From: a virus
Lineage: Duplodnaviria; Caudoviricetes
DNA: 64,000 nucleotides
Direction: 5' to 3' (one strand)
Virus record (IMG/VR): IMGVR_UViG_3300009183_004565
Part shown: piece by piece, positions 1-64,000 of the stretch
How the letters are laid out: each line of letters opens with the position of its first letter
How positions within the stretch are numbered: the first letter of the stretch is position 1
Program-made: the position numbers and the translations under genes
Notes under the pieces: model-generated
Seen by the model: the letters and a program-made list of their open reading frames with translations, nothing else
What the model was told of the DNA's origin: nothing
The model's database searches: none

Positions 1-7
1 AGCCCAA

Positions 8-3000
8 GTGGGATCTAGTTTTACCTATGCTCTAAATGCGTTTGGTATGTCCACCGATAGTGGAGGTGTATACTTGCCACCAGACACCAATTCGAATACC
101 ATCGTGTCTGGATACACCATAGTCAGTAGCGCCGGAGTAACAGTGACAGTTACAGGAGCGAGTTTTCAGCCATCGCCAAACCGTATTACGATCACTACTA
201 ATCCATATGTAACAATGGTGTATCCTGTCACAGTATACTCAGCTGATTATGTTGCGGCGCTACCAAGCTCAAATTTGATAGTGGACACTGCCACAATCTC
301 AGGCAACGTTACTGTTGGTAATATTAAATCTGCACAATACAATTTTGCCAATGGTGTAAGTATTTTGGCTGGTATAACTGGAACATATAGCAACGCCAAT
401 GTGGCCAGTTACTTGCCAACGTATTCCGGCGCCATCTCAGCCAACATTGCTAAGAATGGATACACCTGGCGGTTTGGCACAAATGGCACAACACAATTCC
501 CAGGCTCACAAATCCTGGCACCAGCTGGTGAGAGTATCACTATGCAGAGTGATCAATATTCACAATTGATGTGGGAAAACGCTAATGTAACCGTGGCCCC
601 AAATATGGCTATTAACTCAAACTTCTATGTAGCACAAAATAGTGCTACCTTGGACATTGGCTATCGCGACGGTAGTAGTACCCAACTAATCAAATCTTGG
701 CTCTGGAGTGTAGATGGCATCATGACATTACCAACTGCTGGTCGAATAAATTTTGATAATCTTTCTATCAGCAGTGATGCCAATGTTTCAGCATTTTATG
801 CTCCGGCTGGAAATGTTCAACTTGCTGCCGGCATTGGTGATGCACAAATAGTTGCAAGTTCCCTAAGTGATTCTAAAATCTGGAACTTTGGCGCAAATGC
901 CAATCTGACACTACCCGAAACAGGATACCTGAAGGTGGGCTCGGGCATTGTACCTGCATTTATATCAAGTCCTGCTCCGATCATTACTGGATTCAGTAAC
1001 ATCAGTGCTCAGAATTTTACTTTCCTGGCCAATGGTGTAAACATCTTGTCCGCTGTTGGTGCATACCAAACTTTTGCTAATGCAAATGCTGCCACACAAG
1101 CAACCAGTATCAATACCGTTAATGCTAATTTGGGTGCATTCCAAACTTATGCCAATACTACGTTTGGAACAAGTAGTTATAGTAATGTTGCTGCCAATGC
1201 ATTATTATCTAGCAACACAGTTAGTACCATTAGTACAACTGGTAACATAACAACCATAGCCAATGTCGTTGCTCCAACTTATTTGTTTGCCAATGGTGTA
1301 AACATTTTATCCACAGTGGGTGCTGGCACATACAGCAATGTAAATGTCGAAGCATACATTGGTGGTAATATTGGTGCATATCAGACGTATGCAAACGCAA
1401 ATGCAGCTACACAAGCAACCAGTATCAATACCGTTAATGCCAACATTGGTGCATATCAAACTTATGCCAATGCCAATGTTGTAGCAATACAAGCCAATTT
1501 AGGTGCATATCAAACTTATGCCAATGCCAATGTTGTAGCAATACAAGCCAATTTAGGTGCATATCAAACTTATGCCAATGCAACATTTACATATGGTAAC
1601 ACACAAGCCAATGCCTTGTTGTCCAGCAACACAGTCAGTACCGTAAGCACAACTGGTAATATCACAACCATAGCCAACCTAGTGTCAATTAGCAACGTAT
1701 ATGGTTCAACTTTTATTGGTACAGCAAATACAGCAAGCCTTAGTTCAACAACTGGGGCAATGGTAGTCACTGGTGGCGCGGGCATTGGTGGTCAACTATG
1801 GATTGGTGGCACAGCTGGTAGGAGTATCACTGCCACGGGTACTATTGCAATCACCGGTACCAATGCAAATTTACAGTTGTCCAATGGTGCCACTATTAAA
1901 GATACCACTGGTGATGCAGTGGCATTTGGTGAACTTGCTGGTAATAGCTCACAAGGTCTACAGGCAGTAGCCATTGGCCTACAATCTGGTTTTAGTACAC
2001 AAGGCAATAATTCAGTCGCAATTGGAGCTGCTGCTGGCGTTACTAACCTAGGCAACTTTGCCATAGCAATTGGCTACGCTTCTGGGTACGCCAATCAGGG
2101 CAACAACTCAATCATACTGAATGCCAGCGGTAGTCAATTATCGCAAACCACAGCCAACACATTCACTGTGGCACCAATTAGAAATCAAGTGACCACTGTG
2201 AACCAGGTCTTAGTCTACAACCCCTCATCATCTGAAGTCACTTATGGTAATACCATTAATTTAGCAGGCAACATTAGTACAACTGCTAACGTTATTTCTA
2301 CAGTTGGAAACTTATACGGCAACGTAGTTGGCACCACCGGTGTATACTCGGGCAATGTCAACATCAATGGCGTTACAACATTAGCAGGTAACCTAGGCGT
2401 CAATGGCAGTCAAGTGACTGTATTTGACAGCATATTGGGTTTACATACTTACGCCAATTTGACTCCCTGGGCTGCAGACGATGGTCAGGACATTGGCATT
2501 CGTATGCACTACTACAATGCCGCAGACAAACATGCATTTTTAGGATTAGAAAACACATCCAAAACTCTGCAATTCATAATTGATGCCACAGAGACCAGCA
2601 GTAATACAACAGGTACTTTTGGTAATGTGCGATTTGGTAGTTTATTTTTAAGTAACACCACTGCCGCAACCAGTACAAGCACAGGTGCATTGCAAGTGTT
2701 GGGCGGTGGAGGCTTTGCTGGTAATGTGTTTGCCAACAACATCGTAGCCAATGTTACCCCAGCTGTAACATCAACTCCGGTAACAGGTGTTGGTTACATA
2801 GGTATGCCACAAAATGCCACAGGATCAGCCACGTTGACAATAGCCGATGCTGGCAAGCACATTTATGTAACATCAACAGGACAAACTATAACTATTCCTG
2901 CTAACGGTAGCGTGGCGTATCCCGTTGGTACAACTATTGCATTCATTGGTGGGCCAAGTGCTACCACAACAACTATTGCTATCACAACAGATACCATGTA

Positions 3001-3112
3001 CTTGGCAGGCACAGGCACAACAGGATCAAGAACATTGGCTGCATATGGCATGGCCACAGCAGTCAAGGTAGCAGCCACAACATGGTTTATTAACGGAACA
3101 GGATTAACCTAA
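8..3112 (+). CDS. Long tail fibre / receptor-binding virion protein (5' truncated; frame is open to the window edge)
   Basis: N/T/A/G-rich protein of >1034 aa with coiled-coil repeats (GAYQTYANAN), YadA-head-like repeats (NSVAIGAAAG, NFAIAIGYASG), GAMVVTGGAGIGG beta repeats and a fibre-type C-terminal domain (LYLAGTGTTGSRTLAAYGMATAVKV). Confidence 0.75.
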   Translation: MGSSFTYALNAFGMSTDSGGVYLPPDTNSNTIVSGYTIVSSAGVTVTVTGASFQPSPNRITITTNPYVTMVYPVTVYSADYVAALPSSNLIVDTATISGNVTVGNIKSAQYNFANGVSILAGITGTYSNANVASYLPTYSGAISANIAKNGYTWRFGTNGTTQFPGSQILAPAGESITMQSDQYSQLMWENANVTVAPNMAINSNFYVAQNSATLDIGYRDGSSTQLIKSWLWSVDGIMTLPTAGRINFDNLSISSDANVSAFYAPAGNVQLAAGIGDAQIVASSLSDSKIWNFGANANLTLPETGYLKVGSGIVPAFISSPAPIITGFSNISAQNFTFLANGVNILSAVGAYQTFANANAATQATSINTVNANLGAFQTYANTTFGTSSYSNVAANALLSSNTVSTISTTGNITTIANVVAPTYLFANGVNILSTVGAGTYSNVNVEAYIGGNIGAYQTYANANAATQATSINTVNANIGAYQTYANANVVAIQANLGAYQTYANANVVAIQANLGAYQTYANATFTYGNTQANALLSSNTVSTVSTTGNITTIANLVSISNVYGSTFIGTANTASLSSTTGAMVVTGGAGIGGQLWIGGTAGRSITATGTIAITGTNANLQLSNGATIKDTTGDAVAFGELAGNSSQGLQAVAIGLQSGFSTQGNNSVAIGAAAGVTNLGNFAIAIGYASGYANQGNNSIILNASGSQLSQTTANTFTVAPIRNQVTTVNQVLVYNPSSSEVTYGNTINLAGNISTTANVISTVGNLYGNVVGTTGVYSGNVNINGVTTLAGNLGVNGSQVTVFDSILGLHTYANLTPWAADDGQDIGIRMHYYNAADKHAFLGLENTSKTLQFIIDATETSSNTTGTFGNVRFGSLFLSNTTAATSTSTGALQVLGGGGFAGNVFANNIVANVTPAVTSTPVTGVGYIGMPQNATGSATLTIADAGKHIYVTSTGQTITIPANGSVAYPVGTTIAFIGGPSATTTTIAITTDTMYLAGTGTTGSRTLAAYGMATAVKVAATTWFINGTGLT
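1448..1581 (+). repeat. Perfect 54-bp tandem repeat (about 2.5 copies) in the tail fibre gene
   Basis: ggtgcatatcaaacttatgccaatgccaatgttgtagcaatacaagccaattta at 1448 and 1502, partial copy at 1556; encodes GAYQTYANANVVAIQANL. Confidence 0.95.
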
Positions 3113-4452
3113 TGACCGGTATTGCAATGCTTAATGCCAGTTTTGCTTCTGCTCCACCAGCTGCGTTAGTTCTCAACCTTGATGCGGCGATAGGAGCATT
3201 ACCAGGATCGGCACTATCAACCAGTGCTAGTTTCAATGGTACAAGTCAGTACCTAACATTACCGGCCAGCACAAATTGGGCTCTTGACACTGGTGATTTT
3301 ACCATTGAGTGGTTTCAATATATGTCTAGTACACCAAATGCTAACGAAAGAGTATTTTCTGTAGGAAGTTATCCAAGTGCATCAATTGCAGTTAGCATTG
3401 AAGGGGGAACATTTTACCTATGGGAAGCAAGCGGATTTAGATTTAGTCAGTCAATAATTGACTATCAAGAGATATGGGTGCATTTTGCTATATCAAGAGT
3501 TAGTGGTCAAACCAGTGTATATCAAAACGGAACGCGGCTAGGATCAGCTTATGCTGATACCAACAATATTAACAATTCTAGTAGTGTGTTGGCCATTGGA
3601 CAGGAAAGTACTGCCACTAGTGGTTCATATTATACAGGATATCTAAGCAATTTCCGTATAATTAAAGGCACAGGATTATATTCGGGAGCATCGTTGACTG
3701 TGCCAACCACAGCATTGCTTCCAGTATCTGGTACAGTAGTGTTACTGCCATTGACAGCCTCACCATTCATGGACATGTCCACTAATAACGCTACTGTTAC
3801 TAATGTTGGTACAGTTACAACATTTACATTAAATCCACCACTAAGTTCTCCTAACACAGACCTATTGAACACCTCTGTGACCAAAAGAAACACCAGCAGC
3901 ACCATGGCCTGGGACACTACCACAGGAGGTATATTCCGTAAGACTACAACCGGTACTGCTGACTTCTTGACCTTTGGACCAGATTATTCAGCAACTTCTA
4001 AAGCCTATACTGTGATGATGGTTTATCGCACTGGTTCAACTGCTGGTAGATTGTTAAACGCCAATACTGCAAGTCCAGATTGGTTAATGGGCATATGGGG
4101 TAGCCCCAGTCATGTACAGAATATTTTCTTCAATGGCAATTTTGTTGGCGCAAGTAACACCGCCGCAACCGGGGCATGGACTTTTCAATGGGTCACTTAC
4201 AACGGTCAACCAGCGGCCGCTGTGTCAAACAGTTATGTGGCCACAAGCAGTCAACCAACAACTACATTTGGCACTGGGTCAACCAGTGGTGGATTTAATC
4301 AGCTGAGATTGTTTGGCAGATTTGTCGATTCCACAACCATTTCAGAGGTAGGTGTTTATGATACAGCATTGGTCAAAGTTTGGGATGGTGTGCTGACACT
4401 GGCACAGATACAGGCTCAGTATGCGGCTTACAAATCAAGATTTGGATACTAA
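3112..4452 (+). CDS. Virion-associated concanavalin A/LamG-like lectin-domain protein
   Basis: GDFTIEWFQY...WVHFAISRVSGQTSVYQNG...YTGYLSNFRIIKG is LamG-like; second ConA-like domain in the C-terminal half; TAATG-coupled to the fibre gene. Confidence 0.7.
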   Translation: MTGIAMLNASFASAPPAALVLNLDAAIGALPGSALSTSASFNGTSQYLTLPASTNWALDTGDFTIEWFQYMSSTPNANERVFSVGSYPSASIAVSIEGGTFYLWEASGFRFSQSIIDYQEIWVHFAISRVSGQTSVYQNGTRLGSAYADTNNINNSSSVLAIGQESTATSGSYYTGYLSNFRIIKGTGLYSGASLTVPTTALLPVSGTVVLLPLTASPFMDMSTNNATVTNVGTVTTFTLNPPLSSPNTDLLNTSVTKRNTSSTMAWDTTTGGIFRKTTTGTADFLTFGPDYSATSKAYTVMMVYRTGSTAGRLLNANTASPDWLMGIWGSPSHVQNIFFNGNFVGASNTAATGAWTFQWVTYNGQPAAAVSNSYVATSSQPTTTFGTGSTSGGFNQLRLFGRFVDSTTISEVGVYDTALVKVWDGVLTLAQIQAQYAAYKSRFGY

Positions 4453-4487
4453 CATTTACAAGTTCAATGTAAAGCAATAAGTATAGT

Positions 4488-5189
4488 ATGACTATACTAT
4501 ACACTTTACTCCTTACGCACATCACTATTGTGTGTGTCACATTATATCTACATCGCAGCCAAGCACATCGTGCAGTGACATTCCATCCTGTGATAGCCCA
4601 TTTTATGCGAGCCTGGCTATGGTTAACCACAGGCATGGTTACTCAACAATGGGTAGCCGTACATCGTAAACATCACAGATTCAGTGATGCGGAAGGTGAT
4701 CCACACAGCCCACATGTGTTTGGACTTAAACAAGTATTGGTTAAAGGAGCAGTATTATATCATGCTGCAAGCAAAGACAAAGACATGATTGAACAGTACG
4801 GTGCAGGTACACCCGACGATTGGATGGAAAAAAATATTTATTCCAAGCATAGTCGGTTAGGTATTATGATAATGTTATTAATAAATATTTTACTGTTTGG
4901 AGTGCCGGGCATTGTCGTTTGGGCAATACAGATGTTATGGATTCCTTTCTGGGCTGCAGGTGTAGTTAATGGTATAGGACACTGGTGGGGATATAGAAAT
5001 GGAACGACACGAGATCAATCTAGAAATATTAGCCCTTGGGGTATTATTATTGGCGGTGAAGAGCTTCACAATAATCACCATCTGGACCCTGCTAGTCCCC
5101 GTCTTTCGTTAAAGGCATACGAATTTGATATTGGTTGGATGTATATTCGACTTTTTCAATCATTGGGTTTGGCAACCGTCAAAAAATAG
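4488..5189 (+). CDS. Membrane fatty-acid (delta-9 acyl-CoA-type) desaturase
   Basis: Three His boxes HRSQAH, HRKHH, HNNHH plus hydrophobic segments; GEELHNNHH is typical of delta-9 desaturases. Confidence 0.9.
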   Translation: MTILYTLLLTHITIVCVTLYLHRSQAHRAVTFHPVIAHFMRAWLWLTTGMVTQQWVAVHRKHHRFSDAEGDPHSPHVFGLKQVLVKGAVLYHAASKDKDMIEQYGAGTPDDWMEKNIYSKHSRLGIMIMLLINILLFGVPGIVVWAIQMLWIPFWAAGVVNGIGHWWGYRNGTTRDQSRNISPWGIIIGGEELHNNHHLDPASPRLSLKAYEFDIGWMYIRLFQSLGLATVKK

Positions 5190-5203
5190 TATATAATACT
5201 AGC

Positions 5204-6226
5204 ATGTTAGATTCTATCCAGCAAACAGTTTTGCAACTACTGCCTGCCCGTAAAAAAACGGGTCAGAATGGATGGACCAGTTTTAACGCACCTTGTTGCG
5301 TACATAATGGAGAAAGTGCCGACACAAGAGGACGAGGCGGAATAAAAACAAATGCAGGACAAATTTCCTTTCATTGCTTTAATTGCGGTTATACTAGTAG
5401 CTTTATTCCGGGGCGGCATCTAACATTTAAATTTCGTAAACTGTTGCAATGGTTAGGTGCAGATGACTTGACTGTACGTCGACTGGTCATTGATGCAGTA
5501 CGTTTAAAAGATCTTGTTGCACCTGAAGAGATCGCCGAACCCGAACAAGAGATAAAGTACGAAGCAAGAACACTACCAGCAGAAGCAAGAAACATTGTTG
5601 ACCTGGCATCTTTTTATGCCACTGGTGATTACAACAACGTACCTGCTGCACTACTAGCCGGCATAGAATATGTGCACCGTAGGCATATAGATATAGAAAA
5701 ATATAAATTCTACTGGACGCCAGAAGAAGCATATAATCTACATCGTAGGATTGTGGTTCCTTTCTATTACCAAAGTGAGATTGTTGGCTATACTGCAAGA
5801 GCCATGGTGGATGGTATAAAGCCCAAGTATTACAGTAGTCATCCCGCAGACTTTGTGTTTAACTTAGACACGCAACAAAAAAATTGGAAGTTTGTTATTG
5901 TGTGCGAAGGGCCCTTTGATGCCATGAGTGTAGATGGTGTTGCATTAAGCGGCAGTGAAGCGTCAGATCAGCAAGCAGAACTAATTGACAGACTACAGCG
6001 TGAAGTCATTGTTGTACCCGACGGTGATAGGGCAGGACGTAAACTTGTTGATCGTGCAATTGAACTGGGTTGGACAGTGAGTTTTCCGGTGTGGTTGGAG
6101 ACCTGTAAAGACATCAACGAAGCAGTCTTAAAGTATGGTAAGTTATTTGTGATTAAAGCAATACTAGATGCAAAAGAGACTAGTAAATTAAAAATTGAGT
6201 TAAAGAAAAAGAGATTATATAGCTAA
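5204..6226 (+). CDS. DNA primase (T4 gp61-like)
   Basis: Zn-binding CCVH...CFNC; TOPRIM motifs CEGPFDA and PDGDRAG; upstream of helicase. Start moved from the ORF-track 5135 to ATG 5204, which follows a promoter. Confidence 0.85.
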   Translation: MLDSIQQTVLQLLPARKKTGQNGWTSFNAPCCVHNGESADTRGRGGIKTNAGQISFHCFNCGYTSSFIPGRHLTFKFRKLLQWLGADDLTVRRLVIDAVRLKDLVAPEEIAEPEQEIKYEARTLPAEARNIVDLASFYATGDYNNVPAALLAGIEYVHRRHIDIEKYKFYWTPEEAYNLHRRIVVPFYYQSEIVGYTARAMVDGIKPKYYSSHPADFVFNLDTQQKNWKFVIVCEGPFDAMSVDGVALSGSEASDQQAELIDRLQREVIVVPDGDRAGRKLVDRAIELGWTVSFPVWLETCKDINEAVLKYGKLFVIKAILDAKETSKLKIELKKKRLYS

Positions 6227-6227
6227 T

Positions 6228-7655
6228 ATGACTAAAGACTACAACGCCGACATACAAAAACTATTTCTAGAAATGATGCTGCAAGATGCAGAAACCTACG
6301 TGCGTGTGCAGAACATTTACAATCCCGAAAACTTTGATCGTAGCTTACGTACTACAGCAGAGTTTATTAAAAAGCACAGCGATGATCACAAAACTTTGCC
6401 CACTAGAGATCAAATCAAGGCCACAACAGGCGTAGAACTACGCCCAGTGCCTGACATGATCGAAGGACACTATAATTGGTTCTTGGAAGAGTTCGAAGGC
6501 TTTAGTCGTCGCAATGAACTAGAACGTGCTATCCTTAAAGCAGCAGACTTGCTAGAAAAAGGTGAGTATGATCCTGTAGAAAAACTGATCAAGGATGCTG
6601 TACAAATTAGTTTAACCAAAGACATGGGCACAGACTATTTTGAAGATCCTCGTGCTCGACTAATGGCAATCAAGAGCAACAACGGGCAAGTAAGTACAGG
6701 TTGGCCTACCATGGATGCTAGACTATTTGGTGGCATGAATAGGGGAGAACTAAACATCTTTGCCGGTGGATCAGGATCTGGTAAAAGTTTGTTTATGCAG
6801 AACATTGCTATTAACTGGATGACTTCTGGACTCAATGGGGTGTTCCTGACACTGGAACTTAGTGAAGGTCTTACTGCCATGCGTATGGATGCCATGGTAG
6901 CAAACTGTAGCACCAAGGAAATCTTTCGAGACCTAGACACATTGGAAATGAAGATTCGCATGGTAGGCAAGAAGTCCGGTAAACTACGTATCAAGTACAT
7001 GCCAGCACAGAGCAATGTTAACCAAATACGTGCATACTTAAAAGAATTAGAAATACAAACAGGTATGAAGGCAGATTTTATCATGGTTGACTATTTGGAC
7101 TTGGTTATGCCGGTTAGTGCTAAAGTTAGTCCCAGTGACTTGTTTGTCAAAGACAAATACGTATCAGAGGAACTACGTAATCTGGCTAAAGAATTTAATA
7201 TATTAATGATTACAGCAAGTCAGTTAAATCGTAGTGCAGTAGAAGAGATTGAGTTTGATCATAGTCATATTAGTGGTGGTATAAGTAAAATTAACACAGC
7301 AGATAATGTGTTTGGTATTTTTACCAGTAGGCAAATGAAAGAGCGTGGTCGCTATCAAATCCAACTTATGAAAACACGTAGTAGCAGTGGTGTGGGTACC
7401 AAAGTAGATCTTGAATTTAATATTGAAAGTTTACGCATTACAGATCCCGGCGAAGATGCACAATCAGAAAACGGCGGCCATGGACACCAGACTGGTCGAG
7501 GTATAATGGATCAAATCAAGAGTACCAGCACCGTCGCTCCACTGATGGCCGCTAAACCTCGAGAAGGTTTCGATATTGAGAGTAAAGTACAAGGTTCGGT
7601 GGATAGTACTAAACTGAAACAAATGCTAGCCGGATTAAAAAGTAAAACAGAATGA
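6228..7655 (+). CDS. Replicative DnaB-like helicase (T4 gp41-like)
   Basis: Walker A GGSGSGKS, MVDYLDL Walker B, TASQLNR motif, KTR arginine finger. Confidence 0.92.
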   Translation: MTKDYNADIQKLFLEMMLQDAETYVRVQNIYNPENFDRSLRTTAEFIKKHSDDHKTLPTRDQIKATTGVELRPVPDMIEGHYNWFLEEFEGFSRRNELERAILKAADLLEKGEYDPVEKLIKDAVQISLTKDMGTDYFEDPRARLMAIKSNNGQVSTGWPTMDARLFGGMNRGELNIFAGGSGSGKSLFMQNIAINWMTSGLNGVFLTLELSEGLTAMRMDAMVANCSTKEIFRDLDTLEMKIRMVGKKSGKLRIKYMPAQSNVNQIRAYLKELEIQTGMKADFIMVDYLDLVMPVSAKVSPSDLFVKDKYVSEELRNLAKEFNILMITASQLNRSAVEEIEFDHSHISGGISKINTADNVFGIFTSRQMKERGRYQIQLMKTRSSSGVGTKVDLEFNIESLRITDPGEDAQSENGGHGHQTGRGIMDQIKSTSTVAPLMAAKPREGFDIESKVQGSVDSTKLKQMLAGLKSKTE

Positions 7656-8137
7656 ATAGCGAAACTATAGAATTTGAATTACATTTATCGTCGGAATCTT
7701 GGAATAAACCACCACAGGCAAAAATTTCCGTTGATGACAAGGAATATTTTAACGATGTTGTTCCAAAAGGATCGCATATTGTGAAATTTACACACACATG
7801 TGATTTTGATAAACCGCATAGACTAACACTGACAAGGTTTGGCAAAAACGACAGTCAATGTAAAATGTTGCCCAATGGAAAGAAGTTAGATCAAATTTTG
7901 ACATTAGAAAAACTTAAAGTTGATGGTATAGATATACGAAATATTGTTTGGTCTCAGAGCATTAACATAGCCGAATATCCAGAGCCCTGGGCCACTGAGC
8001 AACGTACTGCAGGACACATACTAGAACAAGAAGCAATAGGTGTTACAACATTTGGACATAACGGAACTTGGTACTTAGATTTTACAAGTCCATTTTATAT
8101 TTTTATTATGCACTGGATGGGAGGAGGTCCGGAATGA
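7652..8137 (+). CDS. Hypothetical protein
   Basis: 161-aa ORF, ATGA overlap with helicase; no recognised motif. Confidence 0.6.
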   Translation: MNSETIEFELHLSSESWNKPPQAKISVDDKEYFNDVVPKGSHIVKFTHTCDFDKPHRLTLTRFGKNDSQCKMLPNGKKLDQILTLEKLKVDGIDIRNIVWSQSINIAEYPEPWATEQRTAGHILEQEAIGVTTFGHNGTWYLDFTSPFYIFIMHWMGGGPE

Positions 8138-8961
8138 TTGACTATAACGGTATACAATTAAATGAAAAACTAATTCCTGTAGTAGATACGTACATGCAGG
8201 AGTTAAAAGCAAACTGGTATAATAAATCACAAACCACAGTTAGTAACAACGATTTCGTGCCAATAGCCGACGAATGGTTTAAGAGTACACGCATTAATAA
8301 CTTGCAAGGGTGGGATCAATTTCCCTGTCAGGATATCATACTTGGTTGTACTCACTATATTGAATCTATTGTGTTAAAATATGGTTGGGACGGATTTCAA
8401 ATCTTACCCGAAGATTATGCCTACTATGGATTAATGGGAAAATTTGGTGTTGACGTTGGAAATTTAGCACCCAACGTTCCGTTACTAGTATCTTTACCAA
8501 ATTGGAAATATTCCGATCTACGTCCTGAGTGGACAGCGGTATTACAAGAATGCGAAGAAAAGAATATTGATATTCACATTGATATGGCCTGGATAATTAC
8601 AGCCAAAGATATAGAGATAGATTTAGGTCACCCTAACATAAAATCCTTTGCAATGAGTATGAGCAAGTACAATATGGAGTGGAATAGAATTGGCTTACGT
8701 TGGTCAAAACAACGAACAATGGATTCTATTACCATTTTTAATCACTACTATGGTAATGTCAATAATGGAACTGTATCTTGTGGTGCATATATGTTGAAAA
8801 ATATACCTCGAGATTATGTATGGAACACATACGATGCAAAATATGATTCTTTATGTGAAGATCATGATTTAGTTAAAACTAAATTATTACATGTGGCTAG
8901 AATTCCAGGCAATGATTATCCTAACGGTATCAGCCATTTATTAACCGGTGACAGTGAATGA
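8134..8961 (+). CDS. Putative PLP-dependent (fold type I, aminotransferase-like) enzyme
   Basis: HIDMAW resembles the DxAY pyridine-binding Asp; SMSKYNMEWNRIG resembles the SxSK...RxG Schiff-base motif. ATG 8134 follows SD gaggagg. Confidence 0.5.
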   Translation: MIDYNGIQLNEKLIPVVDTYMQELKANWYNKSQTTVSNNDFVPIADEWFKSTRINNLQGWDQFPCQDIILGCTHYIESIVLKYGWDGFQILPEDYAYYGLMGKFGVDVGNLAPNVPLLVSLPNWKYSDLRPEWTAVLQECEEKNIDIHIDMAWIITAKDIEIDLGHPNIKSFAMSMSKYNMEWNRIGLRWSKQRTMDSITIFNHYYGNVNNGTVSCGAYMLKNIPRDYVWNTYDAKYDSLCEDHDLVKTKLLHVARIPGNDYPNGISHLLTGDSE

Positions 8962-10079
8962 CATATTCGGTACACCAACATTGGGATCCTTTGCGTGTCT
9001 GTGCTGTGGGAAAAATGTATCCTGCTGAGTTTTTTAATTTCATCACTGATTCAGAAGTACGTGACATTATGCAGCGTATTGCCAGTGAAACAGAACAAGA
9101 TCTGTTGAATTTAGCAAAAGTATTAAAAAGTTTTGATGTTGAAGTAATTAGAACAGATTTGGAAGAAAACACAGATTGTTATCACATAGGCACTGGTTAT
9201 TTGCCGCCTCCCATGACTCCTCGAGATGATACCGCAATGATAGGCACAAAGTTTTTTATGCCTACGCCGGATCGTAATCGTAAATGGGATAGACTAAGAG
9301 GAACGTCGTGGCCAACCCGTCCCCCAATCAATGACAAAGAATTTTGTTCATTGCCCAAATTTGTACTTGAAGAGTTAACAGAAATTTTTAATATTGACAA
9401 TGTGTTTCAATTATACGATAGAGATTTTTCAACATTAACAACAATTCAGAATCAAGTCAAACAACAAGGAAACACTATCTATTATGATCAGCAAATTGAT
9501 AGTGCAATGGTTTGCAGACTAGGTAAAGATTTATATTTTGGAACATGGGATACATCTCAATATAATAGCGAATACTTAACAAAATTTCAAAATCTATTTC
9601 CGGAATATCGATGCCATATTGTAAACACCGAAGGGCACTTGGATGGAACATTTTGCCCTGTTAGCGAAGGGTTAATTATTTCTAGTAGATCAATTGACCC
9701 AGAAGTATTTGATAAATTATTTCCTGGATGGGAAGTGGTGTACATAGATATTAACACACCTCCAGGTATTAAGAAATGGTGGGTTCCGGGAGAAGAGAAC
9801 AATATAGCATTTACAAATTTTGTAAATACTTCGCTTAAAAACTGGGTTGGATCAATTGAAGAAACATCAATTGATGTAAATTTTCTTATAGTTAATCCTA
9901 CTAATATTTTATGTACACAAGAAAATGATGTATTGTTTCGAGCATTAGAAAGATTTAATATTAAAGCACATGTGGTGCCTTTTAGACATTCAACATTCTG
10001 GGACGGCGGACTGCATTGCTTCACTACAGATTTAAATAGGGACGGTGCTATTAAAGATTACTTTCCAGAAAGAAATTAA
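8958..10079 (+). CDS. Amidinotransferase (glycine/inosamine-phosphate amidinotransferase-like), copy 1
   Basis: HQHWDPLRVCAVG N-terminus, PRDD, HLDGTF and GGLHCFT give the Asp/His/Cys catalytic triad. Confidence 0.85.
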   Translation: MTYSVHQHWDPLRVCAVGKMYPAEFFNFITDSEVRDIMQRIASETEQDLLNLAKVLKSFDVEVIRTDLEENTDCYHIGTGYLPPPMTPRDDTAMIGTKFFMPTPDRNRKWDRLRGTSWPTRPPINDKEFCSLPKFVLEELTEIFNIDNVFQLYDRDFSTLTTIQNQVKQQGNTIYYDQQIDSAMVCRLGKDLYFGTWDTSQYNSEYLTKFQNLFPEYRCHIVNTEGHLDGTFCPVSEGLIISSRSIDPEVFDKLFPGWEVVYIDINTPPGIKKWWVPGEENNIAFTNFVNTSLKNWVGSIEETSIDVNFLIVNPTNILCTQENDVLFRALERFNIKAHVVPFRHSTFWDGGLHCFTTDLNRDGAIKDYFPERN

Positions 10080-10672
10080 TGCCACTGGATTTTACTCTAA
10101 TAGAAAAAGCAACTAACTATTCAATTGATCAATTTGATAAAAAAACTTCAACAGATTGTCCTTATATTTTTATATTACATGAGTTCTTGGATCCTGAACT
10201 ACTAGAAAAATTATATAAGTTTGCCTTATCTAATAATAACTGGAGCATACAAGAAGACTATAAAAAAATAGGATATCGTAACAGTAGATTTAAACTCAAT
10301 TGGGAAAGTGATACTGTCATCGAGGAAACACATATTGTTCTTGAAAATTTAACACAAGTACTCAATCAGTTTTACAATAAGAATAATAAATTTCTAGGTA
10401 TAAATCTATGGAAAGATGTAACAGGATTTAGTCTGTCTAAACATGTAGATAATCCTGATATAGATCTAGCAATGCAAATTTACTTAAACAACGGCACAGA
10501 TGATCTAGGCACTACGTTTACCTATCAAGACACTATTGTCAACACACCGTATATTGAAAATCATGGATACATAATGGACAATTTAGGGAAAGTTGTACAC
10601 TATTTTGATTCAACAATTCCATTGAATTATACAAGATACAGTCTTTATGCTATATGGACCAAAATTCAATAA
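10079..10672 (+). CDS. 2OG-Fe(II) oxygenase
   Basis: HVD (HxD), distal His in VHYF, RYS 2OG-binding motif, QIYLN strand. Confidence 0.75.
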   Translation: MPLDFTLIEKATNYSIDQFDKKTSTDCPYIFILHEFLDPELLEKLYKFALSNNNWSIQEDYKKIGYRNSRFKLNWESDTVIEETHIVLENLTQVLNQFYNKNNKFLGINLWKDVTGFSLSKHVDNPDIDLAMQIYLNNGTDDLGTTFTYQDTIVNTPYIENHGYIMDNLGKVVHYFDSTIPLNYTRYSLYAIWTKIQ

Positions 10673-10695
10673 ATACTTTAAATTCGGGGCAGATT

Positions 10696-10944
10696 TTGCA
10701 AAAAAAGACTCGTAGCATACTTGATGAATTGGCACATTTACCAGTGTCGCGTGATCGCGAAAATCTGGTAGAAAGTAGAGCTACGCACGTAATTAGTGGG
10801 GCTATCAATCTTATTAATTATATTAAAGAAAATTATGATCAAGAGCAAGCGGCAGAATTAGAACGTAGACTTCTTAACAGTATCAGATCGCAAGATCCTG
10901 CAAAATTTAGCCGCGGTGTAAGGAGATTTAAGAATGATAATTAG
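10696..10944 (+). CDS. Hypothetical late protein
   Basis: Probable TTG start at 10696, downstream of AATAAATA (10667-10674); ORF-track start 10654 overlaps the previous gene. Confidence 0.6.
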   Translation: MQKKTRSILDELAHLPVSRDRENLVESRATHVISGAINLINYIKENYDQEQAAELERRLLNSIRSQDPAKFSRGVRRFKNDN

Positions 10945-11674
10945 CGAAGGCGGGAACGTATTTAAAGGTCCCAACAAAGAACCACTAACACAACGTATTA
11001 ATCGTGAGGATGTACCTGCTACCGTCAAGTGGCTTGAAAATGCTACCGGGCTAGCATTTCCTGAACAAACATGGTTGGGCACAACAGGACGCAAGTCAAG
11101 TTCCGGAGACTTAGATTTATCAGTTGACGAATCTAAATTGGACAAAGACACATTAGTACAAACTTTACTAGCCAATGGTGTAGATAAAAACAGTATTAAA
11201 AAGTCCGGTGATAGCGTACACGTTAAAACCCCTATTGCTGGCAATCCCAGTAACGGATTTGTGCAAGCTGATTTAATGTTTGGTGAACCAGACTGGCAAT
11301 CATTTAGTATGAGTGGATCTGCTGAAGGCAGTCAGCTGACTGGCATGAGCCGTCATATTATATTGGCCAGCATAGTCAGTGCATTGAACCCAGGACTCAA
11401 GTGGAGTTACAAAAACGGTCTAGTTGATCGTGTCACAAACACTACTATAGAAAACGGTAAAAGTCCAGCTACACTAAGCAAGATCACTGGTATACCTGCA
11501 GCCAAGTTAAACTCCGCAGATGATATTATTGACGCTGTTAGTAAACGACCTAACTATGCTCAACTAGTTGCGGCAGCAAGAGAAACACTGGCACAGAGTG
11601 ATATACAACTACCTGAAGCAGCGCCCGCACCGGGTACTGCAGCATGGTTTAGAACATATAGCGATAAGTTTTAA
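10934..11674 (+). CDS. Pol-beta-superfamily nucleotidyltransferase-like protein with short xxSE leader
   Basis: LGTTGRKSSSGDLDL resembles the hG[S/T]..D-x-D motif; third acid in VQADLMF; N-terminus MIISE. Confidence 0.55.
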   Translation: MIISEGGNVFKGPNKEPLTQRINREDVPATVKWLENATGLAFPEQTWLGTTGRKSSSGDLDLSVDESKLDKDTLVQTLLANGVDKNSIKKSGDSVHVKTPIAGNPSNGFVQADLMFGEPDWQSFSMSGSAEGSQLTGMSRHIILASIVSALNPGLKWSYKNGLVDRVTNTTIENGKSPATLSKITGIPAAKLNSADDIIDAVSKRPNYAQLVAAARETLAQSDIQLPEAAPAPGTAAWFRTYSDKF

Positions 11675-12786
11675 TGATATTAGATTTTATCAACATGCTT
11701 ACCGAGGCAGCAGATCCTCGTACACCGCACCCCGAAGATGCTATCTTTCAAGGTAGCGCCGCTGCGGCACAACAAGTGGCCGGTCTTAAATCAGTGATTG
11801 CAAATCCTACCAATCTAACAATTAAGTGGGACGGTAAGCCAGCATTAATATTTGGAAGAGACAAAGACGGCCAATTGGCCGTCATGGACAAGTATATGTG
11901 GGACGCCGGTGTGTTAGCCAAGAGTGTGAAAGAATGGCAGACCTATGATGCTAACAAAGCATCAGGTAATCTGCGTGGTAGCTTATACGACCTATTAGAA
12001 GTCGTATGGCCAGGTTTAAATGCAGCAGTACAAGGTCCTGGGTTTTATTGGGGCGATTTATTATATGCCGGACAACTGCAACCAGTACAAGGCAAGTTTG
12101 TTTTTCGCCCTAACCTAGTAGAATATCGTATCCCGATTAGCAGTCCTCTTGGTAAACAAATGGCCGGAACTGTGGGCGGAGTGGTAGTACATCAATACTA
12201 TTCAGAACGCGGAGCAGCACCCGTACAATGGAATGGTAAAGGCTTAGGTACAGTACCCGGCGGTGTTGCAATTATAAGTCCGACTGCAGGAAATAGATTT
12301 GCATTAAAAACTCCGGTACAACAAGAACGAGCTGCAGATGCTGCACTACAAAAATATGGTGCCGCGGTCGATCAATTACTAAGCACCGTTCCGCAGAGTG
12401 CTAGAGATAGAATTAAAACATACTTTAATAAATTTATCACAGGCCAAACTAAAGAAGCATTACACGATTGGCTGGCAGCAAATGTCAGTGGCAAGCAATA
12501 TCAAGCACTAGCCGGCGATGATCATACAGGTAGTTTATTTGCACAAGATGATCAAGGACAAATTGTAGAAAGTCCAGGTTATGTAGGGTTAAAAGCAATT
12601 TGGAACAGCGTCTATGCTTTTAAACAAAATCTAGCAAAGCAATTGGCACCACAAGTGCAAGGATTGGAAGAGTATGTAAATGGACAACCCGCCGGGGAAG
12701 GATTTGTGTTTCCCACACCCAGTGGACTAGTAAAAATAGTAGATAGAGAAGTGTTTTCCGCAGCCAATTTTGCGAAAAATGGCTAA
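11674..12786 (+). CDS. Phage protein with ligase-like KWDG motif
   Basis: TIKWDGKPALIFG resembles motif I (KxDG) of covalent nucleotidyltransferases; later GDLLY and GEGFV; N-terminus MILDFINMLTE. Confidence 0.45.
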   Translation: MILDFINMLTEAADPRTPHPEDAIFQGSAAAAQQVAGLKSVIANPTNLTIKWDGKPALIFGRDKDGQLAVMDKYMWDAGVLAKSVKEWQTYDANKASGNLRGSLYDLLEVVWPGLNAAVQGPGFYWGDLLYAGQLQPVQGKFVFRPNLVEYRIPISSPLGKQMAGTVGGVVVHQYYSERGAAPVQWNGKGLGTVPGGVAIISPTAGNRFALKTPVQQERAADAALQKYGAAVDQLLSTVPQSARDRIKTYFNKFITGQTKEALHDWLAANVSGKQYQALAGDDHTGSLFAQDDQGQIVESPGYVGLKAIWNSVYAFKQNLAKQLAPQVQGLEEYVNGQPAGEGFVFPTPSGLVKIVDREVFSAANFAKNG

Positions 12787-12790
12787 CTGG

Positions 12791-12839
12791 TATAAATATT
12801 AACATGCGGTAACGCAAATAATTAAGGAGAATTAAAATG
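12791..12839 (+). promoter_or_regulatory. T4-type late promoter, GNRA hairpin and SD (copy 1)
   Basis: TATAAATA 12791-12798, TGCG-GTAA-CGCA 12805-12816, AAGGAG, ATG 12837. Confidence 0.8.
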
Positions 12840-13289
12840 GCAATCGGAGTTACAAGAGTAAGTGGTGATTCACAATTAGTGAACAATGTTGGTGACGGTT
12901 ACACCCTAAACGCAAATGCACAAATTATCAACACAGGTATTGCAAGCCCAATCAAGGCTTACAAAATTACTACATTAGGTATTACAGCTAACCTAGCAAA
13001 CGAACTAAAAGGTCCAAGTACAGCAGGAAAAGACCCAGCGGTACACACTTTGTTAAAAACTATTGCAGCCAATGCTACAGTTTTAGCATATCAAGTTGAT
13101 GCTACTGGTTCAACAGCACAACTAAGCGTTATTGTTGAGCGTAGCAGCTGGGGCAGCGATGCAGACCTACAAGCCACTATTCGTACACTAAGTCACGATG
13201 GTACAGCTGGTGCTAACATTGGTGCATACGGTAACGTATTCCCAGCTTTAGCGGCAGTTACATCAACAGGCGGTATCAAAATAGCTTAA
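12837..13289 (+). CDS. Small late protein, paralogue A (probably virion structural)
   Basis: Starts MAIGVTR like the next gene; has its own late promoter, strong SD and terminator. Confidence 0.65.
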   Translation: MAIGVTRVSGDSQLVNNVGDGYTLNANAQIINTGIASPIKAYKITTLGITANLANELKGPSTAGKDPAVHTLLKTIAANATVLAYQVDATGSTAQLSVIVERSSWGSDADLQATIRTLSHDGTAGANIGAYGNVFPALAAVTSTGGIKIA

Positions 13290-13304
13290 TTAAACTAAGC
13301 GTTT

Positions 13305-13330
13305 AAAAAGCAGCTTCGGCTGCTTTTTTT
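13305..13330 (+). terminator. Intrinsic terminator
   Basis: aaaaagcagc-TTCG-gctgcttttttt: cUUCGg hairpin plus U-tract. Confidence 0.9.
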
Positions 13331-13338
13331 ATGACTGT

Positions 13339-13387
13339 AATAAATATATACATGCGGTAACGCAAATAATTTAGGAGAAATAAAATG
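13339..13387 (+). promoter_or_regulatory. T4-type late promoter, GNRA hairpin and SD (copy 2)
   Basis: AATAAATA 13339-13346, TGCG-GTAA-CGCA 13353-13364, AGGAG, ATG 13385. Confidence 0.8.
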
Positions 13388-13747
13388 GCAATAGGAGTTA
13401 CAAGAAGCGCAGGTTATGCATTTACAGGCACAACCGGTGTGTTAAATGGTGTTCAATACACTGAAGTCGGGCAGAGTATTGTGCTTTATGTTGTTGCATC
13501 GTTAAACTTATCGTCTGAAGATGACGCAGCAGATGAAGCATTTGAAGCAATTATTCAACTTTTTCCACCTGTATTAGCATATTATTCTCATGCTACTACT
13601 GGTGCAATTAGCTTGATCTGTGACGGTGTTAACGCACCAGCAGCAAGTGCATTACAAACAGCACTGCAAGCAATTGGCACAAGAAAAGGCGCAGTTAACC
13701 TATCAAGTGCAACTGTCACCGAAGGCACAAGTTTTGTAGTTAGCTAA
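13385..13747 (+). CDS. Small late protein, paralogue B (probably virion structural)
   Basis: MAIGVTR N-terminus; similar A-LQxA-xxG segment to paralogue A. Confidence 0.65.
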   Translation: MAIGVTRSAGYAFTGTTGVLNGVQYTEVGQSIVLYVVASLNLSSEDDAADEAFEAIIQLFPPVLAYYSHATTGAISLICDGVNAPAASALQTALQAIGTRKGAVNLSSATVTEGTSFVVS

Positions 13748-13769
13748 TCTAATTTAATTTAGTACAAAC

Positions 13770-13795
13770 AAAGGCAGACTTGTTCTGCCTTTTTT
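13770..13795 (+). terminator. Intrinsic terminator
   Basis: aaaggcaga-cttgt-tctgcctttttt. Confidence 0.85.
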
Positions 13796-13814
13796 GTTGT
13801 CTATAAATATCTAT

Positions 13815-14240
13815 ATGAAATTCTACACTGGTGTTACATTAGTTGATATTACTGCCACTGGAGTCACAAGACATCGAGCCGAGCAAGAGCTTGAACGTGA
13901 TCAACAACGTAATTGGGAAACAGTATTACAATGCATTGGACTCAGAGCGCAACCACAATTAATTGATGGTCCATTCTGTGATGAATACACAGTCGACGAG
14001 ACCAGCTTCTTTGGGGAAATGTACTACGGTAAGCAAAAGGTCTGGCTTTTTAGTTTTGGGGTAGAGTTTGATGATGTGTTTTTATTGGATGGAGATCCGG
14101 TAGGGCAATTAGATAAGGACTTTGCACAAGTGCCAATTATTTGTGGACTTGAAGAAACAGCTAGATTCATGCTTCCAATTTTTTACCCATATGGGGCAAT
14201 CAAAAACATATACTTTATAGATGGCAGGTACCGTCCATAA
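13815..14240 (+). CDS. Hypothetical late protein
   Basis: ATG 13815 lies 5 nt after TATAAATA (13802-13809); ORF-track TTG 13794 lies inside the terminator. Confidence 0.65.
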   Translation: MKFYTGVTLVDITATGVTRHRAEQELERDQQRNWETVLQCIGLRAQPQLIDGPFCDEYTVDETSFFGEMYYGKQKVWLFSFGVEFDDVFLLDGDPVGQLDKDFAQVPIICGLEETARFMLPIFYPYGAIKNIYFIDGRYRP

Positions 14241-14335
14241 ATATTAACGATTCATTGGCACAATTAGGCAACTCTCATGGCACATTTATTAGGCATTACC
14301 ACAGAACCCTCTTTCTTTAACGAAACGGAAACAAA

Positions 14336-14602
14336 ATGGCAGAGAGCGAAAGAACCAGCCTCGGGGCGCACGTGGATTTATGTGCTGAAAGATACCGAAG
14401 CTTGGAAGATAAATTAGATAAACTAGAGCATCGTATGGGTACGATGGAAGAACACATCATCATCATACGAACGAAACTGTCAGAGTCGGCTGCTGATGTG
14501 TCAAGCAAAAGCAGCACTCAGCTGATTTCTATTGGCACAGTGTTCGGGGCAGCATTGCTAACAGGACTAATTACAGTATTCATTCAATTTATACTAAAAT
14601 AA
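14336..14602 (+). CDS. Coiled-coil protein with C-terminal transmembrane helix
   Basis: Heptad LEDKLDKLEHRMGTMEE; hydrophobic tail LISIGTVFGAALLTGLITVFIQFIL. Confidence 0.6.
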   Translation: MAESERTSLGAHVDLCAERYRSLEDKLDKLEHRMGTMEEHIIIIRTKLSESAADVSSKSSTQLISIGTVFGAALLTGLITVFIQFILK

Positions 14603-14604
14603 TA

Positions 14605-14811
14605 ATGAAAATTATTGAACTATTAAATAAAGTACGTGTACCAATTACCAATGAAGAAGCAGACGTATTAGGACAATTTCATGATCGTTCAACTATCGCT
14701 AAAGAAGAGTTCGATCATAGACAAACGGTAGTTGCAAATCATCTAGTTAATAAAGACGTACTGCTGAGAAGAAATGAAGAAGGCAAAATCTACTATAAAA
14801 AGAAAATCTGA
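14605..14811 (+). CDS. Hypothetical protein
   Basis: 68-aa ORF in a coupled operon. Confidence 0.55.
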   Translation: MKIIELLNKVRVPITNEEADVLGQFHDRSTIAKEEFDHRQTVVANHLVNKDVLLRRNEEGKIYYKKKI

Positions 14812-15298
14812 ACTTGAGCTAGCTCAAAATGCATTCGCTGAATTCGGCACCAAATACATAAAACACTGGACAGAACAACAACTTAAACAATTTAGAACAC
14901 AGCCCGTGGTTATCCCAATTGGATCCCATGGGTTTTTTGTTGGTGGTTTTCGTATTACCGGAGTACATTCTGCCTGCTGGGCAGTAGAAAAAATAGATAG
15001 TCGTCACGTACACGATTTTACTTCAAAAGTTAATGCTATATTTTACTGTATCAACGAGGTACGTCAAAAATATGAAGCAGCACAAACACTATTAGATCTA
15101 GATACCAGTCTAGGACGACTAGATTTAGACATTGCACAATATGAATATACACTAGCAAAAACTCAGGATTTAGTTAAATCTGCAGTGGTGTTAAATAGGT
15201 GTATAGATGCTAAAATACAACGTCGACATATTTTAAATATTTTGAAAAAAACTTTAAATTCGACTAAATACTTGAACTTTGGGAAACAACCACTATGA
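14774..15298 (+). CDS. Hypothetical protein
   Basis: 174-aa ORF, ATGA-coupled to the next gene. Confidence 0.55.
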   Translation: MKKAKSTIKRKSELELAQNAFAEFGTKYIKHWTEQQLKQFRTQPVVIPIGSHGFFVGGFRITGVHSACWAVEKIDSRHVHDFTSKVNAIFYCINEVRQKYEAAQTLLDLDTSLGRLDLDIAQYEYTLAKTQDLVKSAVVLNRCIDAKIQRRHILNILKKTLNSTKYLNFGKQPL

Positions 15299-15993
15299 GA
15301 TTAACAGAAATGGGCGTAAAGCCTTCCGCTAAAAAAATTAATAAAGTAATGGAAAGTCGCTTTGGTATCAGCATTGATTACGCCAATTTAGACTTTGCGA
15401 AAGCTTATAAATTAGCTCGTGGGCTAACAGAAAGCCTTAATAAAATTAAGAGCAGCCACGGTATCCACGTAGCTGAAAAGAATCCAAAATACATGGAACT
15501 CTTAATGGTGCGTGAAGGTCTACATCGCTGGATGGTAGAGAATAAGCAACAGCTTATTATGGAAAGCGAAATGGGTAAGAGTCAAGCTATTCTTGCTGCC
15601 AAGGACATGGTTGACAGTATACAGGACATGCTGGAAGATGTAAGCAAAATGCAAAACGAGCAAATGCCTGCACTACTAGATACTATCCGTGATCAAATTG
15701 GCATGGAACAAGCCGATGCATTTAAAGCCAGTGTTGGTTCGTTACTGGCTAACATGGTTGACCAGCTAGGTTCAGCTCGTGAAAGTGCAGACCAAGCAGC
15801 TCGTGCATTAGCCGGCGAACAAGTAGCACAGCCAATGGCCATGGGAGGCGCAGGCGGTATGCCAGCTCCAGGTGGTATGGGTGGCAACATGGGTATGACA
15901 CCAGATATGGGTAGCGACCTTGACACTGATGAATTTGCTGCAACAGATGCAGCAGCAGGTGGTGATTTAGCACTAGGTAGAGAGAAGCGTTAA
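15295..15993 (+). CDS. Probable head-assembly/scaffold-like protein
   Basis: Helical protein with M/G-rich and acidic C-terminus; several L/I-x-E sites (MRLTE, GLTE, LIME) resembling prohead-protease sites. Confidence 0.4.
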   Translation: MRLTEMGVKPSAKKINKVMESRFGISIDYANLDFAKAYKLARGLTESLNKIKSSHGIHVAEKNPKYMELLMVREGLHRWMVENKQQLIMESEMGKSQAILAAKDMVDSIQDMLEDVSKMQNEQMPALLDTIRDQIGMEQADAFKASVGSLLANMVDQLGSARESADQAARALAGEQVAQPMAMGGAGGMPAPGGMGGNMGMTPDMGSDLDTDEFAATDAAAGGDLALGREKR

Positions 15994-16406
15994 TGCGTAT
16001 ACGCGATGTCATCGTCGAAGACCAGATCGACGATATGTTAGAAGATGAAGCCGAAGGACGTGGTGATGCTAATCTAATCACCACGTTAGAGTTTTTACGC
16101 AATCGCGCTCATGATACCCACGTACAACCTCGTGTACGTGCTGATAGTTTAATTAATCTTGTACAAACAACCGGTGACCAACAATTCACTTTAGAAAATC
16201 TTCTTGACGCTTACAGTGACAACGAAAATATCAAAGCATTAATCAAAGACATCAAAGATGATTCCACCGGAGTCAAGTATGTGTATCTCCAACCATTTGC
16301 TGATGATTCAGAAATGGCTGCAATAGGCGACGAAAATGCTCCACGTACCGCACCAGAAAAGACTGTAGATGCAATGGCTAAGTCAGCTCTTGCAAAACGC
16401 GGTTAA
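15993..16406 (+). CDS. Hypothetical acidic protein with MRIRDVIVE leader
   Basis: TAATG-coupled; leader resembles the capsid-targeting motif seen at 55-63 kb. Confidence 0.55.
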   Translation: MRIRDVIVEDQIDDMLEDEAEGRGDANLITTLEFLRNRAHDTHVQPRVRADSLINLVQTTGDQQFTLENLLDAYSDNENIKALIKDIKDDSTGVKYVYLQPFADDSEMAAIGDENAPRTAPEKTVDAMAKSALAKRG

Positions 16407-16418
16407 ATAATTTATAAT
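16390..16418 (+). promoter_or_regulatory. Sigma70-like promoter upstream of iscU
   Basis: TTGCAA-17 bp-TATAAT; TAAATA also at 16404-16409. Confidence 0.6.
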
Positions 16419-16438
16419 AATCCTTTAGGAGTACTGTT

Positions 16439-16819
16439 ATGGCTTACTCAAGTGAAGTCTTAGATCATTACGAGAATCCTCGCAATGTTGGTAAAATGGA
16501 CAAAACAGATCCTACTGTAGGTACAGGTCTGGTTGGTGCACCTGCTTGCGGAGACGTACTACAACTCCAAATTCGAGTACAAGACAATGTCATTACTGAT
16601 GCGAAATTTAAAACATATGGCTGCGGCTCGGCGATTGCTTCATCGTCGCTCGTTTCGGAATGGATTAAGGGTAAGACTCTTGAAGAGGCAGGATCAATTA
16701 AGAATACCCAGATTGCGGAAGAGCTTGCGCTCCCTCCTGTTAAGATACACTGCTCAATTTTAGCTGAAGATGCTATCAAAGCTGCCTTAGAGGACTACAA
16801 AAAGAAACACAATGATTAA
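16439..16819 (+). CDS. iscU: Fe-S cluster scaffold IscU
   Basis: YSxxVLDHYENPRNVG, GAPACGD, FKTYGCGSAIAS, LPPVKIHCS: all three Cys present. Confidence 0.96.
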   Translation: MAYSSEVLDHYENPRNVGKMDKTDPTVGTGLVGAPACGDVLQLQIRVQDNVITDAKFKTYGCGSAIASSSLVSEWIKGKTLEEAGSIKNTQIAEELALPPVKIHCSILAEDAIKAALEDYKKKHND

Positions 16820-18497
16820 GGTTTTGTTTTACCATGCAACTGATTCTTCGCCATCAACTGCTCAAAACAAAAAACTTTTTTTGTCAATAGCTGCCATTTA
16901 TCTAAAGACTCATTTAGAAATAAATCACCCAGACATAGCCAAGCAGATTGAGTGGTTAATACCGTTACAGCATAGATTGTCCGATGATGAATTATTGAAA
17001 ATATGCCATGAGCAACAACCAGATTTACTATGCACTAGTCATTATATCTGGAATCAATCATTTTTAACAGAACAACTTGAAAGAATTAAAAAAAAATTAA
17101 ATTCCTCTTGTAAGATATTAGCAGGTGGTCCTAGCATTGATGTTAATATTAATTCTAATTTTTTTAAAGATTATCCATTTATTGATTATGCTGTTTACGG
17201 TGCCGGCGAAGCGGCTTTTGCTGATTTAGTTTCCCATTTGATTAACAACAAAAAACTAGTTGCATTTAATGTTTCTAATTTGGCCTGGCAGGATAACAGC
17301 AAAACATTTATTTCTGATTACAAGTATGTGTCACAATCTAAAATTAGTCCTTTTTTATATAACGAAGATTTTTTTACAAAAATAGTTGAAAATGAATATA
17401 AAAATGATTATAAAATAATACTTCCATATGAGCTTACAAGAGGGTGTCCTTACTCTTGTACTTTTTGTGATTGGAACAGCGGATTAAGCACTAAAGTAAC
17501 AAGAAGAAAAGAAACATATAAACAAGAAATAGATTTATTTCAAAAGTTAAAAATACAAGACCTGTATCTTGCTGATGCAAATTTTGGACAATACGACGAA
17601 GACGTTGCCCTTGCTGAATATTTGGTACATAAAAATCTCAATGAGAATGCCGGATTTACAACAGAGTCAAATCCCAGTAAACTAAAAAAAGACAATAATC
17701 TTAAAATTTATCATTTATTTGCTAAAGGAAATTTAGTAAGCAAGCATTGGGGATTTACGTTTAGTGTGCAAGATATTAATCCTACAGTTCTAAAAAATAT
17801 CAATCGACCCGATGTGGGGTGGGATGTACATTTAGACATGATCAATGAATTAAGTTTACACTATCCTGATATACAACCTAAGGTACAATTTATATTAGGG
17901 TTGCCGGGCCAGAATAAAAAAACAATTAGAGAATCGCTGGGAGAAATTACAAAACATAATCTTCGTTTATGTTTATTTTTAAACGAATTACTACCGGCTA
18001 GTCCTGCTTCTCTTGACAAAACATACCAAGAGAAGTTTAAGTTTAAATATAGTAACAGTGAACGTTACAATGAATTTGGATATTTTAAAGGAAGTTTTCC
18101 TGAATCTTGTATATCATTTGATAGAGAAGAATTGGTAGAAATGATTATAATTGGTAGCTTTTATTCTGGCTTATCAATTTTACGTTTTAAAAGTGAATAC
18201 TTAAATATAGATATTGAACGTACAGTTGATCATTTCATTGAATCCAAATATTATAAGTTACTCAAAGAGGATTTACTAACAAATTGGATTAGCAATGATA
18301 AATTTTATTTCACTAAGAATTTTGATGGCAGTAAAAAAATTATTTCAGCCTGCTTACTACAACTTGCATCAGAAGAGTGGACAAACACAAAACAGTTTAA
18401 TTTAATGATAGCTGAAGTACATAACAATGACAGAGACTTTATAAAAAAACTCATCAAACAAAAAGCAATGCCAACTTGGTTTCCTGAAGCCCACTAA
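16812..18497 (+). CDS. B12-binding-domain radical SAM protein
   Basis: TRGCPYSCTFC (CxxxCxxC); N-terminal cobalamin-binding-like region (ILAGGP, YAVYGAGE); FILGLPGQ. Confidence 0.8.
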   Translation: MIKVLFYHATDSSPSTAQNKKLFLSIAAIYLKTHLEINHPDIAKQIEWLIPLQHRLSDDELLKICHEQQPDLLCTSHYIWNQSFLTEQLERIKKKLNSSCKILAGGPSIDVNINSNFFKDYPFIDYAVYGAGEAAFADLVSHLINNKKLVAFNVSNLAWQDNSKTFISDYKYVSQSKISPFLYNEDFFTKIVENEYKNDYKIILPYELTRGCPYSCTFCDWNSGLSTKVTRRKETYKQEIDLFQKLKIQDLYLADANFGQYDEDVALAEYLVHKNLNENAGFTTESNPSKLKKDNNLKIYHLFAKGNLVSKHWGFTFSVQDINPTVLKNINRPDVGWDVHLDMINELSLHYPDIQPKVQFILGLPGQNKKTIRESLGEITKHNLRLCLFLNELLPASPASLDKTYQEKFKFKYSNSERYNEFGYFKGSFPESCISFDREELVEMIIIGSFYSGLSILRFKSEYLNIDIERTVDHFIESKYYKLLKEDLLTNWISNDKFYFTKNFDGSKKIISACLLQLASEEWTNTKQFNLMIAEVHNNDRDFIKKLIKQKAMPTWFPEAH

Positions 18498-18505
18498 GGA
18501 GATAT

Positions 18506-18832
18506 ATGATCACACTGACAGAGATAGCTGCAAAGAAAGTATTAAAGCACATTGAGAAACGTGGTAAAGGTGTGGGTATTACTGTTGGTGTAAGAACCAC
18601 CGGGTGCTCGGGTCTCGCATATAAATTAGAATACGTTGACAATCCTCCGGTGACCCGTGATTGGTTTAAGTACGAAAGCCACGGAGTATCAGTATGGGTA
18701 AACGGTAAAGACACTCCTTATATCAATGGACTTACCATGGATTATAAACGACAAGGACTCAATGAAGGCTTTGAGTTCATCAACCCAAATGAAACAGCCC
18801 GATGCGGTTGTGGAGAAAGTTTCAAAGTATAA
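18506..18832 (+). CDS. iscA: A-type Fe-S carrier IscA/HesB
   Basis: ITLTExAA N-terminus, TGCSG, NPNETARCGCGESF. Confidence 0.95.
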   Translation: MITLTEIAAKKVLKHIEKRGKGVGITVGVRTTGCSGLAYKLEYVDNPPVTRDWFKYESHGVSVWVNGKDTPYINGLTMDYKRQGLNEGFEFINPNETARCGCGESFKV

Positions 18833-19531
18833 ATGATTACTAATAAATTTGATTATACCCCTCTGGCTAGGGAAAGCGTAGAGGGCAAGCGCCATTACGC
18901 CTTGCCGGATGGCAGTCGTGTGCCCAGTGTTACCACAATACTAGAACGAACAAAACCACAAGAAGCCAAGCAAGCATTACAAGAATGGCGCAATCGTGTG
19001 GGTCATGAACGTGCTCAGCAGATTACTACAGAAGCAGCCAATCGTGGAACACGTATGCACACCTATCTTGAGCGGTATGTCAAGAACGGTGACATAGGAG
19101 AATTCCCTAGTAACCCATTTGCTCAACCAAGTTGGTTTATGGCTGCACAAGTCGTACTAGAAGGTCTAGGTCATGTTGATGAATACTGGGGCTGCGAAGT
19201 TCCTCTGTATTACAGTGGTTTGTATGCTGGCACTACAGATTGTGTAGGTGTATGGAAAGGTCAACCGGCTATTATGGACTTTAAACAAACCAACAAACCT
19301 AAAAAGCGTGAGTGGATTGATGATTATTTTTTGCAACTTGCAGCATACGCAGCAGCTCACAATGAGACCCATGGTACCAACATAAATACTGGCGTTATTT
19401 TAATGTGTGCAAAACCTGCAGACGAAAACGACACCCCCAAGTATCAAGAATTCGTTCTAGAACCCAAAGACTTTGCATACTGGTCAGACCAGTGGATGCG
19501 TAGAGTTGAATTGTATTACTTAACGGCATAA
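18833..19531 (+). CDS. PD-(D/E)XK exonuclease
   Basis: PSVTTIL, RGTRMH, E..LY...YAGTTD, MDFKQ, YFLQLAAYA. Confidence 0.85.
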   Translation: MITNKFDYTPLARESVEGKRHYALPDGSRVPSVTTILERTKPQEAKQALQEWRNRVGHERAQQITTEAANRGTRMHTYLERYVKNGDIGEFPSNPFAQPSWFMAAQVVLEGLGHVDEYWGCEVPLYYSGLYAGTTDCVGVWKGQPAIMDFKQTNKPKKREWIDDYFLQLAAYAAAHNETHGTNINTGVILMCAKPADENDTPKYQEFVLEPKDFAYWSDQWMRRVELYYLTA

Positions 19532-19532
19532 A

Positions 19533-20714
19533 ATGACAACATTTAAAGATTATCTCAATAATAGCAGTTTTTGTGTATTACCGTTTATACATCAGGAAAA
19601 AAAGTTCAATGGAACACATCATGTGTGTTGCTACGGAGATCAATTACAGTCTGATCATAACGACCAAACCTCTAAGGAAAGTTTCAATTCCGTCAAGATT
19701 AATAATATCAGAGACAAGATGATAGCGGGAATTAGACCCAGTGAATGCGATTCTTGTTATAAACTTGAAGATCAAAATATATCTAGTCCCAGGCTTAGAG
19801 AAAATCATACATGGGGAAATTGGAGTAGTACTCATGACGCAATAGAAAAGGTATTTGCTGATCATCTTGCACGACGTGAAATGAAACCAATAAGCTATGA
19901 TTTACGATATAGTAATACTTGTACTTTAAAATGTCGTATGTGTAACAGTTCTAGTAGTAGTGCGCTTAATGCCGAATATAAAAAAATCAATCATCATTGG
20001 CCGGAAAAGTTTTGGTTCACTGACAATCCCAGAATCAATCATGACTTAGAATTACACGCTGACATACAAAAAATATATCTAGCCGGCGGAGAACCCTTAG
20101 TAGAACCTTTAAATTTAGAATTATTAGATAAGTTAGCAGATTATAATCCCAATTTAGTTATTCTTATTAATACTAGCTTAAACCATCTCAGTGATAAATT
20201 TGTTAATGTATTAAACAAGTTTAATTATCTAACATTGGTAGTATCAATTGACGGAACCAATGATGTCAATGACTATATAAGACATGGTTCAAATTTTGAT
20301 ACAGTGGCAGACAACATACGTAAAATAGTTCATCATGACATAATGTTTTCCACATGTGTGAGTATGTACAATATCTTTAATATTAACAAATTGATACATT
20401 TTCTAAATAAAGAATTCCCCAAGCACAGCTTTAATCACGGAATTAATATAGTCAATGGCATTGAGGAAATTTTTGTTGAGAATTTACCTTACGAATTACG
20501 ACCCGAGGTTATTGCTAGTCTATTAGAAGTTCTTCCGCTGGCTGCAGACTTTCCAAAAATAGGAATACAAAATTTAATAAATTTACTAGAACAACAAAAC
20601 TTCAATCCGGACAGATTTGATGGATTTGTTAAATATACAAAAATACTAGATCTAGAACGAAACGAATCTATTGCAAATATTGTTCCTCAATTGTCTAAGT
20701 ACTTTGATGAATAA
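19533..20714 (+). CDS. Radical SAM protein with N-terminal Twitch/SPASM-like Cys cluster
   Basis: NTCTLKCRMC; FCVLPF..VCCY..ECDSCY; YLAGGEPL; SIDG. Confidence 0.85.
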   Translation: MTTFKDYLNNSSFCVLPFIHQEKKFNGTHHVCCYGDQLQSDHNDQTSKESFNSVKINNIRDKMIAGIRPSECDSCYKLEDQNISSPRLRENHTWGNWSSTHDAIEKVFADHLARREMKPISYDLRYSNTCTLKCRMCNSSSSSALNAEYKKINHHWPEKFWFTDNPRINHDLELHADIQKIYLAGGEPLVEPLNLELLDKLADYNPNLVILINTSLNHLSDKFVNVLNKFNYLTLVVSIDGTNDVNDYIRHGSNFDTVADNIRKIVHHDIMFSTCVSMYNIFNINKLIHFLNKEFPKHSFNHGINIVNGIEEIFVENLPYELRPEVIASLLEVLPLAADFPKIGIQNLINLLEQQNFNPDRFDGFVKYTKILDLERNESIANIVPQLSKYFDE

Positions 20715-21687
20715 GATAAAATTTAAATTTTTGGATATTCCTATTATTCGATCCTGTAACTTAGGATGCGGCGGGTGCTTGACTTTCTCTGACAGCAAAA
20801 AAATCAAAGGATTGGTTAATCTTAACGAAAGTAAAGAATGGTTGAGATATTGGGCTAATAAACTAGATCCTGAAGAAGTAACTATATTTGGCGGTGAACC
20901 GTTATTGCATCCACAATTCATTGAGTGGTGCCGTGAAGTCAGGAGTTTATGGCCTAATGTTGGTCTTAGAATTAACACCAATGGATATTATTTAAATAAC
21001 TTATTTGATAAAATATCGGAGTTGTTTACAGAAGAAATCCGCCCACAATTTATTGTTAGTATACAAACAGGACACGATCCTTATTATTCTTCAGTCAAAC
21101 AAGACATCGATCAAATTAAAAACTTAGTTCTACAATCATTGAAGGAAAAATACCCCAATAAAAAAATAGAATGGGTATTATGGTTGGATGAACCGGAGAT
21201 TTATAAACGCTGGTGGCGAATTGACATAGATAATTGCGATACTGGTATTAGAATAACCACATGTGAACAGCATAAAATTCCATGGCAAGCACATTATCAA
21301 GGCACAGAAGGATCACTGAAACCTTTTTATGACTACAATGATTCTTGGCACACAGATAACCACAAATTTTGCCAAGCTAAAAACTTTGTAAATTTATATA
21401 AAGGTAAGTTATATAAATGTCCAACTGTGGCAGTTTTAGAGCACACACTCAAAACGTTTAATTTACCCAATGACTTGGACTGGGAACCGTATCTAGAAAA
21501 TTACAGTAGTTTAGATATAACAGCAGATAATGAAGAAATTACCAATTGGTTTAGTAATCAAAAACACCCCGAAAAAGTATGTAACATGTGTGGATTTTCA
21601 GGTCCAAAATGGACCCATGGACATCTAAATAGACATGAACTTAAAGAGGGCTGGAAGTATCAAACGATTCCAATTGATTCGGCCTAA
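20707..21687 (+). CDS. Radical SAM protein with C-terminal Cys cluster
   Basis: SCNLGCGGC, FGGEPLLHP, INTNG, C-terminal CQ..YKCP..CNMC; start taken at ATG 20707. Confidence 0.82.
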   Translation: MNKIKFKFLDIPIIRSCNLGCGGCLTFSDSKKIKGLVNLNESKEWLRYWANKLDPEEVTIFGGEPLLHPQFIEWCREVRSLWPNVGLRINTNGYYLNNLFDKISELFTEEIRPQFIVSIQTGHDPYYSSVKQDIDQIKNLVLQSLKEKYPNKKIEWVLWLDEPEIYKRWWRIDIDNCDTGIRITTCEQHKIPWQAHYQGTEGSLKPFYDYNDSWHTDNHKFCQAKNFVNLYKGKLYKCPTVAVLEHTLKTFNLPNDLDWEPYLENYSSLDITADNEEITNWFSNQKHPEKVCNMCGFSGPKWTHGHLNRHELKEGWKYQTIPIDSA

Positions 21688-21726
21688 CTGTTTAGGATAA
21701 ATATTGAATATAATTAAGGGTTAACG

Positions 21727-23115
21727 ATGTCAGTCACACAGATTTCTAAAATTCAGCACCGAAGAGGGCTCCAACAAGATCTTCCGCAACTAGCATCAGC
21801 TGAACTAGGCTGGAGTATAGATACAAGAAAATTATATATTGGTAACGGCACCCTCGAAGAAGGTGCTCCTAGTACCGGTATAACAGAAATTCTAACAGAA
21901 AAATCTCTTGCCAACCTAACCAGTTTCTTAGGAACTTATAGCTTTATTGGTAATGCAGCAGGATTTGCTGCACAAACAGGTACCAGTTTCCTTAATCCCA
22001 CGATTAGAAGTTTTCAATCTAAGTTAGATGACATTGTTAATATTAGAGACTTTGGTGCTGTAGGTGACGGATTAGTTGATGATACTGCAGCTATTAATCG
22101 AGCGTTAACACAAATATATAAAACAGGAATCAACGAAACACAACCGTTGACCCGACGTACAATTCATTTCCCCGGGGGAAATTATCTTGTATCCGACACT
22201 CTCAATATACCACCATATGCTACATTAGTTGGCTCCGGTATAGAAAGTACTTTTATTACTGGAAACTTTACTGGTAAAACTATAGCCAACATTGTGGACA
22301 GTAAGTTTCAATCCGGAGCATTGATTGGTACCTCTTCAGCGGTTTCACCTAGAAATATTGATATTAGAAATATGCAGTTCAGAAACTTGAATACCGGAGC
22401 AACTACTGCGTTGTTTAATGTTGACAGTGCAAATGATGTTAGATTTGTTGAAACAGGATTTTACAGTAGTACACCTAACACTGCTAATCTTGTACATATT
22501 CTGTCTACTACCTCATCAACTACTGGTGTTACTTTTGATAATTGTTACTTTAGCGGTGGCGGTAACGGAATTGCAGTTATTGGTAATAGTGTAAGTACTC
22601 TTCAAGTTTATAATTCAGAATTTAATAGTATTGCCAATGTTGGTATAGATCTTGGGCAAATAACAAATGCTGTAATGATAGGAAATTATTATAACAATTT
22701 ACAACTGGCTTCTAAGACCTACGGAGCTAATAGTTTTTCAGCTTTCGGGGAAAACTACTTGGGTGCAGCATCACCAACAGGTGGACTGTTTCTTGGGAAT
22801 CTACAGAATAGCCAAACTGCTGCTATAGTATTGACCTCTACACCGCAGATAATTGCAAACTTGCAAGCTTTGAATTTTCTATTAGGTACATTAACTGCAA
22901 CAGATGTAATTTACGAAATTTCAAATTCTTCTTCTAAGAGATTCGGTACACTAACCGTTACTAGCAATACATCAGTTACAAGATTTATAGATAATTATTC
23001 AGAAATAGGTTCAAGTTTTAATGCCAACATATATGCAAATGCTACGCATTTATTAGGCTCCGTTGCGTCTGGCACCGGCACGTTCAATTATAATTTTAAA
23101 AAATTCACTTATTAA
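21727..23115 (+). CDS. Virion structural protein with pectate-lyase-like beta-helix
   Basis: N-terminal IQHRRG..LPQLASAELGW..LYIG module; VNIRDFGAVGDG..DDTAAINRAL and FPGGNY beta-helix cap; TAAATA upstream. Confidence 0.7.
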   Translation: MSVTQISKIQHRRGLQQDLPQLASAELGWSIDTRKLYIGNGTLEEGAPSTGITEILTEKSLANLTSFLGTYSFIGNAAGFAAQTGTSFLNPTIRSFQSKLDDIVNIRDFGAVGDGLVDDTAAINRALTQIYKTGINETQPLTRRTIHFPGGNYLVSDTLNIPPYATLVGSGIESTFITGNFTGKTIANIVDSKFQSGALIGTSSAVSPRNIDIRNMQFRNLNTGATTALFNVDSANDVRFVETGFYSSTPNTANLVHILSTTSSTTGVTFDNCYFSGGGNGIAVIGNSVSTLQVYNSEFNSIANVGIDLGQITNAVMIGNYYNNLQLASKTYGANSFSAFGENYLGAASPTGGLFLGNLQNSQTAAIVLTSTPQIIANLQALNFLLGTLTATDVIYEISNSSSKRFGTLTVTSNTSVTRFIDNYSEIGSSFNANIYANATHLLGSVASGTGTFNYNFKKFTY

Positions 23116-23564
23116 TGTTTAAATCTTCTACCAGCGAGAGGCTATCTCGCTGGAAGTCCTTTCGGCAGGAAATAGATACACTTGGTCTTGATGTAGCAAT
23201 AGACAAAGTGGTAGAATTCTGGGAATCGTGTCCGTTTATTCCGTTTTATCTTCAGGTTGAAAACGTCAACCAATGGCCAGATCCGTGGACATTGATACAA
23301 GAAAATTACTACTGTGATCTTGCAAAAGTATTAGGAATAGTCTATACTTTACATTTAACACACCACGGCAATAATTTAAACCCGGAAATAAGAGTATATT
23401 ATGACTCAAAAACAAAGCACACTTATCATATAGCATACTTGTGTCAAGGGAAATATGTTATTAATTTGATTGAGGGTGAAGTAGTAAATAACACACACAT
23501 CGATCAAAGATTTAAATTAAAACACTGTTACACAGCAGTGGACTTAAAATTAGAACAATATTAG
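23115..23564 (+). CDS. Hypothetical protein
   Basis: 149-aa ORF, TAATG-coupled. Confidence 0.6.
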   Translation: MFKSSTSERLSRWKSFRQEIDTLGLDVAIDKVVEFWESCPFIPFYLQVENVNQWPDPWTLIQENYYCDLAKVLGIVYTLHLTHHGNNLNPEIRVYYDSKTKHTYHIAYLCQGKYVINLIEGEVVNNTHIDQRFKLKHCYTAVDLKLEQY

Positions 23565-23572
23565 AGGCACTG

Positions 23573-25876
23573 ATGACACAGATTCAAGTTACAAAAAGAG
23601 ATGGAAAAAAAGAATACCTAGATATAGAAAAAATGCACCGCGTAGTTATGTGGGCTACCGAAGGAATAACCGGAGTTAGTGCAAGCGAAGTAGAAATCAA
23701 AAGCCACATACAATTTTACAACGGAATTAAAACAGCAGATATTCAAGAGACACTGATTAAGTCAGCTGCTGATCTTATTAGCGAAGAAACTCCAAACTAT
23801 CAATATGTTGCAGGTAGATTGATTAACTACCATTTACGCAAACAGGTTTACGGTGACTATACTCCATGGTCGTTGATTGATCTTGTACAAAAAAACATGG
23901 AGGCTGGATTTTACGATGCAGGCCTTCTCGCCGCCTATACCGAAGAAGAGTGGAACAAGTTAGATGCTTTTATTCATCATGAGCGCGATGAACAATTTAC
24001 CTATGTGGCCATGGAGCAATGGCGCGGCAAGTATCTTGTACAAAATCGTGTAACCAATGAGATATTCGAAACCCCGCAAATAGCATATCTATTGATTGCA
24101 GCAACACTATTTCAAACATACCCAAAGGAAAGTCGACTACAATGGGTAAAGGATTACTACGATGCTATTAGCCTTCATGACATTTCTCTTCCTACTCCTG
24201 TTATGGCTGGTGTACGAACTCCACAAAAGCAATTCTCAAGCTGCGTACTTATTGAAGCCGACGATAGCCTGGATAGCATTAATGCTACTACTAGCAGCAT
24301 TGTTAAATACGTCTCCCAAAAAGCCGGCATCGGTATCGGGGCGGGTAGAATACGGGCCCTTGGAAGCCCCATACGCAATGGTGATGCTTACCATACCGGA
24401 GTTATACCATTTTACAAGTTGTTCCAAAGTGCCACAAGAAGTTGTAGTCAAGGTGGAGTCCGAAACGGTGCTGCTACGCTGTATTATCCTATCTGGCACC
24501 TCGAGATTGAGGACTTGATTGTATTAAAGAACAACAAAGGAACAGAAGATAATCGTGTACGCCAAATGGATTATGGTGTACAGTTTAACAAGTTGATGTA
24601 TGAAAGACTAATTACAGGTGGTGACATTACTTGTTTTAGTCCGCACGATGTACCTGAAATGTTCGAGGCCTTTTTCAATGATCAAGAGCGTTTTAAAGAG
24701 TTGTATGAACGAGCAGAACGTAACACCAAGTTAAGAAAGAAAACTTTTAAAGCATCAGATTTGTTTAGTAGATTCATGCAGGAACGCAAGGATACCGGAA
24801 GAATATATTTGCAGAATGTAGATCATGCCAACACCCACAGTCCATTTGATGAGATGGTGGCCCCGGTTAAGATGAGTAATCTTTGCGCTGAAATAGATTT
24901 GCCAACCGTACCATTGAAAGATGTCAATGACGAGGATGGTAGGATCGCCCTGTGTACTTTATCAGCGATCAATTGGGGCAATGTAAAAAGCTCACATGAC
25001 TTCGAAAAGATGTGTCGTTTGGCAGTACGAGGACTGGATGCGTTGCTAAGTTATCAGAACTATCCAATCCTGGCTGCTCGGCTGGCTACCGAGGAGTTTA
25101 GACCACTGGGCATAGGTATTATTAATTTTGCCTATTTCCTAGCTAAAAATGATGTTAGTTATAGTGATCCACGTGCATTACCTTTGGTAGATGAGTATGC
25201 AGAGGCCTGGTCATATTACTTGATCAAAGCCTCTGCGGACCTCGCGGAAGAACAAGGCGCATGTACCAGATGGAACGACCTAAAGAGTGCAAAAGGTGTG
25301 CTGCCTATAGATACACGTAAAGCAGATGTGGATGAACTGGTCCCGTATGTGGAACGTATGCCATGGCAGAGTTTGCGTGAACAGGTACAACGGACTGGTC
25401 AGCGTAACGCAACATTAATGGCCTTGATGCCTGCAGAAACTTCTGCACAAATTAGTAATGCCACTAATGGTATTGAGCCACCGCGAAGCTATGTTAGTAT
25501 CAAAGGATCAAAACATGGCCAATTGAAGCAGGTTGTGCCTGAATATCGTCGTTTAAAGAACCGATATGAACTACTTTGGGACCAGAAAAATCCCGAAGGG
25601 TATTTAAAGCTATGTGCGGTGTTGCAAAAGTATATTGACCAAGGTATTAGTGTAAATACTTCCTACAATCCACAGCACTATGCAGATGAAAAGATTCCAA
25701 TGAGCGAGATGTTACAACATCTCATAATGTGTTACAAGTACGGGTTGAAACAACTATATTATTTCAACACCTTTGATGGTCAAGGTGAAATTAATGTAGA
25801 TAAAATGACTGCTGATATCAAATTAGAAGATGATGCAGCACAAAGCCAAGAAGACTGTGACAGTTGTGTACTTTAA
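23573..25876 (+). CDS. nrdA: Class Ia ribonucleotide reductase alpha subunit
   Basis: ATP cone (VTKRDG), QFSSC, GGVRNG, SNLCAE thiyl Cys, PAETS, C-terminal CDSC; no intein or intron. Confidence 0.98.
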   Translation: MTQIQVTKRDGKKEYLDIEKMHRVVMWATEGITGVSASEVEIKSHIQFYNGIKTADIQETLIKSAADLISEETPNYQYVAGRLINYHLRKQVYGDYTPWSLIDLVQKNMEAGFYDAGLLAAYTEEEWNKLDAFIHHERDEQFTYVAMEQWRGKYLVQNRVTNEIFETPQIAYLLIAATLFQTYPKESRLQWVKDYYDAISLHDISLPTPVMAGVRTPQKQFSSCVLIEADDSLDSINATTSSIVKYVSQKAGIGIGAGRIRALGSPIRNGDAYHTGVIPFYKLFQSATRSCSQGGVRNGAATLYYPIWHLEIEDLIVLKNNKGTEDNRVRQMDYGVQFNKLMYERLITGGDITCFSPHDVPEMFEAFFNDQERFKELYERAERNTKLRKKTFKASDLFSRFMQERKDTGRIYLQNVDHANTHSPFDEMVAPVKMSNLCAEIDLPTVPLKDVNDEDGRIALCTLSAINWGNVKSSHDFEKMCRLAVRGLDALLSYQNYPILAARLATEEFRPLGIGIINFAYFLAKNDVSYSDPRALPLVDEYAEAWSYYLIKASADLAEEQGACTRWNDLKSAKGVLPIDTRKADVDELVPYVERMPWQSLREQVQRTGQRNATLMALMPAETSAQISNATNGIEPPRSYVSIKGSKHGQLKQVVPEYRRLKNRYELLWDQKNPEGYLKLCAVLQKYIDQGISVNTSYNPQHYADEKIPMSEMLQHLIMCYKYGLKQLYYFNTFDGQGEINVDKMTADIKLEDDAAQSQEDCDSCVL

Positions 25877-25885
25877 GAGAGAAAA

Positions 25886-27013
25886 ATGAGCGTATTCAAT
25901 ATTGATAATAAAACAGATCATACCAAGGCCTTGGCATTCTTGGATGAATCTGGTGCAGCACCCATACAGCGTTATGATGTATTAAAATATAGACAGTTTG
26001 ATAAACTGACAGATAAACAGTTAGGATTCTTTTGGAGGCCGGAGGAAGTAGATGTATTACGTGATGCAAAAGATTTCAAGGAACTGACTGATCATGAACA
26101 GCACATTTTTACAAGTAATCTTAAACGACAAATTCTTCTTGACAGCGTTCAAGGTCGCAGCCCCAATTTGGCTTTTCTCCCTCTTGCTACTATCCCTGAG
26201 CTTGAGACCTGGATCCAGACCTGGTCGTTTAACGAGACGATTCATAGTCGTAGTTACACTCACATTATACGCAATGTGTATAGTGATCCAAGTGCCGTAT
26301 TTGATCAGTTGACAGAGATTCCTGAGATACTTGATTGTGCTACAGATATTAGCAAATACTATGATGACTTGATAGAATATGCCGGTTATTATAAACTGTT
26401 GGGTTATGGTATTCACGAAGTCAATCATCAGACTGTTACAATTGATAGATACGAACTCAAAAAGAAGTTGTGGTTATGCTTGAATAGTGTAAACGCACTA
26501 GAAGGCATTAGATTCTATGTCAGCTTTGCTTGCAGTTGGGCATTTGCAGAGTTGAAAAAGATGGAAGGTAATGCTAAAATTATTAAACTTATTGCACGAG
26601 ACGAAAATGTACATTTAGGGTCCACGCAAACCCTTCTAAAATTGCTACCTCAGGATGATCCTGATTACGAGTTGATAAAACACGAAACTCGTGCAGAGTG
26701 TGAAGCAATGTTTTTACAAGCAGCAGCACAGGAAAAAGCCTGGGCACACTACTTGTTCAAAGACGGAAGCATGATTGGCTTAAATGAAGTATTATTAAGT
26801 CAGTATGTAGATTGGTTGACCTGTAAGCGTATGACAGCAGTGGGATTACAGTGTGGTATTAAAACAGGTTCGAATCCCTTACCTTGGACAGCCAAATGGA
26901 TTGCTGGTGCTGAAGTACAAGTGGCACCTCAAGAAACAGAAATTAGTAGTTATGTAATTGGTGGTACAAAACAAGATGTTGATCAAAACACATTCAAAGG
27001 ATTTAGCCTATAA
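25886..27013 (+). CDS. nrdB: Class Ia ribonucleotide reductase beta subunit
   Basis: [38 protein letters not shown]. Confidence 0.98.
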
Positions 27014-27258
27014 TGTTAACAGTGTATTCAAAGAACAATTGTCCGTATTGCGACAGGGCAAAACAACTATTAGAAAGTAAAGGCGTCGAGTACATAGAAG
27101 TTAACATAGAGAAAGACTCTGAATCGAGGCAGATGCTAGTAGATCAAGGCCTAAGAAGTGTGCCACAAATTTTTTATGGATATGAATTAATTCCTGGAGG
27201 ATTTGATGGACTTAATAAACAACCGCAAGAATTTTTCAATAAAATCAAAGGATCATAA
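27013..27258 (+). CDS. Glutaredoxin
   Basis: CPYC active site, RSVPQIF, GGF. Confidence 0.92.
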   Translation: MLTVYSKNNCPYCDRAKQLLESKGVEYIEVNIEKDSESRQMLVDQGLRSVPQIFYGYELIPGGFDGLNKQPQEFFNKIKGS

Positions 27259-27569
27259 TGTTAGTATCACGAGGATATGACGAAGGCGATATCGTTAGTT
27301 TCAAATTAGTAACCGGTGACGAAATTGTAGCAAGAATCGTTTCTGTAAATGGCGAATATTTTGAAGTAGCCAAACCATGTACTGTAATGCCTAGTCCCCA
27401 AGGAATGGGACTTATTCAAAGTTTGTTCACTGCCGATGCAGATGCCGGCGTACACTTGCATAAAGAACATGTCATCATGCATGCCCCTAGTATTGATGCC
27501 ATGCAAAAACATTATATCAAAACTACCACTGGCATTGAGCCTGTTACTCGAGGTAGTATCATTACCTAA
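27258..27569 (+). CDS. Small beta-barrel (Sm-like) phage protein
   Basis: IVSFKLVTGDEIVAR pattern. Confidence 0.45.
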   Translation: MLVSRGYDEGDIVSFKLVTGDEIVARIVSVNGEYFEVAKPCTVMPSPQGMGLIQSLFTADADAGVHLHKEHVIMHAPSIDAMQKHYIKTTTGIEPVTRGSIIT

Positions 27570-28039
27570 TGGCCTATAGTCTTAGTCCAGCAACATTGAC
27601 GGCCACGACTGAAAACACTCAGTTGAATCAATCTGTAAGTGTCACTAAGACCGCTTTTGACCCAGATGTTACCAGCGTTGTAGTTACCAAAGGTGCAAAT
27701 ACATTAGGTAATATTAATGTTGCTGTATCCACTAGTTCTTTTACCATCACTGGACAATATTACGACAATTGGGATAAAAGTATTGTGTACGAGGAATTTG
27801 TGCAAACCGGAAACACTTGGGCTAATACTTTTGTAACTGTAACCAGATGGTCGAACGTTAGTGCCAATTTAAATTTCGTTGGTAATTATGTAGCCGCTAC
27901 ATCACCAAGTAGTAAAACGGCAACATACTCTGTTTTAGTAAACGGGATCACTAGTTTGTCACTGACCCAGGCTATAAATAATAATTATACTCCAGGAGCT
28001 TTGACTCTAGTAGAATATGTCGCAAAAGGAAAAGTCTAA
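27569..28039 (+). CDS. Hypothetical T/S/N-rich protein, possibly tail-tip associated
   Basis: Beta-rich composition; TAATG-coupled to PAAR gene. Confidence 0.5.
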   Translation: MAYSLSPATLTATTENTQLNQSVSVTKTAFDPDVTSVVVTKGANTLGNINVAVSTSSFTITGQYYDNWDKSIVYEEFVQTGNTWANTFVTVTRWSNVSANLNFVGNYVAATSPSSKTATYSVLVNGITSLSLTQAINNNYTPGALTLVEYVAKGKV

Positions 28040-28335
28040 TGCCACCAGTAACTAGAACCAATCTTGATGCCAGCACCGGACATGGAGGTTATGTTCCAAG
28101 ACCTAACACACCAAACGGAAGTACAGATACTTTTGTTAACGGACAAGGTACTGTCAGAGTCTCTGACGCATGGCCCAATCATACCGACCCTGGACCACCA
28201 GACACACACGGCGCAAGTCAAAGTGCTGGATCGTCGACCGTGTTTGTCAACGGTTTGGCCTTGGCAAGAATTGGTGATGCAATTACTTGTGGAGATTTTT
28301 GTGCCGCCGGAAGTCCAGACGTAATTTGCGGGTGA
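28039..28335 (+). CDS. PAAR-domain protein (T4 gp5.4-like spike tip)
   Basis: GHGG..P, GSxxxFVNG twice, ARIGDAITCG..AAGSPDV. Confidence 0.85.
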   Translation: MPPVTRTNLDASTGHGGYVPRPNTPNGSTDTFVNGQGTVRVSDAWPNHTDPGPPDTHGASQSAGSSTVFVNGLALARIGDAITCGDFCAAGSPDVICG

Positions 28336-28359
28336 TCCGCAATTAACTATCCATATAAC

Positions 28360-28388
28360 TTGTAAAAAACCAGAAAAAATGCTATAAT
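28360..28388 (+). promoter_or_regulatory. Sigma70-like promoter with extended -10
   Basis: TTGTAA-17 bp-TATAAT with TG at -15/-14. Confidence 0.6.
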
Positions 28389-28474
28389 GTACCTATATTA
28401 TGGGGTTATAGCAGTTGTTTTCTCAAAAATAACACAGTTATATAAAACTACAACCTGAATAAGGAGGAAGTAAT

Positions 28475-29029
28475 ATGAAACAACATTTACCAGGAATGGT
28501 TAAATTTGTGACGATTGTTTTTGGAATGTGGTTGGCAACACTTGCCTTGACCACAGTCACTAAAAATAAATTTCAAGCTCTCGAAGCAGAGAAAGCCGAG
28601 ATGCAGAAAGTACGACCAGTATCATCAAACGACCGCGAGCGTCAGTTGCGTTGCCTTACACAAAACATTTATTGGGAAGCTGCTAGCGAACCATTTGAAG
28701 GCAAAGTTGCTGTAGCCCAGGTTACACTTAACCGTGTGGCCAGTGGACAATTCCCCGGAGACGTATGCGGGGTAGTTTATCAAAAAAATATTGTCTACTC
28801 AAAAGTAATATGTCAATTCTCGTGGGCCTGCAACGGTACCCACAAAGTTAAACCGGTATACCAACCACTTTATAACGAAAGTGCCGAAGTGGCTAAAAAA
28901 GTATTACTAGAAGGATTCCGGTTACCCAGCCTCAAAAATGCAATGTATTATCATGCTGACTATGTTCAACCGGGGTGGGGCAAGAAGCCTATCGCCAAAA
29001 TCGGACACCATATTTTTTATGGCAGTTAG
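28475..29029 (+). CDS. SleB-like cell wall hydrolase (Hydrolase_2)
   Basis: CLTQNIYWEA, GKVAVAQVTLNR, CQFSW, YYHADYVQPGW, IGHHIFY; N-terminal hydrophobic anchor; SD aaggagg. Confidence 0.9.
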   Translation: MKQHLPGMVKFVTIVFGMWLATLALTTVTKNKFQALEAEKAEMQKVRPVSSNDRERQLRCLTQNIYWEAASEPFEGKVAVAQVTLNRVASGQFPGDVCGVVYQKNIVYSKVICQFSWACNGTHKVKPVYQPLYNESAEVAKKVLLEGFRLPSLKNAMYYHADYVQPGWGKKPIAKIGHHIFYGS

Positions 29030-29045
29030 TAGGATAATATCGTAG

Positions 29046-29423
29046 ATGACACTTTTAACTTCAACCCGTAAACATAAACCTTACACCATGACAAAAATTG
29101 AAGAGTCAAAAAAACTTAATTTTGAAAAAATTAAACACAGTGTGATAGAATTTTTCTACACACATTTTGGTAAAATCTCAGCTGAAACACTAGGATGGTT
29201 AGCCGCTATTGCATTACATGCGGCTACTATTCCTACGCTCTTGGCGTTACTGACTGGATTGACAGATTCAACCCCTAGTATTGATGTTGTATTGTTTATG
29301 TGGTTAGGCTTGGTTTTACTTTTTGGTCGTGCAGTTATACTTCGTGATCTACTTAACATTATAACTATAGGACTTGGGTTTGTAATACAGTCAGTTCTTA
29401 TGGCACTTATACTGTTCAAATAA
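29046..29423 (+). CDS. Small membrane protein
   Basis: Three hydrophobic helices. Confidence 0.6.
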   Translation: MTLLTSTRKHKPYTMTKIEESKKLNFEKIKHSVIEFFYTHFGKISAETLGWLAAIALHAATIPTLLALLTGLTDSTPSIDVVLFMWLGLVLLFGRAVILRDLLNIITIGLGFVIQSVLMALILFK

Positions 29424-29447
29424 ATATATCTAGAACAGGAGGCAACG

Positions 29448-29669
29448 ATGACCAAACGTGCCGAAATAGAAATACAAGAGCTAGATCCTGAATATCAAGA
29501 CATCGGCGATGAAGATTATGGTTTTATCTTTGATGCCGATGGAAACTTGAAGTATGCATTTATTCCTGAAGTTCGCCCCGATAAACCTCCGAAAAGTATT
29601 GCAAAGATAATGAAGATATTGGGCGTGATTGACCTAGATCAATTTGACGACGACATAACTATCCATTGA
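29448..29669 (+). CDS. Hypothetical acidic protein
   Basis: TAAATA and SD ggagg upstream. Confidence 0.6.
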   Translation: MTKRAEIEIQELDPEYQDIGDEDYGFIFDADGNLKYAFIPEVRPDKPPKSIAKIMKILGVIDLDQFDDDITIH

Positions 29670-29694
29670 CCAAAAAGATCCTTTTTGCTATACT
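29666..29694 (+). promoter_or_regulatory. Early promoter with palindromic spacer
   Basis: TTGACC-aaaaagatcctttttgc-TATACT; ATG follows 6 nt later. Confidence 0.75.
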
Positions 29695-29700
29695 TAGAGC

Positions 29701-29931
29701 ATGAAAAAGGACATCGTATTTTATCTTAAATGGCTTGCTACTTTAGTAACTATTGCAGGAGCCATTTGCACCAGCATTAACATGTACCCTGAGGGCCCGG
29801 CCCTGCTTAACGTGGGTGCATTCTTGTGGCTCATTGTTTCCATAATATGGCGGGAATGGAGCCTTATTGTTATTAATGCAACATTGTTGCTGATCTACAC
29901 AGTAGGACTTGTTGTTAAATTACTAACTTAA
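29701..29931 (+). CDS. Small membrane protein
   Basis: Three hydrophobic segments; no SD, apparently leaderless. Confidence 0.65.
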   Translation: MKKDIVFYLKWLATLVTIAGAICTSINMYPEGPALLNVGAFLWLIVSIIWREWSLIVINATLLLIYTVGLVVKLLT

Positions 29932-29940
29932 AGGTGCAAC

Positions 29941-30129
29941 ATGGAGTTTAATAAAGTGTTACAAAAATTGTATTCTGAAACAATTGATTTTAGATATAGC
30001 CGAAAAACTAAAAGTTATTCTGTAGTTCGCCTGAATGCAGATCCGTCTATGGTGCTATACAAAGACGGTGTTGCTAGAAAAACAACAGAAGAAGAAATTC
30101 AACGACAACTTGCTAAATTACTAAAATAA
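29941..30129 (+). CDS. Hypothetical protein
   Basis: 62-aa ORF with aaggt SD. Confidence 0.5.
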   Translation: MEFNKVLQKLYSETIDFRYSRKTKSYSVVRLNADPSMVLYKDGVARKTTEEEIQRQLAKLLK

Positions 30130-30135
30130 TTTTGG

Positions 30136-30164
30136 TAGACCAAAAAAGCCCATTTTGCTATAAT
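30136..30164 (+). promoter_or_regulatory. Early promoter, repeated cassette
   Basis: TAGACC-aaaaaagcccattttgc-TATAAT. Confidence 0.75.
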
Positions 30165-30195
30165 GTTTGTACATTAACTAATAAGGAGCAAAATT

Positions 30196-30468
30196 ATGTT
30201 AGCAAACACTAAACAAATTCGCGCTGTTATTAATCAAGCAATCGCACAAAATCAGGGTTGTGTAACTAGCACATATACAGATGCTCCTATATTATCACAA
30301 CCAAAACTTACAACCAAACGCTATGTATCCTATTACATGCGTCGTAACACTCGTGCAACCAGCCTTGCAATTTTAGCAACAGCACAAAACATTGCTAAAA
30401 ATCTGGGTTACACAAACACAATTACTTGTGTAAATCGCAACATTCGTGCAGTAGCAGTTCTTGCATAA
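30196..30468 (+). CDS. Hypothetical early protein
   Basis: AAGGAG SD, own promoter. Confidence 0.65.
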   Translation: MLANTKQIRAVINQAIAQNQGCVTSTYTDAPILSQPKLTTKRYVSYYMRRNTRATSLAILATAQNIAKNLGYTNTITCVNRNIRAVAVLA

Positions 30469-30475
30469 AAAACGG

Positions 30476-30504
30476 TAGACCAAAAATATCCATTTTGCTA
30501 TAAT
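30476..30504 (+). promoter_or_regulatory. Early promoter, repeated cassette
   Basis: TAGACC-aaaaatatccattttgc-TATAAT. Confidence 0.75.
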
Positions 30505-30534
30505 ATGTGTATAGTAACTAACAAGGAGTCGAAG

Positions 30535-30762
30535 ATGAGAGAAGATCATAAGCGTATGTTTGGTATGAGTGAAGACGCAATCCGCGAGCAATACATGCAA
30601 TCAATTACTGCTCGTTTGAGTGGCTTGGAGATGGTAGTTATGGGCGTATTGAGCGATGCACAAGAGTTGTTGACTATGGGTCACGCAGAAGCTGCTCGTA
30701 AGCAGATGAACATTGCCAAGTTTATTCTTTGCGAAATGATGGACGCTCGGGAGGCAGCGTAA
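30535..30762 (+). CDS. Hypothetical early protein
   Basis: AAGGAG SD before ATG 30535; ORF-track start 30505 abuts the -10 box. Confidence 0.65.
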   Translation: MREDHKRMFGMSEDAIREQYMQSITARLSGLEMVVMGVLSDAQELLTMGHAEAARKQMNIAKFILCEMMDAREAA

Positions 30763-30848
30763 TGACCGGTCTGAGTGCCGTTGCTTTTATCGCAGCCTTG
30801 CTCACAATGCGGGCTTATTTCAAAGGTTGGAAATGGGAGGAAGTATAA
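30762..30848 (+). CDS. 28-aa membrane micropeptide (not in ORF track)
   Basis: MTGLSAVAFIAALLTMRAYFKGWKWEEV; TAATG coupling at both ends, ggagg SD. Confidence 0.55.
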   Translation: MTGLSAVAFIAALLTMRAYFKGWKWEEV

Positions 30849-31051
30849 TGAGTATTCAACTTATTACAGACGGCCACAATGGTCGTGGTGATCGTGTTAT
30901 TTTGTGGCGCACCAATGATTACACTTACGAGCTGGACATTGGTACAGGTATCTACAAGAAGAACTTGAAGTTTCACGAGACTGAATACTACGAGGCCCTG
31001 GAATATTTCAATGTTGCTGTGATGAATTACCAAGACGTGGAGGAAGCGTAA
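30848..31051 (+). CDS. Hypothetical protein
   Basis: TAATG-coupled start at 30848 with ggagg SD. Confidence 0.6.
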   Translation: MSIQLITDGHNGRGDRVILWRTNDYTYELDIGTGIYKKNLKFHETEYYEALEYFNVAVMNYQDVEEA

Positions 31052-31230
31052 TGAATAATCCAATTCCCAAGAACGGCATGTTCTATACGCCGGAAAATTT
31101 TAAAGAACTATTTGAGCGGTTAGACAGCTTCTCCAATGGGCAAGAGAAAGCATTGGCCTATCAGATTGCTATGCTGACGTTGAATGCTTGCAGTCTTGCA
31201 GTAGATAAGATGATCGAGGAGACAGTATAA
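31051..31230 (+). CDS. 59-aa hypothetical protein (not in ORF track)
   Basis: MNNPIPKNGMFYTPENF...EETV; TAATG coupling at both ends, ggagg SD. Confidence 0.6.
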   Translation: MNNPIPKNGMFYTPENFKELFERLDSFSNGQEKALAYQIAMLTLNACSLAVDKMIEETV

Positions 31231-31622
31231 TGAATTTTGATCGCCAGGTTAGTTTTGTTACCCGCACAGACGGCAAAGGTTATTGGAGCACAGTAGCAAG
31301 AAAGTCTATTCGTATTAATCGTGTTGCAATTGCCTCGGTTAGTGATTATGGTGAATATGGCGAACTACGTGCCTACTTTGATGAAAGTGAATGGAATGTT
31401 GAAACCGACGGCTTGATCTATTCCAACCAGGCCTGGATGAAGTCGTTCCGTAGTTGTATGGCAACTTTGGGATTTAGTGTTCAAGCACTTGCTGCCATCA
31501 GTTATACCGAGCAAGGTATGCAAGGCACTGACTATGTTAGTCTGGATGTGGGTCAAGATTTTTTAACCCAATGCACACCCTTGTACCGTTTTATTTTTAC
31601 TAAAGAAGCAGTAAATAGTTAA
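31230..31622 (+). CDS. Hypothetical protein
   Basis: 130-aa ORF, TAATG-coupled, gagga SD. Confidence 0.65.
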   Translation: MNFDRQVSFVTRTDGKGYWSTVARKSIRINRVAIASVSDYGEYGELRAYFDESEWNVETDGLIYSNQAWMKSFRSCMATLGFSVQALAAISYTEQGMQGTDYVSLDVGQDFLTQCTPLYRFIFTKEAVNS

Positions 31623-31623
31623 T

Positions 31624-31773
31624 ATGATTAAGACTAAAACACTTCCTGTACAGCGTACCCGAGCACATCGTGTTTTGTTTGAGACTGGCAGTCCGTTTAA
31701 GTCGCGTACAGTGGAAAATAAAACCCGTTATCAACGTAACACCAAACATAGGGAAAGATCGTATGACGCCTGA
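31624..31773 (+). CDS. 49-aa basic protein, ArfA-like (not in ORF track)
   Basis: MIKTKTLPVQRTRAHRVLFETGSPFKSRTVENKTRYQRNTKHRERSYDA; loosely parallels ArfA LHDPLFRQRVEKN..Y.RKGKH; TAAATA 6 nt upstream. Confidence 0.4.
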   Translation: MIKTKTLPVQRTRAHRVLFETGSPFKSRTVENKTRYQRNTKHRERSYDA

Positions 31774-31942
31774 TTATAGCCCACGTTTTTATAAAAGCGT
31801 AAGTCTAAACCGTAAGCGTCATGTTGTTGATGCTATGTTAGAAGACCTACACGAACAGTATTTTACCATGATTGAACGAGCACTGGAACATAGCAATATG
31901 CAGCAGGCCCGTGATGTAATCGAGTACGTGCAAGCCCTGTAG
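31763..31942 (+). CDS. Hypothetical protein
   Basis: Start moved to ATG 31763 (in frame with the track ORF); followed by a terminator. Confidence 0.55.
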   Translation: MTPDYSPRFYKSVSLNRKRHVVDAMLEDLHEQYFTMIERALEHSNMQQARDVIEYVQAL

Positions 31943-31968
31943 TTTCTCCTCGGAAAAGTGAAGTTTTC

Positions 31969-31994
31969 AAACCCGCTTAGGCGGGTTTTCTTTT
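31969..31994 (+). terminator. Intrinsic terminator
   Basis: aaacccgc-ttag-gcgggttttctttt. Confidence 0.85.
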
Positions 31995-32048
31995 ATCCGA
32001 AATTCCATAATTCCCAAGCTAAATAACAAATATACATTTGAGATTGGC

Positions 32049-32714
32049 ATGGCCGCAAACGGAATATCAACATTAGCAACAAAAGAACTAAAGCAAAAGG
32101 CTAAACTTGACTTAGCGGCTTCAGACCGAGCCGCTCGCAGCAAGGCTAGATCAACCTATGATCTAAGTCAGCTACCAACTCAATATAACGATAACAGTAT
32201 CGTTAACAATCCAAACAGCGGGGGATTAGTTCGAGGACGCCCATGGATTACCACAGTCTCTGCCTTTACATTCTACGAAGCATTTGGAACAACTACAGCA
32301 ATATCAACCACACAGTATGTAAGTGGTAACAAGATATACGCTGAATCATCAACATATGATGTTCCTAGTTTTCAACCTGCCAGAGTACTTGTTAATGATA
32401 TCGAAGTACTACTTCAGGGAGATAGCCCACTTCCATATGGCCGTGGTCACAACTTGGTAGTGCTAGACTCCAATGGTAATGTTGTTACCGCAGCCACACA
32501 GTATGATACTTACATTAGTCCTGCTAATCTAACCACATTAATTTCAGCATTAAATGCAGTAGCAAGCGGAAACATTGTGGTGTTAGTAACGTATGATGCT
32601 TCGGCAGTAAGTGCTGGGCTACGTTCAGCAATTAACACAGGTTACGGATCCACTAATGCTAACACATGGGCGGCAGGTAGAAATAGCCACATTTTTATTG
32701 GCGTAAAAATTTAA
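32049..32714 (+). CDS. Virion protein with C-terminal ILEI/PANDER-like (GG-lectin-like) domain
   Basis: GRGHNLVVLD...QYDTY...NIVVLVTYDAS...GRNSHIFIG. Confidence 0.55.
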   Translation: MAANGISTLATKELKQKAKLDLAASDRAARSKARSTYDLSQLPTQYNDNSIVNNPNSGGLVRGRPWITTVSAFTFYEAFGTTTAISTTQYVSGNKIYAESSTYDVPSFQPARVLVNDIEVLLQGDSPLPYGRGHNLVVLDSNGNVVTAATQYDTYISPANLTTLISALNAVASGNIVVLVTYDASAVSAGLRSAINTGYGSTNANTWAAGRNSHIFIGVKI

Positions 32715-32817
32715 TGTAGTTGGGGCAAATGTTTTTAATCCCAAATTAACCCAAAACAGTTGACAGCATCACAGTAGTCTGCTATATTAGCAAGACTATT
32801 CTAAATAAATACTGACT

Positions 32818-34458
32818 ATGATATTCGGTTACTTAATGATGGCAATTGCCATCTCCATTAGTGCTATTGCCGCTTGGTATTCGGTAGAAGGTCTTACTGC
32901 CATATTTGCTGCAGCCGTGGTTCCTGTGATTATCATGGGCGGCGCATTAGAAGCTGGCAAGATCACTGCCACAGTTTGGTTACATAATAACTGGGCTAGA
33001 ATTTCGTGGGCATATAAAACTTATCTTATTCCGGCCATTGTGTTCCTGATGCTGTTAACCAGTATGGGTATCTTTGGCTTCTTAAGCAAAGCACATTCGG
33101 ATCAAAGTCTAGTCAGTGGTGATGCAATGAGTAAAGTTGCCATCTACGATGAACAGATTAAAACCGAAAAAGACAACATAGACGCAAATAAACGAGCATT
33201 GCAACAAATGGATGCACAGGTAGACAGTTTACTTGGTCGTACGGATACCGAACGTGGCGCCGAAAGAGCTGTGCTAGTACGTAAACAGCAGGCCCGAGAA
33301 CGTGCCAGCCTACAAACAGAAATTGTAACTGCACAAAAGAAAATTGCCCGACTACAAGAAGAACGAGCACCTCTAGCAGCCGAGTTTAGAAAGATTGAAG
33401 CCGATGTTGGTCCAGTAAAATACATTGCAGCCTTTGTCTACGGTGACAATCCGGATGCTAATGTATTAGAACGTGCTGTAAGTTGGATCATTATTCTTAT
33501 TGTCGTAGTTTTTGATCCACTGGCCTTGTGTTTAATTCTGGCGTCCAATAAACAATTAGAATGGGCGAGAGAAGATAAAGCTCGCAAGCATGATGAGGAT
33601 CAGGAACCAGGACCAATGGAACGGACAGTTTTTGAGCCAAAGGAATCACGACCTCATGATCCTTATCCTCCATTAACTGAAGAACAGTTAGAACAAATAC
33701 GAGCCATTGCGGCCAATGCTGCTGTGGATCAATTAGAGAAACCTGACCCTGTGGTTGAAGTTATAGAACCCGAAGTGGAACAGTTCTTTGCCAATGCACA
33801 AGCTGTAGCACAGAAAATTGATAGTGGTGAGTATCGTACGGAAGATCTCAACATTCCGGTATTGGAAAATGAAGAGACATGGGCACAACGTGTTATTGAT
33901 GAACACAAAGAACAAGCCGAAGAGCAAGCTGCTGAACAAGCTTCACACGAAGCACTGGTAAAATTATTTCAAGATAATGCACCCAAAGAAGTTGAACAAA
34001 CAGTTGAAGAAACACCACCGGAGCCTGAAAAGCCCGTAGACGAATTTAATACTCCAATACGCCGTGGTGCTGACTATGCTGTTCGCTATCGTGGTAAAGT
34101 GTATAATCTAGATGCATTCAATGCATTGCACCCAAGCCTTGCAATTCAAGCTGATAATGAAACGCTAGAAAATGCCAGCCAATGCGGGTTTGGTGACACC
34201 TTCCCAAATACTCCACTGAAAGGTGATATGTTTATTCGTACAGACTATCTACCTGAGCGTTTGTTTAAGTGGAACGGCGCAAAGTGGATCGAAGTAGATA
34301 AAAACACAACTGATAGTTATACATATAATCAAGCATACATACAGCATCTGATATCTAAATTAGAAGCTGGCGAATACGAAATTGAAGATCTAAGCGATGC
34401 TGAGCAAGCTCAAGTCGAACAACAAATCGAAGATATTTTAAAAAATAAAAATGCATAG
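32818..34458 (+). CDS. Membrane-anchored coiled-coil protein
   Basis: Three N-terminal TM helices, long coiled coil, fourth TM (IIILIVVVFDPLA), acidic C-terminal half; sigma70-like TTGACA-17-TATATT and TAAATA upstream. Confidence 0.7.
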   Translation: MIFGYLMMAIAISISAIAAWYSVEGLTAIFAAAVVPVIIMGGALEAGKITATVWLHNNWARISWAYKTYLIPAIVFLMLLTSMGIFGFLSKAHSDQSLVSGDAMSKVAIYDEQIKTEKDNIDANKRALQQMDAQVDSLLGRTDTERGAERAVLVRKQQARERASLQTEIVTAQKKIARLQEERAPLAAEFRKIEADVGPVKYIAAFVYGDNPDANVLERAVSWIIILIVVVFDPLALCLILASNKQLEWAREDKARKHDEDQEPGPMERTVFEPKESRPHDPYPPLTEEQLEQIRAIAANAAVDQLEKPDPVVEVIEPEVEQFFANAQAVAQKIDSGEYRTEDLNIPVLENEETWAQRVIDEHKEQAEEQAAEQASHEALVKLFQDNAPKEVEQTVEETPPEPEKPVDEFNTPIRRGADYAVRYRGKVYNLDAFNALHPSLAIQADNETLENASQCGFGDTFPNTPLKGDMFIRTDYLPERLFKWNGAKWIEVDKNTTDSYTYNQAYIQHLISKLEAGEYEIEDLSDAEQAQVEQQIEDILKNKNA

Positions 34459-34795
34459 TAATTTAATTACACCACCTGATTTTGTTAAAGATTCTTTACA
34501 CACAGTGACCTTGATAAATCTTACAGAAAACGAAATCGAGCTTGTAGCCAGAATGTGTGCTGCCAGCGACGAAATGTTTAACATTTATGTGTATCGAACA
34601 GAAATGCAAGATCTAACATGGTTAGATCGTGCTGTGGAAATCAGTGATGCTGTAATACTCAATTGTGCTGTGGATTTTGAGTACAATTTTAAAGTGAGTA
34701 ATATGGAAAAAACTCATACATTAGATTTTCCCACGCACACTCAAAATTTAAATCACGTACTAGATTATTTTGAGAATAGAATCACAAAGAAATAA
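34451..34795 (+). CDS. Hypothetical protein
   Basis: 114-aa ORF overlapping the previous stop. Confidence 0.6.
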   Translation: MHSNLITPPDFVKDSLHTVTLINLTENEIELVARMCAASDEMFNIYVYRTEMQDLTWLDRAVEISDAVILNCAVDFEYNFKVSNMEKTHTLDFPTHTQNLNHVLDYFENRITKK

Positions 34796-34805
34796 ATATT
34801 TGACT

Positions 34806-35045
34806 ATGGCCTACGAAAAACCAAACAAAGTTATTGGAAATTTAGTTATTGTAACCCAAGACAATGTGGAAAAAGCCCTACGCAAATTCAAAAAGAAAGT
34901 GGCCGAATCCGGACTACTACAAGATCTTCGTGAGCGCGAAACTTACGAAAAACCTACTACCCGCAGAAAAAAAGCCAAAGCCGCTGCACGGCGTCGTTGG
35001 AAGAAAAAGCTGTCCGATGAACAATTGCCAAAAAAATTGTTCTAA
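34806..35045 (+). CDS. rpsU: Ribosomal protein bS21
   Basis: NVEKALRKFKKKV..GLLQDLRERETYEKPTTRRKK; ATG 34806 lies 7 nt after AATAAATA. Confidence 0.9.
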   Translation: MAYEKPNKVIGNLVIVTQDNVEKALRKFKKKVAESGLLQDLRERETYEKPTTRRKKAKAAARRRWKKKLSDEQLPKKLF

Positions 35046-35056
35046 ATCAAAAAATT

Positions 35057-35135
35057 TGCTATAATACAGGTATAAATAATTGTGTAGGATGCTTCGGGTC
35101 CTATAAAACTTGCTTATTTTTAAGGAGAAACTATG
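35057..35135 (+). promoter_or_regulatory. dnaK leader: extended -10, late promoter, UUCG hairpin and ROSE-like SD-occluding hairpin
   Basis: TGCTATAAT 35057-35065, TATAAATA 35071-35078, gtaggat-g-c-TTCG-g-gtcctat 35084-35104, CTTGCTT 35109-35115 complementary (bulged G) to AAGGAG 35122-35127. Confidence 0.7.
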
Positions 35136-37019
35136 AGTACAATCATTGGTATCGATCTTGGTACCACCAATAGCTGCGTAGCAGTAATCGAAAACGGAAC
35201 CCCAAAAGTAATTGAAAATTCAGAAGGCGCACGTACTACACCTAGTATCGTTGCCTATACTGCTGAAGAGATTATTGTGGGAGCCGGTGCAAAACGTCAA
35301 GCAGTTACCAATCCAAAAAACACAATCTATGCGTCCAAGCGTTTAATAGGGCGTAAATTTACGGAACAGGCAGTTCAAAAAGATATTGATCTCATGCCTT
35401 ACAAGATCATCGAAAGCGCGAACGGCGATGCATGGGTGTCAGTCAACGACACGGAACTAGCACCTCCACAAATCAGTGCCGAAGTGCTTCGCAAAATGAA
35501 GAAGACCGCAGAAGACTATCTGGGTCATGAAGTAACACAGGCTGTAATTACTGTGCCTGCTTACTTCAATGACAGTCAACGACAGGCAACCAAAGATGCC
35601 GGAGCAATTGCTGGACTAGAAGTATTGCGTATTATCAATGAGCCAACTGCAGCAGCATTGGCATACGGAGTCGATAAAAATGAAAAAGCTGATCGCAAGA
35701 TCGCTGTGTACGATCTGGGTGGTGGTACCTTTGATGTTAGCATTATTGACATTGCTAATGTGGACGGTGATAAGCAATTTGAAGTCCTTTCCACCAATGG
35801 TGATACATTCCTAGGCGGTGAAGACTTTGACCAACGCATCATGGATTACTTGATCACTGAGTTTAAGAAAGAGTCAGGCGTTGATCTTGGTCGAGACGTT
35901 ATGGCACTGCAACGTCTAAAAGAAGCTGCAGAACGTACCAAGATTGAATTGAGTAACAGCACACAAACAGATGTGAACTTGCCTTACATCACAGCAGATG
36001 CTACAGGTCCCAAGCACATGAACATCAAGATGACTCGTGCTAAACTGGAAAGCCTAGTTGATGAATTGATTCAGCGCAGTATTGAACCTTGCCGTGTTGC
36101 AATGAAGGACGCAGGTGTCGTAGCCACGGACATCGATGAAGTTATCCTTGTTGGTGGTATGACACGTATGCCACGGGTTCAGGAAGAAGTTGAAAAGTTA
36201 TTTGGACGAGCACCACGTCGTGATGTCAATCCAGATGAAGCAGTAGCGGTTGGTGCAGCAGTACAAGGTGCTGTACTAGGTGGTAGCCGTAAAGACGTTC
36301 TATTACTTGATGTGACCCCACTAAGCCTAGGTATTGAAACCATGGGCGGCGTGATGACGAAACTAATCCAAAAGAATACCACTATTCCTACCAAGCATAG
36401 CCAGGTATTCTCTACAGCCGAAGACAACCAGCCGGCAGTAACTATCAAAGTCTATCAAGGCGAACGCGAACTTGTACAATATAATAAAACATTAGGTGAG
36501 TTTAATCTAGAAGGAATTCAACCTGCTCGACGTGGTGTACCGCAAGTAGAAGTCACGCTGGATGTTGACGCCAATGGTATTCTTAAAGTAAGTGCCAAAG
36601 ATAAAAGTACTGGCAAAGAAAACCGGATTACTATCAAGTCGGACAGTGGTCTAAGCCGAGAGCAGATTGAAGAAATGATTCGCGATGCCGAAGCTAATGC
36701 AGATGCAGACACAAAGCAACGTGAATTGATCGAAGTACGTAACCAAGCAGATGCAGTTGTCCACAAGATTCAAACTGATATGAAAGAAGCGGAAGGCAAG
36801 CTTTCGGAAGATCAGACGAAACAAATAGATGAGGCAATTGCCAACCTCAACAAGGCAATAGCAGAAACAGACAAAGAACTAATTACCACCAAGGTATCTG
36901 AGTTACTTGTTGCTGCGAATATTATTAATGAACTACAACAGCCGCAGACTACAGAAGAACAGCCCGAGCCTAAGGCCGATGACAATGTGGTTGACGCTGA
37001 ATTTAAAGAAACGAAGTAA
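35133..37019 (+). CDS. dnaK: Hsp70 chaperone DnaK
   Basis: [50 protein letters not shown]-terminal VVDAEFKE. Confidence 0.99.
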
Positions 37020-37028
37020 AGAATATGC

Positions 37029-37096
37029 AGCCTGGATGCCTTCGGGGTCCAGGCTCATATATGTCATACTTGCTTATATGAAAGGAGAAAATTATG
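37029..37096 (+). promoter_or_regulatory. hsp20 leader: UUCG hairpin and ROSE-like SD-occluding hairpin
   Basis: agcctggat-g-cc-TTCG-gg-gtccaggct 37029-37055; CTTGCTT 37069-37075 pairs with AAGGAG 37082-37087. Confidence 0.75.
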
Positions 37097-37531
37097 ACAA
37101 CCTATATTACAACTTTTGACCTACCAACTCTAGCTCGCCACGCTGTTGGCTTTGATAGATTGTTTACTACTCTAAATCGAAACTTTGCTAACAGTAAAGT
37201 TAACGATAACTATCCTCCGCACAATATTGTGCAAATTGACGAAACGCATTATGCTATTCAACTAGCAGTTGCTGGCTTTGCCGAGGACGAACTAGAAATT
37301 GAATACAAAGACAATGTTCTAACAGTTAACGGCAATCAGAAACAAAAGGACGAACTCACATATCACTATCGTGGTATTAGTGCTCGCTCATTCACTCGTA
37401 GTTTCCCACTTGCTGATCACATGGAAGTACGTGGTGCTACTGTAGTAAATGGTATTCTTGCAATTAGTATTGAGCATATGATTCCCGAAGAGGAAAAAGC
37501 CAAGAAGATTGCAATTACCTTCACTAAGTAA
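37094..37531 (+). CDS. Small heat shock protein (Hsp20/IbpA family)
   Basis: GFDRLF, YPPHNIV, LAVAGF, YRGISARSFTRSF, NGILAI. Confidence 0.95.
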   Translation: MTTYITTFDLPTLARHAVGFDRLFTTLNRNFANSKVNDNYPPHNIVQIDETHYAIQLAVAGFAEDELEIEYKDNVLTVNGNQKQKDELTYHYRGISARSFTRSFPLADHMEVRGATVVNGILAISIEHMIPEEEKAKKIAITFTK

Positions 37532-37583
37532 TATAATGTAGTAGTAGGGGAGATTCCTTTCCCCTACTTAACTTGATGATGAT

Positions 37584-37895
37584 ATGAGCAAAACAGATAT
37601 TATTGTAAAACCAAAAATTCAAACTAAAACAAATATTCAACCTCCTGGGTTGTTTAATGTGATCTATTTAAACGACGATACTACTACAATGGAGTTTGTA
37701 GTTGAATCATTGAAGATAATTTTTCATCACAGTGAAGAAACAGCCGTTGAACTTACTCATAAAATTCATGAAGATGGGTCAACTGTAGTCAGTACATTAC
37801 CTTATGAAATTGCCGAACAAAAAGGTGTAGAAGCCACACTACTTGCTCGTACCAATGGTTTCCCTCTCAACGTTAAACTAGAACCCGCAACCTAA
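37584..37895 (+). CDS. clpS: ATP-dependent Clp protease adaptor ClpS
   Basis: VIYLNDDTTTMEFVVESL, IHEDG, YEIAEQK, GFPL. Confidence 0.93.
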   Translation: MSKTDIIVKPKIQTKTNIQPPGLFNVIYLNDDTTTMEFVVESLKIIFHHSEETAVELTHKIHEDGSTVVSTLPYEIAEQKGVEATLLARTNGFPLNVKLEPAT

Positions 37896-38369
37896 ATGAT
37901 ATTCAATAAAGTCAAAGAGCTTAAGGCACAAGGCCTTAAGATTGGTATTACCTTCAGTACCTTTGATATGTTACACGCCGGGCATATTGCTATGTTGTCG
38001 GAAGCAAAGAATCACTGCGATTACTTGATTGCCGGCCTGCAAACAGATCCCACTATAGATCGCCCGGATAGTAAGAATCCTCCGGTACAGAGTATTGTGG
38101 AAAGACAGATCCAACTCAGTGCCACTAGATTTGTGGACGAAATAGTTGTTTATCAAACCGAACAAGACCTTATTGACCTCTTGCTTATATTACCTGTTGA
38201 TGTTAGAATACTAGGTGTAGAATATCAAAACAAAGATTTCACTGGCAAAAAAGAATGTTGGGATCGCGAAATTGAATTGATATTTAACGGACGGGATCAT
38301 AGTTTTAGTAGCAGCAGTCTACGTAAACGTGTAGCAGCAGCCGAATCATTGAAAGCACTAAAGGGATAA
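37896..38369 (+). CDS. Cytidylyltransferase (TagD/RfaE-like)
   Basis: FDMLHAGH (HxGH), RxxQL, R.HSFSSS. Confidence 0.88.
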   Translation: MIFNKVKELKAQGLKIGITFSTFDMLHAGHIAMLSEAKNHCDYLIAGLQTDPTIDRPDSKNPPVQSIVERQIQLSATRFVDEIVVYQTEQDLIDLLLILPVDVRILGVEYQNKDFTGKKECWDREIELIFNGRDHSFSSSSLRKRVAAAESLKALKG

Positions 38370-38371
38370 CA

Positions 38372-38917
38372 ATGGCAGATATTATGCTCGATATCGAAAC
38401 ACTTAGTACACGACCAGAATCGGTTGTGCTCACATTAGGTGCAGTCAAGTTCGATCCATGGGCCGATGAGGTAGACACAGAGTCTGGATTATATCTCAGA
38501 ATAGATGTTGACGAGCAACTGGCATTGGGTCGCCATGTGCAACAAGAAACAGTTGATTGGTGGGGAACGCAACCTGAAGATGTGCGTGAAGAAGCATTAG
38601 GTGAACACGAACGCACAAGTCTAAACAATAGCGTAGATCAACTCAACAGATTCCTTGTTGGCTCAAACAGTATTTGGTGCCAAGGTCCTGCATTTGATAT
38701 TGTTATTCTAGAAAACTTATATAGACAATTGGGTAGACCCACGCCTTGGCAGTTTTGGCAAATACGTGACAGTCGCACACTGTTTGGAGTACACGGAGAT
38801 CCAAGAGAAAAAGGTCGTACAGGTGCACACAATGCTCTCATTGATTGTTATTATCAGGCCCGAGCTGTACAGCATATATACAAAACAGTAGGAGTGAAGA
38901 AAAAAGAATGGACATAA
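38372..38917 (+). CDS. DEDD 3'-5' exonuclease (Rv2179c/DexA-like)
   Basis: MLDIETLS, GPAFD, IRDSRT, HNALID. Confidence 0.85.
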   Translation: MADIMLDIETLSTRPESVVLTLGAVKFDPWADEVDTESGLYLRIDVDEQLALGRHVQQETVDWWGTQPEDVREEALGEHERTSLNNSVDQLNRFLVGSNSIWCQGPAFDIVILENLYRQLGRPTPWQFWQIRDSRTLFGVHGDPREKGRTGAHNALIDCYYQARAVQHIYKTVGVKKKEWT

Positions 38918-39210
38918 TTTTTAGTAGAGAAGCTGCAAATCAGCTGGTGGACAGGTATGTGGTATTAGAATTAGAGCCACATAGTGTAGGTGAGGAAATA
39001 CTAGAAACTTTTTGTGTGGTTCCTGCAGATAAAATTCCTTTAGCAGAAACAGTAATGCTAGATCATTGGAAGAAATTGCACAGCGAGTTTGTTCAAGCAA
39101 ACAAAGAAAAGAATGGTAAATTATGCCAGGACCTGTCCGAACACCTGATGGGAAAATGGGGCAAGGAACTTGACGAATTCTACACAATAGTATGCAGTCG
39201 ATATAACTAG
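38908..39210 (+). CDS. Hypothetical protein
   Basis: Start taken at ATG 38908 (MDIIF), overlapping the exonuclease stop. Confidence 0.6.
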   Translation: MDIIFSREAANQLVDRYVVLELEPHSVGEEILETFCVVPADKIPLAETVMLDHWKKLHSEFVQANKEKNGKLCQDLSEHLMGKWGKELDEFYTIVCSRYN

Positions 39211-39244
39211 TTATTAAAAAAAGTTTATTCGAATACATATTATT

Positions 39245-39583
39245 ATGAATAAACTTTTGGCAGCTACCCTACTAGCATCCATAGCCGTGGCAGCTACAGC
39301 CACTCCTAGAACAAGACAGATACAGGTAATGTGTGGTAGTTTCGAAGATGTTGAAAAAACCATGGAAAAATATGGCGAAAAAATGGTAATTGCTACACAA
39401 GCTCCCGACGAACAAACTGTTAACATGGTATATGCTAATTTTGAAACAAAAACTACCAGTTGGTTTGTACACGATTTACGCACAGATGAGTATTGTATGA
39501 TGGGGGTAGGTAAAGAAATTTATATACCCGAGGATAGTCCATTAAAAGACGCCCCAATTGGAACAAGAACAAAATACAAATAA
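39245..39583 (+). CDS. Secreted hypothetical protein
   Basis: Signal peptide MNKLLAATLLASIAVAATA; two Cys. Confidence 0.65.
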   Translation: MNKLLAATLLASIAVAATATPRTRQIQVMCGSFEDVEKTMEKYGEKMVIATQAPDEQTVNMVYANFETKTTSWFVHDLRTDEYCMMGVGKEIYIPEDSPLKDAPIGTRTKYK

Positions 39584-39606
39584 GCCTGGTTATTCCAGGT
39601 TTTTTT
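39583..39606 (+). terminator. Intrinsic terminator
   Basis: gcctgg-ttatt-ccaggttttttt. Confidence 0.75.
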
Positions 39607-39628
39607 GTGGCTATAAAAGGAGCATATT

Positions 39629-39706
39629 ATGAGTTGGTTTGCACATAGACCCCCTAAGAATCCCCCAATACCCCCCGCACCGACCCGTCCCCCAACCAGA
39701 ATGTAA
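39629..39706 (+). CDS. 25-aa proline-rich micropeptide (not in ORF track)
   Basis: MSWFAHRPPKNPPIPPAPTRPPTRM; AAGGAG SD at 39617-39622, 6 nt before ATG. Confidence 0.55.
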   Translation: MSWFAHRPPKNPPIPPAPTRPPTRM

Positions 39707-39770
39707 TAAATACACGGTATTCGATAACTATTGGTTCCATCAATTATAACAACAGAGGAATCGAGAAGAC

Positions 39771-40550
39771 GTGGATCCGTTAACCCTGTTTGCCCTGGCA
39801 AACGGTGCTGTAAAACTTGTCAAAGAAGGTTGTAAGCTTTACAAGGATATCAAAGGAGCGGCCGGGGATATCAAAGATGTCCTCAAGGATCTTGACGACC
39901 AATTCCATACTACATTCAAAGACCGAGCACCTACTACAGCCGAACACAATCAGTACATTCAAGAAAAAAACCGCATCATCAACCTAAACAAACAGGATGG
40001 TGAAACAGCTAGTATGTACACACAGATTGGCGAACAGCTAGGTGTATACTTTGACAATCTTTATAAATGTCACGCAATATTTGAGGAAGAGGAACGCCGT
40101 AGCAAAACTGAAGTTTATCACGGTGAGGATAGCGTAGGTAAACGTGCTTTACAACGTGTACTACTCAAAAAGCAATTGGAAGCCATGGGGGCAGAGTTGC
40201 GTGAGATCATGGTGTATCAAAGTCCACCAGAGCTAGGTGCATTATGGACTGAAGTTCAGGCAATGATGGAAGTAGTTGGCAAAGAACAGGCAGTGGCAAT
40301 TGGTATAGAAATGAGAAGAAATGCCGAAGCTGCTCGTCGCAAACGCAAACACATGAAAAAGATCAAGTACAAAGTATTGTGTTGGAGCATGAGTTCCTTG
40401 GCTGTACTTTATCTGTGTTGGTTAATCTGGGCTGTTGTAGAAATTCGTGTTGCAGAAAAACCCGAACTTGGAAGATGTTTAATACCCAAAGGAACTCCTG
40501 GATATAATTGGTATAATAATTTAAAGTGGGTTGATTGCGATATCAAATAA
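39771..40550 (+). CDS. Hypothetical membrane protein
   Basis: MDPLTLFALANGA N-terminus, helical body, C-terminal TM helix; AATAAATA upstream. Confidence 0.65.
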   Translation: MDPLTLFALANGAVKLVKEGCKLYKDIKGAAGDIKDVLKDLDDQFHTTFKDRAPTTAEHNQYIQEKNRIINLNKQDGETASMYTQIGEQLGVYFDNLYKCHAIFEEEERRSKTEVYHGEDSVGKRALQRVLLKKQLEAMGAELREIMVYQSPPELGALWTEVQAMMEVVGKEQAVAIGIEMRRNAEAARRKRKHMKKIKYKVLCWSMSSLAVLYLCWLIWAVVEIRVAEKPELGRCLIPKGTPGYNWYNNLKWVDCDIK

Positions 40551-40591
40551 GATAGTGTAAACTAGCAGTTTAGTTTCAGTGTAAATATATA

Positions 40592-41344
40592 ATGTTTAAA
40601 ACTATCTCAGCAATACTTATTCTCGCCACCAGTTGTACCTCCTCAGCAATTGAAATTCAAGCTAAGTCTTGGTTAATAGCCGATGGTGATGGGCATATAC
40701 TCGAACAACAGAGTATTGATGTTGTTCAACCTATTGCTTCTATAACTAAATTAATGACTGCAATGGTATATTTAGATAGCAATGAGAATTTAAAAGAAAA
40801 TGCCAAAACTAAGTTCAGAGGATTAACTGTTAGCAAACACAAACTATTAGAATTGGCAATTGTTCATTCTGACAATCAAGCAGCTGATATGTTGTGTAAA
40901 ATTTATCGTCGAGGATACAAAGCCTGTATTGATGATATGAATCATAAAGCACAGGTGTTAGGCATGTACAATACTGCTTTTTATGACAGCACCGGTCTGG
41001 ATAATCGCAATGTCAGTAATGCCATTGATTTGATTAAACTATTACAAGCAGCTGAACGATATCCCGAAATAGTTAATGCAAGTAACAAAACTATAGTTGA
41101 ACTTTTAAAAAGCAAAAAGAAAAAAACAATAAATCTAAAGTATACCAATACCAATCCTTTAGTGGCCAAATATAATGTAGTAGTTAGTAAAACCGGGTAT
41201 GTACAAGCCAGTGGCGGCTGCTTAGTGATGAGTGTATATATTGACGGTAAAAAAAGATTATTTGTAGTTTTGAATAGTAAAACTACAAGAACAAGAATTC
41301 GAGATATGGAAGTACTTATATTGTCAGAGCTATATAAAACATAA
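40592..41344 (+). CDS. D-Ala-D-Ala carboxypeptidase/endopeptidase (peptidase S11, PbpG-like)
   Basis: ASITK (SxxK), SDN (SxN), SKTG (KTG); signal peptide. Confidence 0.9.
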   Translation: MFKTISAILILATSCTSSAIEIQAKSWLIADGDGHILEQQSIDVVQPIASITKLMTAMVYLDSNENLKENAKTKFRGLTVSKHKLLELAIVHSDNQAADMLCKIYRRGYKACIDDMNHKAQVLGMYNTAFYDSTGLDNRNVSNAIDLIKLLQAAERYPEIVNASNKTIVELLKSKKKKTINLKYTNTNPLVAKYNVVVSKTGYVQASGGCLVMSVYIDGKKRLFVVLNSKTTRTRIRDMEVLILSELYKT

Positions 41345-41351
41345 ACATTAA

Positions 41352-42611
41352 TTAATCTAATAGAGTTTTTTTAATTTTTTCAAAATCTAGATTTTCAACT
41401 GGTAATCGATAACGCTCGGATTTATGTAAATTATAAATTTTAGTACAAGTTTCAAAATTTTCTACTAGTTCGTTAACAATTATAGTTTTAAAATCTCCAA
41501 AGAAGTGTTGATGATTATAATCCAACACTTCTTGCATGTCTTGATGCATGGTCATTAACTCGTTCCATGGTAAATGGCACAATTTAGCTATTTCGTCCGC
41601 AATCATTGACATGCGACGATCAGGATCGTGTTCTGAATCATAACTTTCATCAATCCAACGATCAAAAGTTTTAAATCCGTAACTTCTTAGATAAGCTAAA
41701 TTTTCTAGAGCTCCTACTAGTATGAAAGGTCTTTTAGTAACTATAGGTTTAAATATTTTCTCAGTGAGATGTAATTTTTCGTCGTAATAAATTGTTTCAG
41801 TTACTACGTTCCAAAGAGCAGTATACGAATAATACGGAATATCTGCACTGGCATCATTATAATTTGTGGCATCTATTATTAACGGATTGGCGTTTTTACT
41901 AAGATTTGTATAAACATGTTTTTTTGCCGCTGTACTTAATGGCGAAGTCTGTTGTAATAACTCTTTTTTTAGTAGATCAATTGAAAGATTTGGGCAGGAT
42001 ACTAATCCATATTGTACAAGGTCTTTTTCATACAAGTGGGCTAACAAATGTAATCTATAGTTTCGCTTATCTGATACTAGATGATTAAGACACATAAATA
42101 CCTTTGTAATTTCAAGATTCCCGGGATTGTATATCTTTTTAAAATCTCTATACCAATCAAGGCATACAAATCCATGAAAGAAAAAATACCAGTCGTAATA
42201 TGAGTGATAAAGAGTACCACCATTACCGTTTGCAAACGACTTTAACCAATCTTTTTTAAGTTTACTAATTTCTGAATTTGCAAACACATGAAAATTGACA
42301 TCATAAAAAACTTCACTGATAACACCAATATCTCGCCAGAGTCTGCAATCACTGCGTTGCTCAGGATACTTGGTTAGATTGTTTAGATTTTTTAAGTCTG
42401 CTAAATCGTGTGAATTTAATGGTTCTTCGTGACTCCAAATTACATGCCCGTTGAAATCTTCGTTATGCATAGATCGTCTAGCACTAGACAAATATTCATC
42501 AAAATGTTCAATTTTAGTAGAACATGATGGAGCGTATCCTTGGGAAGTTAAAAATAACGGATCAAGCAGCAATTTTTCGAGTAGTTCAATAAAACGTATA
42601 TAGGATATCAT
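41352..42611 (-). CDS. Putative glycosyltransferase-like protein (GT10/GT-B C-terminal-like motif), paralogue 1
   Basis: NVVTET..HLTEKIFKPI..PFILVG..LRSYGFKTFD..IDESYD, shared with 50802-51941; TEK motif recalls GT10 fucosyltransferases. Confidence 0.5.
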   Translation of the reverse strand: MISYIRFIELLEKLLLDPLFLTSQGYAPSCSTKIEHFDEYLSSARRSMHNEDFNGHVIWSHEEPLNSHDLADLKNLNNLTKYPEQRSDCRLWRDIGVISEVFYDVNFHVFANSEISKLKKDWLKSFANGNGGTLYHSYYDWYFFFHGFVCLDWYRDFKKIYNPGNLEITKVFMCLNHLVSDKRNYRLHLLAHLYEKDLVQYGLVSCPNLSIDLLKKELLQQTSPLSTAAKKHVYTNLSKNANPLIIDATNYNDASADIPYYSYTALWNVVTETIYYDEKLHLTEKIFKPIVTKRPFILVGALENLAYLRSYGFKTFDRWIDESYDSEHDPDRRMSMIADEIAKLCHLPWNELMTMHQDMQEVLDYNHQHFFGDFKTIIVNELVENFETCTKIYNLHKSERYRLPVENLDFEKIKKTLLD

Positions 42612-42616
42612 TTAAA

Positions 42617-43843
42617 ATGAATGTAGGATTTATAGGATTAGGAAAATTAGGATTATCGTGTGCTGAAACAATGGCTACTCATTATTCAGTCACTGGATAT
42701 GATATTTACCCAAAACAAAGCGACTGTATTAAAATATCTGACAGCTTACGTGGAGCAGTTACTGGAAAAGATATTGTATTTGTTGCAGTACAAACACCGC
42801 ACGATCCTGCGTATGATGGCAGTCAACCAATTACTCATTTGCCCAACAAAGACTTTGATTATTCTATAGTCAAGGATGTACTAAAACAAATTGATGTATG
42901 GGCTGGTCCGGATCAGCTAATCGTTCTTATTAGCACTGTGTTACCAGGTACTGTACGTAGAGAGCTTAGAGACTGTATTACCGTTCCGCGTTTCATTTAC
43001 AATCCTTATCTTATTGCTATGGGAAGTGTAGAATGGGACATGGTTAATCCCGAAATGGTTATCATTGGTACAGAAGATGGCAGTGAAACAGGCGATGCAA
43101 AATTACTAGTAGATTTCTATCAACCGTTGATGCAAAACAATCCACGCTATGTCATAGGTACATGGGACGAAGCAGAAAGCATAAAAATATTTTATAACAC
43201 ATTTATCAGTACAAAGATTGCACTAGTGAATATGATACAAGACGTTGCTATGAAAAACGGCAACATCAATGTTGATGTGGTTACTGATGCACTGTCAGCA
43301 AGTACCACACGTATCATGAGCAGTAAGTACATGACTGCAGGCATGGGCGATGCAGGACCGTGTCATCCTAGAGATAACATTGCACTTCGTTGGCTAGCGG
43401 AAAACTTAAATCTAGGCTACGACATATTTGATACCATAATGAGTGCAAGGGAAGCACAAGCACTTAATCTAGCACGTTATTTAAAACGCATACAGCTAGA
43501 AAAAAACTTACCTATCTATGTATTAGGAAAAGCCTACAAACCTGATGTAGATATTCTTGATGGTAGTTATAGTTTATTACTAGGGCATTATTTAGAATCA
43601 ATTCAAGCAAAGTTTTATTATGTAGATCCGTTGACAGGAGATGCTCCACCGTTCGCCGGCATGCCTGTGATTGCCTTTATAGCACACAACAGAAAAATAA
43701 CTTATGGCTACACTGGAGAACAAACGGAACCGGAGTTATATGTAGACTTGGAGCCAGGCAGCGTGGTTGTTGATCCCTGGCGTCAGTATACAACAGAAAA
43801 AGATTACGAGGTTATACATTATGGCAACACACGACTCGTTTAA
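42617..43843 (+). CDS. UDP-glucose/GDP-mannose dehydrogenase family protein
   Basis: GFIGLGKLG Rossmann motif, VAVQTP, STVLPG, AESIKIFYNTF, GPCHPRD catalytic Cys, LGKAYKP. Confidence 0.9.
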   Translation: MNVGFIGLGKLGLSCAETMATHYSVTGYDIYPKQSDCIKISDSLRGAVTGKDIVFVAVQTPHDPAYDGSQPITHLPNKDFDYSIVKDVLKQIDVWAGPDQLIVLISTVLPGTVRRELRDCITVPRFIYNPYLIAMGSVEWDMVNPEMVIIGTEDGSETGDAKLLVDFYQPLMQNNPRYVIGTWDEAESIKIFYNTFISTKIALVNMIQDVAMKNGNINVDVVTDALSASTTRIMSSKYMTAGMGDAGPCHPRDNIALRWLAENLNLGYDIFDTIMSAREAQALNLARYLKRIQLEKNLPIYVLGKAYKPDVDILDGSYSLLLGHYLESIQAKFYYVDPLTGDAPPFAGMPVIAFIAHNRKITYGYTGEQTEPELYVDLEPGSVVVDPWRQYTTEKDYEVIHYGNTRLV

Positions 43844-44336
43844 CATTGCTCCATTCTGGGACGATGAATATAAACATTTAACATACAAAAAAGAACAGTT
43901 CAATGATCCTGAGACCATGATTGCTTGGGAGGATGCGGGATTTCGTGGACCGTTTGGTGGCTACATGTGCGACATGCGTAGTCCACAACCCACTTGGAAT
44001 CAAAAGTTTGTAGATTTTTTTGCAACTTATGAGAAATGGCAAGATATAGGTACAAGTTATTATCGCATGGATGCAGGAAGTATGTTACCCGAACATGTGG
44101 ATACATATCGTAGATATATTGAGTTGTTTGATCTTCGAGGCCGAGAAAGTACTATCAGACGTGCAGTGGTATTCTTGGATGAGTGGCATTCGGGTCACTA
44201 CGCAGAATGCAACGGGCAAGGATATACAAATTGGATTCGAGGATTTTGTTTGACATGGGATTGGGACAGTCCTCATATTGCTGCTAACCTAGGCACAGTT
44301 CCAAGATACACATTACAGATTACCGGACACATATGA
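43821..44336 (+). CDS. 2OG-Fe(II) oxygenase
   Basis: PEHVD (HxD), PHIAAN distal His, RYT; start at ATG 43821. Confidence 0.75.
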   Translation: MATHDSFNIAPFWDDEYKHLTYKKEQFNDPETMIAWEDAGFRGPFGGYMCDMRSPQPTWNQKFVDFFATYEKWQDIGTSYYRMDAGSMLPEHVDTYRRYIELFDLRGRESTIRRAVVFLDEWHSGHYAECNGQGYTNWIRGFCLTWDWDSPHIAANLGTVPRYTLQITGHI

Positions 44337-45250
44337 TTCACAGTTACAACGAGTGGGATCCAATTCGAGAGATCGTTGTAGGTCGTGCTGATTATGCCAA
44401 TTGGCCCTCAGACGATCCAGTATTTGCCAGAGAAAGCGAAAAGACTACATGGAAAGAAAGTCCCGTACCCACGGGTCCGGTTCCAGACTGGATCATTGAT
44501 GAAGCCAACGAAGATCTAGATATGTTATCTTTGGTATTGGAAAAATGCGGTGCTGTAGTACATAGACCTAAAGAACTAAATTACCAAGAGCGTGGTGGTA
44601 TGTATGGATATTGCCCACGTGACAGACTGATAGTATATGGTAATACTGTGGTTGATCCAGCCATGATGTATCCCTGCAGAGATATGGAAAGCGAAGCATT
44701 AGAACAGGTTATCTATCGTGCCGATACAGTATTAAGAATGCCTAGGGATGAAGGCATGATATTAGATGCTGCCAATGTGTTACGCCTAAATGACACTATG
44801 TTGTATTTAGAAAGTGCTAGCGGTAATTTGCGAGCATATTCCTGGTTGCGTAAACAGTTTCCCGATGTTACAATAGAAATATGTAATTTTTACAGTGGTG
44901 TGCATATTGACAGTACTATAGTTCCTATACGCGAAGGACTAGTTGTAGTTAATGCCAGCAGAGTTAACGAAAATAATTTGCCTAAGGTGTTTAATGGGTG
45001 GCAAGTTATATGGGTAGATGAAGTGGTAGAACAAGGGTTTTATCAATATCCTTATGCTAGCAAATGGATAGCATTGAATATGTTGGTAGTTGATCCCACA
45101 ACAGTTGTAGTAGATAAACATCAAACTCGATTAATAAAAATGCTAGAAGATTATAATGTGCTAGTTCTCCCGCTTGAATTACGTCATAGTCGCACCTTGG
45201 GCGGCGGGTTTCATTGTGTTACACTAGACTTAGTACGCCAAACTCAATAA
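44333..45250 (+). CDS. Amidinotransferase (inosamine-phosphate amidinotransferase-like), copy 2
   Basis: HSYNEWDPIREIVVG, CPRD, HIDST, GGGFHCVTLD triad. Confidence 0.88.
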   Translation: MIHSYNEWDPIREIVVGRADYANWPSDDPVFARESEKTTWKESPVPTGPVPDWIIDEANEDLDMLSLVLEKCGAVVHRPKELNYQERGGMYGYCPRDRLIVYGNTVVDPAMMYPCRDMESEALEQVIYRADTVLRMPRDEGMILDAANVLRLNDTMLYLESASGNLRAYSWLRKQFPDVTIEICNFYSGVHIDSTIVPIREGLVVVNASRVNENNLPKVFNGWQVIWVDEVVEQGFYQYPYASKWIALNMLVVDPTTVVVDKHQTRLIKMLEDYNVLVLPLELRHSRTLGGGFHCVTLDLVRQTQ

Positions 45251-45279
45251 ATAACTTACTAATAATAAAAAAGGTTATC

Positions 45280-46020
45280 ATGAGTTTTGAAAGTTATACT
45301 GATTGTGTTCTGCAAGCTTTTTGTTCTCATCCAAAACCAGCTGAAATAGTTAAACGTAAACACGGAATTATTTTAGGAGTTTCGGAGTATCATAATTATA
45401 CACCAGAATCAATATTGTACATAGGATTTAATCCTGCAATTATGATTGATCAAACTCCGGAAATTTCAGTTACCTATATAAGCAAAGCTGCACAGGATCA
45501 TCTTAATAGTAATGGTATTAAATTTAACGTAATAGATCCCAATAAGTTATCTTTGTACAATAAACAGTTTGATGTAGTGGTTGCCATGGATGAGTATTTC
45601 ACTTTTTCAAGTTCTGATCAGGAACAAAAAGATCAAGTTACGAAAATATGTAACCTGGCAAAGGAATTCATCATAACTACTTGTAAGGACTATAAGAATC
45701 AAGACTTTAAAGATAGAGAATTTTCAATTCCTGCACTGATTCGAAATCAGACACAGAACAAGATATATCTTGAATTTCATGATCATGACCTCACTGACAG
45801 AAACAGTTGGAAAACTACTGTACATGAGATCGCTGATAATAAATTAAATACCAATGGTCCATACGCACGTAGGGCTATGTTTTTTAAGCAACTGGCAAAG
45901 TTTAGCGCAGATGCAGACGCAGTAGATTTTAGTGTACATAAAAATTTAATGTACAAGAGTTTAATCAAGAAAAATTACGAACATGTAATTAGTATTCGAT
46001 TTGATAATAATGGATCTTAA
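45280..46020 (+). CDS. Hypothetical protein, possibly degenerate class I SAM-methyltransferase fold
   Basis: ILYIGFN and QFDVVVAMDE resemble motifs I and IV, but the canonical Gly-rich loop is missing; AATAAATA upstream. Confidence 0.35.
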   Translation: MSFESYTDCVLQAFCSHPKPAEIVKRKHGIILGVSEYHNYTPESILYIGFNPAIMIDQTPEISVTYISKAAQDHLNSNGIKFNVIDPNKLSLYNKQFDVVVAMDEYFTFSSSDQEQKDQVTKICNLAKEFIITTCKDYKNQDFKDREFSIPALIRNQTQNKIYLEFHDHDLTDRNSWKTTVHEIADNKLNTNGPYARRAMFFKQLAKFSADADAVDFSVHKNLMYKSLIKKNYEHVISIRFDNNGS

Positions 46021-47269
46021 TCAACACTTAGGCGCTATAGTTGAAAATTTAATCGGAGACATAACTGCAAACGTTTTATCACAAGTAGAAACTGTGATAA
46101 CAAACGCAGTTAATGCCCGCTTATCTACCTATAACTTTGAGCCGCATATCAAAGAAGCAGCATCAGAGGCTTTTGAAAAGAAAGTCAATTTATATCAAAT
46201 TGACAATCGTAAACTTGAAGGTCGCATCGCTGAAAGAATTACGCAGACGATTGATAGTATACAAGCCAATACCACTGAAAAAATAAATCAAGCAGTCAGC
46301 AACAGTATCAAAAATACCAACTTTGATCTTGCAATGCAAGGAGCAGTTGGTCATATTATCGCAGATAGAATGCGTGATCATGTATTCCCCAATAACAGTA
46401 TACACGCCAGTGCAATTAATTTTGAAAATTACACAATCAGTGGTGATTTAATACAAGGCGGGATAGTTACACAATTTAGTAGCAGCGGAATTGACGATAG
46501 AGCAAGTCAAGTTGCATTAACTATCTTAGATGAAGCCACTGTAGTTGAAAACAATCTATTAACACGAGATCTTACTGTTGAAGGAACTGTTACAGTCAAC
46601 GGCAATTTAATCATAAATGGTTCTGTTCCAGAAGATTCAAAATTCTACACAGACCTAGTAAACAATTCTACAACTACAACTTTATCAAGACTTGACAATA
46701 CACTATTTAATAATTACAGTACCACAATATTCAACAAGATTCGTGAAGACGGTCTTGATTTAAGTAAAATTACAATCAATGGTCAAGAAGTTATAAATGA
46801 TAATTCGTTATCAAATTCGATAACTGAAAGCAACTTACAAAAGCTCGGACAGTTAAGAGAATTACAAGTTAGTGGCGAAAGTTTATTAGCCCAAACTCTT
46901 TATGTATCCGGAAAACGTGTGGGTGTTAATACCATTGAGCCAAGTGGAGCTTTGTCTGTTTGGGATGATGAAGTCGAAATAGTGCTAGTTAAACGAAAAA
47001 AAGACACAGGCAGTTTTGGAACTCCAAGAAATCAATCTCTTATATTAACTAGTAATAACAAAGACAACATTGTATTAGATCCAGATGGATCCGCACGTAT
47101 TGATGATTTGCGTATGGGAGACATGCGTTTTTCTACTTCTAACGAACCACCAAGGCATGTCAGTGAGCGTGGTCATGTTGTGTTCAATAACAACCCAAAT
47201 CCTGGAGGTCCTATGGGATGGATCTGCTTGGGATCTGCAAATTGGGCAAACTTTGGCATAATTGATTAA
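46010..47269 (+). CDS. Hypothetical, probably virion protein
   Basis: Helical N-terminus; beta-rich C-terminus with LTVEGTVTVNGNLIING, RVGVNTIEP and PMGWIC fibre-like motifs. Confidence 0.5.
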   Translation: MDLNQHLGAIVENLIGDITANVLSQVETVITNAVNARLSTYNFEPHIKEAASEAFEKKVNLYQIDNRKLEGRIAERITQTIDSIQANTTEKINQAVSNSIKNTNFDLAMQGAVGHIIADRMRDHVFPNNSIHASAINFENYTISGDLIQGGIVTQFSSSGIDDRASQVALTILDEATVVENNLLTRDLTVEGTVTVNGNLIINGSVPEDSKFYTDLVNNSTTTTLSRLDNTLFNNYSTTIFNKIREDGLDLSKITINGQEVINDNSLSNSITESNLQKLGQLRELQVSGESLLAQTLYVSGKRVGVNTIEPSGALSVWDDEVEIVLVKRKKDTGSFGTPRNQSLILTSNNKDNIVLDPDGSARIDDLRMGDMRFSTSNEPPRHVSERGHVVFNNNPNPGGPMGWICLGSANWANFGIID

Positions 47270-47282
47270 CAATTTTGCAACG

Positions 47283-47311
47283 TTGACATAAATCAAATAT
47301 ACTGCTATAAT
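47283..47311 (+). promoter_or_regulatory. Consensus sigma70 promoter with extended -10
   Basis: TTGACA-17 bp-TATAAT with TG; ATG 5 nt downstream. Confidence 0.85.
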
Positions 47312-47316
47312 GCAGT

Positions 47317-47544
47317 ATGACTCTTACTTTAACTGAAAAAAAATGGAACGAACTCTATAACCAGATCCGCGAGGAACACGGTGATAGTACCGTTCTACTC
47401 TCTTGGAAATTAAAGGAAACATTAGGATTTACTGTTCGTAGACATCGTGACTATAATCCCGTCAATGGACACATGGTCAATGATATACGTTTGGATTTTT
47501 ACGACGAAGCAGCATTAACCTTTTTTCAGTTAAAGTATCTATGA
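47317..47544 (+). CDS. Small paralogue 1 (FxxE..FxL[KR]W family)
   Basis: Ends FYDEAALTFFQLKYL. Confidence 0.65.
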   Translation: MTLTLTEKKWNELYNQIREEHGDSTVLLSWKLKETLGFTVRRHRDYNPVNGHMVNDIRLDFYDEAALTFFQLKYL

Positions 47545-47891
47545 CCACTAATGCTTATCTCGTGTATTGGTGTAATGAAGGACTAGAAGGTGTAGTACCT
47601 ATTACTGAATACGAACAAATAGATGCGGAAAATACATTTAGGATTCTCAAAGACCAAGGTACTATACGTAATCCCGTGTATGATATCATTCAAAAAATGA
47701 TATTACGCGGCCGGGCAAATTCGCAACGGCATTATGAACTATATGCTATTGACTGTGACGAGAACATTAGTGAAGAAGATTTCAAACAATGGTTTGAAAC
47801 CACACCACAGGCAGCAGCAGATTTAATTAGAAGTCGAGGCTTGAAAATCTACAGCGATCGTGCTGGAGAAAACAGAGTCAAAATAGTGTGA
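47541..47891 (+). CDS. Hypothetical protein
   Basis: ATGA-coupled 116-aa ORF. Confidence 0.6.
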   Translation: MTTNAYLVYWCNEGLEGVVPITEYEQIDAENTFRILKDQGTIRNPVYDIIQKMILRGRANSQRHYELYAIDCDENISEEDFKQWFETTPQAAADLIRSRGLKIYSDRAGENRVKIV

Positions 47892-48133
47892 GCAGACGAT
47901 ATAAAGTACTAGTGTTGGATCGTAAGATAGGACGTTGGGTACAAATAGACAACAATCCATATGACCCTACAGAACTGGCTCATCATTATCACATGAATAT
48001 GACTGAAGATGCAATGGTTGAAATAGATCGTTGGGTATTACAACACGACCTAGGACGTAGGCAATCGTTTGATATGTGGCAGTTACATGATGATCGTGCA
48101 TTAACAATGTTTTTATTAAAATGGGGAGAGTAA
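47888..48133 (+). CDS. Small paralogue 2
   Basis: Ends LHDDRALTMFLLKWGE; GTGA coupling. Confidence 0.65.
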   Translation: MSRRYKVLVLDRKIGRWVQIDNNPYDPTELAHHYHMNMTEDAMVEIDRWVLQHDLGRRQSFDMWQLHDDRALTMFLLKWGE

Positions 48134-48134
48134 C

Positions 48135-48314
48135 ATGAATTTTGCTTTGGTAATTTATACAGTAGTAGCAATGTCAGGTAAAAACGCAGACTTGGTACAG
48201 GCACGTGATTGGCGTCCTGTTGCTAGTTTTAGTACGGTAGAACTTTGCAATGATGCTGCACACTTGATGGGTATATCATCGGAACGGTATCGTTGTGTAC
48301 GATTAACAAAGTAA
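48135..48314 (+). CDS. 59-aa secreted/membrane peptide (not in ORF track)
   Basis: MNFALVIYTVVAMSG...CNDAA...YRCVRLTK; ggggag SD. Confidence 0.55.
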   Translation: MNFALVIYTVVAMSGKNADLVQARDWRPVASFSTVELCNDAAHLMGISSERYRCVRLTK

Positions 48315-48317
48315 GCA

Positions 48318-48551
48318 ATGAGTCTTGTATTTCCTGAAGATGGACGTTTTATTGCCACCGGTCCTTTTGACCAGGAAATGCCACATCACTATATAATCAT
48401 ACGTGACTATCGTTGGTTCAATCTGCACGAAGCAGAAATATATGAGTGGATGGATCAATGCTTGCCACAGGGCAGGAAACATCAACGAGGCATGGTTATT
48501 GTGATCGAAGATGAAAGTGATGTTAGTAATTTCCTATTGAGGTGGCAATGA
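48318..48551 (+). CDS. Small paralogue 3
   Basis: Ends IEDESDVSNFLLRWQ. Confidence 0.65.
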   Translation: MSLVFPEDGRFIATGPFDQEMPHHYIIIRDYRWFNLHEAEIYEWMDQCLPQGRKHQRGMVIVIEDESDVSNFLLRWQ

Positions 48552-48709
48552 CCCGGTATCGTAGTCCCAAAATGTCCGAAGCATGGGCTCGTATGCAATG
48601 GTGTGAGCAAATGTTTGGTGATCACGACATTCGTTGGTGGCGCGATCGAGGACATCTATTCTTTCGTTATGAGTCGGACTATATGCTATATTTGTTGAGG
48701 TGGGCTTAA
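48548..48709 (+). CDS. Small paralogue 4 (53 aa, not in ORF track)
   Basis: Ends FRYESDYMLYLLRWA; ATGA and TAATG coupling. Confidence 0.65.
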   Translation: MTRYRSPKMSEAWARMQWCEQMFGDHDIRWWRDRGHLFFRYESDYMLYLLRWA

Positions 48710-48969
48710 TGAGTTCTAGAATACACATTCCATTTGCAACAATGCAATCTAAAAAAGCCAAAATTGATTCTTGGCTTGAAGCCAATGCTGGCACCGGAAG
48801 TGCTAGATATGGTGGTAAAGAAGGCATAATTAATCATTGGCTCAACGGAGAAGATTACTGTTACTTTGACCAATTCACCACCAAAGACGGTTTATTCGAA
48901 ACCTTTGATACTGTATTTGTATTCCGCGACGAACGTGTAGCAACAGAGTTTGCCTTGAGGTTCGCATGA
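48709..48969 (+). CDS. Small paralogue 5
   Basis: Ends FRDERVATEFALRFA; TAATG start. Confidence 0.65.
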   Translation: MSSRIHIPFATMQSKKAKIDSWLEANAGTGSARYGGKEGIINHWLNGEDYCYFDQFTTKDGLFETFDTVFVFRDERVATEFALRFA

Positions 48970-49172
48970 TAGTAGAATTATATGACGTTGATGATGACAT
49001 CGAAACAGGTCTATGGGCACACAAAAACTGCCCAAGTTTTACTGGTTGGGTCATCATTGACGGTCATCCACATGATGACTATAGATCAATGTGTAAATTC
49101 TATTTCGCCGAAGAAAAAGATACTATGTTATTCCTGATGCGTTGGCAAGGTCAGTCTGATGTACACCTATAA
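48966..49172 (+). CDS. Small paralogue 6
   Basis: FAEEKDTMLFLMRWQ near the C-terminus. Confidence 0.65.
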   Translation: MIVELYDVDDDIETGLWAHKNCPSFTGWVIIDGHPHDDYRSMCKFYFAEEKDTMLFLMRWQGQSDVHL

Positions 49173-49365
49173 CAAAAAGCATTGGCCATATCAATTTCGT
49201 ATGCTGCCCAAATTGGATGCTTGGGAACAGATGTGTCAACTTGAGGCATATTGTTATGAACATTTCAAAAGTGGTAATTGGCGCAACAACGGACTTTACT
49301 TTGCATTTAAACGAGAATCAGATGCTGCACTATTTGTGTTGAGGTGGAACTGTGAAGGATCATAG
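49159..49365 (+). CDS. Small paralogue 7
   Basis: FKRESDAALFVLRWN near the C-terminus. Confidence 0.65.
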   Translation: MYTYNKKHWPYQFRMLPKLDAWEQMCQLEAYCYEHFKSGNWRNNGLYFAFKRESDAALFVLRWNCEGS

Positions 49366-49591
49366 CAACCCATTAAGCCGTCCTTATGAGGTTCGATTGG
49401 CCGAACAAGGATTTGTGTATAGAGTCAATTTACGGAACAGTATAGAACCGGATACCTTGGATGATTTAAACGATTGGCTAAAGGAACGTGGATTACGCCC
49501 AAAACAGGATTACATAATGAGTAATTGGGGATATTATTTTAAAGAAGACCAAAAAGAAACTGCCACATTGTTTGCTCTAAAATGGGCATAA
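49352..49591 (+). CDS. Small paralogue 8
   Basis: Ends FKEDQKETATLFALKWA. Confidence 0.65.
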   Translation: MKDHSNPLSRPYEVRLAEQGFVYRVNLRNSIEPDTLDDLNDWLKERGLRPKQDYIMSNWGYYFKEDQKETATLFALKWA

Positions 49592-49595
49592 ACTC

Positions 49596-49826
49596 ATGAC
49601 TAGTCCATATCACTTTCCTATTACTACAGTTCAAGATTCCTGGTCAACTACAAGTTATCCGGCCACAGCAGGAACAGGATTAAAACATACAACTATTACC
49701 GAAACCCACTATCCTGAGGGAAGTAGCACTAGACACGTAGAGACATATAGTGTTATAGTGTATGATGCTGCAGGAAGATTAAATGCTTACAACAATAGAT
49801 CCAACTATATTGACATATACGTATGA
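49596..49826 (+). CDS. Hypothetical protein
   Basis: 76-aa ORF, ATGA-coupled to uvsE. Confidence 0.5.
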   Translation: MTSPYHFPITTVQDSWSTTSYPATAGTGLKHTTITETHYPEGSSTRHVETYSVIVYDAAGRLNAYNNRSNYIDIYV

Positions 49827-50848
49827 TTAAACGAATTGGTTTTGCTTGCAAATGGTTAAATGATCCCTCCGAATGTGGGGGCATGAAAGTAAATGCTGTA
49901 GATCGTGACCTCAATGGCCGTAGCACTACTATGCGCTGGCTACGCGAACATCCTGCCGAAGCCGAACAGCGTCAGTGGGACATAATGAATCACAATGCCT
50001 CGGCTGCTGTAAAAATGATCGAGCGTGTGGCCACATTACCAGCTGAACGCAGAATGGTGCGGCTAGGCTCGGAAATGCTGCAAGGCTACACTGAAAAAGA
50101 CTGGCAGACATGGTGGCAGCAAGCAGATGTGCAACGCCATCTAGAACGGATATTTGCACCCATTGGTGAAACTGCACGACGTCTAGATGTACGCCTCAGC
50201 TTCCATCCCGGACAGTTTTGTGTGTTGGCCAGTGAAAATGACAACATAGTAAATAGATCTATAGAGGAGTTTGAATATCATGCAGATATGGCAAGATGGA
50301 TGGGCTACGGCACTTCGTTCCAGGACTTTAAAATCAATGTCCACATCTCGGGTAAACGCGGTCCGGCCGGTATCCGCAGTGCGCTCAGCCGACTCAGCCC
50401 TGAAGCAAGAAATTGCATCACAATCGAAAACGACGAAATGTCCTGGGGCATTGACGCCAGCCTTGAATTGGTCACGGACGTTGCTCTGGTGCTAGACCTA
50501 CACCACCACTGGATCAGAACCGGAGAATATATTGACCATAGAGATGATCGTATCAAGAGGATCCAGGATAGTTGGCGCGGTGTTCGTCCTGTTGTTCATT
50601 ACAGTACTAGTCGTGAGGATGTTGTGGTGGATCATGCATGCGATATCAAACCTGATCTAGATCGATTGTTAGCTGAAGGATACAAGAAACAAAAGCTCAG
50701 AGCACACAGTGACTTTGCATGGAATCGCGAAACAAATGCATGGGCACTAACACATTGGACATGGGCTGACATCATGGTTGAGGCCAAAGGCAAAAATCTT
50801 GCTAGTCAGCAATTGTACGAGCAACAACTGAATTTAACTGCTGACTAA
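49823..50848 (+). CDS. uvsE: UV-damage endonuclease (UvsE/UVDE)
   Basis: RIGFAC, RLGS, RLSFHPGQF, NVHISG, ITIENDE, LDLHHH, HYS, AHSD, IMVEAK. Confidence 0.93.
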   Translation: MIKRIGFACKWLNDPSECGGMKVNAVDRDLNGRSTTMRWLREHPAEAEQRQWDIMNHNASAAVKMIERVATLPAERRMVRLGSEMLQGYTEKDWQTWWQQADVQRHLERIFAPIGETARRLDVRLSFHPGQFCVLASENDNIVNRSIEEFEYHADMARWMGYGTSFQDFKINVHISGKRGPAGIRSALSRLSPEARNCITIENDEMSWGIDASLELVTDVALVLDLHHHWIRTGEYIDHRDDRIKRIQDSWRGVRPVVHYSTSREDVVVDHACDIKPDLDRLLAEGYKKQKLRAHSDFAWNRETNAWALTHWTWADIMVEAKGKNLASQQLYEQQLNLTAD

Positions 50849-51941
50849 AATCATTATACCAATCTTTTTCAACAATAAGACGCTGATTATGTTCCACAGC
50901 GTCTTTTATTTTGGCATAAATTTCAACTGGATCTTGAGTGCATAGATATTTCAATTGATCTAGAGCCTTGGTCCAGCGAATATTTTGATCAGGCTCGTTG
51001 TCATAACTTTCGTCAATTACATTATCAAATGTTTGAAATCCAAAACTTTTTAAATTTTTAAGATAATATTGCCCAGCAATTGCAACAATCAATCGACCGG
51101 CGATTAGTGGCTTAACTGTTTTTTCTGTGTAAAAATTAAAATGATTGACAGCATTTGTTTCTGCAATCAGTGTGTAGTAGGTTTGATTATACACTGTCAA
51201 CGGAATTACTTGACTCAAATTCATTTTATAACCATAATACTTCACATGATGTACGGTATGTTGTGGAGTTTCAATGAATTCAACACCATCGTATTCGGAA
51301 ATAAATTCATCTGATTGTCGAAGATCAATATTCCATCTTCTATGATAAGTCATTATATTTTTATCATTGAGATTGTTTTCAATGATATAGTTATAAACAA
51401 AATCTCGATGTGTACGTTGACAGCCTAGTAGGATATCAAAAAATTTTGATTTATTGCTATGTGGTATTAATTTTTCTTTAAGGAAGTTTGGCTGTATTAC
51501 TTTATAAAAATAATTGGAAGTATGAAACCAATCCATCCAATGATACACAACAGCATTATTAAATTTAACATTCAGAAACCCGGCCAAGAACATTGTTACT
51601 CTGGGCAAGTCCAATGACATCAATTGGTTCACTGTGGATTCGTGTAATTCTGAGCAGAATATTACACAATGACTGGAATGAGAGTAAACTTTATGAAAAC
51701 GTTCGACCCAAGTTTCTTCTGGTGGAAATGCTACATGAAAACCGGCAAATTTATTTTTATAATTACTAGCAACAAATTGATCGATAGTTGATTTATAATA
51801 GTAGTGATTGGAGTCAAATCTTAAATGGCTATTATGATCGTTACGATCGGCCAATTGAGCAAAATGAAATTCGGTGATGCCATTTGAATTGGATTCGGAG
51901 TCATGGTAGACTCCGGAATCCGGTATAAACCACTCTAACAT
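50802..51941 (-). CDS. Putative glycosyltransferase-like protein, paralogue 2
   Basis: LIAETN..FYTEKTVKPL..LKSFGFQTFDNVIDESYD, as in 41352-42611. Confidence 0.5.
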   Translation of the reverse strand: MLEWFIPDSGVYHDSESNSNGITEFHFAQLADRNDHNSHLRFDSNHYYYKSTIDQFVASNYKNKFAGFHVAFPPEETWVERFHKVYSHSSHCVIFCSELHESTVNQLMSLDLPRVTMFLAGFLNVKFNNAVVYHWMDWFHTSNYFYKVIQPNFLKEKLIPHSNKSKFFDILLGCQRTHRDFVYNYIIENNLNDKNIMTYHRRWNIDLRQSDEFISEYDGVEFIETPQHTVHHVKYYGYKMNLSQVIPLTVYNQTYYTLIAETNAVNHFNFYTEKTVKPLIAGRLIVAIAGQYYLKNLKSFGFQTFDNVIDESYDNEPDQNIRWTKALDQLKYLCTQDPVEIYAKIKDAVEHNQRLIVEKDWYNDFSQQLNSVVARTIAD

Positions 51942-51944
51942 TAA

Positions 51945-52256
51945 TTATGCTTTAGGTTTACTGGGGGCTTTTGCTTTTTTGACAGCGGTTTTAACTTTGG
52001 CTTCTACTTCAACTGCTGCTTTCTTTGCCTTGGTTGCTGTTTTCTTTGCTACAGTTTTGACTTCTTCTGTTACTACTGTTGCCACGGCTACTGCATCTTT
52101 GATATCAACTTTACCGTCATTGTTAACATCAAGTACATTGGGTTTAGTTACGCTGTCCAGCGGATGACGTTCGTCGCTTTTTGGTTGTTGACGACCGATC
52201 CAAAGAAAGAACCCAATACCAACTAAAAATGCTATAAGTACAAAAATTAAATCCAT
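51945..52256 (-). CDS. Membrane-anchored protein with EF-hand-like loop and K/A-rich tail
   Basis: N-terminal TM, DVNNDGKVDIKD, AKKTATKAKK tail; minus-strand SD AGGAGA (52263-52268) and ATAAATA (52281-52287). Confidence 0.65.
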   Translation of the reverse strand: MDLIFVLIAFLVGIGFFLWIGRQQPKSDERHPLDSVTKPNVLDVNNDGKVDIKDAVAVATVVTEEVKTVAKKTATKAKKAAVEVEAKVKTAVKKAKAPSKPKA

Positions 52257-52331
52257 TGAAAATCTCCTATATAGTTCGATTATTTATTATAGAGAAATGG
52301 AAAAATAAAATCATTATATATGCATATTCTC

Positions 52332-52362
52332 TGTTGCAACGCAGCATAAATTATAGTATAAT
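52332..52362 (+). promoter_or_regulatory. Sigma70-like promoter overlapped by a PhaR-box-like inverted repeat
   Basis: TGTTGC-AAC-GCAGCA 52332-52346 over TTGCAA (-35); 17 bp; TATAAT 52357-52362. Confidence 0.55.
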
Positions 52363-52391
52363 GTAGAAACATTACTTTTAAGGAGATTCAA

Positions 52392-52610
52392 ATGTTTACA
52401 GTAGATACCCTAGTTGACAATGCAGCCAAACAAACCAAACAAACCTTTACCCATATTCCCAACGACGATTTTCGTACTGGTCTGGAAAGCATCGTGGATG
52501 CACAGGCAGCATATACCAAAACCGTTTGGTCTACCACTGCAGATTTGTTAAAAACAGCCCAGGAAAACGTTGTTGCTTATTACACAACAAAATCTGTTGC
52601 TAAAAACTAA
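52392..52610 (+). CDS. Phasin-like amphipathic helical protein
   Basis: 72-aa A/T/Q-rich helical protein (IVDAQAAYTKTVWSTTADL); AAGGAG SD; PhaR-like box upstream. Confidence 0.45.
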   Translation: MFTVDTLVDNAAKQTKQTFTHIPNDDFRTGLESIVDAQAAYTKTVWSTTADLLKTAQENVVAYYTTKSVAKN

Positions 52611-52634
52611 ACAGTTGTAGCGATACAACAACCT

Positions 52635-52674
52635 AAAAGCCCTGCTTGACAGGGCTTTTTCTTTATGCTATACT
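52635..52674 (+). terminator. Terminator hairpin fused to the next early promoter
   Basis: aaaagccctg-cttga-cagggcttttt; TTGACA 52646-52651 lies in loop/stem, 17 bp, TATACT 52669-52674. Confidence 0.8.
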
Positions 52675-52708
52675 CGCTGTGTTATTAACTAATCCGACAG
52701 GAATAACC

Positions 52709-52987
52709 GTGAATAAACTCTTATTAAACTGCCGTCCTGGTACAGTTTTTGATGCTACTAACAAAGAGCATCGTAAATCCTACCACGTCTTTATTACCAA
52801 CTCAAGTTGGGGTCGTAGTCCTTATCAATTTATCCTTGAACCTGGGTTTGAGGATGTGCCCACCATGTGTCGTCATCGTCTTTGTGAATACTATGTAAAC
52901 AGGGAATTCTCTAACAGTATTAAATCTAAACGTGTTAACAAAGATGCAAGACTTACTGTAGTTAAACTAAAGCCAAAAAAAGATTGA
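52709..52987 (+). CDS. Hypothetical early protein
   Basis: GTG 52709 after agga SD; ORF-track TTG 52646 is the -35 box. Confidence 0.6.
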   Translation: MNKLLLNCRPGTVFDATNKEHRKSYHVFITNSSWGRSPYQFILEPGFEDVPTMCRHRLCEYYVNREFSNSIKSKRVNKDARLTVVKLKPKKD

Positions 52988-53012
52988 CCAAAAATACCCA
53001 TTTTGCTATAAT
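52984..53012 (+). promoter_or_regulatory. Early promoter, repeated cassette
   Basis: TTGACC-aaaaatacccattttgc-TATAAT. Confidence 0.8.
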
Positions 53013-53043
53013 TTAAAAACTGAATAACAAAACGGAGGTTGTA

Positions 53044-53436
53044 GTGGGTTTAGATCAATATGCTTATGCTGCTGCCAAAGCCAATATGGACTGGAACAAT
53101 AATAATCAGCGTGAACTCGCCTACTGGCGCAAGCATCCCAATTTGCAAGGTTGGATGGAGCAACTGTGGAGAGCAAAGGGCTGTCCGGGTGTTAGTAATA
53201 ATCTTGATATTGATAACAACGATGTCATCTTTAATGGTGTCGAAGTTGAACTCTCGTGGGAAGATTTAGATGCACTGGAGGAAGATGTTAGAAATAGTCG
53301 ACTTCCTAGTACAAGTGGATTCTTCTTTGGTAATCCGTCGGACGATTATTACTTGCAAGAAGATTTAGAATTTATTCGTAAAGCCCGTGCAGAAATTTTT
53401 ACAGGCCTCAAAGTTTTTTACAACTCATCTTGGTAA
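53044..53436 (+). CDS. Phage hypothetical protein (GLD..YWRKH type)
   Basis: MGLDQY, YWRKHPNLQGWM, GFFFG, YNSSW; ggagg SD. Confidence 0.7.
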   Translation: MGLDQYAYAAAKANMDWNNNNQRELAYWRKHPNLQGWMEQLWRAKGCPGVSNNLDIDNNDVIFNGVEVELSWEDLDALEEDVRNSRLPSTSGFFFGNPSDDYYLQEDLEFIRKARAEIFTGLKVFYNSSW

Positions 53437-53446
53437 AGGAAATACA

Positions 53447-53599
53447 ATGACTAAAGCACAACGATTTGCAGACGAAGCAGTTTATATTTTGCAACTAAAC
53501 AGCCGTGACGCTGTGAAATATATTCAGCGAAATGCTGGCTGTGACGAAACAACTGCTACCGCAGTATTTAAAACTACAGTGGCTCCTTATAAGAAATAA
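53447..53599 (+). CDS. Hypothetical protein
   Basis: ATG 53447 after aagga SD; TAATG-coupled to the next gene. Confidence 0.55.
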   Translation: MTKAQRFADEAVYILQLNSRDAVKYIQRNAGCDETTATAVFKTTVAPYKK

Positions 53600-53841
53600 T
53601 GAAAATCTTAATAATTATTGCTGCAATACTGGCTACAGGATGTGCAACTGAGCACAGAGCCTCAACCCAGGACCTTCGTAATGTGTACATTGACTGTACT
53701 AATAGACAGGCATTTGAAAACTATTATAACAAACAATTGCGACTTACGGATACTGGCAAGGCAACCATAGATCCGGTAGAGCAGCAATATTATGCAGCGA
53801 TTAAAGAAAAACTTTGGACGCTGAGGACTGTATGCAAATAA
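53599..53841 (+). CDS. Lipoprotein
   Basis: MKILIIIAAILATG-C lipobox. Confidence 0.75.
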   Translation: MKILIIIAAILATGCATEHRASTQDLRNVYIDCTNRQAFENYYNKQLRLTDTGKATIDPVEQQYYAAIKEKLWTLRTVCK

Positions 53842-54158
53842 AATCATTCATCGTTACCGTTACAATTCTAGCAGTAACTGGATGCAGCACTACCACTACT
53901 GCCAGAATGGATTTTCAATCAATCAATCAGTTTCGGGTTAATTGTGCGAAAAAACAAGAGCAACTGGACTTTTTATACAGCCAATGGCCTAGCAAAAAGG
54001 ATCAGTTTTTAAATGCAATGATGATCCGTAGCGACACTGGATTTGTCATGTCAGTGGCAGATGATACGTATCAAGAACGTAGATACTTGGATGAAGGACG
54101 TTATACTGCAGTTCTGAGATTACTAATAGATCAGGTGAAACAATGTCCAAACTATTAA
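53832..54158 (+). CDS. Lipoprotein (similar Cys pattern to the previous gene)
   Basis: MQIKSFIVTVTILAVTG-C lipobox; gagga SD before ATG 53832. Confidence 0.72.
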   Translation: MQIKSFIVTVTILAVTGCSTTTTARMDFQSINQFRVNCAKKQEQLDFLYSQWPSKKDQFLNAMMIRSDTGFVMSVADDTYQERRYLDEGRYTAVLRLLIDQVKQCPNY

Positions 54159-54712
54159 TTTTGTTAGTAACAGCGGGTGTCTGCAGCTCTGCCATGGCAG
54201 AATGCTACATGCGCTCTGCTACAGTTAAAGAATCCAAATCCACGGTTACAAGAATTGCAGACATCAAGCGTTATGTAACTCCTGTGGATGCAGAGCATTT
54301 TAAATGTACCGTGGGATTTAGAGCTGAAGTTAACCATGTGTGGCAAACCGGCGAAGGGCAAAGTATCGGAACTAACGGTGACAGCATTGATACTGTATGT
54401 ACCCAAGCACTAGATTCCGCACGTAGTTATTTGTTGGCCCGAGTCAGTAATGGTAAAATGTTAAATGAACAAGAAATGATTTGTACAGATCGCCCGGATC
54501 CAGAAGTCAAGTCCGTTAAAATTGGCGATATAGTACAGATATCAGAATTGGCACCACATCCACAAAAACCTGATTTCTTTGCGTATCGTGGAGCTCAATG
54601 TCGTTGGTTTGTAGAAACGGATGTCAATTTAGCAGCCAGAGACCTTTTTCAATGGCAAGGTATTGCCTGTAATGTGCGAAAAGGTGAATGGCAAGTGATT
54701 GACAAATTTTAA
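54143..54712 (+). CDS. Secreted Cys-rich protein
   Basis: Signal peptide ending AMA-E; six further Cys. Confidence 0.65.
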   Translation: MSKLLILLVTAGVCSSAMAECYMRSATVKESKSTVTRIADIKRYVTPVDAEHFKCTVGFRAEVNHVWQTGEGQSIGTNGDSIDTVCTQALDSARSYLLARVSNGKMLNEQEMICTDRPDPEVKSVKIGDIVQISELAPHPQKPDFFAYRGAQCRWFVETDVNLAARDLFQWQGIACNVRKGEWQVIDKF

Positions 54713-54727
54713 TCAACCTGTTATAAT
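54699..54727 (+). promoter_or_regulatory. Consensus sigma70 promoter with extended -10
   Basis: TTGACA-17 bp-TATAAT with TG; ATG 6 nt downstream. Confidence 0.85.
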
Positions 54728-54733
54728 ACAGCT

Positions 54734-54868
54734 ATGAATAAATTATTCCTAATTATAGTATTTGCAGCAACAGCGTTCGCTACCGGCTGTTCTACGGTAG
54801 CAGGAGCCGGTAAAGATATTACTAGCGGCGCCGAATATGTTCGTGATAAAATTGGAGGTAGTAAATGA
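54734..54868 (+). CDS. Entericidin EcnA/B-like lipopeptide (44 aa, not in ORF track)
   Basis: MNKLFLIIVFAATAFATG-CSTVAGAGKDITSGAEYVRDKIGGSK matches the EcnA/B C-x-T-x-x-G-x-G-K-D-I pattern. Confidence 0.75.
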   Translation: MNKLFLIIVFAATAFATGCSTVAGAGKDITSGAEYVRDKIGGSK

Positions 54869-55431
54869 AGAAGTTTCTAGTCCTGGTTCCTGTAGTTGCA
54901 GTCCTCGCTGCCTGTGGCACGACAGAAAAGTTTGAAAAGCGCACTGAGCAGATTACCGAGCGTCAAGAGAAGCTGGCGGAACGTGCAATTGACAAGGCTC
55001 CCAAGTGGATGACGCAACTGCCAGAATCTAGTGCCGCTGTGTATGCCAATGGTAGCGCAGTTAGTCGTGACTTTAGCATGGCCGATGAAAAGGCCAAACT
55101 GGTTGCACTTGGTAAGATTTGTACTGCAGCCGGTGGTGAAGTAGACAAGCAGAGCAAGATGTTCTTGAGTGACACAGAAGATACCAGTGTTGAGCGCAGT
55201 GAGAGTGCTATACGTTCCATGTGCCGCGGTGTAGATGTATCGGGTACCGAGATCATTGAAGTTAAACGTATTGCAGAAGGTGCACGTTTTAGGTCGTACA
55301 TTCTAGTTAGTTTACCCATGGGAGAAGCTAATCAACTGGCAATACGTAACGATCGTCGTCGAGCGGCAGCAGGTACCAAAGTACGTTCCGATCGAGCATT
55401 TGACGAAATGGATGCCAACAACAAACGATAG
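54865..55431 (+). CDS. Lipoprotein (LPP20-like)
   Basis: MKKFLVLVPVVAVLAA-C lipobox; APKWM..YANGSA..A..KA..AL pattern. Confidence 0.7.
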   Translation: MKKFLVLVPVVAVLAACGTTEKFEKRTEQITERQEKLAERAIDKAPKWMTQLPESSAAVYANGSAVSRDFSMADEKAKLVALGKICTAAGGEVDKQSKMFLSDTEDTSVERSESAIRSMCRGVDVSGTEIIEVKRIAEGARFRSYILVSLPMGEANQLAIRNDRRRAAAGTKVRSDRAFDEMDANNKR

Positions 55432-55444
55432 TAGCATTTTAAAC

Positions 55445-55470
55445 AAAAATGCCCTTCGGGGCATTTTTTT
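55445..55470 (+). terminator. Intrinsic terminator
   Basis: aaaaatgccc-TTCG-gggcatttttttt. Confidence 0.92.
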
Positions 55471-55510
55471 TGACAAAAACTTCTTAAATTCAAATACCAC
55501 TAAATACTAG

Positions 55511-56512
55511 ATGCGCTTACACGAAATTTCACAAAAGACCAAATATCGCCCAGAAGTATTCCTGGACATGGACGGTGTTCTAGCCGATTTCTTCTCAGAA
55601 TATGCTGTACTAGCCGGATTACCCCCAGGCAGTAGCTATAGGGAAATCCCCCCAGCTAAAAGTGATCCTACCTTGAACAAAATGATAGGCACTGACTTCT
55701 TTTACAGATTGCCTAAGTTTAGTACAGCGGACGCACTAGTGGCAATGGTAGTAAAGTTCTTTGGTGGATACAACATCTGCTCAAGTCCGTTACGTGGAGA
55801 CCATGAAAATTCAGGCGTACAAAAAACACGTTGGATTCAACAACATCTAAATCCACAACCCCAACACATTTACATAGAATCACGTAAAGAACGATATGCA
55901 TTACAGCCCGACGGTACACCCAATATCCTAATTGATGATCGTAAAGACAACATCATTAGATGGGAAGCGGCTGGCGGTGTGGGTATCAAGTATCAAGCAG
56001 ATGAAGATGGGCTAGATGTAATTGCTCGAGGTTTACGTCGTGCATTGGAAATATATAAAGGGCGGCGTGAGCAGGATCAGTTGCCGTTAACACCAAGTTT
56101 GGATCGTGGGGCTCCGGTAGCAACGGCCCAAGATCAACAGGTTAAAGAAAGTACTGCAAGCGATCATGAAGAACGAATTCGTCATTTTATGCAGTGGTGC
56201 AAGCATAAGTTAAAACTAGAACAAGAATTACCCGACATAGAATTCAGTGACGAAAAAGACAGTGAAGGCATGCACCATACCGGTTACTATAATGATCAAG
56301 AAGATAAACTATGGGTCTATACCGGTAATCGTAATCTAATAGATATACTACGCACAGTGGCACATGAATTTACCCATCGTAAACAAGATGAACAAGGTAG
56401 AATTGATCCCGATCAATCTTATCCCGGCAGTCCAATTGAACAAGAAGCAGATGCAGTGGCCGGATACCTAATGAAACTTTACGGTAAAGAATATCCGGAG
56501 ATTATAGAATGA
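55511..56512 (+). CDS. Fusion: HAD 5'(3')-nucleotidase plus zincin-like metallopeptidase
   Basis: FLDMDGVLADF and LIDDR (HAD); after the VKE linker, AHEFTH...EQEADA (HExxH); TAAATA 4 nt before ATG. Confidence 0.8.
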   Translation: MRLHEISQKTKYRPEVFLDMDGVLADFFSEYAVLAGLPPGSSYREIPPAKSDPTLNKMIGTDFFYRLPKFSTADALVAMVVKFFGGYNICSSPLRGDHENSGVQKTRWIQQHLNPQPQHIYIESRKERYALQPDGTPNILIDDRKDNIIRWEAAGGVGIKYQADEDGLDVIARGLRRALEIYKGRREQDQLPLTPSLDRGAPVATAQDQQVKESTASDHEERIRHFMQWCKHKLKLEQELPDIEFSDEKDSEGMHHTGYYNDQEDKLWVYTGNRNLIDILRTVAHEFTHRKQDEQGRIDPDQSYPGSPIEQEADAVAGYLMKLYGKEYPEIIE

Positions 56513-57207
56513 GGTCGGATGATTTTGTAGCAGGTAATGTAGATTATCACGAAGAACTAAGCCCAGCTGCCTGGGACGGCGACGAGCTACGTACCGACGT
56601 TCGTGTTCACTTGCTACGTGCCGCAAAGTTTTTTACTGCTTATCTTGAGATTCCAGGATTTCGAGTGTATGATGTTGTACTAACAGGCAGCATGGCCAAT
56701 TACAACTACACAAAATTTAGTGACTTTGATCTACATGTGGTCACACGTTACGCAGACCTAGAGTGTGATGATCTTGCTGAAGCATTTTATCGTGCTAAAA
56801 AATCTATATGGAATGATGCACATGACATTACTATTCGTGGTCATGAAGTAGAACTGTATGTTGAGGATGTTGACAATCCTCCAGTCAGTTCGGGCATGTA
56901 CAGTTTGTTGTCTGGCACATGGATCAAGGAGCCCGAATACTCCGCGCCTACAGTGGACAATACTGCCATCAATGCCAAGGTACGTGATCTAATTAAACAA
57001 ATTGATGTTGCTATAGCACAGGCCGATGACCCCGAAGACATCAAACGTATCACAGACAAACTGAGAAAGATGCGTCGATCAGGCCTAGATACTGCTGGCG
57101 AGTTTGGCGTAGAGAATTTAACATTCAAGATACTACGTAACCTAGGTTATCTAGATGCATTAAATACAGCATTCCATAATGAACAAGATCAGGATTTAAG
57201 TTTATGA
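56509..57207 (+). CDS. Pol-beta-superfamily nucleotidyltransferase
   Basis: LTGSMANY..SDFDLH and ELYVED triad. Confidence 0.75.
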   Translation: MRSDDFVAGNVDYHEELSPAAWDGDELRTDVRVHLLRAAKFFTAYLEIPGFRVYDVVLTGSMANYNYTKFSDFDLHVVTRYADLECDDLAEAFYRAKKSIWNDAHDITIRGHEVELYVEDVDNPPVSSGMYSLLSGTWIKEPEYSAPTVDNTAINAKVRDLIKQIDVAIAQADDPEDIKRITDKLRKMRRSGLDTAGEFGVENLTFKILRNLGYLDALNTAFHNEQDQDLSL

Positions 57208-60086
57208 GATATAAAGAATTCAATTTAACTGAAGATGAGTTGTTTGAGCTCAAAATGAGTCCAAGCAATCTTAAGAAGATGGCCGCAGAAACCGGTGCAG
57301 TGGCCGGCATAGAATTTGAAATGTATGTGCCCGGTGCTGCCGAAGCCGACGAAGACGATTACGAAGTTGAACCAGACTATGAAATGGACGAAAGTTTTCC
57401 AACTGGTCGTGGTTGGCGTCAGGAGGTGATAGATTTCTTTAGAGGTGGCGATTATGGCAGTACTCGCAGCACAATCCAACGTGCCCTTGATAACCTAGAT
57501 GAAGATTACTGGTCATGGAAGGATGAAAACTTTGAGGAATGGTTCAATGACAATGACTCATTGCTAGACAACTATCTCAGAGAAGAACTTCCACAGGACC
57601 CAGATGAAAGTGACGACGAATACACAGAACGATTGGGCAGCGACGATGAAGAAGTCCAACAGGCACGAGAGCGGGCCATGGAGCGAATGCGTGAGGAACA
57701 CCAAAGCGAAGATCAATGGGAAGATTTCTTACGAGATCAAGATATTGGATCCATGTTGGACTTCGGTAACCGAGAGAGTCTTGATTGGCCCTATGTCAAC
57801 TATCCCGAAAGCAGTGGTGGCAGCGTAGATATCAGTGATGTTGCTAGCGATTTTCAATCAGCAATTGGTCGCAGAGTCAAATCAGGTAGTTACCACAGTG
57901 GTGCTGGCAGTCAAACCGATAACTATCGGGTAGAACCAGATGGCAGTCTCACTGATCCCAACGATTCATATGATGGTGGCCTTGAATTTATCAGTCCTCC
58001 ACTGCCATTGGCTGAAATGTTATCAGACTTGGAAAAGGTAGTCAAATGGGCCGCTCGCAACGACTGTTATACCAATGACAGTACCGGACTGCACATGAAT
58101 GTCAGTGTACCTGGCTTTGAACTCAACAAACTTGATTATGTCAAACTGGCTATATTCTTGGGCGACGAATATGTATTAGATCAATTTGGTCGTGCCGGTA
58201 ACACCTACTGTGCCAGCGCCATGGAAAAGATTAAAAGTATTGCCAGGACTCAGCCAGATAAAGTCAAGACTATGCTGCAACAGATGCAGGGTAATCTAAG
58301 TGCTATGGCATCCAAGATTGTACACACTGGCACTACAAGCAAATATACCAGTATTAACACCAAAGATGGCTACATTGAGTTTCGTAGTCCAGGAGGTGAC
58401 TGGCTGGGAGAATATGCTGCTGATCCTGGTAAGATTACCAATACTCTACTACGTTTCACAGTGGCGCTTGATGTTGCCATGAAGCCAGAAGCATTTAGAC
58501 AAGAGTACATGAAGAAGTTGTACAAGACTTTATCACTGGGCGAAAGTGATGACACTATTCAATTCTTTGCACGTTATGCTGCCGGCGCCTTACCACAGTC
58601 GGCCCTGAAGAGTTTTGTCAAGCAAGCACAAATACAGCGTAAAGCTAAAAAACTACTGCCTGGCGCAATCAAAGGACAACAATTAATTCAGTGGCAGGCC
58701 ACTTCAGGTGCAGCTACCGCTACTGTTGTGGCACGTACCGAAGAGGAAGCAAGAAAGAAAGCTGCCTTCAATATTGGTATTCCGTTCACTGACAGTGCTA
58801 TAGACCGAATGGACATACAGCCCTTGGATCTTTATACCGGGCCAGTTAACAAATACAGAATCATTAGAGACTCTAACGGAGCCGAACTAGACACCATCGA
58901 AGGTGTTGACGAACGCGATGCTATCACAAACTTCCGAGTAACTAAACCCCATTGGACCACTGATATAACTGCTCGATTGGTAACACCAAATCAATCTCCT
59001 CCAGATTATCCGGCAGCGACCAGTAACACACCGGGTTCGTGGACCATCATGAATCAATCGACTCGTAGAATGTTACAAGGCGTTGGTGGCACATTCATTT
59101 ATGCCTCCCAAGCAGCAGCAGAGATAGCCATGGGTAACAACATACGTCGTGCAGATATCCGTATCATAAACACCGACAATGGTCAGGTCTATGACATTGA
59201 CGGACGTCCTACTAGATACAATACCGGCACAGAATCAAACACTTCAAGTCGTGATCAAGAGTTTACTGGCACTTGGGAAGTTGTAAGTAGACCCACTGAT
59301 GAAGTTGTATATACCATAAGTGGTATAGGTAATGCGGTTTCTGATGCAGAAAGATATGCAAATAGATGGGTTGATCAAACAGGATTTAGTGATCCTGTTT
59401 ATGTGCGTCCACAAATGCAGCCAAGATCCACGGGTGGCGGCGGATTTGACCGAGCACCACATACCAGCATATATCAATTGGTTGATAATAGAGATGGTAG
59501 AATATTACTAGGTGGCGAAACACGAACTTTTGCCTACACTGTTGAAATGGCTGGTCTTGCGATTCGTAGTTATGGTGTTCCTTCCGGCGATATTAGAATT
59601 ATTGATATGGCTACCAATCGTTCTTATAACATAGATGGTTCACCTGCTAATACATCTGCACCAGCAGCACAAACAGAACAACTTTACAATGTTAGATGGA
59701 CAGATGAAAATGGCGAACACGATGTAAATCGTAGAGCTCCTAATGCCAATGCTGCCATGGAGGATGTGCGTAACAGTTTAGAAAGCGGCAGATTTAGAGT
59801 AATTTCTATAGAAGCCAACCCTATAGGATCAAACACCGGTGATTCTACTCCTATTCCTGGTTCTACCATGGACCGAGTTCAACAACGAGCACAAGGATCG
59901 GAAAGTTTACCACCAGGTAATGCACGTTGGTTGATACTGGATCGCAATAACCAAGAAGTATATTCGTTTATTAATACCACAACACAAAGCGATGCCAATC
60001 AGTATGCAAGGAATTGGCTGCTTAATACTGCATCGGCTGAAGTTAGAGACCGCGGCCCATTTGATATATTACCGGTGTCAAGATGA
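57204..60086 (+). CDS. Putative amidoligase (COOH-NH2 ligase type 2) with acidic N-terminus and repeated C-terminal modules
   Basis: GIEFE, EPDGS, GLEFISPPL, STGLHMNVS, KYTSIN, YIEFRSPG; about 7 degenerate beta-beta-alpha repeats after residue ~490. Confidence 0.7.
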   Translation: MRYKEFNLTEDELFELKMSPSNLKKMAAETGAVAGIEFEMYVPGAAEADEDDYEVEPDYEMDESFPTGRGWRQEVIDFFRGGDYGSTRSTIQRALDNLDEDYWSWKDENFEEWFNDNDSLLDNYLREELPQDPDESDDEYTERLGSDDEEVQQARERAMERMREEHQSEDQWEDFLRDQDIGSMLDFGNRESLDWPYVNYPESSGGSVDISDVASDFQSAIGRRVKSGSYHSGAGSQTDNYRVEPDGSLTDPNDSYDGGLEFISPPLPLAEMLSDLEKVVKWAARNDCYTNDSTGLHMNVSVPGFELNKLDYVKLAIFLGDEYVLDQFGRAGNTYCASAMEKIKSIARTQPDKVKTMLQQMQGNLSAMASKIVHTGTTSKYTSINTKDGYIEFRSPGGDWLGEYAADPGKITNTLLRFTVALDVAMKPEAFRQEYMKKLYKTLSLGESDDTIQFFARYAAGALPQSALKSFVKQAQIQRKAKKLLPGAIKGQQLIQWQATSGAATATVVARTEEEARKKAAFNIGIPFTDSAIDRMDIQPLDLYTGPVNKYRIIRDSNGAELDTIEGVDERDAITNFRVTKPHWTTDITARLVTPNQSPPDYPAATSNTPGSWTIMNQSTRRMLQGVGGTFIYASQAAAEIAMGNNIRRADIRIINTDNGQVYDIDGRPTRYNTGTESNTSSRDQEFTGTWEVVSRPTDEVVYTISGIGNAVSDAERYANRWVDQTGFSDPVYVRPQMQPRSTGGGGFDRAPHTSIYQLVDNRDGRILLGGETRTFAYTVEMAGLAIRSYGVPSGDIRIIDMATNRSYNIDGSPANTSAPAAQTEQLYNVRWTDENGEHDVNRRAPNANAAMEDVRNSLESGRFRVISIEANPIGSNTGDSTPIPGSTMDRVQQRAQGSESLPPGNARWLILDRNNQEVYSFINTTTQSDANQYARNWLLNTASAEVRDRGPFDILPVSR

Positions 60087-60994
60087 GAGCTAGCGAATTC
60101 GTAACAGAAGCACCACGTGACGTATTCCACTTCGTTGGGCATAGTCCTGCTGTTCCTCGCCCCACTGGAAATTATTACAAATGGCGTGTGAGTCTCAGCA
60201 ATGGTCAATACTATCATGTTAGAGCCGGTGCACACACTGACTTATCAAAATTCCAACAATACTTCACACGTAAATGGGGCGCAGAAATGCCCGATGTTGA
60301 AGCAGTGAAAGCCGAACGTTTAGAAAGACTCAGCGAACAAGATGTAGATGAAATGGCTGGCGAAATACACGGCGGGGTCAGGAAAGCCTTGATGGACAAA
60401 GGCTACAAATATCTAGGCAGCGGTATTGACAAGCAAGCATACCTAGAGCCAGGTACCGGACAGGTGTTGATCATATTTGGCTATCGCAAAGGTCAAAAAG
60501 ATTTCAGTCCTGATCAACGTATGTTTATAAACTGGATAAACTACTGTAATAAGAATCAGTCTAACCCACATTTACCCAAGTTCTCAGGATTTGAAAGTTT
60601 CAAATTCCAAGGCAAAAACTATATTCAAGCAAGAATGGAACCACTGCAAGAGTTACCTGATGAAATAGGATATCTAGTTGGACATGCTGATGAAGTTATA
60701 AAGAAACGCAAAACAGATTACAAAAAAGAACTCAAAACAATGTCACAGTATGCTATGCATACGTTTAATGACGAAGGCGGCGGTACATGGTATGAGTTAA
60801 AAGACGTCGTAAAGCATTTGGGTGGTAAAAAGGCAGCAGCGAATTTACTAAACACAGTGTATGATGTCAAACGTTTTGGACGTAAGCAAGGATACTCAAT
60901 TGATTTACACAAAGGAAATTATATGCAACGTGCCAACGGTACTATTGTGGTAAATGATCCTTTTGTATTATGGTTGAGGGGGATGCTAGATTGA
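60083..60994 (+). CDS. Protein-kinase-like domain protein with N-terminal extra module
   Basis: YLGSG Gly loop, HLPKF, RMEPL, DLHKGN catalytic loop, VNDP. Confidence 0.7.
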   Translation: MRASEFVTEAPRDVFHFVGHSPAVPRPTGNYYKWRVSLSNGQYYHVRAGAHTDLSKFQQYFTRKWGAEMPDVEAVKAERLERLSEQDVDEMAGEIHGGVRKALMDKGYKYLGSGIDKQAYLEPGTGQVLIIFGYRKGQKDFSPDQRMFINWINYCNKNQSNPHLPKFSGFESFKFQGKNYIQARMEPLQELPDEIGYLVGHADEVIKKRKTDYKKELKTMSQYAMHTFNDEGGGTWYELKDVVKHLGGKKAAANLLNTVYDVKRFGRKQGYSIDLHKGNYMQRANGTIVVNDPFVLWLRGMLD

Positions 60995-61641
60995 GAGCTA
61001 CTGAATTCATAGCAGAAGGTAAAAATACTCCAGTCATAGTAGTAGATGTTCAACCTGCCTATGTACCGTATGGGCCACAAGTATGTGAACGCATAGTGCA
61101 ATTTGTAAATAATCAAACAGGTCCCGTATTAATGTTTGTCAATGCTGAACGAGATGGAATGACCAATGATACCATTGATGATGTATTGTCTTATTGGGAA
61201 GAAACAGCAGCAGAGAATGATCCTGATTGGTATGACGATAATCCATTTGCACCAAGAAGTCCTGTAAATTGGAATCGTTTTCATATAGTAGACAAAGGGT
61301 ATGGTTGGTTTAGAACTTGGATGGATCAAGGAGTGCAACCAAAATTCATAATACAGTTGATTCGTTACATGTATCAGCGTAGAATAACCGACATTCGTGA
61401 TGACATTGATGGTGTTTATGAATATATGACACACAATCCCACAGGAGGCCAAATTGTTGATTGGCAGGATTGGATGGAAGATGAATCCTTTACAATCAAT
61501 TGGACCAGTGTAGCACAACTAAAAAGATTTAATGGATCTTATATAGTAGGCGGTGGTAGAGATGAATGCTTGCGTGAAGTCGAATTACTCATGAATGCAT
61601 TCAATATAAAATATAGAAGAGTGGATAGTTTGATTTACTGA
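60991..61641 (+). CDS. Isochorismatase/cysteine-hydrolase-like protein
   Basis: VIVVDVQP and IVGGGRDECLRE; TTG start (TTGA overlap, gagggg SD) gives MRATEFIAE. Confidence 0.55.
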   Translation: MRATEFIAEGKNTPVIVVDVQPAYVPYGPQVCERIVQFVNNQTGPVLMFVNAERDGMTNDTIDDVLSYWEETAAENDPDWYDDNPFAPRSPVNWNRFHIVDKGYGWFRTWMDQGVQPKFIIQLIRYMYQRRITDIRDDIDGVYEYMTHNPTGGQIVDWQDWMEDESFTINWTSVAQLKRFNGSYIVGGGRDECLREVELLMNAFNIKYRRVDSLIY

Positions 61642-62258
61642 TGAGAGCTAAAGAATTTATCACTGAAATAGATCGTAGAGGATTCCTAGGAGCACTAGGA
61701 GCTGGTGCTATGGCTGCTGCTGGAGTTCCTGCCGAAGCAAAATCCAAGAAACCAGAGCCAATGGCATTTTTAAGTGCCCACATGGAAGCAGAAGAAATGT
61801 TACACAAGACTGCTCTAAATTCCGGAATGCGTGGTACAGAACTGGCACAATTTTTAGCACAATGTTACCACGAATCTGCCGGCTTTGCTCGTATGCACGA
61901 ATATGCTAGCGGTGCAGAATACGAAGGACGTCGTGATCTTGGTAATGTAAACCGGGGCGACGGGGTGAGATACAAAGGACGTGGCTTTATACAGATCACC
62001 GGTAGAGATAACTATCGTCGTGCTGGACAAGCCCTGGGCTTGCCACTAGAAGAACGACCTGGATTAGCCAGTAGACCTGATGTTGCTGCACGGATTGCTG
62101 TATGGTATTGGGCAAGTCGTGTTAGACCCAATGTTGCTAACTTTAATGATACTCGTGCAGTTACACAACGTATCAATCCCAAACTAAATGGGCTAGCTGA
62201 TAGACACGAAAACTTTAAAGATTATAAAAATATGTTTGTTGCAACAAGGACAAGATAA
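61641..62258 (+). CDS. GH19 lysozyme/chitinase with twin-arginine signal
   Basis: FLAQCYHES, YEGRRDLGN..GDG.RYKGRGFIQITGRDNY, INPKLNGL; N-terminal DRRGFLG + hydrophobic + AEA. Confidence 0.88.
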   Translation: MRAKEFITEIDRRGFLGALGAGAMAAAGVPAEAKSKKPEPMAFLSAHMEAEEMLHKTALNSGMRGTELAQFLAQCYHESAGFARMHEYASGAEYEGRRDLGNVNRGDGVRYKGRGFIQITGRDNYRRAGQALGLPLEERPGLASRPDVAARIAVWYWASRVRPNVANFNDTRAVTQRINPKLNGLADRHENFKDYKNMFVATRTR

Positions 62259-63499
62259 TGAGAGCAAAAGATTTTGCACTAGAAGCAAAGCCGCTAGCAC
62301 CACTAGAAATACCAACACCAGCACAGTCCACAGTTGAAAAATCTGTCAAAATGGCCAATCATATTGACAAAGTGCTTGACCAATACGAAATTAAAAAATC
62401 AATTATTCAACAAGAAATAGACCGATTAAAAGATCAAATTGAATCACTAAAGTACGGCCCACCCGAAGGATCAACTGTAACACAGAAAGGTCGGGGATGG
62501 GTCGGTAGAGATAGAGAAGGACACCCAATTGGCGGCGGTCCCGTGGACGAAGCATTTGACCAACCTTATGACATGAGCTGGGAAAAAGGTGAAGCTGGCG
62601 AAGATTACGATGCACTGGTTCGACTACCCGATGGGTCTAATCTTTCCATAATGTTTAACGAAGAAGGTCCTGGTCAGTACATGGTTGAGTTCTGGAGAGG
62701 CGCTGAACAATCAGTTACTGGCGAAGGCGACGCACAAAGAATATTTGCCACTGTGTTAGCAGCAATAGCCAAATTTATACAACAACATCAACCACAATCA
62801 ATCGTCTTTTCTGCACACAAAGAAGATGATCCGGAACAAAAATCAGACAGCCGCAGTAAATTGTACAATAGATTAGTGCAGCGGTATGCCGGTACTATAG
62901 GTTATAGTTATCGAAGTTGGGATACTGGAGACAGTGTACAATATGAACTGACTAGATTAAAGCCGGGTGTAGCGGAAAGCAGAGAAAACTTCAATGGTAT
63001 AGATATCTCTCTTGAAATACAGAAAGATGATGAATATGTCGATGATGAAGATTATGATAACCAGGTAATATATGTTACTGCTAGTAGCAACGGTAGAGAA
63101 TTGGGTCATGTGTTATTTGCGTTTGATGGTGAATATTTAATGCCGCAGGATTTAGAAGTTGAAGAACGCTTTCGTGGTCAAGGTATTGCTCAAACAATGT
63201 ACGATTATGTAAAGAGTAAAGGATATAAAATTCGCCGTAGTGGACAACAAACTGATGCCGGCGCTGGATTTTGGGACAAACACAAAGGTCAAGGACAACA
63301 TGTCTGGGAGCAAGGTGTAGTGGAAAATTTCGCTGATGGCAAGGTCAAAGGTAAAAGCCGTCCAGGTCGGGTCAAACGTGCAGGTGCCAGTTGCAACGGA
63401 TCAGTCACTGACCTACGTCAACGTGCAAAAAATGCATCAGGTGAACGAGCCAAAATGTATCACTGGTGCGCTAACATGAAAAGCGGTCGTAAGAAATAA
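62258..63499 (+). CDS. Multi-module protein including a GNAT acetyltransferase domain
   Basis: LEVEERFRGQGIA acetyl-CoA motif and AGAGFW; modules separated by PVDE, GVAE, GVVE. Confidence 0.65.
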   Translation: MRAKDFALEAKPLAPLEIPTPAQSTVEKSVKMANHIDKVLDQYEIKKSIIQQEIDRLKDQIESLKYGPPEGSTVTQKGRGWVGRDREGHPIGGGPVDEAFDQPYDMSWEKGEAGEDYDALVRLPDGSNLSIMFNEEGPGQYMVEFWRGAEQSVTGEGDAQRIFATVLAAIAKFIQQHQPQSIVFSAHKEDDPEQKSDSRSKLYNRLVQRYAGTIGYSYRSWDTGDSVQYELTRLKPGVAESRENFNGIDISLEIQKDDEYVDDEDYDNQVIYVTASSNGRELGHVLFAFDGEYLMPQDLEVEERFRGQGIAQTMYDYVKSKGYKIRRSGQQTDAGAGFWDKHKGQGQHVWEQGVVENFADGKVKGKSRPGRVKRAGASCNGSVTDLRQRAKNASGERAKMYHWCANMKSGRKK

Positions 63500-64000
63500 A
63501 TGAACCAATGCATTGATCATAATATGCATGATATAATTTCCCAATTGGACTTTGATCCTAAGAATCCTTTTGATCTAGATACTGATATTGTTCCCGAACG
63601 TTTTGTTCAAGGATTTTATAGTACATATTTGCTGAGTTGTTATACTGGTGATTACAATGCTACAATAGTTTACCCAGCAATCCTAAATAATTTAAAAACT
63701 AAACAATATGAACAATATATAGGATCATTTAATCAACAAGAAAGAGAACAGCTTTATCAATACTTTGATAAAATGATACAGGATGAAACAGAACACACTG
63801 ATCAGTTTTTAATTATGCTTAATAAAATAAATCCTCAAGACATTGACCTAAACTGTTTAAAACAAAACGCTCAATGGATGATAGAAAATACCAATCTAAT
63901 AAAGTTATTAGCAAGAATTTATGTTGCAGAATGTTACGTTTGGGTATCTTTTTTTCAAATATATAAAACTAGTACTAGTGATGATAAAAAACGTATTTTT
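63500..64000 (+). CDS. Ferritin-like (diiron) protein, 3' truncated (not in ORF track)
   Basis: Frame open from ATG 63500 to the window end; IQDETEH (D/E-E-x-x-H) and YVAE helices. Confidence 0.45.
   Translation, partial: MNQCIDHNMHDIISQLDFDPKNPFDLDTDIVPERFVQGFYSTYLLSCYTGDYNATIVYPAILNNLKTKQYEQYIGSFNQQEREQLYQYFDKMIQDETEHTDQFLIMLNKINPQDIDLNCLKQNAQWMIENTNLIKLLARIYVAECYVWVSFFQIYKTSTSDDKKRIF

Follow-up and report, generated by a model that had tools for sequence, protein, structure and literature searches.

A conserved two-hairpin leader related to the ROSE_3 family precedes dnaK and hsp20 in phage DNA from lake water

How does a phage that carries its own chaperone genes control them? The gene hsp20 belongs to the core genes of T4-like cyanophages, and phage-encoded chaperones are usually catalogued as auxiliary genes, with their control left unaddressed. 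The question is raised here by a stretch of viral DNA of 64 kb (64,000 nucleotides; the window), in which dnaK and hsp20 are arranged head to tail on the + strand. The dnaK gene (35133-37019, +) encodes an Hsp70 of 628 amino acids (Pfam HSP70, E 7e-256), and hsp20 (37094-37531, +) encodes an IbpA-type small heat-shock protein of 145 amino acids (Pfam HSP20, E 6.9e-22). The pair is flanked by a bS21 gene (34770-35045) on the dnaK side and by clpS (37584-37895) on the hsp20 side, and groES is absent from the 64 kb. Nearly all long ORFs of the window lie on a single strand, PHROG matches include virion structural proteins, a DnaB-type helicase and ribonucleotide reductase, and the window has the appearance of a segment of a large phage genome. 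Relatives of its dnaK with 74-90% identity occur in at least 592 IMG/VR viral contigs, among them one phage record of 383 kb with an estimated completeness of 100% and one of 353 kb with 98%. Metagenomes of lakes and fresh water, sampled in several studies, contain DNA near-identical to the window, and the window DNA is of lake-water origin. Deposited phage genomes contain no close relative of the window, their matches being confined to the conserved dnaK core. Aquatic jumbo phages with DnaK have been described in the 'moraphage' paper as a Bacteroidota-linked lineage, with their leaders unmentioned (PMC12619734). The literature search found no paper linking RNA thermometers to phage hsp20 or dnaK.

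An earlier note on this DNA had proposed that dnaK and hsp20 share a leader of two hairpins, the second of which pairs CUUGCUU with the Shine-Dalgarno sequence (SD) while one G stays unpaired. Inspection of the sequence bears out both the twin architecture and the potential for this pairing in each leader. Hairpin 1 of the dnaK leader (35083-35105, +) consists of a core from G35084 to U35104 that can be extended by the pair U35083-A35105, and it is supported by the sequence, by alignment to the two covariance models described below (ROSE_3 and R1) and by covariation. Its stem contains the wobble U35090.G35098, the unpaired G35091 and the pair C35092-G35097, and it is capped by a cUUCGg loop with UUCG at 35093-35096. 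In hairpin 2 of this leader (35109-35127, +) the anti-SD CUUGCUU (35109-35115) faces the SD AAGGAG (35122-35127) and leaves G35112 unpaired; the ATG of dnaK is at 35133. The hsp20 leader begins 4 nt past the dnaK stop codon with its own hairpin 1 (37023-37060, +), in which a core at 37029-37055 is extended by AUAUG/CAUAU, G37038 is unpaired and the loop lies at 37041-37044. Its hairpin 2 (37069-37087, +) places CUUGCUU (37069-37075) opposite AAGGAG (37082-37087) with G37072 unpaired, and the ATG follows at 37094.

The two leaders agree in their details. UUGCU lies opposite AAGGAG at 35110-35114 and at 37070-37074, and by sequence and folding prediction neither G35112 nor G37072 finds a partner, in the bulge register or in the G x G register. 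The extra G of both hairpins was drawn as a bulge by the earlier note and is rendered by ViennaRNA as a G x G 1x1 mismatch. The lower C-G pair of hairpin 2 is present in each leader (C35109-G35127 and C37069-G37087), and the loop-proximal pairs are U-A. The same local motif, a U.G wobble, an unpaired purine and a C-G pair, recurs in both hairpins of each leader, and both elements end 5-6 nt ahead of the start codon of a heat-shock gene. The hairpin-1 core pattern GGAUGC(C)-UUCG-G(G)GUCC is found in the window only at 35087-35101 and 37034-37050 (2 observed versus 0.00 expected), and exact matches to ACUUGCUUAU only at 35108 and 37068. From their sequences, the two leaders appear to be copies of one conserved, structured 5' leader related to ROSE_3. 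An alternative pairing of GCUUAU with AUGAGU in the region of the dnaK start was rejected, since no counterpart was visible by eye in the hsp20 leader.

Predicted stability is concentrated in hairpin 1. In the dnaK leader this hairpin alone folds at -7.4 kcal/mol (z -2.4, ViennaRNA), and in the hsp20 leader the core reaches -18.9 kcal/mol (z -4.3), or about -24 kcal/mol with its extension. Hairpin 2 has little stability under the nearest-neighbour model. The energy required to open the SD at 25 C is 5.0 kcal/mol for dnaK and 2.8 kcal/mol for hsp20, ranking 5th and 10th among 20 genes of the window, so the nearest-neighbour model does not single out these leaders; under the same model both energies drop with temperature, as they do for any gene.

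Kinship with the ROSE thermometers, which the earlier note had suggested checking with the Rfam models, was found in the alignment but not at the family's own cut-off. At a permissive threshold ROSE_3 (RF02523) aligns with both leaders across all 69 model positions, taking in the GGAUGC..GGGUCC stem with its unpaired G as well as ACUnGCU..AGGAG, and it is the only ROSE family that matches them. The match to the dnaK leader (35083-35138) scores 34.3 bits (E 1e-4) and that to the hsp20 leader (37030-37099) scores 23.4 bits (E 0.057), both in a search of 2.3 kb and both below the ROSE_3 gathering cut-off of 43 bits. At gathering thresholds no Rfam family was found in the window, nor on the cyanophage or bacterial leaders tested. 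The hsp20 leader of one related phage (L027), at 44.4 bits, clears the ROSE_3 cut-off and is the sole leader to do so among 18 related loci. ROSE_3 gave no match in 14 control genomes, which had been intended as a calibration against the validated Pseudomonas thermometer.

The closest known system is the short thermometer of Pseudomonas ibpA, the type of leader that RF02523 represents (Krajewski et al. 2013, PMC3669281). Like the phage leaders, it is about 50-65 nt long and has two hairpins, one G is unpaired in the hairpin I core GGAUGCC..GGGUCC, U(U/C)GCU of hairpin II pairs with the SD while the start codon stays free, and the element precedes an IbpA-type small heat-shock gene. Hairpin II is sufficient for thermoregulation there, and hairpin I remains closed up to 50 C and has been proposed to stabilise the transcript; without the extra G the structure is locked. 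G-C pairs border the SD/anti-SD core on both sides, and in P. putida the upper one is required for repression (PMC3669281). The phage leaders differ in having U-A in place of this G-C clamp, in standing also on dnaK and, in relatives, on groES, and in lying behind an ATAAATA box, where the Pseudomonas gene has a sigma-32 promoter; in some phage relatives, moreover, a third hairpin (GGGCA..GCCC) is present or A replaces the bulged G. U(U/C)GCU with an extra G also faces the SD in the classical ROSE elements (Rfam ROSE and ROSE_2), known from Bradyrhizobium and further alpha- and gamma-proteobacteria; there too it belongs to the hairpin nearest the 3' end of a heat-shock gene leader with several hairpins. 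These elements are larger, with 3-4 hairpins in about 70-120 nt, and are described on small heat-shock operons and not known on dnaK (PMC3669281). ROSE-like thermometers of ABC transporter genes (PMC11342760; ROSE-G, PMC12857270) show that the motif is active beyond small heat-shock genes. The crystal structure of such a ROSE-like stem contains the U.G wobble, bulged G and C-G pair that are found in both phage hairpins and identifies this motif as the weak point, and deletion of the bulged G reduces heat induction (PMC11342760); these thermometers differ in being bacterial, in serving other genes and in their overall fold.

An RNA thermometer on a phage mRNA has a precedent in cIII of phage lambda, whose alternative folds make access of the ribosome depend on temperature. 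The cIII element is unrelated to the chaperone leaders in sequence and fold, gives more translation at lower temperature, and controls a regulator of the lysis-lysogeny decision instead of chaperones.

The distribution of the element was examined with a pattern scan and with a covariance model, R1, which was built from 17 leaders of related phages with the window left out and with the pairs of hairpin 1 alone annotated. In 80 related viral loci the pattern scan located the element ahead of 78 dnaK, 71 hsp20 and 6 groES genes, in addition to one chance match on the other strand. The 78 dnaK leaders follow one plan, in which the ATAAATA box is followed by a hairpin, CUU(G/A)CUU and AAGGAG. The stem sequence of hairpin 1 varies between phages and always ends in Y-R-C-C/U .. 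G-G-G, while some clades contain an additional GGGCA..GCCC hairpin between hairpin 1 and CUU(G/A)CUU; across 131 unique leaders the anti-SD heptamer is nearly invariant and its flanks are variable. A second copy of the leader, 3' of dnaK, precedes hsp20 and in some phages groES. In the window R1 recovers the hsp20 leader (37029-37096, 34.5 bits, E 1.5e-6) and the dnaK leader (35082-35135, 32.2 bits, E 5.9e-6). A third match (47297-47345, E 0.17) straddles the beginning of an ORF of 75 aa that has a sigma-70-like promoter in front of it; this match has no SD and was dismissed as chance. Over the 80 related loci R1 identifies 143 sites, all on the gene strand and ending at the start codon. In each of the 383 kb and 353 kb phage genomes it has exactly two matches, the dnaK and hsp20 leaders; in a third phage record it also detects a complete element ahead of an 88-aa ORF. 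In this lineage, made up of huge freshwater phages, the element marks the chaperone gene set of dnaK, hsp20 and groES. The strict two-hairpin pattern occurs in at least 120 viral contigs, and 84 of those among the matches listed have hsp20 behind it. One sampled contig with the pattern matches T4-like phages of Synechococcus and Prochlorococcus (S-SM2 and S-SKS1 among others) in their hsp20 region, and T4-like cyanophages are read, from sequence, as carriers of the element on hsp20.

Covariation over related phage leaders, a check which the earlier note had suggested, is strong for hairpin 1. Among 122 distinct aligned leaders 90.7% of the hairpin-1 cells hold standard pairs, compared with 66.6% in shuffles and 38-66% with slid partners; 279 cells are changed on both sides versus 92 in shuffles, and the covariation score of 0.611 versus 0.216 was matched by none of 500 shuffles. 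Fitting the alignment to the model biases it towards the structure; the helix of hairpin 1 is nevertheless secure because of the slid controls and the visible variety of its stems. One pair can be followed at the window itself, where G37034A and C37050T, the two partners of a hairpin-1 pair in the hsp20 leader, are found in contigs of related strains from three lake metagenomes. Since the SD is invariant, hairpin 2 gives no test of covariation, and its support comes from the near-invariant heptamer complementary to the SD.

The unpaired purine of the two hairpins varies in concert. It is G in both hairpins of 85 and A in both of 39 of 124 unique leaders, with no true mixed case, as two apparently mixed leaders proved on inspection by eye to be parsing errors. 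In phages of the A type, A occupies this position whether the leader precedes dnaK, hsp20 or groES, and their anti-SD core reads UUACU, where leaders of the G type keep UUGCU. The A state requires 1-3 changes on a quick DnaK tree, and G-to-A events have therefore been few, each with 4-6 positions shifting together. We cannot account for this coupling by melting alone, and it is the main ground for keeping a trans-acting reader in play. The bulged-A variant allows one to ask whether the unpaired purine sets the melting point or contacts a protein.

The earlier note regarded the element on Hsp70 as a phage invention made by duplication from hsp20, a view that the present data weaken, since both R1 and ROSE_3 match alphaproteobacterial dnaK leaders. 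A scan of species-representative genomes for CUUGCUU..AGGAG..GIDLGTT gave at least 120 matches; among the matches listed most belong to Rhizobiaceae, and others to Micavibrio and to MAGs of AT-rich alphaproteobacteria, with contigs that in some cases measure 0.9-2.1 Mb. Of 38 bacterial loci tested, 18 are matched by R1 (best E 2.7e-7), none of them a Rhizobium dnaK leader, and ROSE_3 scores 30 bits on one of the bacterial dnaK leaders (L215). The dnaK leaders of Micavibrio-like and AT-rich alphaproteobacteria (L215, L233, L222, L270 and others) combine a URCC..GGG hairpin, CUUGCUU, AAGGAG and the dnaK start as the phage leaders do, and differ in residing in cellular genomes; no description of them was found in Rfam or in the literature searched. 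In five such bacterial genomes, at the sensitivity of R1, the element stands on dnaK only and on no hsp20. Two further R1 matches in bacterial genomes, at lgt-like and mfd-like genes, have no AGGAG and were set aside as chance. The Rhizobiaceae dnaK leaders have CUUGCUU..AGGAG in common with the phage leaders, yet are matched by neither R1 nor ROSE_3; the Rhizobium leader contains an AUGCC..GGGGU hairpin in addition to the anti-SD, and no Rfam family matches it even at E up to 10.

These bacterial matches mean that the phage dnaK may have come with its leader. All phage DnaKs sampled form a single clade on a long stem in the quick tree, from which duplicates had been removed and to which 14 bacterial rows, taken from the pattern scan alone, had been added, and a single clade fits one old capture. 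Judged from the sequences, one old capture of dnaK, possibly together with its leader, would be as likely as a copy from hsp20.

The surroundings of the leaders suggest where transcription begins. A box TATAAATA at 35071-35078 (+), directly upstream of hairpin 1 of dnaK, is a probable -10-like promoter element, its function being deduced from conservation of ATAAATA, and a second box, TGCTATAAT (35057-35065), lies upstream of it. Of 60 unique dnaK leaders, 54 have an ATAAATA box upstream of hairpin 1 at a distance of 0-10 nt, against 8 of 60 hsp20 leaders, which fits a dnaK-hsp20 transcript starting at hairpin 1 with the hsp20 leader internal to it. The use of TATAAATA as a general or T4-type late promoter of the phage was rejected, as its 4 copies in the window, versus 6.9 expected, show no enrichment. 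Contigs from metatranscriptomes fall within the dnaK coding region only, with none over either leader or a transcript end, and some of them possibly derive from other organisms, so that they are no proof of transcription.

Taken together, the leaders are best read, with somewhat better than even confidence and by analogy with the known thermometers, as a ROSE-type translational switch that occludes the SD and co-regulates the phage chaperones. This reading is favoured because the U.G wobble, bulged G and C-G pair stand at the SD and in hairpin 1, as in systems with validated melting. Transcription would start just behind the ATAAATA box, so that the dnaK mRNA opens with hairpin 1, whose stability would aid folding of the leader and probably shield the 5' end. 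hsp20, which retains a leader of its own, would be expressed mostly from the dnaK transcript. In hairpin 2, pairing of CUUGCUU with AAGGAG around the unpaired G (U.G wobble, bulged G, C-G) would exclude the ribosome at low temperature or in the resting state. The hairpin would open easily, because the helix is short and has a weak point at the unpaired G, and dnaK and hsp20, with groES in relatives, would then be translated together. The sequences themselves establish the structure of hairpin 1, the conservation of the anti-SD, the confinement of the element to chaperone genes and the kinship with ROSE_3, whereas we infer that the SD is hidden in vivo, that heat opens it and where the transcript starts. 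A lake habitat makes heat shocks in the range of 30-42 C unlikely, and the lack of an upper G-C clamp, the unremarkable computed occlusion and the habitat all count against a classical heat switch. A lower temperature set-point, or a second input through IbpA-type repression as known from E. coli, is possible.

That second input leads to an explanation which we consider unlikely, namely that the leaders are operators for protein titration, instead of or besides being thermometers. Either the phage Hsp20 or an IbpA-type protein of the host would bind the structured leaders and repress their translation until unfolded or aggregating proteins titrate it; the mass of late virion proteins, for example, might draw it off, and synthesis from dnaK, hsp20 and groES would track demand, a sequel to which we give the same low credence. 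In E. coli, IbpA represses ibpA, ibpB and rpoH through thermometer-type 5' UTRs and is titrated by aggregates, and its repression has been rebuilt in the PURE system (PMC10410725; bioRxiv 10.1101/2020.04.20.050740). That system shares with the phages a thermometer-type leader common to several heat-shock genes, which gives a handle to one small heat-shock protein; it has been demonstrated in E. coli only, and a role for the phage Hsp20 is assigned by analogy. An IbpA-type hsp20 lies alongside dnaK in 71 of 80 loci, both hairpins present the U.G, unpaired purine and C-G motif, the concerted switch between G and A (85 G/G and 39 A/A) is what a shared trans-acting reader would yield, and heat is an improbable signal in a lake. 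IbpA, however, has no known sequence-specific RNA motif (PMC10410725), the correlation of G and A rests on 1-3 events and so on few independent changes, and the five bacterial genomes with the dnaK leader have no R1 match before hsp20. More speculative is the specific proposal that the phage Hsp20 itself reads the U.G, unpaired-purine and C-G operators, that virion proteins titrate it, and that the G-to-A change is a trace of co-evolution between reader and operator; we regard it as doubtful.

It is also rather improbable that the leaders form a constitutive expression module without a sensor, in which hairpin 1 stabilises the mRNA and the anti-SD damps translation to a fixed level, the hairpin between dnaK and hsp20 serves for processing or 3'-end protection, and the leader was inherited with captured host genes and retained out of habit. 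The part that is strongly conserved and covarying is hairpin 1, 5'-terminal stem-loops are able to stabilise transcripts, as proposed for hairpin I of Pseudomonas ibpA (PMC3669281), hairpin 1 of hsp20 is long (-24 kcal/mol when extended) and placed 4 nt past the dnaK stop codon, and the predicted SD occlusion is modest. A module of this kind does not account for the near-invariance of the SD-complementary heptamer and the unpaired purine over 131 diverged leaders, nor for confinement of the element to chaperone genes in whole genomes of 350-380 kb. A chance resemblance, or a feature of the DNA such as a promoter or terminator repeat without function as RNA, is scarcely credible. The hsp20 hairpin does follow a stop codon in the manner of a terminator, and the dnaK copy is preceded by a promoter-like box; but no U-tract follows the hairpin, the RNA helix is kept by compensatory changes, and 143 of 143 R1 matches lie on the gene strand and end at the start codon. 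Chance is excluded by the core pattern, for which zero matches are expected, together with the full-length ROSE_3 alignment and the E-values of R1.

For the phage, these results mean that its chaperones are probably controlled jointly at the step of translation, and the ROSE-related leader provides a defined point of control for phage chaperones that is open to laboratory testing. Should the phage Hsp20 prove to be the reader, the locus would represent a virus-run, demand-driven chaperone regulon independent of host sigma-32. The ROSE family thereby gains viral members, members on dnaK and groES, alphaproteobacterial dnaK leaders outside Rfam and a natural variant with a bulged A.

In the ROSE-like leader before hsp20, G37034A and C37050T are found in lake metagenome contigs from three runs; the two positions pair with each other in hairpin 1. 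In one subclade of the related viral dnaK loci (a subset of L024-L080), every leader carries an unpaired A in hairpin 1 together with an A in the anti-SD (CUUACUU), for example at L032:2953-3003 and L079:4907-4961. Leaders outside this subclade have G at both unpaired-purine positions, and no mixed G/A leader occurs among 124 unique leaders.

In the window, dnaK and hsp20 are flanked by a phage gene for ribosomal protein bS21 (34770-35045; Pfam Ribosomal_S21, E 3e-16) and by clpS (37584-37895; E 1.7e-23), the four genes forming a small translation and proteostasis cluster. The end of an S21 gene is likewise seen 5' of dnaK in close relatives. Other arrangements are also encountered. A small ORF lies directly 3' of dnaK in L032 (4903-5090), L033, L035, L070 and L077; it starts with MAEAGKGSRPRPYSVDKKTFDSNWD or MAGKGSRPRPFSVDQKTFD and is followed by the hsp20 leader. 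In the subclade of L021 (834-5975), L022 and L023, dnaK is located inside a tRNA gene cluster, not ahead of hsp20, and a terminator-like hairpin with a U-tract stands 3' of it. Elsewhere in the window, an ILEI domain (PF15711, "interleukin-like EMT inducer", E 7e-12), unusual among phages, lies at the C-terminal end of a 221-aa ORF (32049-32714). Directly ahead of a 75-aa ORF (47317-47544) stands a sigma-70-type promoter close to consensus (TTGACA, 17 nt, TATAAT; 47284-47312); a weak match in this region to R1, the covariance model of 17 related phage leaders, was rejected as chance.

Similar leaders are found beyond these loci. In T4-like marine cyanophages, including S-SM2, S-SKS1, S-T4 and others, hsp20, a core gene, carries a two-hairpin leader resembling ROSE_3 (Rfam RF02523), in the order GGAUGCC-loop-GGGUCC, A/C-rich spacer and ACUCGCU..AGGAG, often with a AAATAGTA or AATTAGTA box on its 5' side (among the viral matches listed, for example, L081:3840-3874). 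Among the bacterial matches listed, CUUGCUU..AGGAG with a URCC..GGG hairpin is present in dnaK leaders of Rhizobiaceae, Micavibrio and AT-rich Alphaproteobacteria (L210:7037-7093, L215:7764-7825, L233:3237-3311). These bacterial leaders match no Rfam family at Rfam thresholds, and a literature search found no paper on dnaK leaders of this type. Finally, a complete element, comprising an ATAAATA box, a UGCC..GGG hairpin, CUCGCUU and AAGGAG, precedes a hypothetical 88-aa ORF in a 236 kb phage record (G010:C1:205981-206046, equivalent to L339:1501-1566, - strand of L339), some 17-19 kb away from dnaK and hsp20 in that record. The regulon may also include this 88-aa ORF.

Follow-up and report, generated by a model that had tools for sequence, protein, structure and literature searches.

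Does a reading frame of only 25 codons in the DNA of a tailed phage (Caudoviricetes) encode a peptide with a function of its own, and if it does, on what might such a peptide act? The frame lies in a stretch of 64,000 nucleotides, which was analysed at its full length and is called the window here, and it stands out by its composition. Of all 966 open reading frames (ORFs) of at least 20 amino acids in the six frames of the whole window, this micro-ORF has the highest proline fraction, 0.36, followed by 0.21 for the runner-up. Its DNA contains 40% C, compared with 18.5% in the window, with four runs of five or six C and a GC skew of -0.5. The preliminary description of this locus had reported nine prolines with four Pro-Pro pairs, and both counts hold for MSWFAHRPPKNPPIPPAPTRPPTRM, where the pairs occupy residues 8-9, 12-13, 15-16, and 21-22; the AAGGAG sequence that it took as a Shine-Dalgarno (SD) site is also in place (Table 1). 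The peptide is 36% Pro, has a net charge of +4, and contains neither a signal sequence nor a hydrophobic or transmembrane segment. The mRNA around the micro-ORF is predicted by RNA folding to be unstructured, and the fold of positions 39575-39800 is no more stable than those of shuffled sequences (z = -0.99). The micro-ORF can be considered more than a chance reading frame because its frame, start, SD site, and stop are conserved in independently found relatives.

Table 1. Positions of the features discussed in the text; positions without a prefix are those of the window, and those with a locus prefix are positions in relatives.
Feature	Position	Strand	Remarks
Sigma-70-like promoter candidate TTAAAA-18-TATTAT, before p112 gene	39214..39243	+	Consensus scan only
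p112 gene, 112-aa secreted small alpha/beta protein	39245..39583	+	Upstream partner of the "MSWFAH" subfamily
Terminator-like hairpin (8-bp stem) and T-run, between p112 and micro-ORF	39582..39609	+	Kept in all p112-linked relatives
Shine-Dalgarno site AAGGAG	39617..39622	+	6-nt spacer to the ATG at 39629
Micro-gene MSWFAHRPPKNPPIPPAPTRPPTRM	39629..39706	+	25 codons and TAA (39704-39706); core MSWF-x-H-[KR]-P-x-[KR]-[NY]-P-P
ATAAATAC, T4-late-promoter-like box of p259 gene	39706..39713	+	Starts on the last base of the stop codon
5' leader hairpin of p259 gene (GGTTCC ... GGAATC)	39729..39764 (about)	+	Overlaps the ribosome-binding region; RNA fold, conservation
p259 gene, 259-aa protein with one C-terminal transmembrane helix	39771..40550	+	Downstream neighbour here, not in all relatives
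Context iv ORF within tail-fibre-like gene, other frame	L100:2770-2856, L135:4792-4884, L145, L150, L154

The micro-ORF is flanked by two genes that we call p112 and p259, neither of which has a match in Pfam or PHROG. The p112 product carries a signal peptide and is predicted by AF2 to adopt a small alpha/beta fold (pLDDT 77); comparison of this model with the PDB and the AFDB clusters gave no informative fold match. The promoter candidate in front of p112 is the likely origin of the transcript that reaches the micro-ORF, while sigma-70-like consensus sites in the region are no more numerous than in shuffled sequences. The hairpin between p112 and the micro-ORF is likely an internal attenuator of a p112/micro-ORF unit, so that the p112 transcript would probably carry the micro-ORF as an attenuated second cistron, reached by read-through. 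As the micro-ORF sits directly 3' of this terminator-like structure and lacks a separate promoter, it may be expressed at a low level in the window. On the other side, the box and leader hairpin that precede p259 are also found in several relatives that lack the micro-ORF, and the micro-ORF is therefore outside the unit of the p259 gene itself. Across the window, the counts of TATAAATA and ATAAATAC show no excess over chance, and because the box is not enriched we can only infer that it is a promoter. The preliminary description had credited the phage with its own DnaK and bS21, and both are indeed encoded just upstream of the micro-ORF; farther upstream, the encoded proteins comprise bS21, a full-length Hsp70/DnaK whose gene occupies positions 35133-37019, Hsp20, ClpS, a cytidylyltransferase-like protein, and an Rv2179c-like exonuclease. 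In the p112-linked subfamily, the micro-gene lies within this dnaK-hsp20-clpS block in every locus with an upstream flank that is long enough.

The p112 protein itself contains a short stretch that recalls the micro-peptide. Its residues 70 to 76 (positions 39452-39472) form a conserved beta-strand, T-S-W-F-[IV]-H-D, in which Ser-Trp is invariant, and this strand resembles the MSWFAH N-terminus of the peptide, with 15 of 17 bases identical at the DNA level. A five-residue match in a neighbouring gene is unlikely to arise by chance (about 1e-4). A common origin and a common partner are both possibilities.

Whether the frame is coding was judged on relatives that were fetched through the neighbour genes, with the ORF itself left unused. 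In this way 80 of 510 IMG/VR stretches with p259 relatives were kept, and p112 gave 12 IMG/VR stretches. All p112 loci in this unbiased set have the same hairpin and SD site, followed by an ORF of 22 to 26 codons that starts with MSWF (or MTWF), and they include the diverged in-frame copies MSWFNHRKPHPNPP.., MSWFSHKSKRYPTPP.., and MTWFVHRPKRNPLPP.. As these products of 22 to 26 aa differ by whole codons, the insertions and deletions are multiples of three. For the block from W to PP, pN/pS is 0.28 in the ORF frame versus 1.25 and 1.76 in the other frames (22 unique unbiased sequences), and for the last five codons of the forms ending in RM it is 0.15. Codon changes among the relatives exchange AGA and CGN for Arg, and Ser, Phe, His, and Pro codons vary at the third position. 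The C-runs are not conserved, as at least four runs of four or more C occur in just 3 of 50 distinct members and none at all in 15 of the 50. The relatives thus retain the frame and drop the C-runs, which is the reverse of what the preliminary description had named in advance as grounds for abandoning the ORF, and which is what a coding gene does. From this pattern of variation, the 25-codon frame is a real, previously unannotated gene under purifying selection at the protein level.

A wider family was collected by scanning IMG/VR and the JGI metagenomes at the DNA level with a degenerate pattern, MSWF-x-H-[KR]-x3-N-P-P, which matched 66 IMG/VR contigs and 83 JGI metagenome stretches. The pooled set comprises 171 matches and 93 distinct peptides of 21 to 59 aa. 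As the pattern fixes the first 13 codons only and the matches were ascertained on that block, the invariance of the N-terminal block is partly built in and is overstated in this set. In the unbiased diverged long forms, His6 and NPP can be lost, while MSWF and the basic residues stay. Lys and Arg swap freely at positions 7 and 10, with Lys in about half of the unbiased members. Past residue 13 the tail is free of the pattern, and there the median composition is 36% Pro, 17% Lys plus Arg, and 4% acidic residues. All 50 distinct members that were examined have 25 to 40% Pro and a net charge of +3 to +8; an SD-like site precedes 45 of them, and their stop codons are TAA (42 members), TAG (7 members), or TGA (1 member). 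The C-termini differ more, since P-x-R-M is present only in the p112-linked subfamily and the others end in PSR, PQR, FYK, KKK, and so on; HRM or NRM ends are found in 31 of the 93 peptides.

When 1.84 billion representative proteins were searched with a profile, the motif was recovered in no more than five proteins of 30 to 36 aa, all of them stand-alone, and therefore it is not a fragment of a larger protein family. The matches of this search include variants with Tyr instead of Asn11. One unnamed protein was found when a 45-aa long form was used as the query, and neither the ESM Atlas nor an exact cluster look-up gave a named relative. Five short forms had no match in Pfam or PHROGs, nor did five long forms in Pfam, and the family profile hit no PrAMP (proline-rich antimicrobial peptide) among the PDB chains, where only chance matches to antibody framework 2 appeared (E of 0.6 to 1.1). 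The degenerate DNA pattern had no match in 185,579 prokaryote genomes (one per species). Among GenBank phages, the DNA of the locus had no match and tblastn with the peptide found none, although the low-complexity filter may mask matches in the latter search. The sequencing runs that contain the locus DNA are described as freshwater or lake metagenomes. The cultured Kyanoviridae Melnitz-3, HTVC008M, and P-SSM4 share the cytidylyltransferase neighbour gene of some family members, and no MSWF ORF is present anywhere in these three genomes. From these comparisons, the micro-gene belongs to an undescribed and fairly widespread family of micro-proteins of uncultured freshwater T4-related phages, and in these lytic phages it is present as a single copy. 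Genes of 20 to 30 codons escape standard annotation, and this one, with about 170 matches that are mostly or all from freshwater or lakes, is in no family library.

Family members occur in at least five genomic contexts with unrelated downstream genes, and in two of these contexts the ORF is enclosed by another gene that is read in a different frame. The genes that follow it encode p259, autotransporter-like, cytidylyltransferase-like, M48-like peptidase, or nucleotidyltransferase-like proteins, and the distance to the next gene ranges from 4 to 239 nt, or the two overlap. In context i, the "MSWFAH" subfamily follows p112 and is itself followed by p259, an autotransporter-like protein, an M48-like peptidase, or unknown proteins. 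One group in this context has a second terminator-like hairpin right after the micro-ORF, which gives p112 and the micro-ORF the appearance of a single unit that contains an attenuator. Two loci have a gene for a membrane fatty-acid-desaturase-like protein (HRYHHH and HNNHH boxes) between p112 and the micro-ORF (L017:3006-3734 and L025:3004-3723), and in both of them the micro-ORF starts with MLYWFAH. In context ii, the Lys-type subfamily, which has a sigma-70-like promoter upstream, lies between a DUF6321 gene and a large cytidylyltransferase-like gene, the latter 4 to 33 nt away. A search for HSP70 on the Lys-type fragments found it in one of five, all five fragments being incomplete. In context iii, the Arg-type subfamily stands ahead of a nucleotidyltransferase-like gene. 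At three loci (L136:3377-3390 on the minus strand, L151, and L155:1700-1722) the ORF begins 4 to 6 nt after a TAAATA box and has no SD site, and for this reason the ORFs of context iii are possibly leaderless, or nearly so, and read from a late transcript.

The two remaining contexts are overprinted ones. In context iv, the ORF lies within a tail-fibre-like gene whose own frame reads [DN]ELVQ[TA]Q.P.E.., and the first 17 residues of the micro-frame are identical in all five loci. All nine variable sites in these 17 codons are third positions of the micro-frame and synonymous there, and seven of them alter a residue in the host frame; four of the nine are in codons free of the pattern (p of about 0.01). 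In one further locus, L156, a separate 44-aa gene ends exactly where the micro-ORF starts, a layout that suggests a fusion of neighbouring genes across the micro-gene. In context v, long forms of 44 to 68 aa occupy the +1 frame in the 3' tail of a gene for a CsgG-like lipoprotein (Pfam CsgG, E = 2.5e-47), with curlin-repeat-like genes downstream. When loci were gathered by the CsgG domain only, 17 of 80 had the +1-frame MSWF ORF. Four members could be aligned without gaps, and their variable sites fall on 23 third, 10 first, and 6 second positions of the micro-frame. Here the second positions of the micro-frame are the third positions of the host frame, and with 23 versus 6 variable sites the micro-frame is therefore the constrained one. 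The long forms add a conserved segment, ..SSPM-x-EK-x-L-x-E-x-K.., that is helix-like, and a Lys-rich end. One long form stands alone, after a gene for a small secreted Cys-rich protein.

As the comparison of loci demonstrates at the sequence level, the micro-gene moves among genomic contexts as a unit and keeps its own ribosome-binding site. To be overprinted twice independently inside larger genes is rare and is clear evidence of function. If the peptide is the PrAMP-like effector considered below, the gene would be valuable enough to persist where other genes overgrew it in another frame.

On balance, we lean somewhat towards an autonomous gene that would encode a free peptide acting in trans, and away from a leader of the next gene. 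We favour this reading because neither a downstream gene nor an RNA switch is kept while the peptide is selected along its whole length, and because some members exceed the capacity of the ribosomal tunnel and carry an extra conserved segment. The conserved C-terminal segment of the long forms would not be needed by a leader that has ribosome stalling as its sole task. Very small phage peptides with such a mode of action exist; T4 Stp, the 26-aa product of a T4-type gene of about 25 codons, acts in trans on a host protein. Stp is not proline-rich and has no similarity in sequence or composition to the micro-peptide. In the mechanism that we propose, the peptide would dock via its N-terminal block (MSWF, His6, the basic residues 7 and 10, and [NY]PP) on a conserved protein machine, which may be of the cell or of the phage. 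The rest of the peptide, which is Pro-rich, basic, and free of acidic residues, would form an extended polyproline tail, and in the long forms an amphipathic Lys-rich helix would follow this tail.

By composition and architecture, the peptide may work most like a PrAMP that is made inside the infected cell. Candidate targets would then be those of the known PrAMPs, DnaK and the ribosomal tunnel, which are cytoplasmic. The cleft of Hsp70 proteins favours aromatic or hydrophobic cores with basic flanks and without acidic residues. By this analogy the substrate cleft of Hsp70/DnaK is a tentative candidate, the ribosomal tunnel is a more doubtful one, and a further target that we have yet to think of is no less likely than either DnaK or the ribosome. 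The most far-reaching version, in which a lytic phage makes a PrAMP-like effector whose MSWF-x-H-[KR] block plugs the Hsp70 cleft or the ribosomal tunnel of its host, we regard as conceivable but rather improbable. If it is true, a phage with its own DnaK and bS21 could re-route the proteostasis or translation of the host, and the family would add a new class to the known host take-over factors and offer a natural source of peptide inhibitors that act inside cells.

The resemblance to PrAMPs, which had been proposed from the window peptide, is thus one of composition, the same composition as that of the peptides by which animals shut down bacterial DnaK and ribosomes. PrAMPs are defined by at least 25% Pro and a net charge of at least +1, and a PRP motif is indicative but not essential (PMC7736402, Box 1). 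All 50 distinct members have the Pro content and charge of this definition, whereas the PRP motif is present in only 2 of the 50 and absent from the window peptide, and the pharmacophores of both type I and type II PrAMPs are missing. With apidaecin, drosocin, oncocin, Bac7, and pyrrhocoricin, the micro-peptides share a size of 18 to 35 aa, 25 to 40% Pro, and a charge of +3 to +8, with almost no acidic residues, no Cys, and no hydrophobic helix, and they combine a short conserved pharmacophore-like part with a variable Pro-rich and basic remainder. The members of the A-type subfamily also end, as apidaecin does, in Arg and a hydrophobic residue. In contrast to PrAMPs, the micro-peptide is encoded by a phage and would be made in the infected cell, without signal or propeptide, and its conserved N-terminus with Trp-Phe-x-His is unlike that of any known PrAMP. 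Type I PrAMPs have Pro-Arg repeats around a (Y/R)L motif, in which Arg cannot be replaced by Lys (PMC4797290). The micro-peptides have no Pro-Arg repeats and no YL core, and unlike Bac7, which needs Arg, they take Lys or Arg.

A different role for the same sequence would be one in cis, and we consider it unlikely. Here MSWF-x-H-[KR]-P-x-[KR]-N-P-P would be a nascent-peptide element that pauses or arrests the ribosome at its diproline, in an EF-P-dependent or RAPP-like manner, and the released peptide would have no role. Such an arrest would alter the fate of the mRNA, the access of Rho to the C-rich RNA, or the translation of overlapping or neighbouring genes. The idea is possible because the conserved block resembles a short arrest motif. 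Between the initiator Met and the invariant PP, the block is about as long as a nascent chain that fills the upper tunnel, and its R/K-N-P-P recalls the RxPP arrest cores (PMC12992588). As in RAPP/RGPP and SecM arrest peptides, a basic-x-Pro-Pro sequence follows a stretch with aromatic residues in a very small ORF. Moreover, in its richness in C and its lack of structure the RNA resembles a Rho-loading site, and one group of relatives has a terminator-like hairpin directly 3' of the ORF. However, no cis partner is conserved, as downstream genes, spacing, and following structures all vary; nothing like the fixed partner of a leader was found, and a hairpin follows the ORF in that one group only. 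The p259 gene has its own promoter-like box and leader, also in several relatives without the ORF, and residues past the putative arrest point are under selection (pN/pS 0.15, and the helix of the long forms). RAPP peptides tolerate no substitute for their Arg and require Ala or Gly at position 2, with Ser, Asp, or Pro partly accepted (PMC12992588), but the micro-peptides use either Lys or Arg and have Asn or Tyr at position 2. The RAPP motif is also located at the C-terminus of monitor proteins that are secreted or membrane-bound and are encoded upstream of the gene that they regulate, whereas the micro-peptide has the motif at residues 10 to 13, is soluble, and is not followed by any fixed gene. 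The alternative raised in the preliminary description, an EF-P-dependent stalling leader, is unlikely on the same grounds, as the ORF is not tied to a downstream gene, lies upstream of p259's own box, and occurs inside other genes.

Equally unlikely, in our opinion, is that the peptide serves as partner or regulator of the adjacent envelope proteins, namely p112, p259, or the autotransporter-like, CsgG-like, or curlin-like proteins. The "MSWFAH" subfamily always comes after p112 and is probably on the same transcript, the long forms overlap the 3' end of the gene for the CsgG-like lipoprotein, the stand-alone long form follows the gene of a secreted protein, and the p112 strand described above recalls the N-terminus of the peptide. 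On the other hand, p112 and the CsgG-like protein are exported, while the peptide has no signal or hydrophobic segment, and other subfamilies adjoin DUF6321, cytidylyltransferase-like, and nucleotidyltransferase-like genes, none of which is an envelope gene. The identical N-terminal block across contexts argues for one shared target and against an envelope partner.

The closest parallel drawn at the outset, mimicry of apidaecin or drosocin by the C-terminus, did not survive comparison with the relatives, and we hold the corresponding mechanism to be very unlikely. In this mechanism, the C-terminal R-M of a type II PrAMP would sit at the peptidyl-transferase centre and trap release factors on terminating ribosomes. 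Type II PrAMPs have a C-terminal pharmacophore, PRPPHPRL, with an Arg-Leu warhead, and gene-encoded apidaecin is active when it is expressed inside bacteria (PMC11549390, citing Baliga 2021). The Pro-x-Arg-Met end of the subfamily, with its free carboxylate, is strongly conserved, as its pN/pS indicates. When anchored at the end, however, PTRPPTRM of the window peptide agrees with PRPPHPRL at only 3 of 8 positions. The Arg24-Met25 end is found in the window peptide and its subfamily but is missing in sister sequences that end in Arg and in all other subfamilies, so that close relatives lack the final Met or have quite different ends. Across the family it is the N-terminus that is conserved, whereas type II PrAMPs vary at this end, and a global trap for release factors would also strike the translation of the phage itself.

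That there is no gene at all, but a C-rich DNA or RNA element (an i-motif or G-quadruplex tract, or a Rho-loading site) that is open by chance, would fit the C-runs and GC skew of the window copy but is almost certainly wrong, since few relatives keep these runs and the variation falls on third codon positions, with the amino acids kept through changes of Arg AGA/CGN, Ser, and Pro codons. Three other candidates were rejected: a proline-sensing attenuator, as there are no biosynthetic genes; the precursor of a RiPP, as no modifying enzyme is conserved beside the micro-ORF across contexts; and a mimic of ClpS N-degrons, as Ser would be N-terminal once Met is removed.

The neighbour genes have features of their own. 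The leaders of p259 relatives (for example, those of L024, L038, L072, and L080) combine a box of the ATAAATA type with a hairpin GATTCC..GGAATC, and this pair is shared by the group to which the window belongs and by several relatives that are more distant and have no micro-ORF. The pair may serve as a conserved element that controls the translation of a late gene. Adjoining p259, at positions 40592-41344, is a gene for a D-Ala-D-Ala carboxypeptidase (Peptidase_S11, E = 1.7e-36) with a signal peptide, which adds to an envelope-directed block. Several T4-like contigs from IMG/VR and JGI (L200, L208, L179, and L243-L275) encode a CsgG-like lipoprotein, which in many cases has an SH3-like domain at its C-terminus, and after it curlin-repeat-like proteins, and it is possible that these genes together form a phage-borne curli-type secretion set.

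Follow-up and report, generated by a model that had tools for sequence, protein, structure and literature searches.

Eight diverged small-protein paralogues share one tightly packed operon in an uncultured freshwater giant phage

Organization of the locus

An uncultured freshwater giant phage carries eight diverged small-protein paralogues within one tightly packed operon (Table 1), which lies in a 64 kb stretch of DNA (the window, that is, the whole stretch that was analysed) occurring in freshwater metagenomes from several studies. The eight open reading frames (ORFs), here genes A, C and E to J, had been grouped in an earlier note on this DNA by a common C-terminal motif; all of them are present, and the motif was found in every one. 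They belong to a coupled block of 12 genes on the same strand, from gene A through a UvdE-type endonuclease (47317 through 50848). The coupling by overlapping stops and starts that the note had described was confirmed across the operon, with ATGA junctions at 47541, 48548, 48966 and 49823, a GTGA junction at 47888, a TAATG junction at 48709 and 14 nt overlaps at 49159 and 49352, while gaps of 1–4 nt are found at 48135, 48318 and 49596. Pfam and PHROG scans of the eight ORFs and their neighbours gave nothing significant, and no Rfam families or tRNAs were found in the window.

Table 1. Features of the operon, with positions in the window and the evidence for each assignment. Member, member of the family; HMM, hidden Markov model (external, built from database proteins only).
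Feature	Position	Strand	Evidence	Remarks
Sigma-70 consensus promoter, 17 nt spacer ending in TG	47283..47311	+	12/12 positions	
Gene A, 75 aa, first cistron, divergent subfamily, ends ...FFQLKYL	47317..47544	+	External HMM, E = 0.057	Subfamily members also in unrelated arrays L021 and L022; dN/dS 0.10
Gene B, 116 aa, non-member, strongly conserved orphan	47541..47891	+	No HMM match	284 homologues; the 120 listed have 116 aa (one 119) and are 65–89% identical; no Pfam family
Gene C, 81 aa, member, GTG start, ends LKWGE	47888..48133	+	External HMM, E = 1.5e-12	Orthologue in L008 82% identical, dN/dS 0.14
Gene D, 59 aa, non-member, hydrophobic N-terminus	48135..48314	+	No HMM match	86% identical to L008 counterpart
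Gene E, 77 aa, member, ends LRWQ	48318..48551	+	Leave-one-out E = 9.5e-4; external HMM, E = 6.4e-17	69 external relatives at >=40 bits
Gene F, 53 aa, member, ends LRWA	48548..48709	+	External HMM, E = 5e-7	Absent from closest relative L008; nearest protein 46% identical, in unrelated array L021
Gene G, 86 aa, member, long loop insertion, ends LRFA	48709..48969	+	External HMM, E = 5.7e-5	Orthologues in L003, L007 and L008, at differing array positions
Gene H, 68 aa, member, ends MRW + 8 residues	48966..49172	+	External HMM, E = 4e-11	Motif Arg is CGT, unlike Shine–Dalgarno; motif far from next start
Gene I, 68 aa, member, ends LRW + 5 residues	49159..49365	+	External HMM, E = 6.3e-19	
Gene J, 79 aa, member, GTG start, ends LKWA	49352..49591	+	External HMM, E = 9.6e-6	AGGTGG 4 nt ahead of the GTG start
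Gene K, 76 aa, non-member, ATGA-coupled to next gene	49596..49826	+	No HMM match; junction from sequence	
UvdE-type endonuclease, last gene of coupled block	49823..50848	+	phrog_8420, 2.7e-68	Orthologues carry Pfam UvdE
Example of dual-use junction: TTG AGG TGG (Leu-Arg-Trp) = GAGGTGG, then next ATG	48537..48550	+		Arrangement recurs at 48695–48711 and 49339–49354

The operon is preceded by a promoter of the form TTGACA-17-TGnTATAAT, of which two perfect sites occur in 64 kb against 0.09 expected. The first ATG lies 5 nt downstream of it, and both the promoter and this 5 nt spacer are kept in the relatives L002, L003 and L004; in a predicted structure of the gene A product, residues 1–5 are modelled with confidence as a strand. 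The consensus promoter proposed in the earlier note is thus borne out, and a leaderless first cistron is plausible from this layout, while early expression, suggested only by the likeness to the sigma-70 consensus, stays a plausible reading. Near the array the T4-type late motif TATAAATA does not occur, and the window as a whole shows no enrichment of it.

A paralogous family

The motif common to the eight ORFs is hydrophobic-F-x-F-x-x-[ED]-x-[DE]-[AT]-x-x-F-x-L-[RK]-[WFY], followed by 1–8 residues, and can be summarized as h-F-x-F-x-x-E-x-D-A-x-x-F-L-L-[RK]-W. In a leave-one-out HMM analysis, seven of the eight ORFs ranked first among about 1010 non-training six-frame segments of the window, with 7.1–16.2 bits versus 5.0–6.5 bits for the best other segment. 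Six of these seven also outscored all 500 shuffles of the left-out protein, the seventh, gene C, scoring 8.1 bits, just under its shuffle maximum of 8.6; gene A ranked second, with 5.6 bits. An HMM built from database proteins only recovered seven ORFs with E values from 6e-19 to 6e-5 and gene A marginally, the next segment having an E value of 0.34. When the gene A subfamily was aligned with the main family using hhalign, a probability of 75% and an E value of 2.6e-5 were obtained over the last 23 columns only; on these profile comparisons, gene A is a divergent subfamily, with only the putative C-terminal strand and helix in common with the main family. No further copies were found by the HMM within the 64 kb window.

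The similarity spans approximately 45–60 residues and includes an upstream tryptophan helix, which the earlier note had also pointed out and which was upheld, its tryptophan (W31) being kept by 90% or more of the 106 members aligned. Neither of the two outcomes that the note had named as refuting its reading came about: a chance origin of the motif is not borne out by the HMM ranking, and the eight ORFs are genuine paralogues for whose family one fold is predicted.

Beyond the window, the family comprises 826 clusters (50% identity) at E <= 1e-3 among 1.84 billion proteins, with lengths of approximately 50–140 aa. Nearly all of the best 150 of the 826 clusters are small proteins with the domain at the C-terminus, and 132 of 149 representatives stop within three residues after the motif tryptophan. 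The domain almost always ends 1–2 residues ahead of the stop codon; in six of the eight window copies, [RK]-W is followed by 1–3 residues, genes H and I having the longer tails. The family looks phage-only and unannotated: searches of Pfam, PHROG and NCBIfam with 106 members revealed no relative (NCBIfam gave two isolated chance matches only), and a PDB profile search with the family gave no match. Likewise, no match was found by blastn of 7 kb of the region against 50,697 phage records, or by tblastn of two family members and a 418 aa neighbour against the phage collection.

Remote members were recovered from cultured jumbo phages, namely gp209, gp210 and gp237 of Pseudomonas phage PA5oct and at least six ORFs of Atu_ph07 (E = 7.5e-7 to 6e-4), all of which are annotated as hypothetical proteins. 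Genes close to the three PA5oct ones are flagged as virion components by mass spectrometry, but gp209, gp210 and gp237 are not, and these three are not mentioned in the PA5oct omics paper. The same profile that recovers the PA5oct and Atu_ph07 copies matched nothing in T4, RaK2 or 121Q at E <= 0.1.

Some family members bear N-terminal pieces resembling segments of terminase, capsid or tail-fibre proteins. The terminase-like N-termini were considered as the mark of a split terminase gene, an idea that was dropped because the genes concerned sit in ordinary arrays of small ORFs with no terminase nearby. An apparent similarity to endolysins (a GRG..Q.TG stretch) concerns the same segment as the terminase-like piece and is weak (E = 0.04–0.08).

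Predicted fold

AlphaFold2 models, which cover two of the eight ORFs, gave a strand–helix–strand–strand–helix order for gene I (pLDDT 79.7) and a strand–helix–(two helices)–strand–strand–helix order for gene A (pLDDT 90.8). Both contain three strands and two core helices, and in both the protein ends after helix 2, with the fourth strand absent. Structures predicted independently for relatives gave TM scores of 0.67–0.83, in agreement with a common fold, and the nearest ESM Atlas clusters are 89–100% viral. The family domain is therefore predicted to adopt a ferredoxin-like arrangement without the final strand, in which the motif would supply the last strand and helix.

Foldseek returned no PDB entry at E <= 0.001, and the best VIA-align Z scores for the two models, 5.6 and 5.0, are at the background level of the aligner. 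The same holds for the individual neighbours, i.e. an ACT domain (5v0s; Z = 5.6), DCoH (5.0), RRM (4.7–4.8) and T4 Arn (3wx4; Z = 4.9, r.m.s.d. of 3.5 over 64 residues). These proteins have the same strand–helix–strand–strand–helix order and two-layer α/β arrangement, but the family lacks their fourth strand and has no sequence similarity to them, and no Pfam match to RRM_1 or ACT was obtained. At this background level, neither membership nor function would be derivable from the matches.

The models also bear on the proposal that the motif is a constant C-terminal docking element with variable faces elsewhere, which does not follow from them. The motif corresponds to the predicted last strand and helix of the fold, and most of its conserved positions hold hydrophobic and aromatic side chains (W, F, F, L and W), a pattern that reads as a folding core; in addition, its last codons appear to be under constraint because the following gene uses them for ribosome binding.

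A putative ribosome-binding site within the motif codons

The arginine of the motif is encoded by AGG or CGG in 29 of 34 copies, versus 30 of 297 other arginine codons of these ORFs (odds ratio 52, p = 2.6e-20). Orthologues from related phages are among the 34 copies, which therefore fall short of full independence, but the bias is also present in the unrelated contigs L005, L021 and L022. The motif codons TTG AGG TGG give GAGGTGG, a Shine–Dalgarno site 5–8 nt upstream of the next start. The two cases of CGT at the motif arginine are the two copies with 8- and 10-residue tails, and in the lysine variants the protein motif is kept while the DNA is changed. To judge from this codon usage and spacing, most copies carry the ribosome-binding site for the following gene within their own conserved final codons. 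A conserved protein terminus doubling in this way is a concrete and testable case of dual coding, and could account for the continued expression of long coupled arrays of small genes during turnover of their content.

Age and turnover of the array

The copies in the array have 13–33% amino-acid identity in alignments, no direct repeat exceeds 23 nt and, apart from the motif codons, no DNA is repeated. For every copy the nearest relatives lie in other phages and not in the array itself, the best external matches scoring 30–168 bits while no paralogue from the array scores above 30 bits. The dN/dS values of orthologues range from 0.10 to 0.20 (seven measurable member pairs), versus 0.07–0.29 for the flanking genes. 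The duplications are thus ancient, given the low identity, the closer relatives in other phages and the purifying selection, and on these comparisons the paralogues are separately conserved subfamilies.

Related phages differ by whole cassettes. The closest relative, L008, has two extra members between genes A and B, with ATGA on both sides, and is missing gene F; the order of the array differs in L003, and L006 is without the array. The same subfamilies recur in unrelated arrays, one of which (L021) has at least 16 copies within 6.8 kb.

Alternative explanations

A gene accordion is a recent tandem amplification, as in the poxvirus K3L gene, and the earlier note had seen an expansion of this kind in the array. 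Such a reading, in which copies amplified in situ would have diverged fast against variant host defence targets, could draw on the tandem arrangement of the genes, on the variation of copy content between related phages and on the variability of the regions outside the motif. It is largely refuted by the low identity of the paralogues without nucleotide repeats, the closer relatives of every copy in other phages, orthologue dN/dS values like those of the flanking genes and the reappearance of the same subfamilies in unrelated arrays, and we regard it as very improbable; the array is better described as an old, curated collection of subfamilies than as a recent burst of duplication. Even less probability, close to none, is left for the motif being a nucleotide-level signal only, a Shine–Dalgarno site with a coupling overlap at the end of otherwise unrelated ORFs. 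The strong bias of the last codons towards GAGGTGG would be expected from such a signal, but the similarity extends well upstream into the tryptophan helix, the lysine variants retain the protein motif although the DNA changes, and this reading is refuted by the HMM, which finds the family across its 826 clusters, and by the predicted fold common to members.

It is also conceivable, if unlikely, that the proteins are small regulators in which the ferredoxin-like half-domain acts in the manner of ACT or RRM modules and has a metabolite, RNA or DNA as its ligand in place of proteins. The best structural neighbours of the models are ACT, RRM, DCoH, KH and similar ferredoxin-like modules (Z = 4.6–5.6), and G-x-F-x-F-x-x-E-x-D-A presumably resembles the stretch from RNP1 to helix 2 of RRMs, which we take as a lead only. 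These Z scores, however, are at the background of the tool, the fourth strand is absent from the models, the charge of the members is inconsistent (pI 4.5 to 9.0), the conserved aromatics would be placed at the expected core of the fold and the PDB profile search gave no match. A still smaller probability is assigned to self-propagating cassettes of little use to the phage, which would persist since their built-in ribosome-binding site and stop/start overlap permit insertion at any point of an operon with no polar effects. The dual-use junction and the precise gains and losses of cassettes fit this idea, as do arrays reaching 16 or more copies and the N-terminal pieces of some members that resemble fragments of other phage proteins; on the other hand, the whole protein is under purifying selection, distant phages retain the N-terminal motifs particular to each subfamily, and the arrays showed no accompanying recombinase or nuclease.

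Possible function

Host-takeover and anti-defence factors come mainly from the small early proteins of phages, most of which are unannotated. The explanation that we favour, and hold as a whole with moderate confidence, is that an old phage family, arranged in a coupled operon, provides early intracellular binders on a common minimal scaffold. The promoter would drive early expression, with the first cistron translated leaderless, and each family copy would, through its built-in Shine–Dalgarno codons, feed ribosomes to whichever gene comes next, and the overlaps between stops and starts would be the points at which cassettes enter and leave the array. The products, small and cytoplasmic, would be made early and stay out of the virion, and each subfamily would bind its own host or phage target, in host takeover or anti-defence, on the shared scaffold. 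Surfaces that vary between members, as seen in pI values of 4.5 to 9.0 within the array, are in line with this reading.

Since no member matches a protein of known function, the binder role is a best guess by analogy with other early small phage proteins, and the role of inhibitors or adaptors against host or defence proteins, as put forward in the earlier note, is a reasonable inference. A fast arms race fits poorly with the low dN/dS and the conservation of subfamilies across phages, and these two features fit housekeeping-type roles equally well.

A bolder form of the favoured explanation, possible but rather unlikely, treats each gene as a self-coupling cassette in which the Leu-Arg-Trp-X-stop tail would supply both the ribosome-binding site and the start overlap, the whole forming a shuffled, phage-wide toolkit for host takeover or anti-defence in which the N-terminal pieces might be decoys for defence sensors. 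If this were true, binder genes could change places, enter or drop out in whatever order inside a single polycistronic early operon with expression kept, and the hundreds of subfamilies would constitute a phage-wide binder toolkit on one minimal scaffold. The family, which Pfam, PHROGs and NCBIfam lack, has members in PA5oct and Atu_ph07, two jumbo phages in culture, and this allows direct testing.

Comparison with known phage arrays

Like the array genes, the remote members in PA5oct and Atu_ph07 have a W-C-x-E-N helix and an F-x-F-x-x-E-x-x-A-x-x-F-x-L tail, but their terminal Arg-Trp is degraded (LQF, LIH and LYF), and they occur singly or in pairs, in contrast to the eight-gene array of the window.

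Kilobases of same-strand arrays of small paralogues, of unassigned function, have been described in a large phage (2017, PMC5646251), and an expansion of approximately 35 zinc-ribbon copies is known from Bacillus phage G (Iyer et al., 2021, PMC7824862). As here, large phages devote kilobases to small paralogues on the same strand; however, those arrays are described as very similar copies from tandem duplication, whereas the present copies are ancient and strongly diverged, and their subfamilies are common to several phages.

The PeSLs of T4-type phages are mobile regulatory cassettes of hyperplastic regions, consisting of intergenic promoter-plus-terminator units (Arbiol et al., 2010, PMC2839356). 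The array resembles them in that the variable stretches separating core genes contain small non-essential ORFs, the boundaries of these genes carry a short, conserved and recurring expression signal, and relatives differ by whole modules. No repeated intergenic promoter with a stem-loop terminator of the PeSL type was found in the array, where genes overlap or lie 1–4 nt apart. Unlike PeSLs, the array has one promoter in total and no intergenic DNA, and its repeated signal is, on the codon evidence, a ribosome-binding site placed inside the conserved last codons of the protein itself.

Gene family and predicted fold

All eight same-strand open reading frames (ORFs) of 53-86 amino acids that the earlier note had taken for a tandem family were found at the proposed starts when ORFs were listed and positions 47000-49800 of the window read directly. 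Each ends in the pattern hydrophobic-F-x-F-x-x-[ED]-x-[DE]-[AT]-x-x-F-x-L-[RK]-[WFY], upstream of which a helix bears a Trp, often followed by a Cys; alignments bear out both the C-terminal motif and the Trp-bearing central helix described in that note.

Features of the array and of related loci (genes A-K lie on the + strand; starts only where no end is given)
Feature	Position	Length (aa)	Remarks
DnaK homologue	35133-37019		full length
Array promoter	47283-47311		TTGACA-17-TGnTATAAT, 12/12 consensus positions
Inverted repeat	47298-47319		ACTGC...GCAGT
Gene A	47317	75	member
Gene B	47541-47891	116	motif absent
Gene C	47888	81	member
Gene D	48135-48314	59	motif absent
Gene E	48318	77	member
Gene F	48548	53	member
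Gene G	48709	86	member
Gene H	48966	68	member
Gene I	49159	68	member
Gene J	49352	79	member
Gene K	49596	76	motif absent
UvdE-type endonuclease	49823-50848		last of twelve genes
Other perfect promoter site	54699-54727		upstream of gene starting at 54865
Radical-SAM gene	L003:9257-10567; L007:3764-5074	436	related contigs
P0029, P0059, P0144	L021:1453-1812; L022:3572-3988		N-terminal extensions; unrelated contigs

Since BLAST similarity between ORF pairs is weak, profiles were used. In leave-one-out HMM searches against about 1,010 non-training six-frame segments of the window, the left-out ORF ranked first in seven of eight cases, six of which also scored higher than every one of 500 shuffled versions of the protein; gene C reached 8.1 bits where its best shuffle gave 8.6, and gene A ranked second with 5.6 bits. 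An HMM built from database proteins alone recovered seven ORFs (E-values 6e-19 to 6e-5), gene A scoring 0.057 and the best unrelated segment 0.34. The family similarity is thus above chance, gene A being marginal. Aligned by hhalign with 60 other members, the gene A subfamily gave 75% probability and an E-value of 2.6e-5, confined to the final 23 columns; together with the HMM results, this suggests a divergent relative having the terminal strand-helix unit in common with the family. The subfamily also occurs in two unrelated arrays, where the tail, FLLKYG, forms a bridge between both motif variants.

The AlphaFold2 model of the gene I protein (18-sequence alignment, pLDDT 79.7) comprises a strand (residues 11-14), a helix (21-35), two strands (41-43 and 47-50) and a helix (53-63), an order shared by the model of the gene A subfamily (pLDDT 90.8), which has two short additional helices. 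The common fold proposed for checking is therefore seen in both models; independently predicted structures of relatives match with TM scores of 0.67-0.83, and the predicted element order matches a ferredoxin-like fold minus its fourth strand. The near-invariant columns W31, F50, F59, L61 and W63 probably form the hydrophobic core, judging from their conservation.

A profile search of the full library (1.84 billion representatives) returned 826 clusters at E <= 1e-3; among the best 150, nearly all measure 51-144 aa and carry the domain C-terminally. Scans of 106 members against Pfam, PHROG and NCBIfam gave no family, isolated chance matches aside, a PDB profile search gave no match, and 'hypothetical protein' is the name used throughout the source records. 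The nearest ESM Atlas clusters are 89-100% viral. By profile, remote members, all annotated as hypothetical, occur in the cultured jumbo phages PA5oct (gp237, gp210 and gp209; E about 1e-6) and Atu_ph07 (at least six ORFs), and no copy was found in T4, RaK2 or 121Q. Far larger arrays are present in other uncultured phages, one contig (L021) packing at least 16 copies into 6.8 kb.

Also encoded in the window are a ribonucleotide reductase, a UDP-glucose dehydrogenase, virion proteins, a DnaB-type helicase whose nearest relatives are those of PA5oct (49%) and Atu_ph07 (54%), and a DnaK (Hsp70) homologue about 65% identical to proteobacterial DnaK, with no close copy among cultured phages. Judging from CheckV estimates for related contigs, genomes are about 350 kb in size, and the stretch is present in freshwater metagenomes of several studies.

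Transcription and translation signals

From gene A to uvdE, the twelve genes overlap or lie at most 4 nt apart, which agrees with the coupling described earlier. Perfect TTGACA-17-TGnTATAAT sites occur twice in the 64 kb, against 0.09 expected. The ATG of gene A follows the array promoter by 5 nt, leaving no space for a ribosome-binding site; three related contigs keep the promoter, the spacer and the ATG, and residues 2-6 of the protein form a confident strand in the model. The array's first gene is thus most probably leaderless. Of the 'consensus early promoter' claimed previously, the consensus stands in full, and early timing would follow from its likeness to the sigma-70 consensus. Among cultured phages the nearest relative is PA5oct, which relies on host RNA polymerase and has similar promoters. 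The inverted repeat flanks the -10 hexamer and its CTGC/GCAG core is kept in relatives; either an operator or mere promoter conservation could account for it. The uvdE gene is coupled through an ATGA junction to the final small gene of the array and may therefore be co-transcribed from the array promoter.

Among 34 family copies with a motif Arg, from the window and six other contigs, this residue is encoded by AGG in 23 and CGG in six, compared with 30 of the 297 Arg codons at other positions of these ORFs (odds ratio 52, p = 2.6e-20); the counts include orthologues, and the bias is also seen in the unrelated contigs L005, L021 and L022. Combined with the single Trp codon, the biased codon yields (G)AGGTGG, a match to the Shine-Dalgarno consensus whose GAGG core lies 5-8 nt upstream of the next start. 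Only two copies use CGT, those in which eight and ten residues trail the motif and so hold it away from the next start, and in Lys variants GG(A/G)G comes next. The protein ends exactly one residue past the Trp in 94 of 149 representatives, and within three in 132. The non-member genes of the block supply no such site to the gene after them. Codon bias and spacing argue that most copies carry the predicted ribosome-binding site of the following gene, a feature new here.

Evolution of the array

In syntenic contigs the array is flanked by a 419-aa gene on one side and uvdE on the other. Nine members are present in the closest relative (L008), two of them additional copies between A and B with ATGA at each side; L008 lacks F, and its counterpart of H is 33% identical. 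Two other relatives (L003 and L007) have differing member sets in differing order, and in a further one (L006) the array is absent. Orthologues are 68-88% identical, with dN/dS of 0.10-0.20, in the range of flanking genes (0.07-0.29). Every window copy is nearer to proteins of other phages than to its array neighbours (F, 46% identity to an L021 gene; H, 51% to the database protein P0104; E, 84-90% to many proteins), and no nucleotide repeats were found in the array. These observations point to ancient duplications and separately conserved subfamilies, which argues against the recent accordion-like expansion that the earlier note had proposed.

Several neighbouring genes lie outside the family. 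Gene B has 284 homologues, the 120 listed being 116 aa long (one 119) and 65-89% identical; very strongly conserved, with no Pfam family, it appears to belong to the core gene set of the clade. The name 'cytidylate kinase' in two JGI records is probably wrong. Gene D, conserved in L008, combines a hydrophobic N-terminal segment with two Cys, and may encode a small membrane or exported protein; in L003 its array position is taken by an ORF of 63 aa whose N-terminus is likewise hydrophobic. In L003 and L007 the 419-aa gene is separated from the array promoter by the radical-SAM gene and an ORF of 117-119 aa; both are absent from the window and L008.

Possible functions and comparison with known systems

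No family member is linked to a known activity. The proteins are small, have no signal peptides, differ in charge (pI 4.5-9.0) and are predicted to be expressed early; the N-terminal region is conserved subfamily by subfamily, and the PA5oct members have no virion mass-spectrometry flag, which their neighbours carry. We give roughly even odds to a reading, shown only in part, of small intracellular proteins on a shared scaffold, each binding a particular host or phage component. That the members bind a ligand or nucleic acid seems improbable; solved structures gave only background-level matches, the best being an ACT domain (Z 5.6), with RRM, DCoH, KH, designed ferredoxins and T4 Arn (Z 4.9) among the others. 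That they are selfish cassettes is less probable still. The scaffold reading is our preferred one.

N-terminal extensions of 30-60 residues on some members (P0029, P0059 and P0144; P0103, P0125 and P0147; P0050) resemble pieces of other phage proteins, namely the Walker-A segment of the terminase large subunit, W-Q..GRQ.GKS (phrog_2, E 0.006-0.04), part of the gp23-type major capsid protein (Pfam Gp23, 15-21 bits, under the cut-off) and a motif like that of tail fibres (phrog_1325, E 6e-8). Their genes are located in ordinary small-gene arrays, not adjoining terminase, capsid or tail-fibre genes.

Arrays of similar small genes have been described in the jumbo phages 121Q and G (PMC5646251), as have a zinc-ribbon expansion in phage G (PMC7824862) and PeSL-mediated modular shuffling in T4-type phages (PMC2839356). 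In contrast to these systems, the copies in this array are old, their family has not been described before, and gene boundaries are marked by a predicted ribosome-binding site set within conserved protein codons.

Follow-up and report, generated by a model that had tools for sequence, protein, structure and literature searches.

Results

A coupled operon of seven enzyme genes

The window that we analysed, a 64-kb stretch of the IMG/VR virus record IMGVR_UViG_3300009183_004565, carries seven consecutive ORFs on the + strand at 55511-63499, and an eighth gene begins at 63500, immediately past the stop codon of the seventh. As originally predicted, the seven genes are overlap-coupled: stop and start codons are joined at all six internal junctions, by 4-nt overlaps at 56509, 57204, 60083 and 60991 and by 1-nt overlaps at 61641 and 62258. 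The locus contains the following features.

55446..55471, + strand: GC-rich hairpin tgccc-ttcg-gggca with a T-run, read from the sequence, at the 3' end of the upstream lipoprotein gene
55501-55506, + strand: TAAATA box, 4 nt 5' of the first ATG (55511), candidate T4-type late promoter core
55511..56512, + strand: gene 1, 333 aa, HAD 5'-nucleotidase-like domain (DMDGV; phrog_2643, 3e-19) and C-terminal HExxH zincin-like domain (weak match, phrog_87, 0.005)
56509..57207, + strand: gene 2, 232 aa, nucleotidyltransferase (NTase; phrog_36119, 1e-50; NTP_transf_2, 6e-4)
57204..60086, + strand: gene 3, 960 aa, 10-residue tag MRYKEFNLTE, acidic region, Amidoligase_2 domain (6e-9) and long repeat-containing C-terminal part
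60083..60994, + strand: gene 4, 303 aa, tag MRASEFVTE (60083-60109), 85-aa N-domain, flexible linker and protein-kinase-like domain (AF2 model and structure search; phrog_15752, T7 gp0.7-like kinase, 5e-6)
60991..61641, + strand: gene 5, 216 aa, TTG start, tag MRATEFIAE and isochorismatase-like (cysteine hydrolase/nicotinamidase-type) domain (AF2 model and structure search)
61641..62258, + strand: gene 6, 205 aa, tag MRAKEFITE, Tat-like signal and GH19 muramidase/chitinase domain (Glyco_hydro_19, 6e-11; phrog_181 endolysin, 6e-42)
62258..63499, + strand: gene 7, 413 aa, tag MRAKDFALE, 90-aa coiled N-module, DUF6934-like domain (DUF6934, 3e-5) and weak GNAT domain (Acetyltransf_1, 1e-3)

The hairpin, which is absent from the list of a consensus scan, is predicted to set the operon apart as its own transcription unit, and the candidate late promoter core would give a leaderless or near-leaderless mRNA. 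In two relatives, G003 and G005, the same TAAATA box recurs: in G003 it lies 5-8 nt 5' of the portal gene, of two head-region genes and of the homologous polyprotein gene, and in G005 it lies 6 nt 5' of the polyprotein ATG. Late expression of the operon, as originally proposed, would be a prediction from this box, which in relatives also precedes portal and head genes.

The enzyme classes proposed for the operon were recovered by profiles or folds for the HAD, NTase, amidoligase, kinase, hydrolase and GH19 domains, but the zincin and GNAT assignments stayed weak, and no window protein reached the Pfam thresholds of the named PolyVal families. Modelling confirmed the kinase fold of gene 4: the best 50 matches in the structure search were all protein kinases (Z 7.0-8.8, residues 96-303), and kinase-like residues are found at K117, DLHKGN 274-279 and NDP 291-293. 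The isochorismatase-like fold of gene 5 was confirmed on its AF2 model (mean pLDDT 86.9), for which the best 28 matches were all isochorismatase-like hydrolases (Z 7.6-9.9); D19, K102 and C193 are invariant in the homologue alignment.

A shared N-terminal tag

The first two proteins begin MRLHE and MRSDDFV, and genes 3 to 7 begin with the tags given above. Six genes (56509, 57204, 60083, 60991, 61641 and 62258) open with MR[ASY]x[ED]F, and a scan of the DNA for the leader, suggested along with the original prediction, showed that, across the whole 64-kb window, these six consecutive genes are the only ORFs of at least 200 aa to begin with MR..[ED]F. The leader pattern on six neighbouring enzyme genes is a real observation, but the claimed seventh leader, that of gene 1 (55511), bears a loose likeness only and has in common with the tag just M-R and L-x-E. 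Within the six, MRSDDFV is a degenerate tag without the closing Glu, and gene 7 has Ala instead of I/L/V three residues ahead of its Glu (P3). The leader of gene 5 requires TTG at 60991, not ATG at 60970; we take the TTG as the start because GAGGGGGA lies 8-15 nt upstream and more than 100 homologues begin at the same point. Gene 5 has 800 metagenomic homologues, and the tag or a near variant opens almost all of the 120 inspected. The similar leaders that had been claimed at 10934, 11674, 15295 and 15993 are at chance level, [ILV]-x-E falling within the first 12 residues of 12 of the 69 window proteins, compared with 11.3% in the internal control. For those at 10934 and 15295, the G003 orthologs keep MKLTE and MKLHE, a conservation that may lend them slight support.

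We searched IMG/VR with a degenerate DNA pattern for M-R-A-x-E-F-I-x-E. Among the matches listed, more than 150 ORFs from at least 27 unrelated families, on more than 120 contigs, begin with the consensus M-R-A-x-E-F-[IVL]-x-E; 156 tagged ORFs fell into 27 families, and 146 ORFs with the tag had a median length of 128 aa. The cargoes behind the tag are thus unrelated, and tagged relatives also carry ART-PolyVal, Kinase-PolyVal, ADPrib_exo_Tox and ParB_N domains. When ORFs were picked by MR..[ED]F only, position 7 was V, L or I in 39 of 62 and position 9 was Glu in 32 of 62. Among the INPHARED cultured phages, none had the tag or the tagged families tested. The consensus is conserved as protein and not as DNA: because synonymous codons vary freely (GCA/GCC/GCT, ATT/ATC/ATA, GAA/GAG) while the residues are fixed, the tag is best read as a signal working at the protein level, and its occurrence is far above chance. 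Distant homologues hold the residue pattern with other residues, e.g. MKRFNEWLLE and MKISEILSE, and a gene 3 homologue in a cultured phage, RsoM2USA_26, begins MKLIQKLSE. A normal Shine-Dalgarno sequence lies upstream of the tagged starts.

Likeness to the T4 capsid targeting sequence

The leaders had been compared with those of the T4 internal proteins IPII and IPIII, which do begin MKTYQEFIAE, as read from the T4 genome; the cleavage by gp21 after [IL]-x-E, also part of that comparison, agrees with the published rule L/I-X-E (PMC9026906). Mutagenesis of the T4 capsid targeting sequence (CTS) assigned targeting to residues 4 and 7 and processing to residues 8 and 10 (PMC9026906). T4 F7, I8 and E10 correspond to F6, [IVL]7 and E9 of the tag, and the conserved tag residues match those mapped for targeting and cleavage; the motif being short, this likeness cannot prove homology, and random 12-residue stretches here contain [ILV]-x-E in 11% of cases. 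As in T4 IPI-III and Alt, a short N-terminal peptide is common to otherwise unrelated proteins (PMC3012670, PMC9026906), position 2 is basic, the core is E-F-I-x-E and the hydrophobic-x-Glu end follows the gp21 rule; as among T4 internal proteins, the cargo varies strongly among relatives (PMC3012670). Unlike the ten-residue T4 CTS, the tag has nine residues (MRAxEF[IVL]xE), and its lineage is an uncultured jumbo clade with an MCP whose closest matches are not T-evens. The T4 cargo consists of small basic inhibitors, whereas that predicted here is mostly large enzymes and multi-module proteins, the same enzymes occurring now as single tagged genes, now within giant fusions.

The prohead protease motif of phiKZ-type phages is S/A/G-x-E, a rule that Ala3-x-Glu5 of the tag also fits, making the actual cut site uncertain. 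We know of no single shared N-terminal address peptide in those phages, and the clade studied here, unlike them, has a canonical gp23-type MCP. The likeness is that phiKZ, 201phi2-1 and SPN3US are also jumbo phages: a diverged gp21 homologue cleaves many of their head-internal (inner-body) proteins behind the Glu of a motif of three residues, and these proteins are ejected into the host (PMC9026906; PMC5694885, PMC7411985).

Head genes of the tag-bearing clade

A gp21-like protease, the locating of which had been proposed, was found in relatives but not in the window: Peptidase_S77 (gp21-type) is present in all four near-complete tag-bearing contigs and in 3 of 5 large fragments. The Gp23 capsid protein, also present in all four near-complete contigs (E about 1e-99), adjoins the protease. 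The order in G003 is that of T4 (portal, small core proteins, protease, scaffold, MCP), and the clade MCP finds its nearest counterparts, at 62-66% identity, in PA5oct, Serratia BF and Vibrio 2.275.O-type phages. By these matches the clade has a T4-type head module with gp20/gp21/gp22/gp23-type genes. Because protease and capsid genes were not seen within the 64-kb window, its own tie to a T4-type head runs through syntenic relatives, the window being syntenic with G003 at 40-75% amino-acid identity.

Domain boundaries and polyprotein fusions

Enzymes of the window are fused into a single ORF in G005 (1652 aa) and G003 (1087 aa). Gene 2 homologues form the N-terminal domain of both polyproteins, the zincin part of gene 1 aligns to zincin segments in both, and gene 3 is 83% identical to residues 784-1451 of the G005 polyprotein, where L-D-E and a short linker stand in place of the tag. 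In split and fused versions alike, [LIV]-x-E is retained at domain boundaries. The internal junction of gene 7 reads P-V-D-E|AFDQPY (62540-62569), the matching boundary of the G003 polyprotein reads S-I-N-E|SLDQPY, and the G005 ortholog starts MRAQEFIVE|AFDQPY and has a C-terminal Pol-beta NTase in place of GNAT; the residues before the DUF6934-like domain in the three relatives are VDE (internal), INE (polyprotein) and IVE (tag). In G005 a different cargo follows the same tag. Within the window, V-K-E (residues 211-213) separates the two domains of gene 1, and the linker of gene 4 carries V-D-E|M (residues 88-91, about 60344-60355). The AF2 models show tag and VDE|M linker both as low-confidence, flexible segments, with pLDDT below 50 at residues 1-13 and 85-94 of gene 4 and at residues 1-7 of gene 5. 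The kinase domain, with the start MAGEIH, begins anywhere from residue 9 to 279 among 72 homologues, P1 being Glu in all 72 and P3 L, I or V in 62, and this conserved Glu could belong to the fold and not to a cut site.

The fusions resemble the polyvalent proteins of phages and conjugative elements (Iyer, Burroughs, Anand, de Souza, Aravind 2017, PMC5512222), which string together disparate enzymatic domains and are predicted to be packaged, injected and to enter the host with the DNA. The repertoire given there is similar (zincin peptidase, kinase, ART, GNAT, ParB-type nuclease, muramidase, NTase; PMC5512222), the homologues in G005 and G003 have this fused form, and tagged relatives match ART-PolyVal and Kinase-PolyVal. 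Unlike polyvalent proteins, those of the window are split into separate genes with one tag each; the paper proposes autoprocessing by embedded zincin-type domains, and in the passages searched it mentions neither a CTS-like tag at the N-terminus nor junctions of the gp21 type (PMC5512222).

Virion evidence from T4-like cyanophages

Gene 2 has a homologue in ORF156 of the cyanophage S-CREM2 (38% identity, 1e-43), a protein found by mass spectrometry in the virion proteome together with ORF154 and an APH/ChoK-like kinase (PMC10665884). For S-CREM2 and S-CRM01 the likeness lies in the NTase homologue, a cytidylyltransferase and an APH/ChoK-type kinase in purified virions; the authors warn that enzymes present in large amounts may be purified along with the virions (PMC10665884). 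The S-CREM2 N-termini, MKNFSSFLTE (ORF154) and MKKLISE (ORF156), likewise end in hydrophobic-x-Glu. The leader sequences differ from ours, however, and the paper proposed no shared tag and mapped no processing (PMC10665884).

Discussion

The enzymes could be made late and act in the cytoplasm or periplasm of the producing cell, for instance to metabolise nucleotides or NAD, to lyse the cell wall or to modify proteins, and be neither packaged nor injected; their shared N-terminus would be a regulatory or assembly peptide, or a pro-peptide keeping them inactive until the prohead protease or the operon zincin removes it. Directly behind its tag, gene 6 has a Tat-like signal of canonical appearance (RRGFL, an Ala/Gly-rich h-region and AEA; TAT_signal 0.008, under the Pfam cut-off), as for Tat export and an endolysin-like role, and the G005 ortholog, 88% identical, keeps both tag and signal. 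Such a signal predicts export from the producing cell and not prohead capture, and a pure head-cargo model would leave it unexplained. Action in the producing cell would also suit the zincin domain in the operon and the fused polyproteins, given the autoprocessing proposed by Iyer et al. (PMC5512222), the co-purification allowed for in S-CREM2 (PMC10665884) and the G003 head gene module, which contains no tagged gene. Even so, we consider it unlikely: the boundaries obey the hydrophobic-x-Glu rule of gp21-type serine proteases, the conserved tag residues are the targeting and processing residues of the T4 CTS (PMC9026906), the tag is strictly N-terminal and disordered on 27 unrelated families, among them ART and ParB-type domains of the kind usual in injected proteins, and the lysis-cassette GH19 of G003 is a separate gene that lacks the tag.

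Somewhat more doubtful still is that some other machine of phage or host, and not the prohead core, recognises the tag, for example as a degron or as a chaperone handle (for phage DnaK, ClpS or Hsp20-type proteins, for example) that sets when toxic enzymes act or how stable they are. The window encodes what we take, judging from N-termini, to be DnaK (35133-37019; 78% identical in G005), a small heat-shock-type protein and a ClpS-like protein. Phe is an N-degron residue for ClpS under the N-end rule, and cleavage past Glu5 would expose one. The acidic tag, however, is unlike typical DnaK-binding peptides, [LIV]-x-E at internal domain boundaries would go unexplained, and the only known system matching in the clade is the T4 head pathway. 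In a third reading the peptide has no role and the shared start works at the nucleic-acid level, to enhance translation initiation or as a recombination cassette for gene shuffling. It might be suggested by the A-rich codons after ATG (AGA GCA AAA GAA), by the cargo swap exactly behind the tag between G005 and the window and by recombination at conserved CTS stretches, which has been discussed for the internal-protein loci of T-even phages. It is nevertheless very improbable: fixed residues with free synonymous positions largely refute it, the altered residues of distant homologues and the normal Shine-Dalgarno sequences count against it, and cargo shuffling is more readily understood as a side effect of tagging with a modular peptide.

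The likely explanation, in our view, is that an enzyme payload resembling polyvalent proteins carries a tag of T4 type, which targets it to the capsid and is cut off by a protease; the tagged enzymes probably enter the virion and are delivered together with the DNA. The modular head-loading tag of the original prediction draws partial support, of a comparative kind and from several independent lines: the clade head module, the CTS residue match, the [LIV]-x-E boundaries and a cargo homologue in a cyanophage virion. The operon would then encode enzymes that an uncultured jumbo myophage, its head of T4 type, delivers from its virions: a nucleotidase/zincin, a nucleotidyltransferase, an amidoligase, a kinase, an isochorismatase-like hydrolase, a GH19 muramidase and a GNAT-type protein. 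We infer that each opens with the disordered nine-residue tag, which, like the T4 CTS, would bind the protein to the scaffolding core during prohead assembly; the gp21-type (S77) prohead protease would then cleave past the closing Glu of the tag and past the [LIV]-x-E junctions between modules of the larger proteins, and the freed enzymes would remain in the head, exit with the DNA at infection and act in the host. Because only the tag would be needed, cargo domains may be swapped, split and fused freely among related phages.

Operon Layout and N-Terminal Tags

The operon consists of seven plus-strand ORFs at 55511–63499, named here by their start coordinates, with stop/start overlaps of 4 nt or 1 nt. 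Three further features of the window recur below:

55446–55471, hairpin plus T-run, upstream of the operon
55501–55506, TAAATA box, preceding the operon's first gene
61671–61745, plus strand, Tat-like signal of the GH19 protein (gene 61641), residues 11–33: RRGFL, Ala/Gly h-region, AEA

The original prediction held that all seven genes share a leader resembling the capsid targeting sequence (CTS) of T4. Starts of the form MR[ASY]x[ED]F are found at six consecutive genes (56509, 57204, 60083, 60991, 61641, and 62258) and at none of the other ORFs of at least 200 aa in the 64-kb window, but 55511 begins with MRLHE and has only M-R plus L-x-E in common with them. This start and the MRSDDFV of 56509, where the closing Glu is absent, are the deviations (two of seven genes) from the nine-residue tag M-R-A-x-E-F-[IVL]-x-E. 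The tag of the fifth gene depends on a TTG start at 60991; a ribosome site, GAGGGGGA, is present, and more than 100 homologues begin at the residue matching this TTG. Four additional leaders, proposed at 10934, 11674, 15295, and 15993, were collectively rejected, since they are no commoner than background: [ILV]-x-E occurs within the first 12 residues of 12 of 69 window proteins compared with 11.3% of internal control stretches. A sigma-70/terminator consensus scan gave nothing above chance within the operon and also missed the upstream hairpin, and the 8-kb operon had no match in INPHARED by megablast. An exact 35-mer from the window likewise matched nothing in IMG/VR.

Distribution of the Tag

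Searching IMG/VR with a degenerate DNA pattern that encodes M-R-A-x-E-F-I-x-E gave more than 120 contigs among the matches listed, many of them with two or three matches, and almost all of these matches head genuine ORFs with a median length of 128 aa. The tag codons vary synonymously (GCA/GCC/GCT, ATT/ATC/ATA, and GAA/GAG) behind an ordinary Shine–Dalgarno sequence, and selection therefore acts on the tag peptide. That the shared start is instead a nucleic-acid feature is largely refuted by this free variation and is very improbable. When only MR..[ED]F was required, 39 of 62 ORFs had V, L, or I at position 7 and 32 of 62 had Glu at position 9; among those without this Glu, several show hydrophobic-x-Glu a few residues downstream. 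With the tag removed, the 156 tagged ORFs among the matches listed fell into 27 families. Complete genomes carry three to six tagged genes, and a reversed-pattern control gave none.

The commonest tagged family (92 of the 156 ORFs) is unannotated and about 125 aa long, with a YRFGVA-type motif and a C-terminal FKGYKRK end that are both conserved. Its members are arranged as tandem pairs at IMG/VR loci L005–L119, at 263121–263878 of the related contig G003, where they adjoin a tail-fibre-like gene, and as equivalent pairs in the related contigs G001, G002, and G004. Searches by tblastn against cultured phages returned nothing for this family, for the hydrolase (60991), or for the kinase (60083). 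The pattern MRxx[ED]FxxE gave zero matches in PA5oct, Vibrio 2.275.O, Serratia BF, and a 735-kb huge phage, and two in Sinorhizobium phage Phosso, one being an MRYNEFSKE start. Searching the literature for the tag strings produced no paper, and the passages of the polyvalent-protein paper (PMC5512222) and of a jumbo-phage review that were matched by term search contain no such leader.

Phage Lineage and Probable Timing of Expression

The gp21-like protease that the original prediction would require was seen in tag-bearing relatives and not in the window itself: a Peptidase_S77 (gp21) gene is present in all four near-complete tag-bearing contigs (340–525 kb) and in three of five large tag-bearing fragments. 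All four near-complete contigs also have a Gp23 capsid gene (E about 1e-99). In G003, the head genes run portal, two small core-type proteins, protease, scaffold, and major capsid protein (MCP), the same order as in T4, with the protease gene at 224562–225188. Around 45 proteins of the window are in conserved order with G003 at 40–75% identity, and the window therefore belongs to the tag-bearing clade. The nearest cultured relatives of the clade's MCP are those of the jumbo phages Phosso, Vibrio 2.275.O, PA5oct, and Serratia BF (62–66% identity), which are without the tag except for the single Phosso start. The clade consists of T4-related jumbo phages and has no cultured member. At 35133–37895, the window also carries candidate DnaK/Hsp70, small heat-shock-type, and ClpS-like genes in a row, as read from their N-termini, the DnaK being 78% identical in the close relative G005.

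The TAAATA sequence is threefold commoner on the coding strand (43 versus 15). In G003 (L125–L142), it stands 5–8 nt in front of four genes, namely those for the portal, a small head-module protein, the protein encoded immediately behind the MCP, and the homologous polyprotein (upstream of 221603, 223387, 227595, and 67037), and in G005 it lies 6 nt ahead of the polyprotein gene. Because the box precedes head genes and polyprotein genes in these relatives, the sequences support late expression of the operon, probably together with the head genes. The boxes at 55501, 40582, and 32806 of the window and those of G003 lie 4–8 nt before start codons with no Shine–Dalgarno sequence in between; this arrangement suggests that many late mRNAs of the clade may be leaderless or nearly so. 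At 12793–13289 and 13341–13747, two tandem small paralogous genes, both starting MAIGVTR, stand behind nearly identical cassettes of TAAATA, about 20 shared bases, and a strong AGGAG site. They had no Pfam or PHROG match and may encode abundant late proteins.

Cargo Identity

The cargo had been read as unrelated enzymes. Profile matches bear out the HAD nucleotidase, NTase, amidoligase, and GH19 calls, whereas zincin and GNAT are weakly supported; the kinase (60083) and isochorismatase-like hydrolase (60991) were confirmed by fold comparison. For gene 60083, the best 50 structural matches were all kinases (Z 7.0–8.8, 126–160 aligned residues), and the motifs DLHKGN and NDP are present with D274, H276, N279, and D292 invariant or nearly so. 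It is predicted to have a protein-kinase-like bilobal fold that includes the Asp/Asn of the catalytic loop and the Asp that binds metal, an assignment limited to fold because the Z scores are in the middling range. The best 28 VIA-align matches of gene 60991 all belonged to the isochorismatase-like superfamily (Z 7.6–9.9, rmsd 2.7–4.8 over 116–129 residues), and an Asp-Lys-Cys triad (D19, K102, and C193) is invariant among 56 sequences. Its predicted structure is an isochorismatase/nicotinamidase-type Rossmann-like fold; Foldseek of the model against PDB gave nothing significant (no match with E <0.019), and there was no Pfam match.

Tagged relatives in IMG/VR carry ADP-ribosyltransferase, ART-PolyVal (4e-6), Kinase-PolyVal (3.5e-4), and ParB_N domains, and a relaxed search of the window proteins against the MPTase-, Kinase-, and ART-PolyVal families of Pfam gave no match up to E 1. 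Polyvalent proteins, which passages of Iyer et al. 2017 (PMC5512222) predict to be packaged and injected, are single chains built from several mutually unrelated catalytic domains, frequently including a zincin peptidase, and the fusions of G005 and G003 fit this description. The cargo repertoire is that of polyvalent proteins.

Split, Fused, and Swapped Cargo

In G005, a single 1652-aa ORF comprises the NTase, a basic Gly/Tyr-rich module, zincin, HAD, and amidoligase, and in G003 a 1087-aa fusion joins NTase, zincin, kinase, and a DUF6934-like domain; in the window, the same domains are mostly on separate genes. Domain boundaries retain hydrophobic-x-Glu. Directly before the DUF6934-like domain stands IVE (as a tag) in G005, an internal VDE in the window, and INE in the G003 polyprotein. 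The kinase domain begins anywhere between residues 9 and 279 in the homologues of gene 60083, and 72 of 72 have Glu directly in front of it, 62 of them with L, I, or V at P3. The low-confidence segments between folded domains in the AF2 model of gene 60083 are the tag (1–13) and the VDE|M linker (85–94), and the tag is likewise disordered in the model of gene 60991. Cargo is also exchanged behind a constant start: G005 has the tag and upstream junction as at 60991 followed by a different cargo, and its ortholog of gene 62258 ends with a Pol-beta NTase in place of GNAT.

The adjacent window genes 10934 (246 aa) and 11674 (DUF6267, 370 aa), at 10934–12786, correspond to one 650-aa ORF in G003 (300869–302821), another split/fused case in the clade. 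A module of about 45 residues, made of a Lys/Arg run, a Tyr/Gly-rich stretch, and a Gly/Asp/Glu run with hydrophobic-x-Glu at both ends, occurs at about 236–280 of the G005 polyprotein, at about 237–277 of the G003 polyprotein, and in many tagged ORFs (for example L021, L057, and L075), in many proteins directly behind the tag. If excised, it would yield a small basic peptide reminiscent of the T4 internal peptides.

Comparison with T4 and Virion Detection of a Cargo Homologue

In the T4 genome, IPII and IPIII start with MKTYQEFIAE, and further N-termini are MEGLIE (gp67), MLKEQLIAE (gp22), MNEPQLLIE (gp21), and MAKINELLRE (gp24). Cleavage by gp21 occurs after L/I-X-E, the first ten residues of IPIII are enough for head loading, and residues 4 and 7 of the CTS serve chiefly targeting and residues 8 and 10 processing (PMC9026906). 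The CTS is an N-terminal peptide of about 10 residues with an aromatic residue that targeting requires and an [I/L]-x-E cleavage end. The tag consensus matches this pattern, F7, I8, and E10 of T4 corresponding to the most conserved positions of the tag, F6, [IVL]7, and E9. The T-even internal proteins are described as diverse defence proteins with only the CTS in common (PMC3012670); as in the tagged ORFs, the leader alone is shared, and the mature parts are unrelated and vary among relatives. The tag residues Ala3-x-Glu5 would fit a phiKZ-type cleavage site too.

[quoted passage not shown] ORF154 begins with MKNFSSFLTE and ORF156 with MKKLISE. Lineage-specific hydrophobic-x-Glu N-termini are also seen on cargo homologues of Maribacter phage Molly (MNLKTLVE) and Ralstonia phage RsoM2USA (MKLIQKLSE). 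At 3917–8539 of Molly_1 (L144), an unrelated flavobacterial phage, several neighbouring genes, one of them a homologue of the window NTase, share the leader MNLK[TS]LVE[ST] or MK..E[IL]KSL[VI]ES. Lineage-specific shared leaders may be common.

Discussion

We consider the tag to be probably a T4-type capsid-targeting, protease-processing peptide on a polyvalent-protein-like enzyme payload. It is rather improbable that the tagged proteins are pro-enzymes active in the producer cell, and less probable still that the tag has another recognition role, for example as a degron or chaperone handle. The Tat-like signal that stands directly behind the tag of the GH19 protein, and is kept in G005, does not fit the head-payload reading, and the two imperfect operon tags fit it poorly as well. 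The match of the signal to Pfam TAT_signal (E 0.008) scores 16.6 bits against a cut-off of 22.7 bits; either the tag is here the plain n-region of an exported lysin, or its removal unmasks the putative Tat signal.

The capsid-targeting principle is already known from T4. New are the clade, the tag consensus and how widely it occurs, the enzymatic nature of the cargo, and the alternation between tagged genes and polyproteins; we found no description of these in the parts of the literature searched. More tentatively, the capsid-targeting tag could be an address label, readable from sequence, that marks out every injected protein in a large and wholly uncultured group of jumbo phages related to T4. 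One label would then load dozens of enzyme families, including kinases, ADP-ribosyltransferases, nucleotidyltransferases, amidoligases, and nicotinamidase-like hydrolases; the head protease would release enzymes from polyproteins at Glu-ended joints; phages would exchange families through recombination at the label; and label removal would unmask the GH19 Tat signal, so that the host itself sends the injected muramidase back out to its cell wall.

Should the tag act as its T4 counterpart does, the injected proteins of a widespread uncultured clade could be listed from sequence alone, and this list would directly provide candidate enzymes of host takeover and counter-defence, mostly without annotation. 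The T4 capsid-targeting principle would extend from the small T-even inhibitors to large jumbo-phage enzymes and polyproteins and become linked to the concept of polyvalent proteins, and the tag would provide a second natural means of loading foreign proteins into phage heads.
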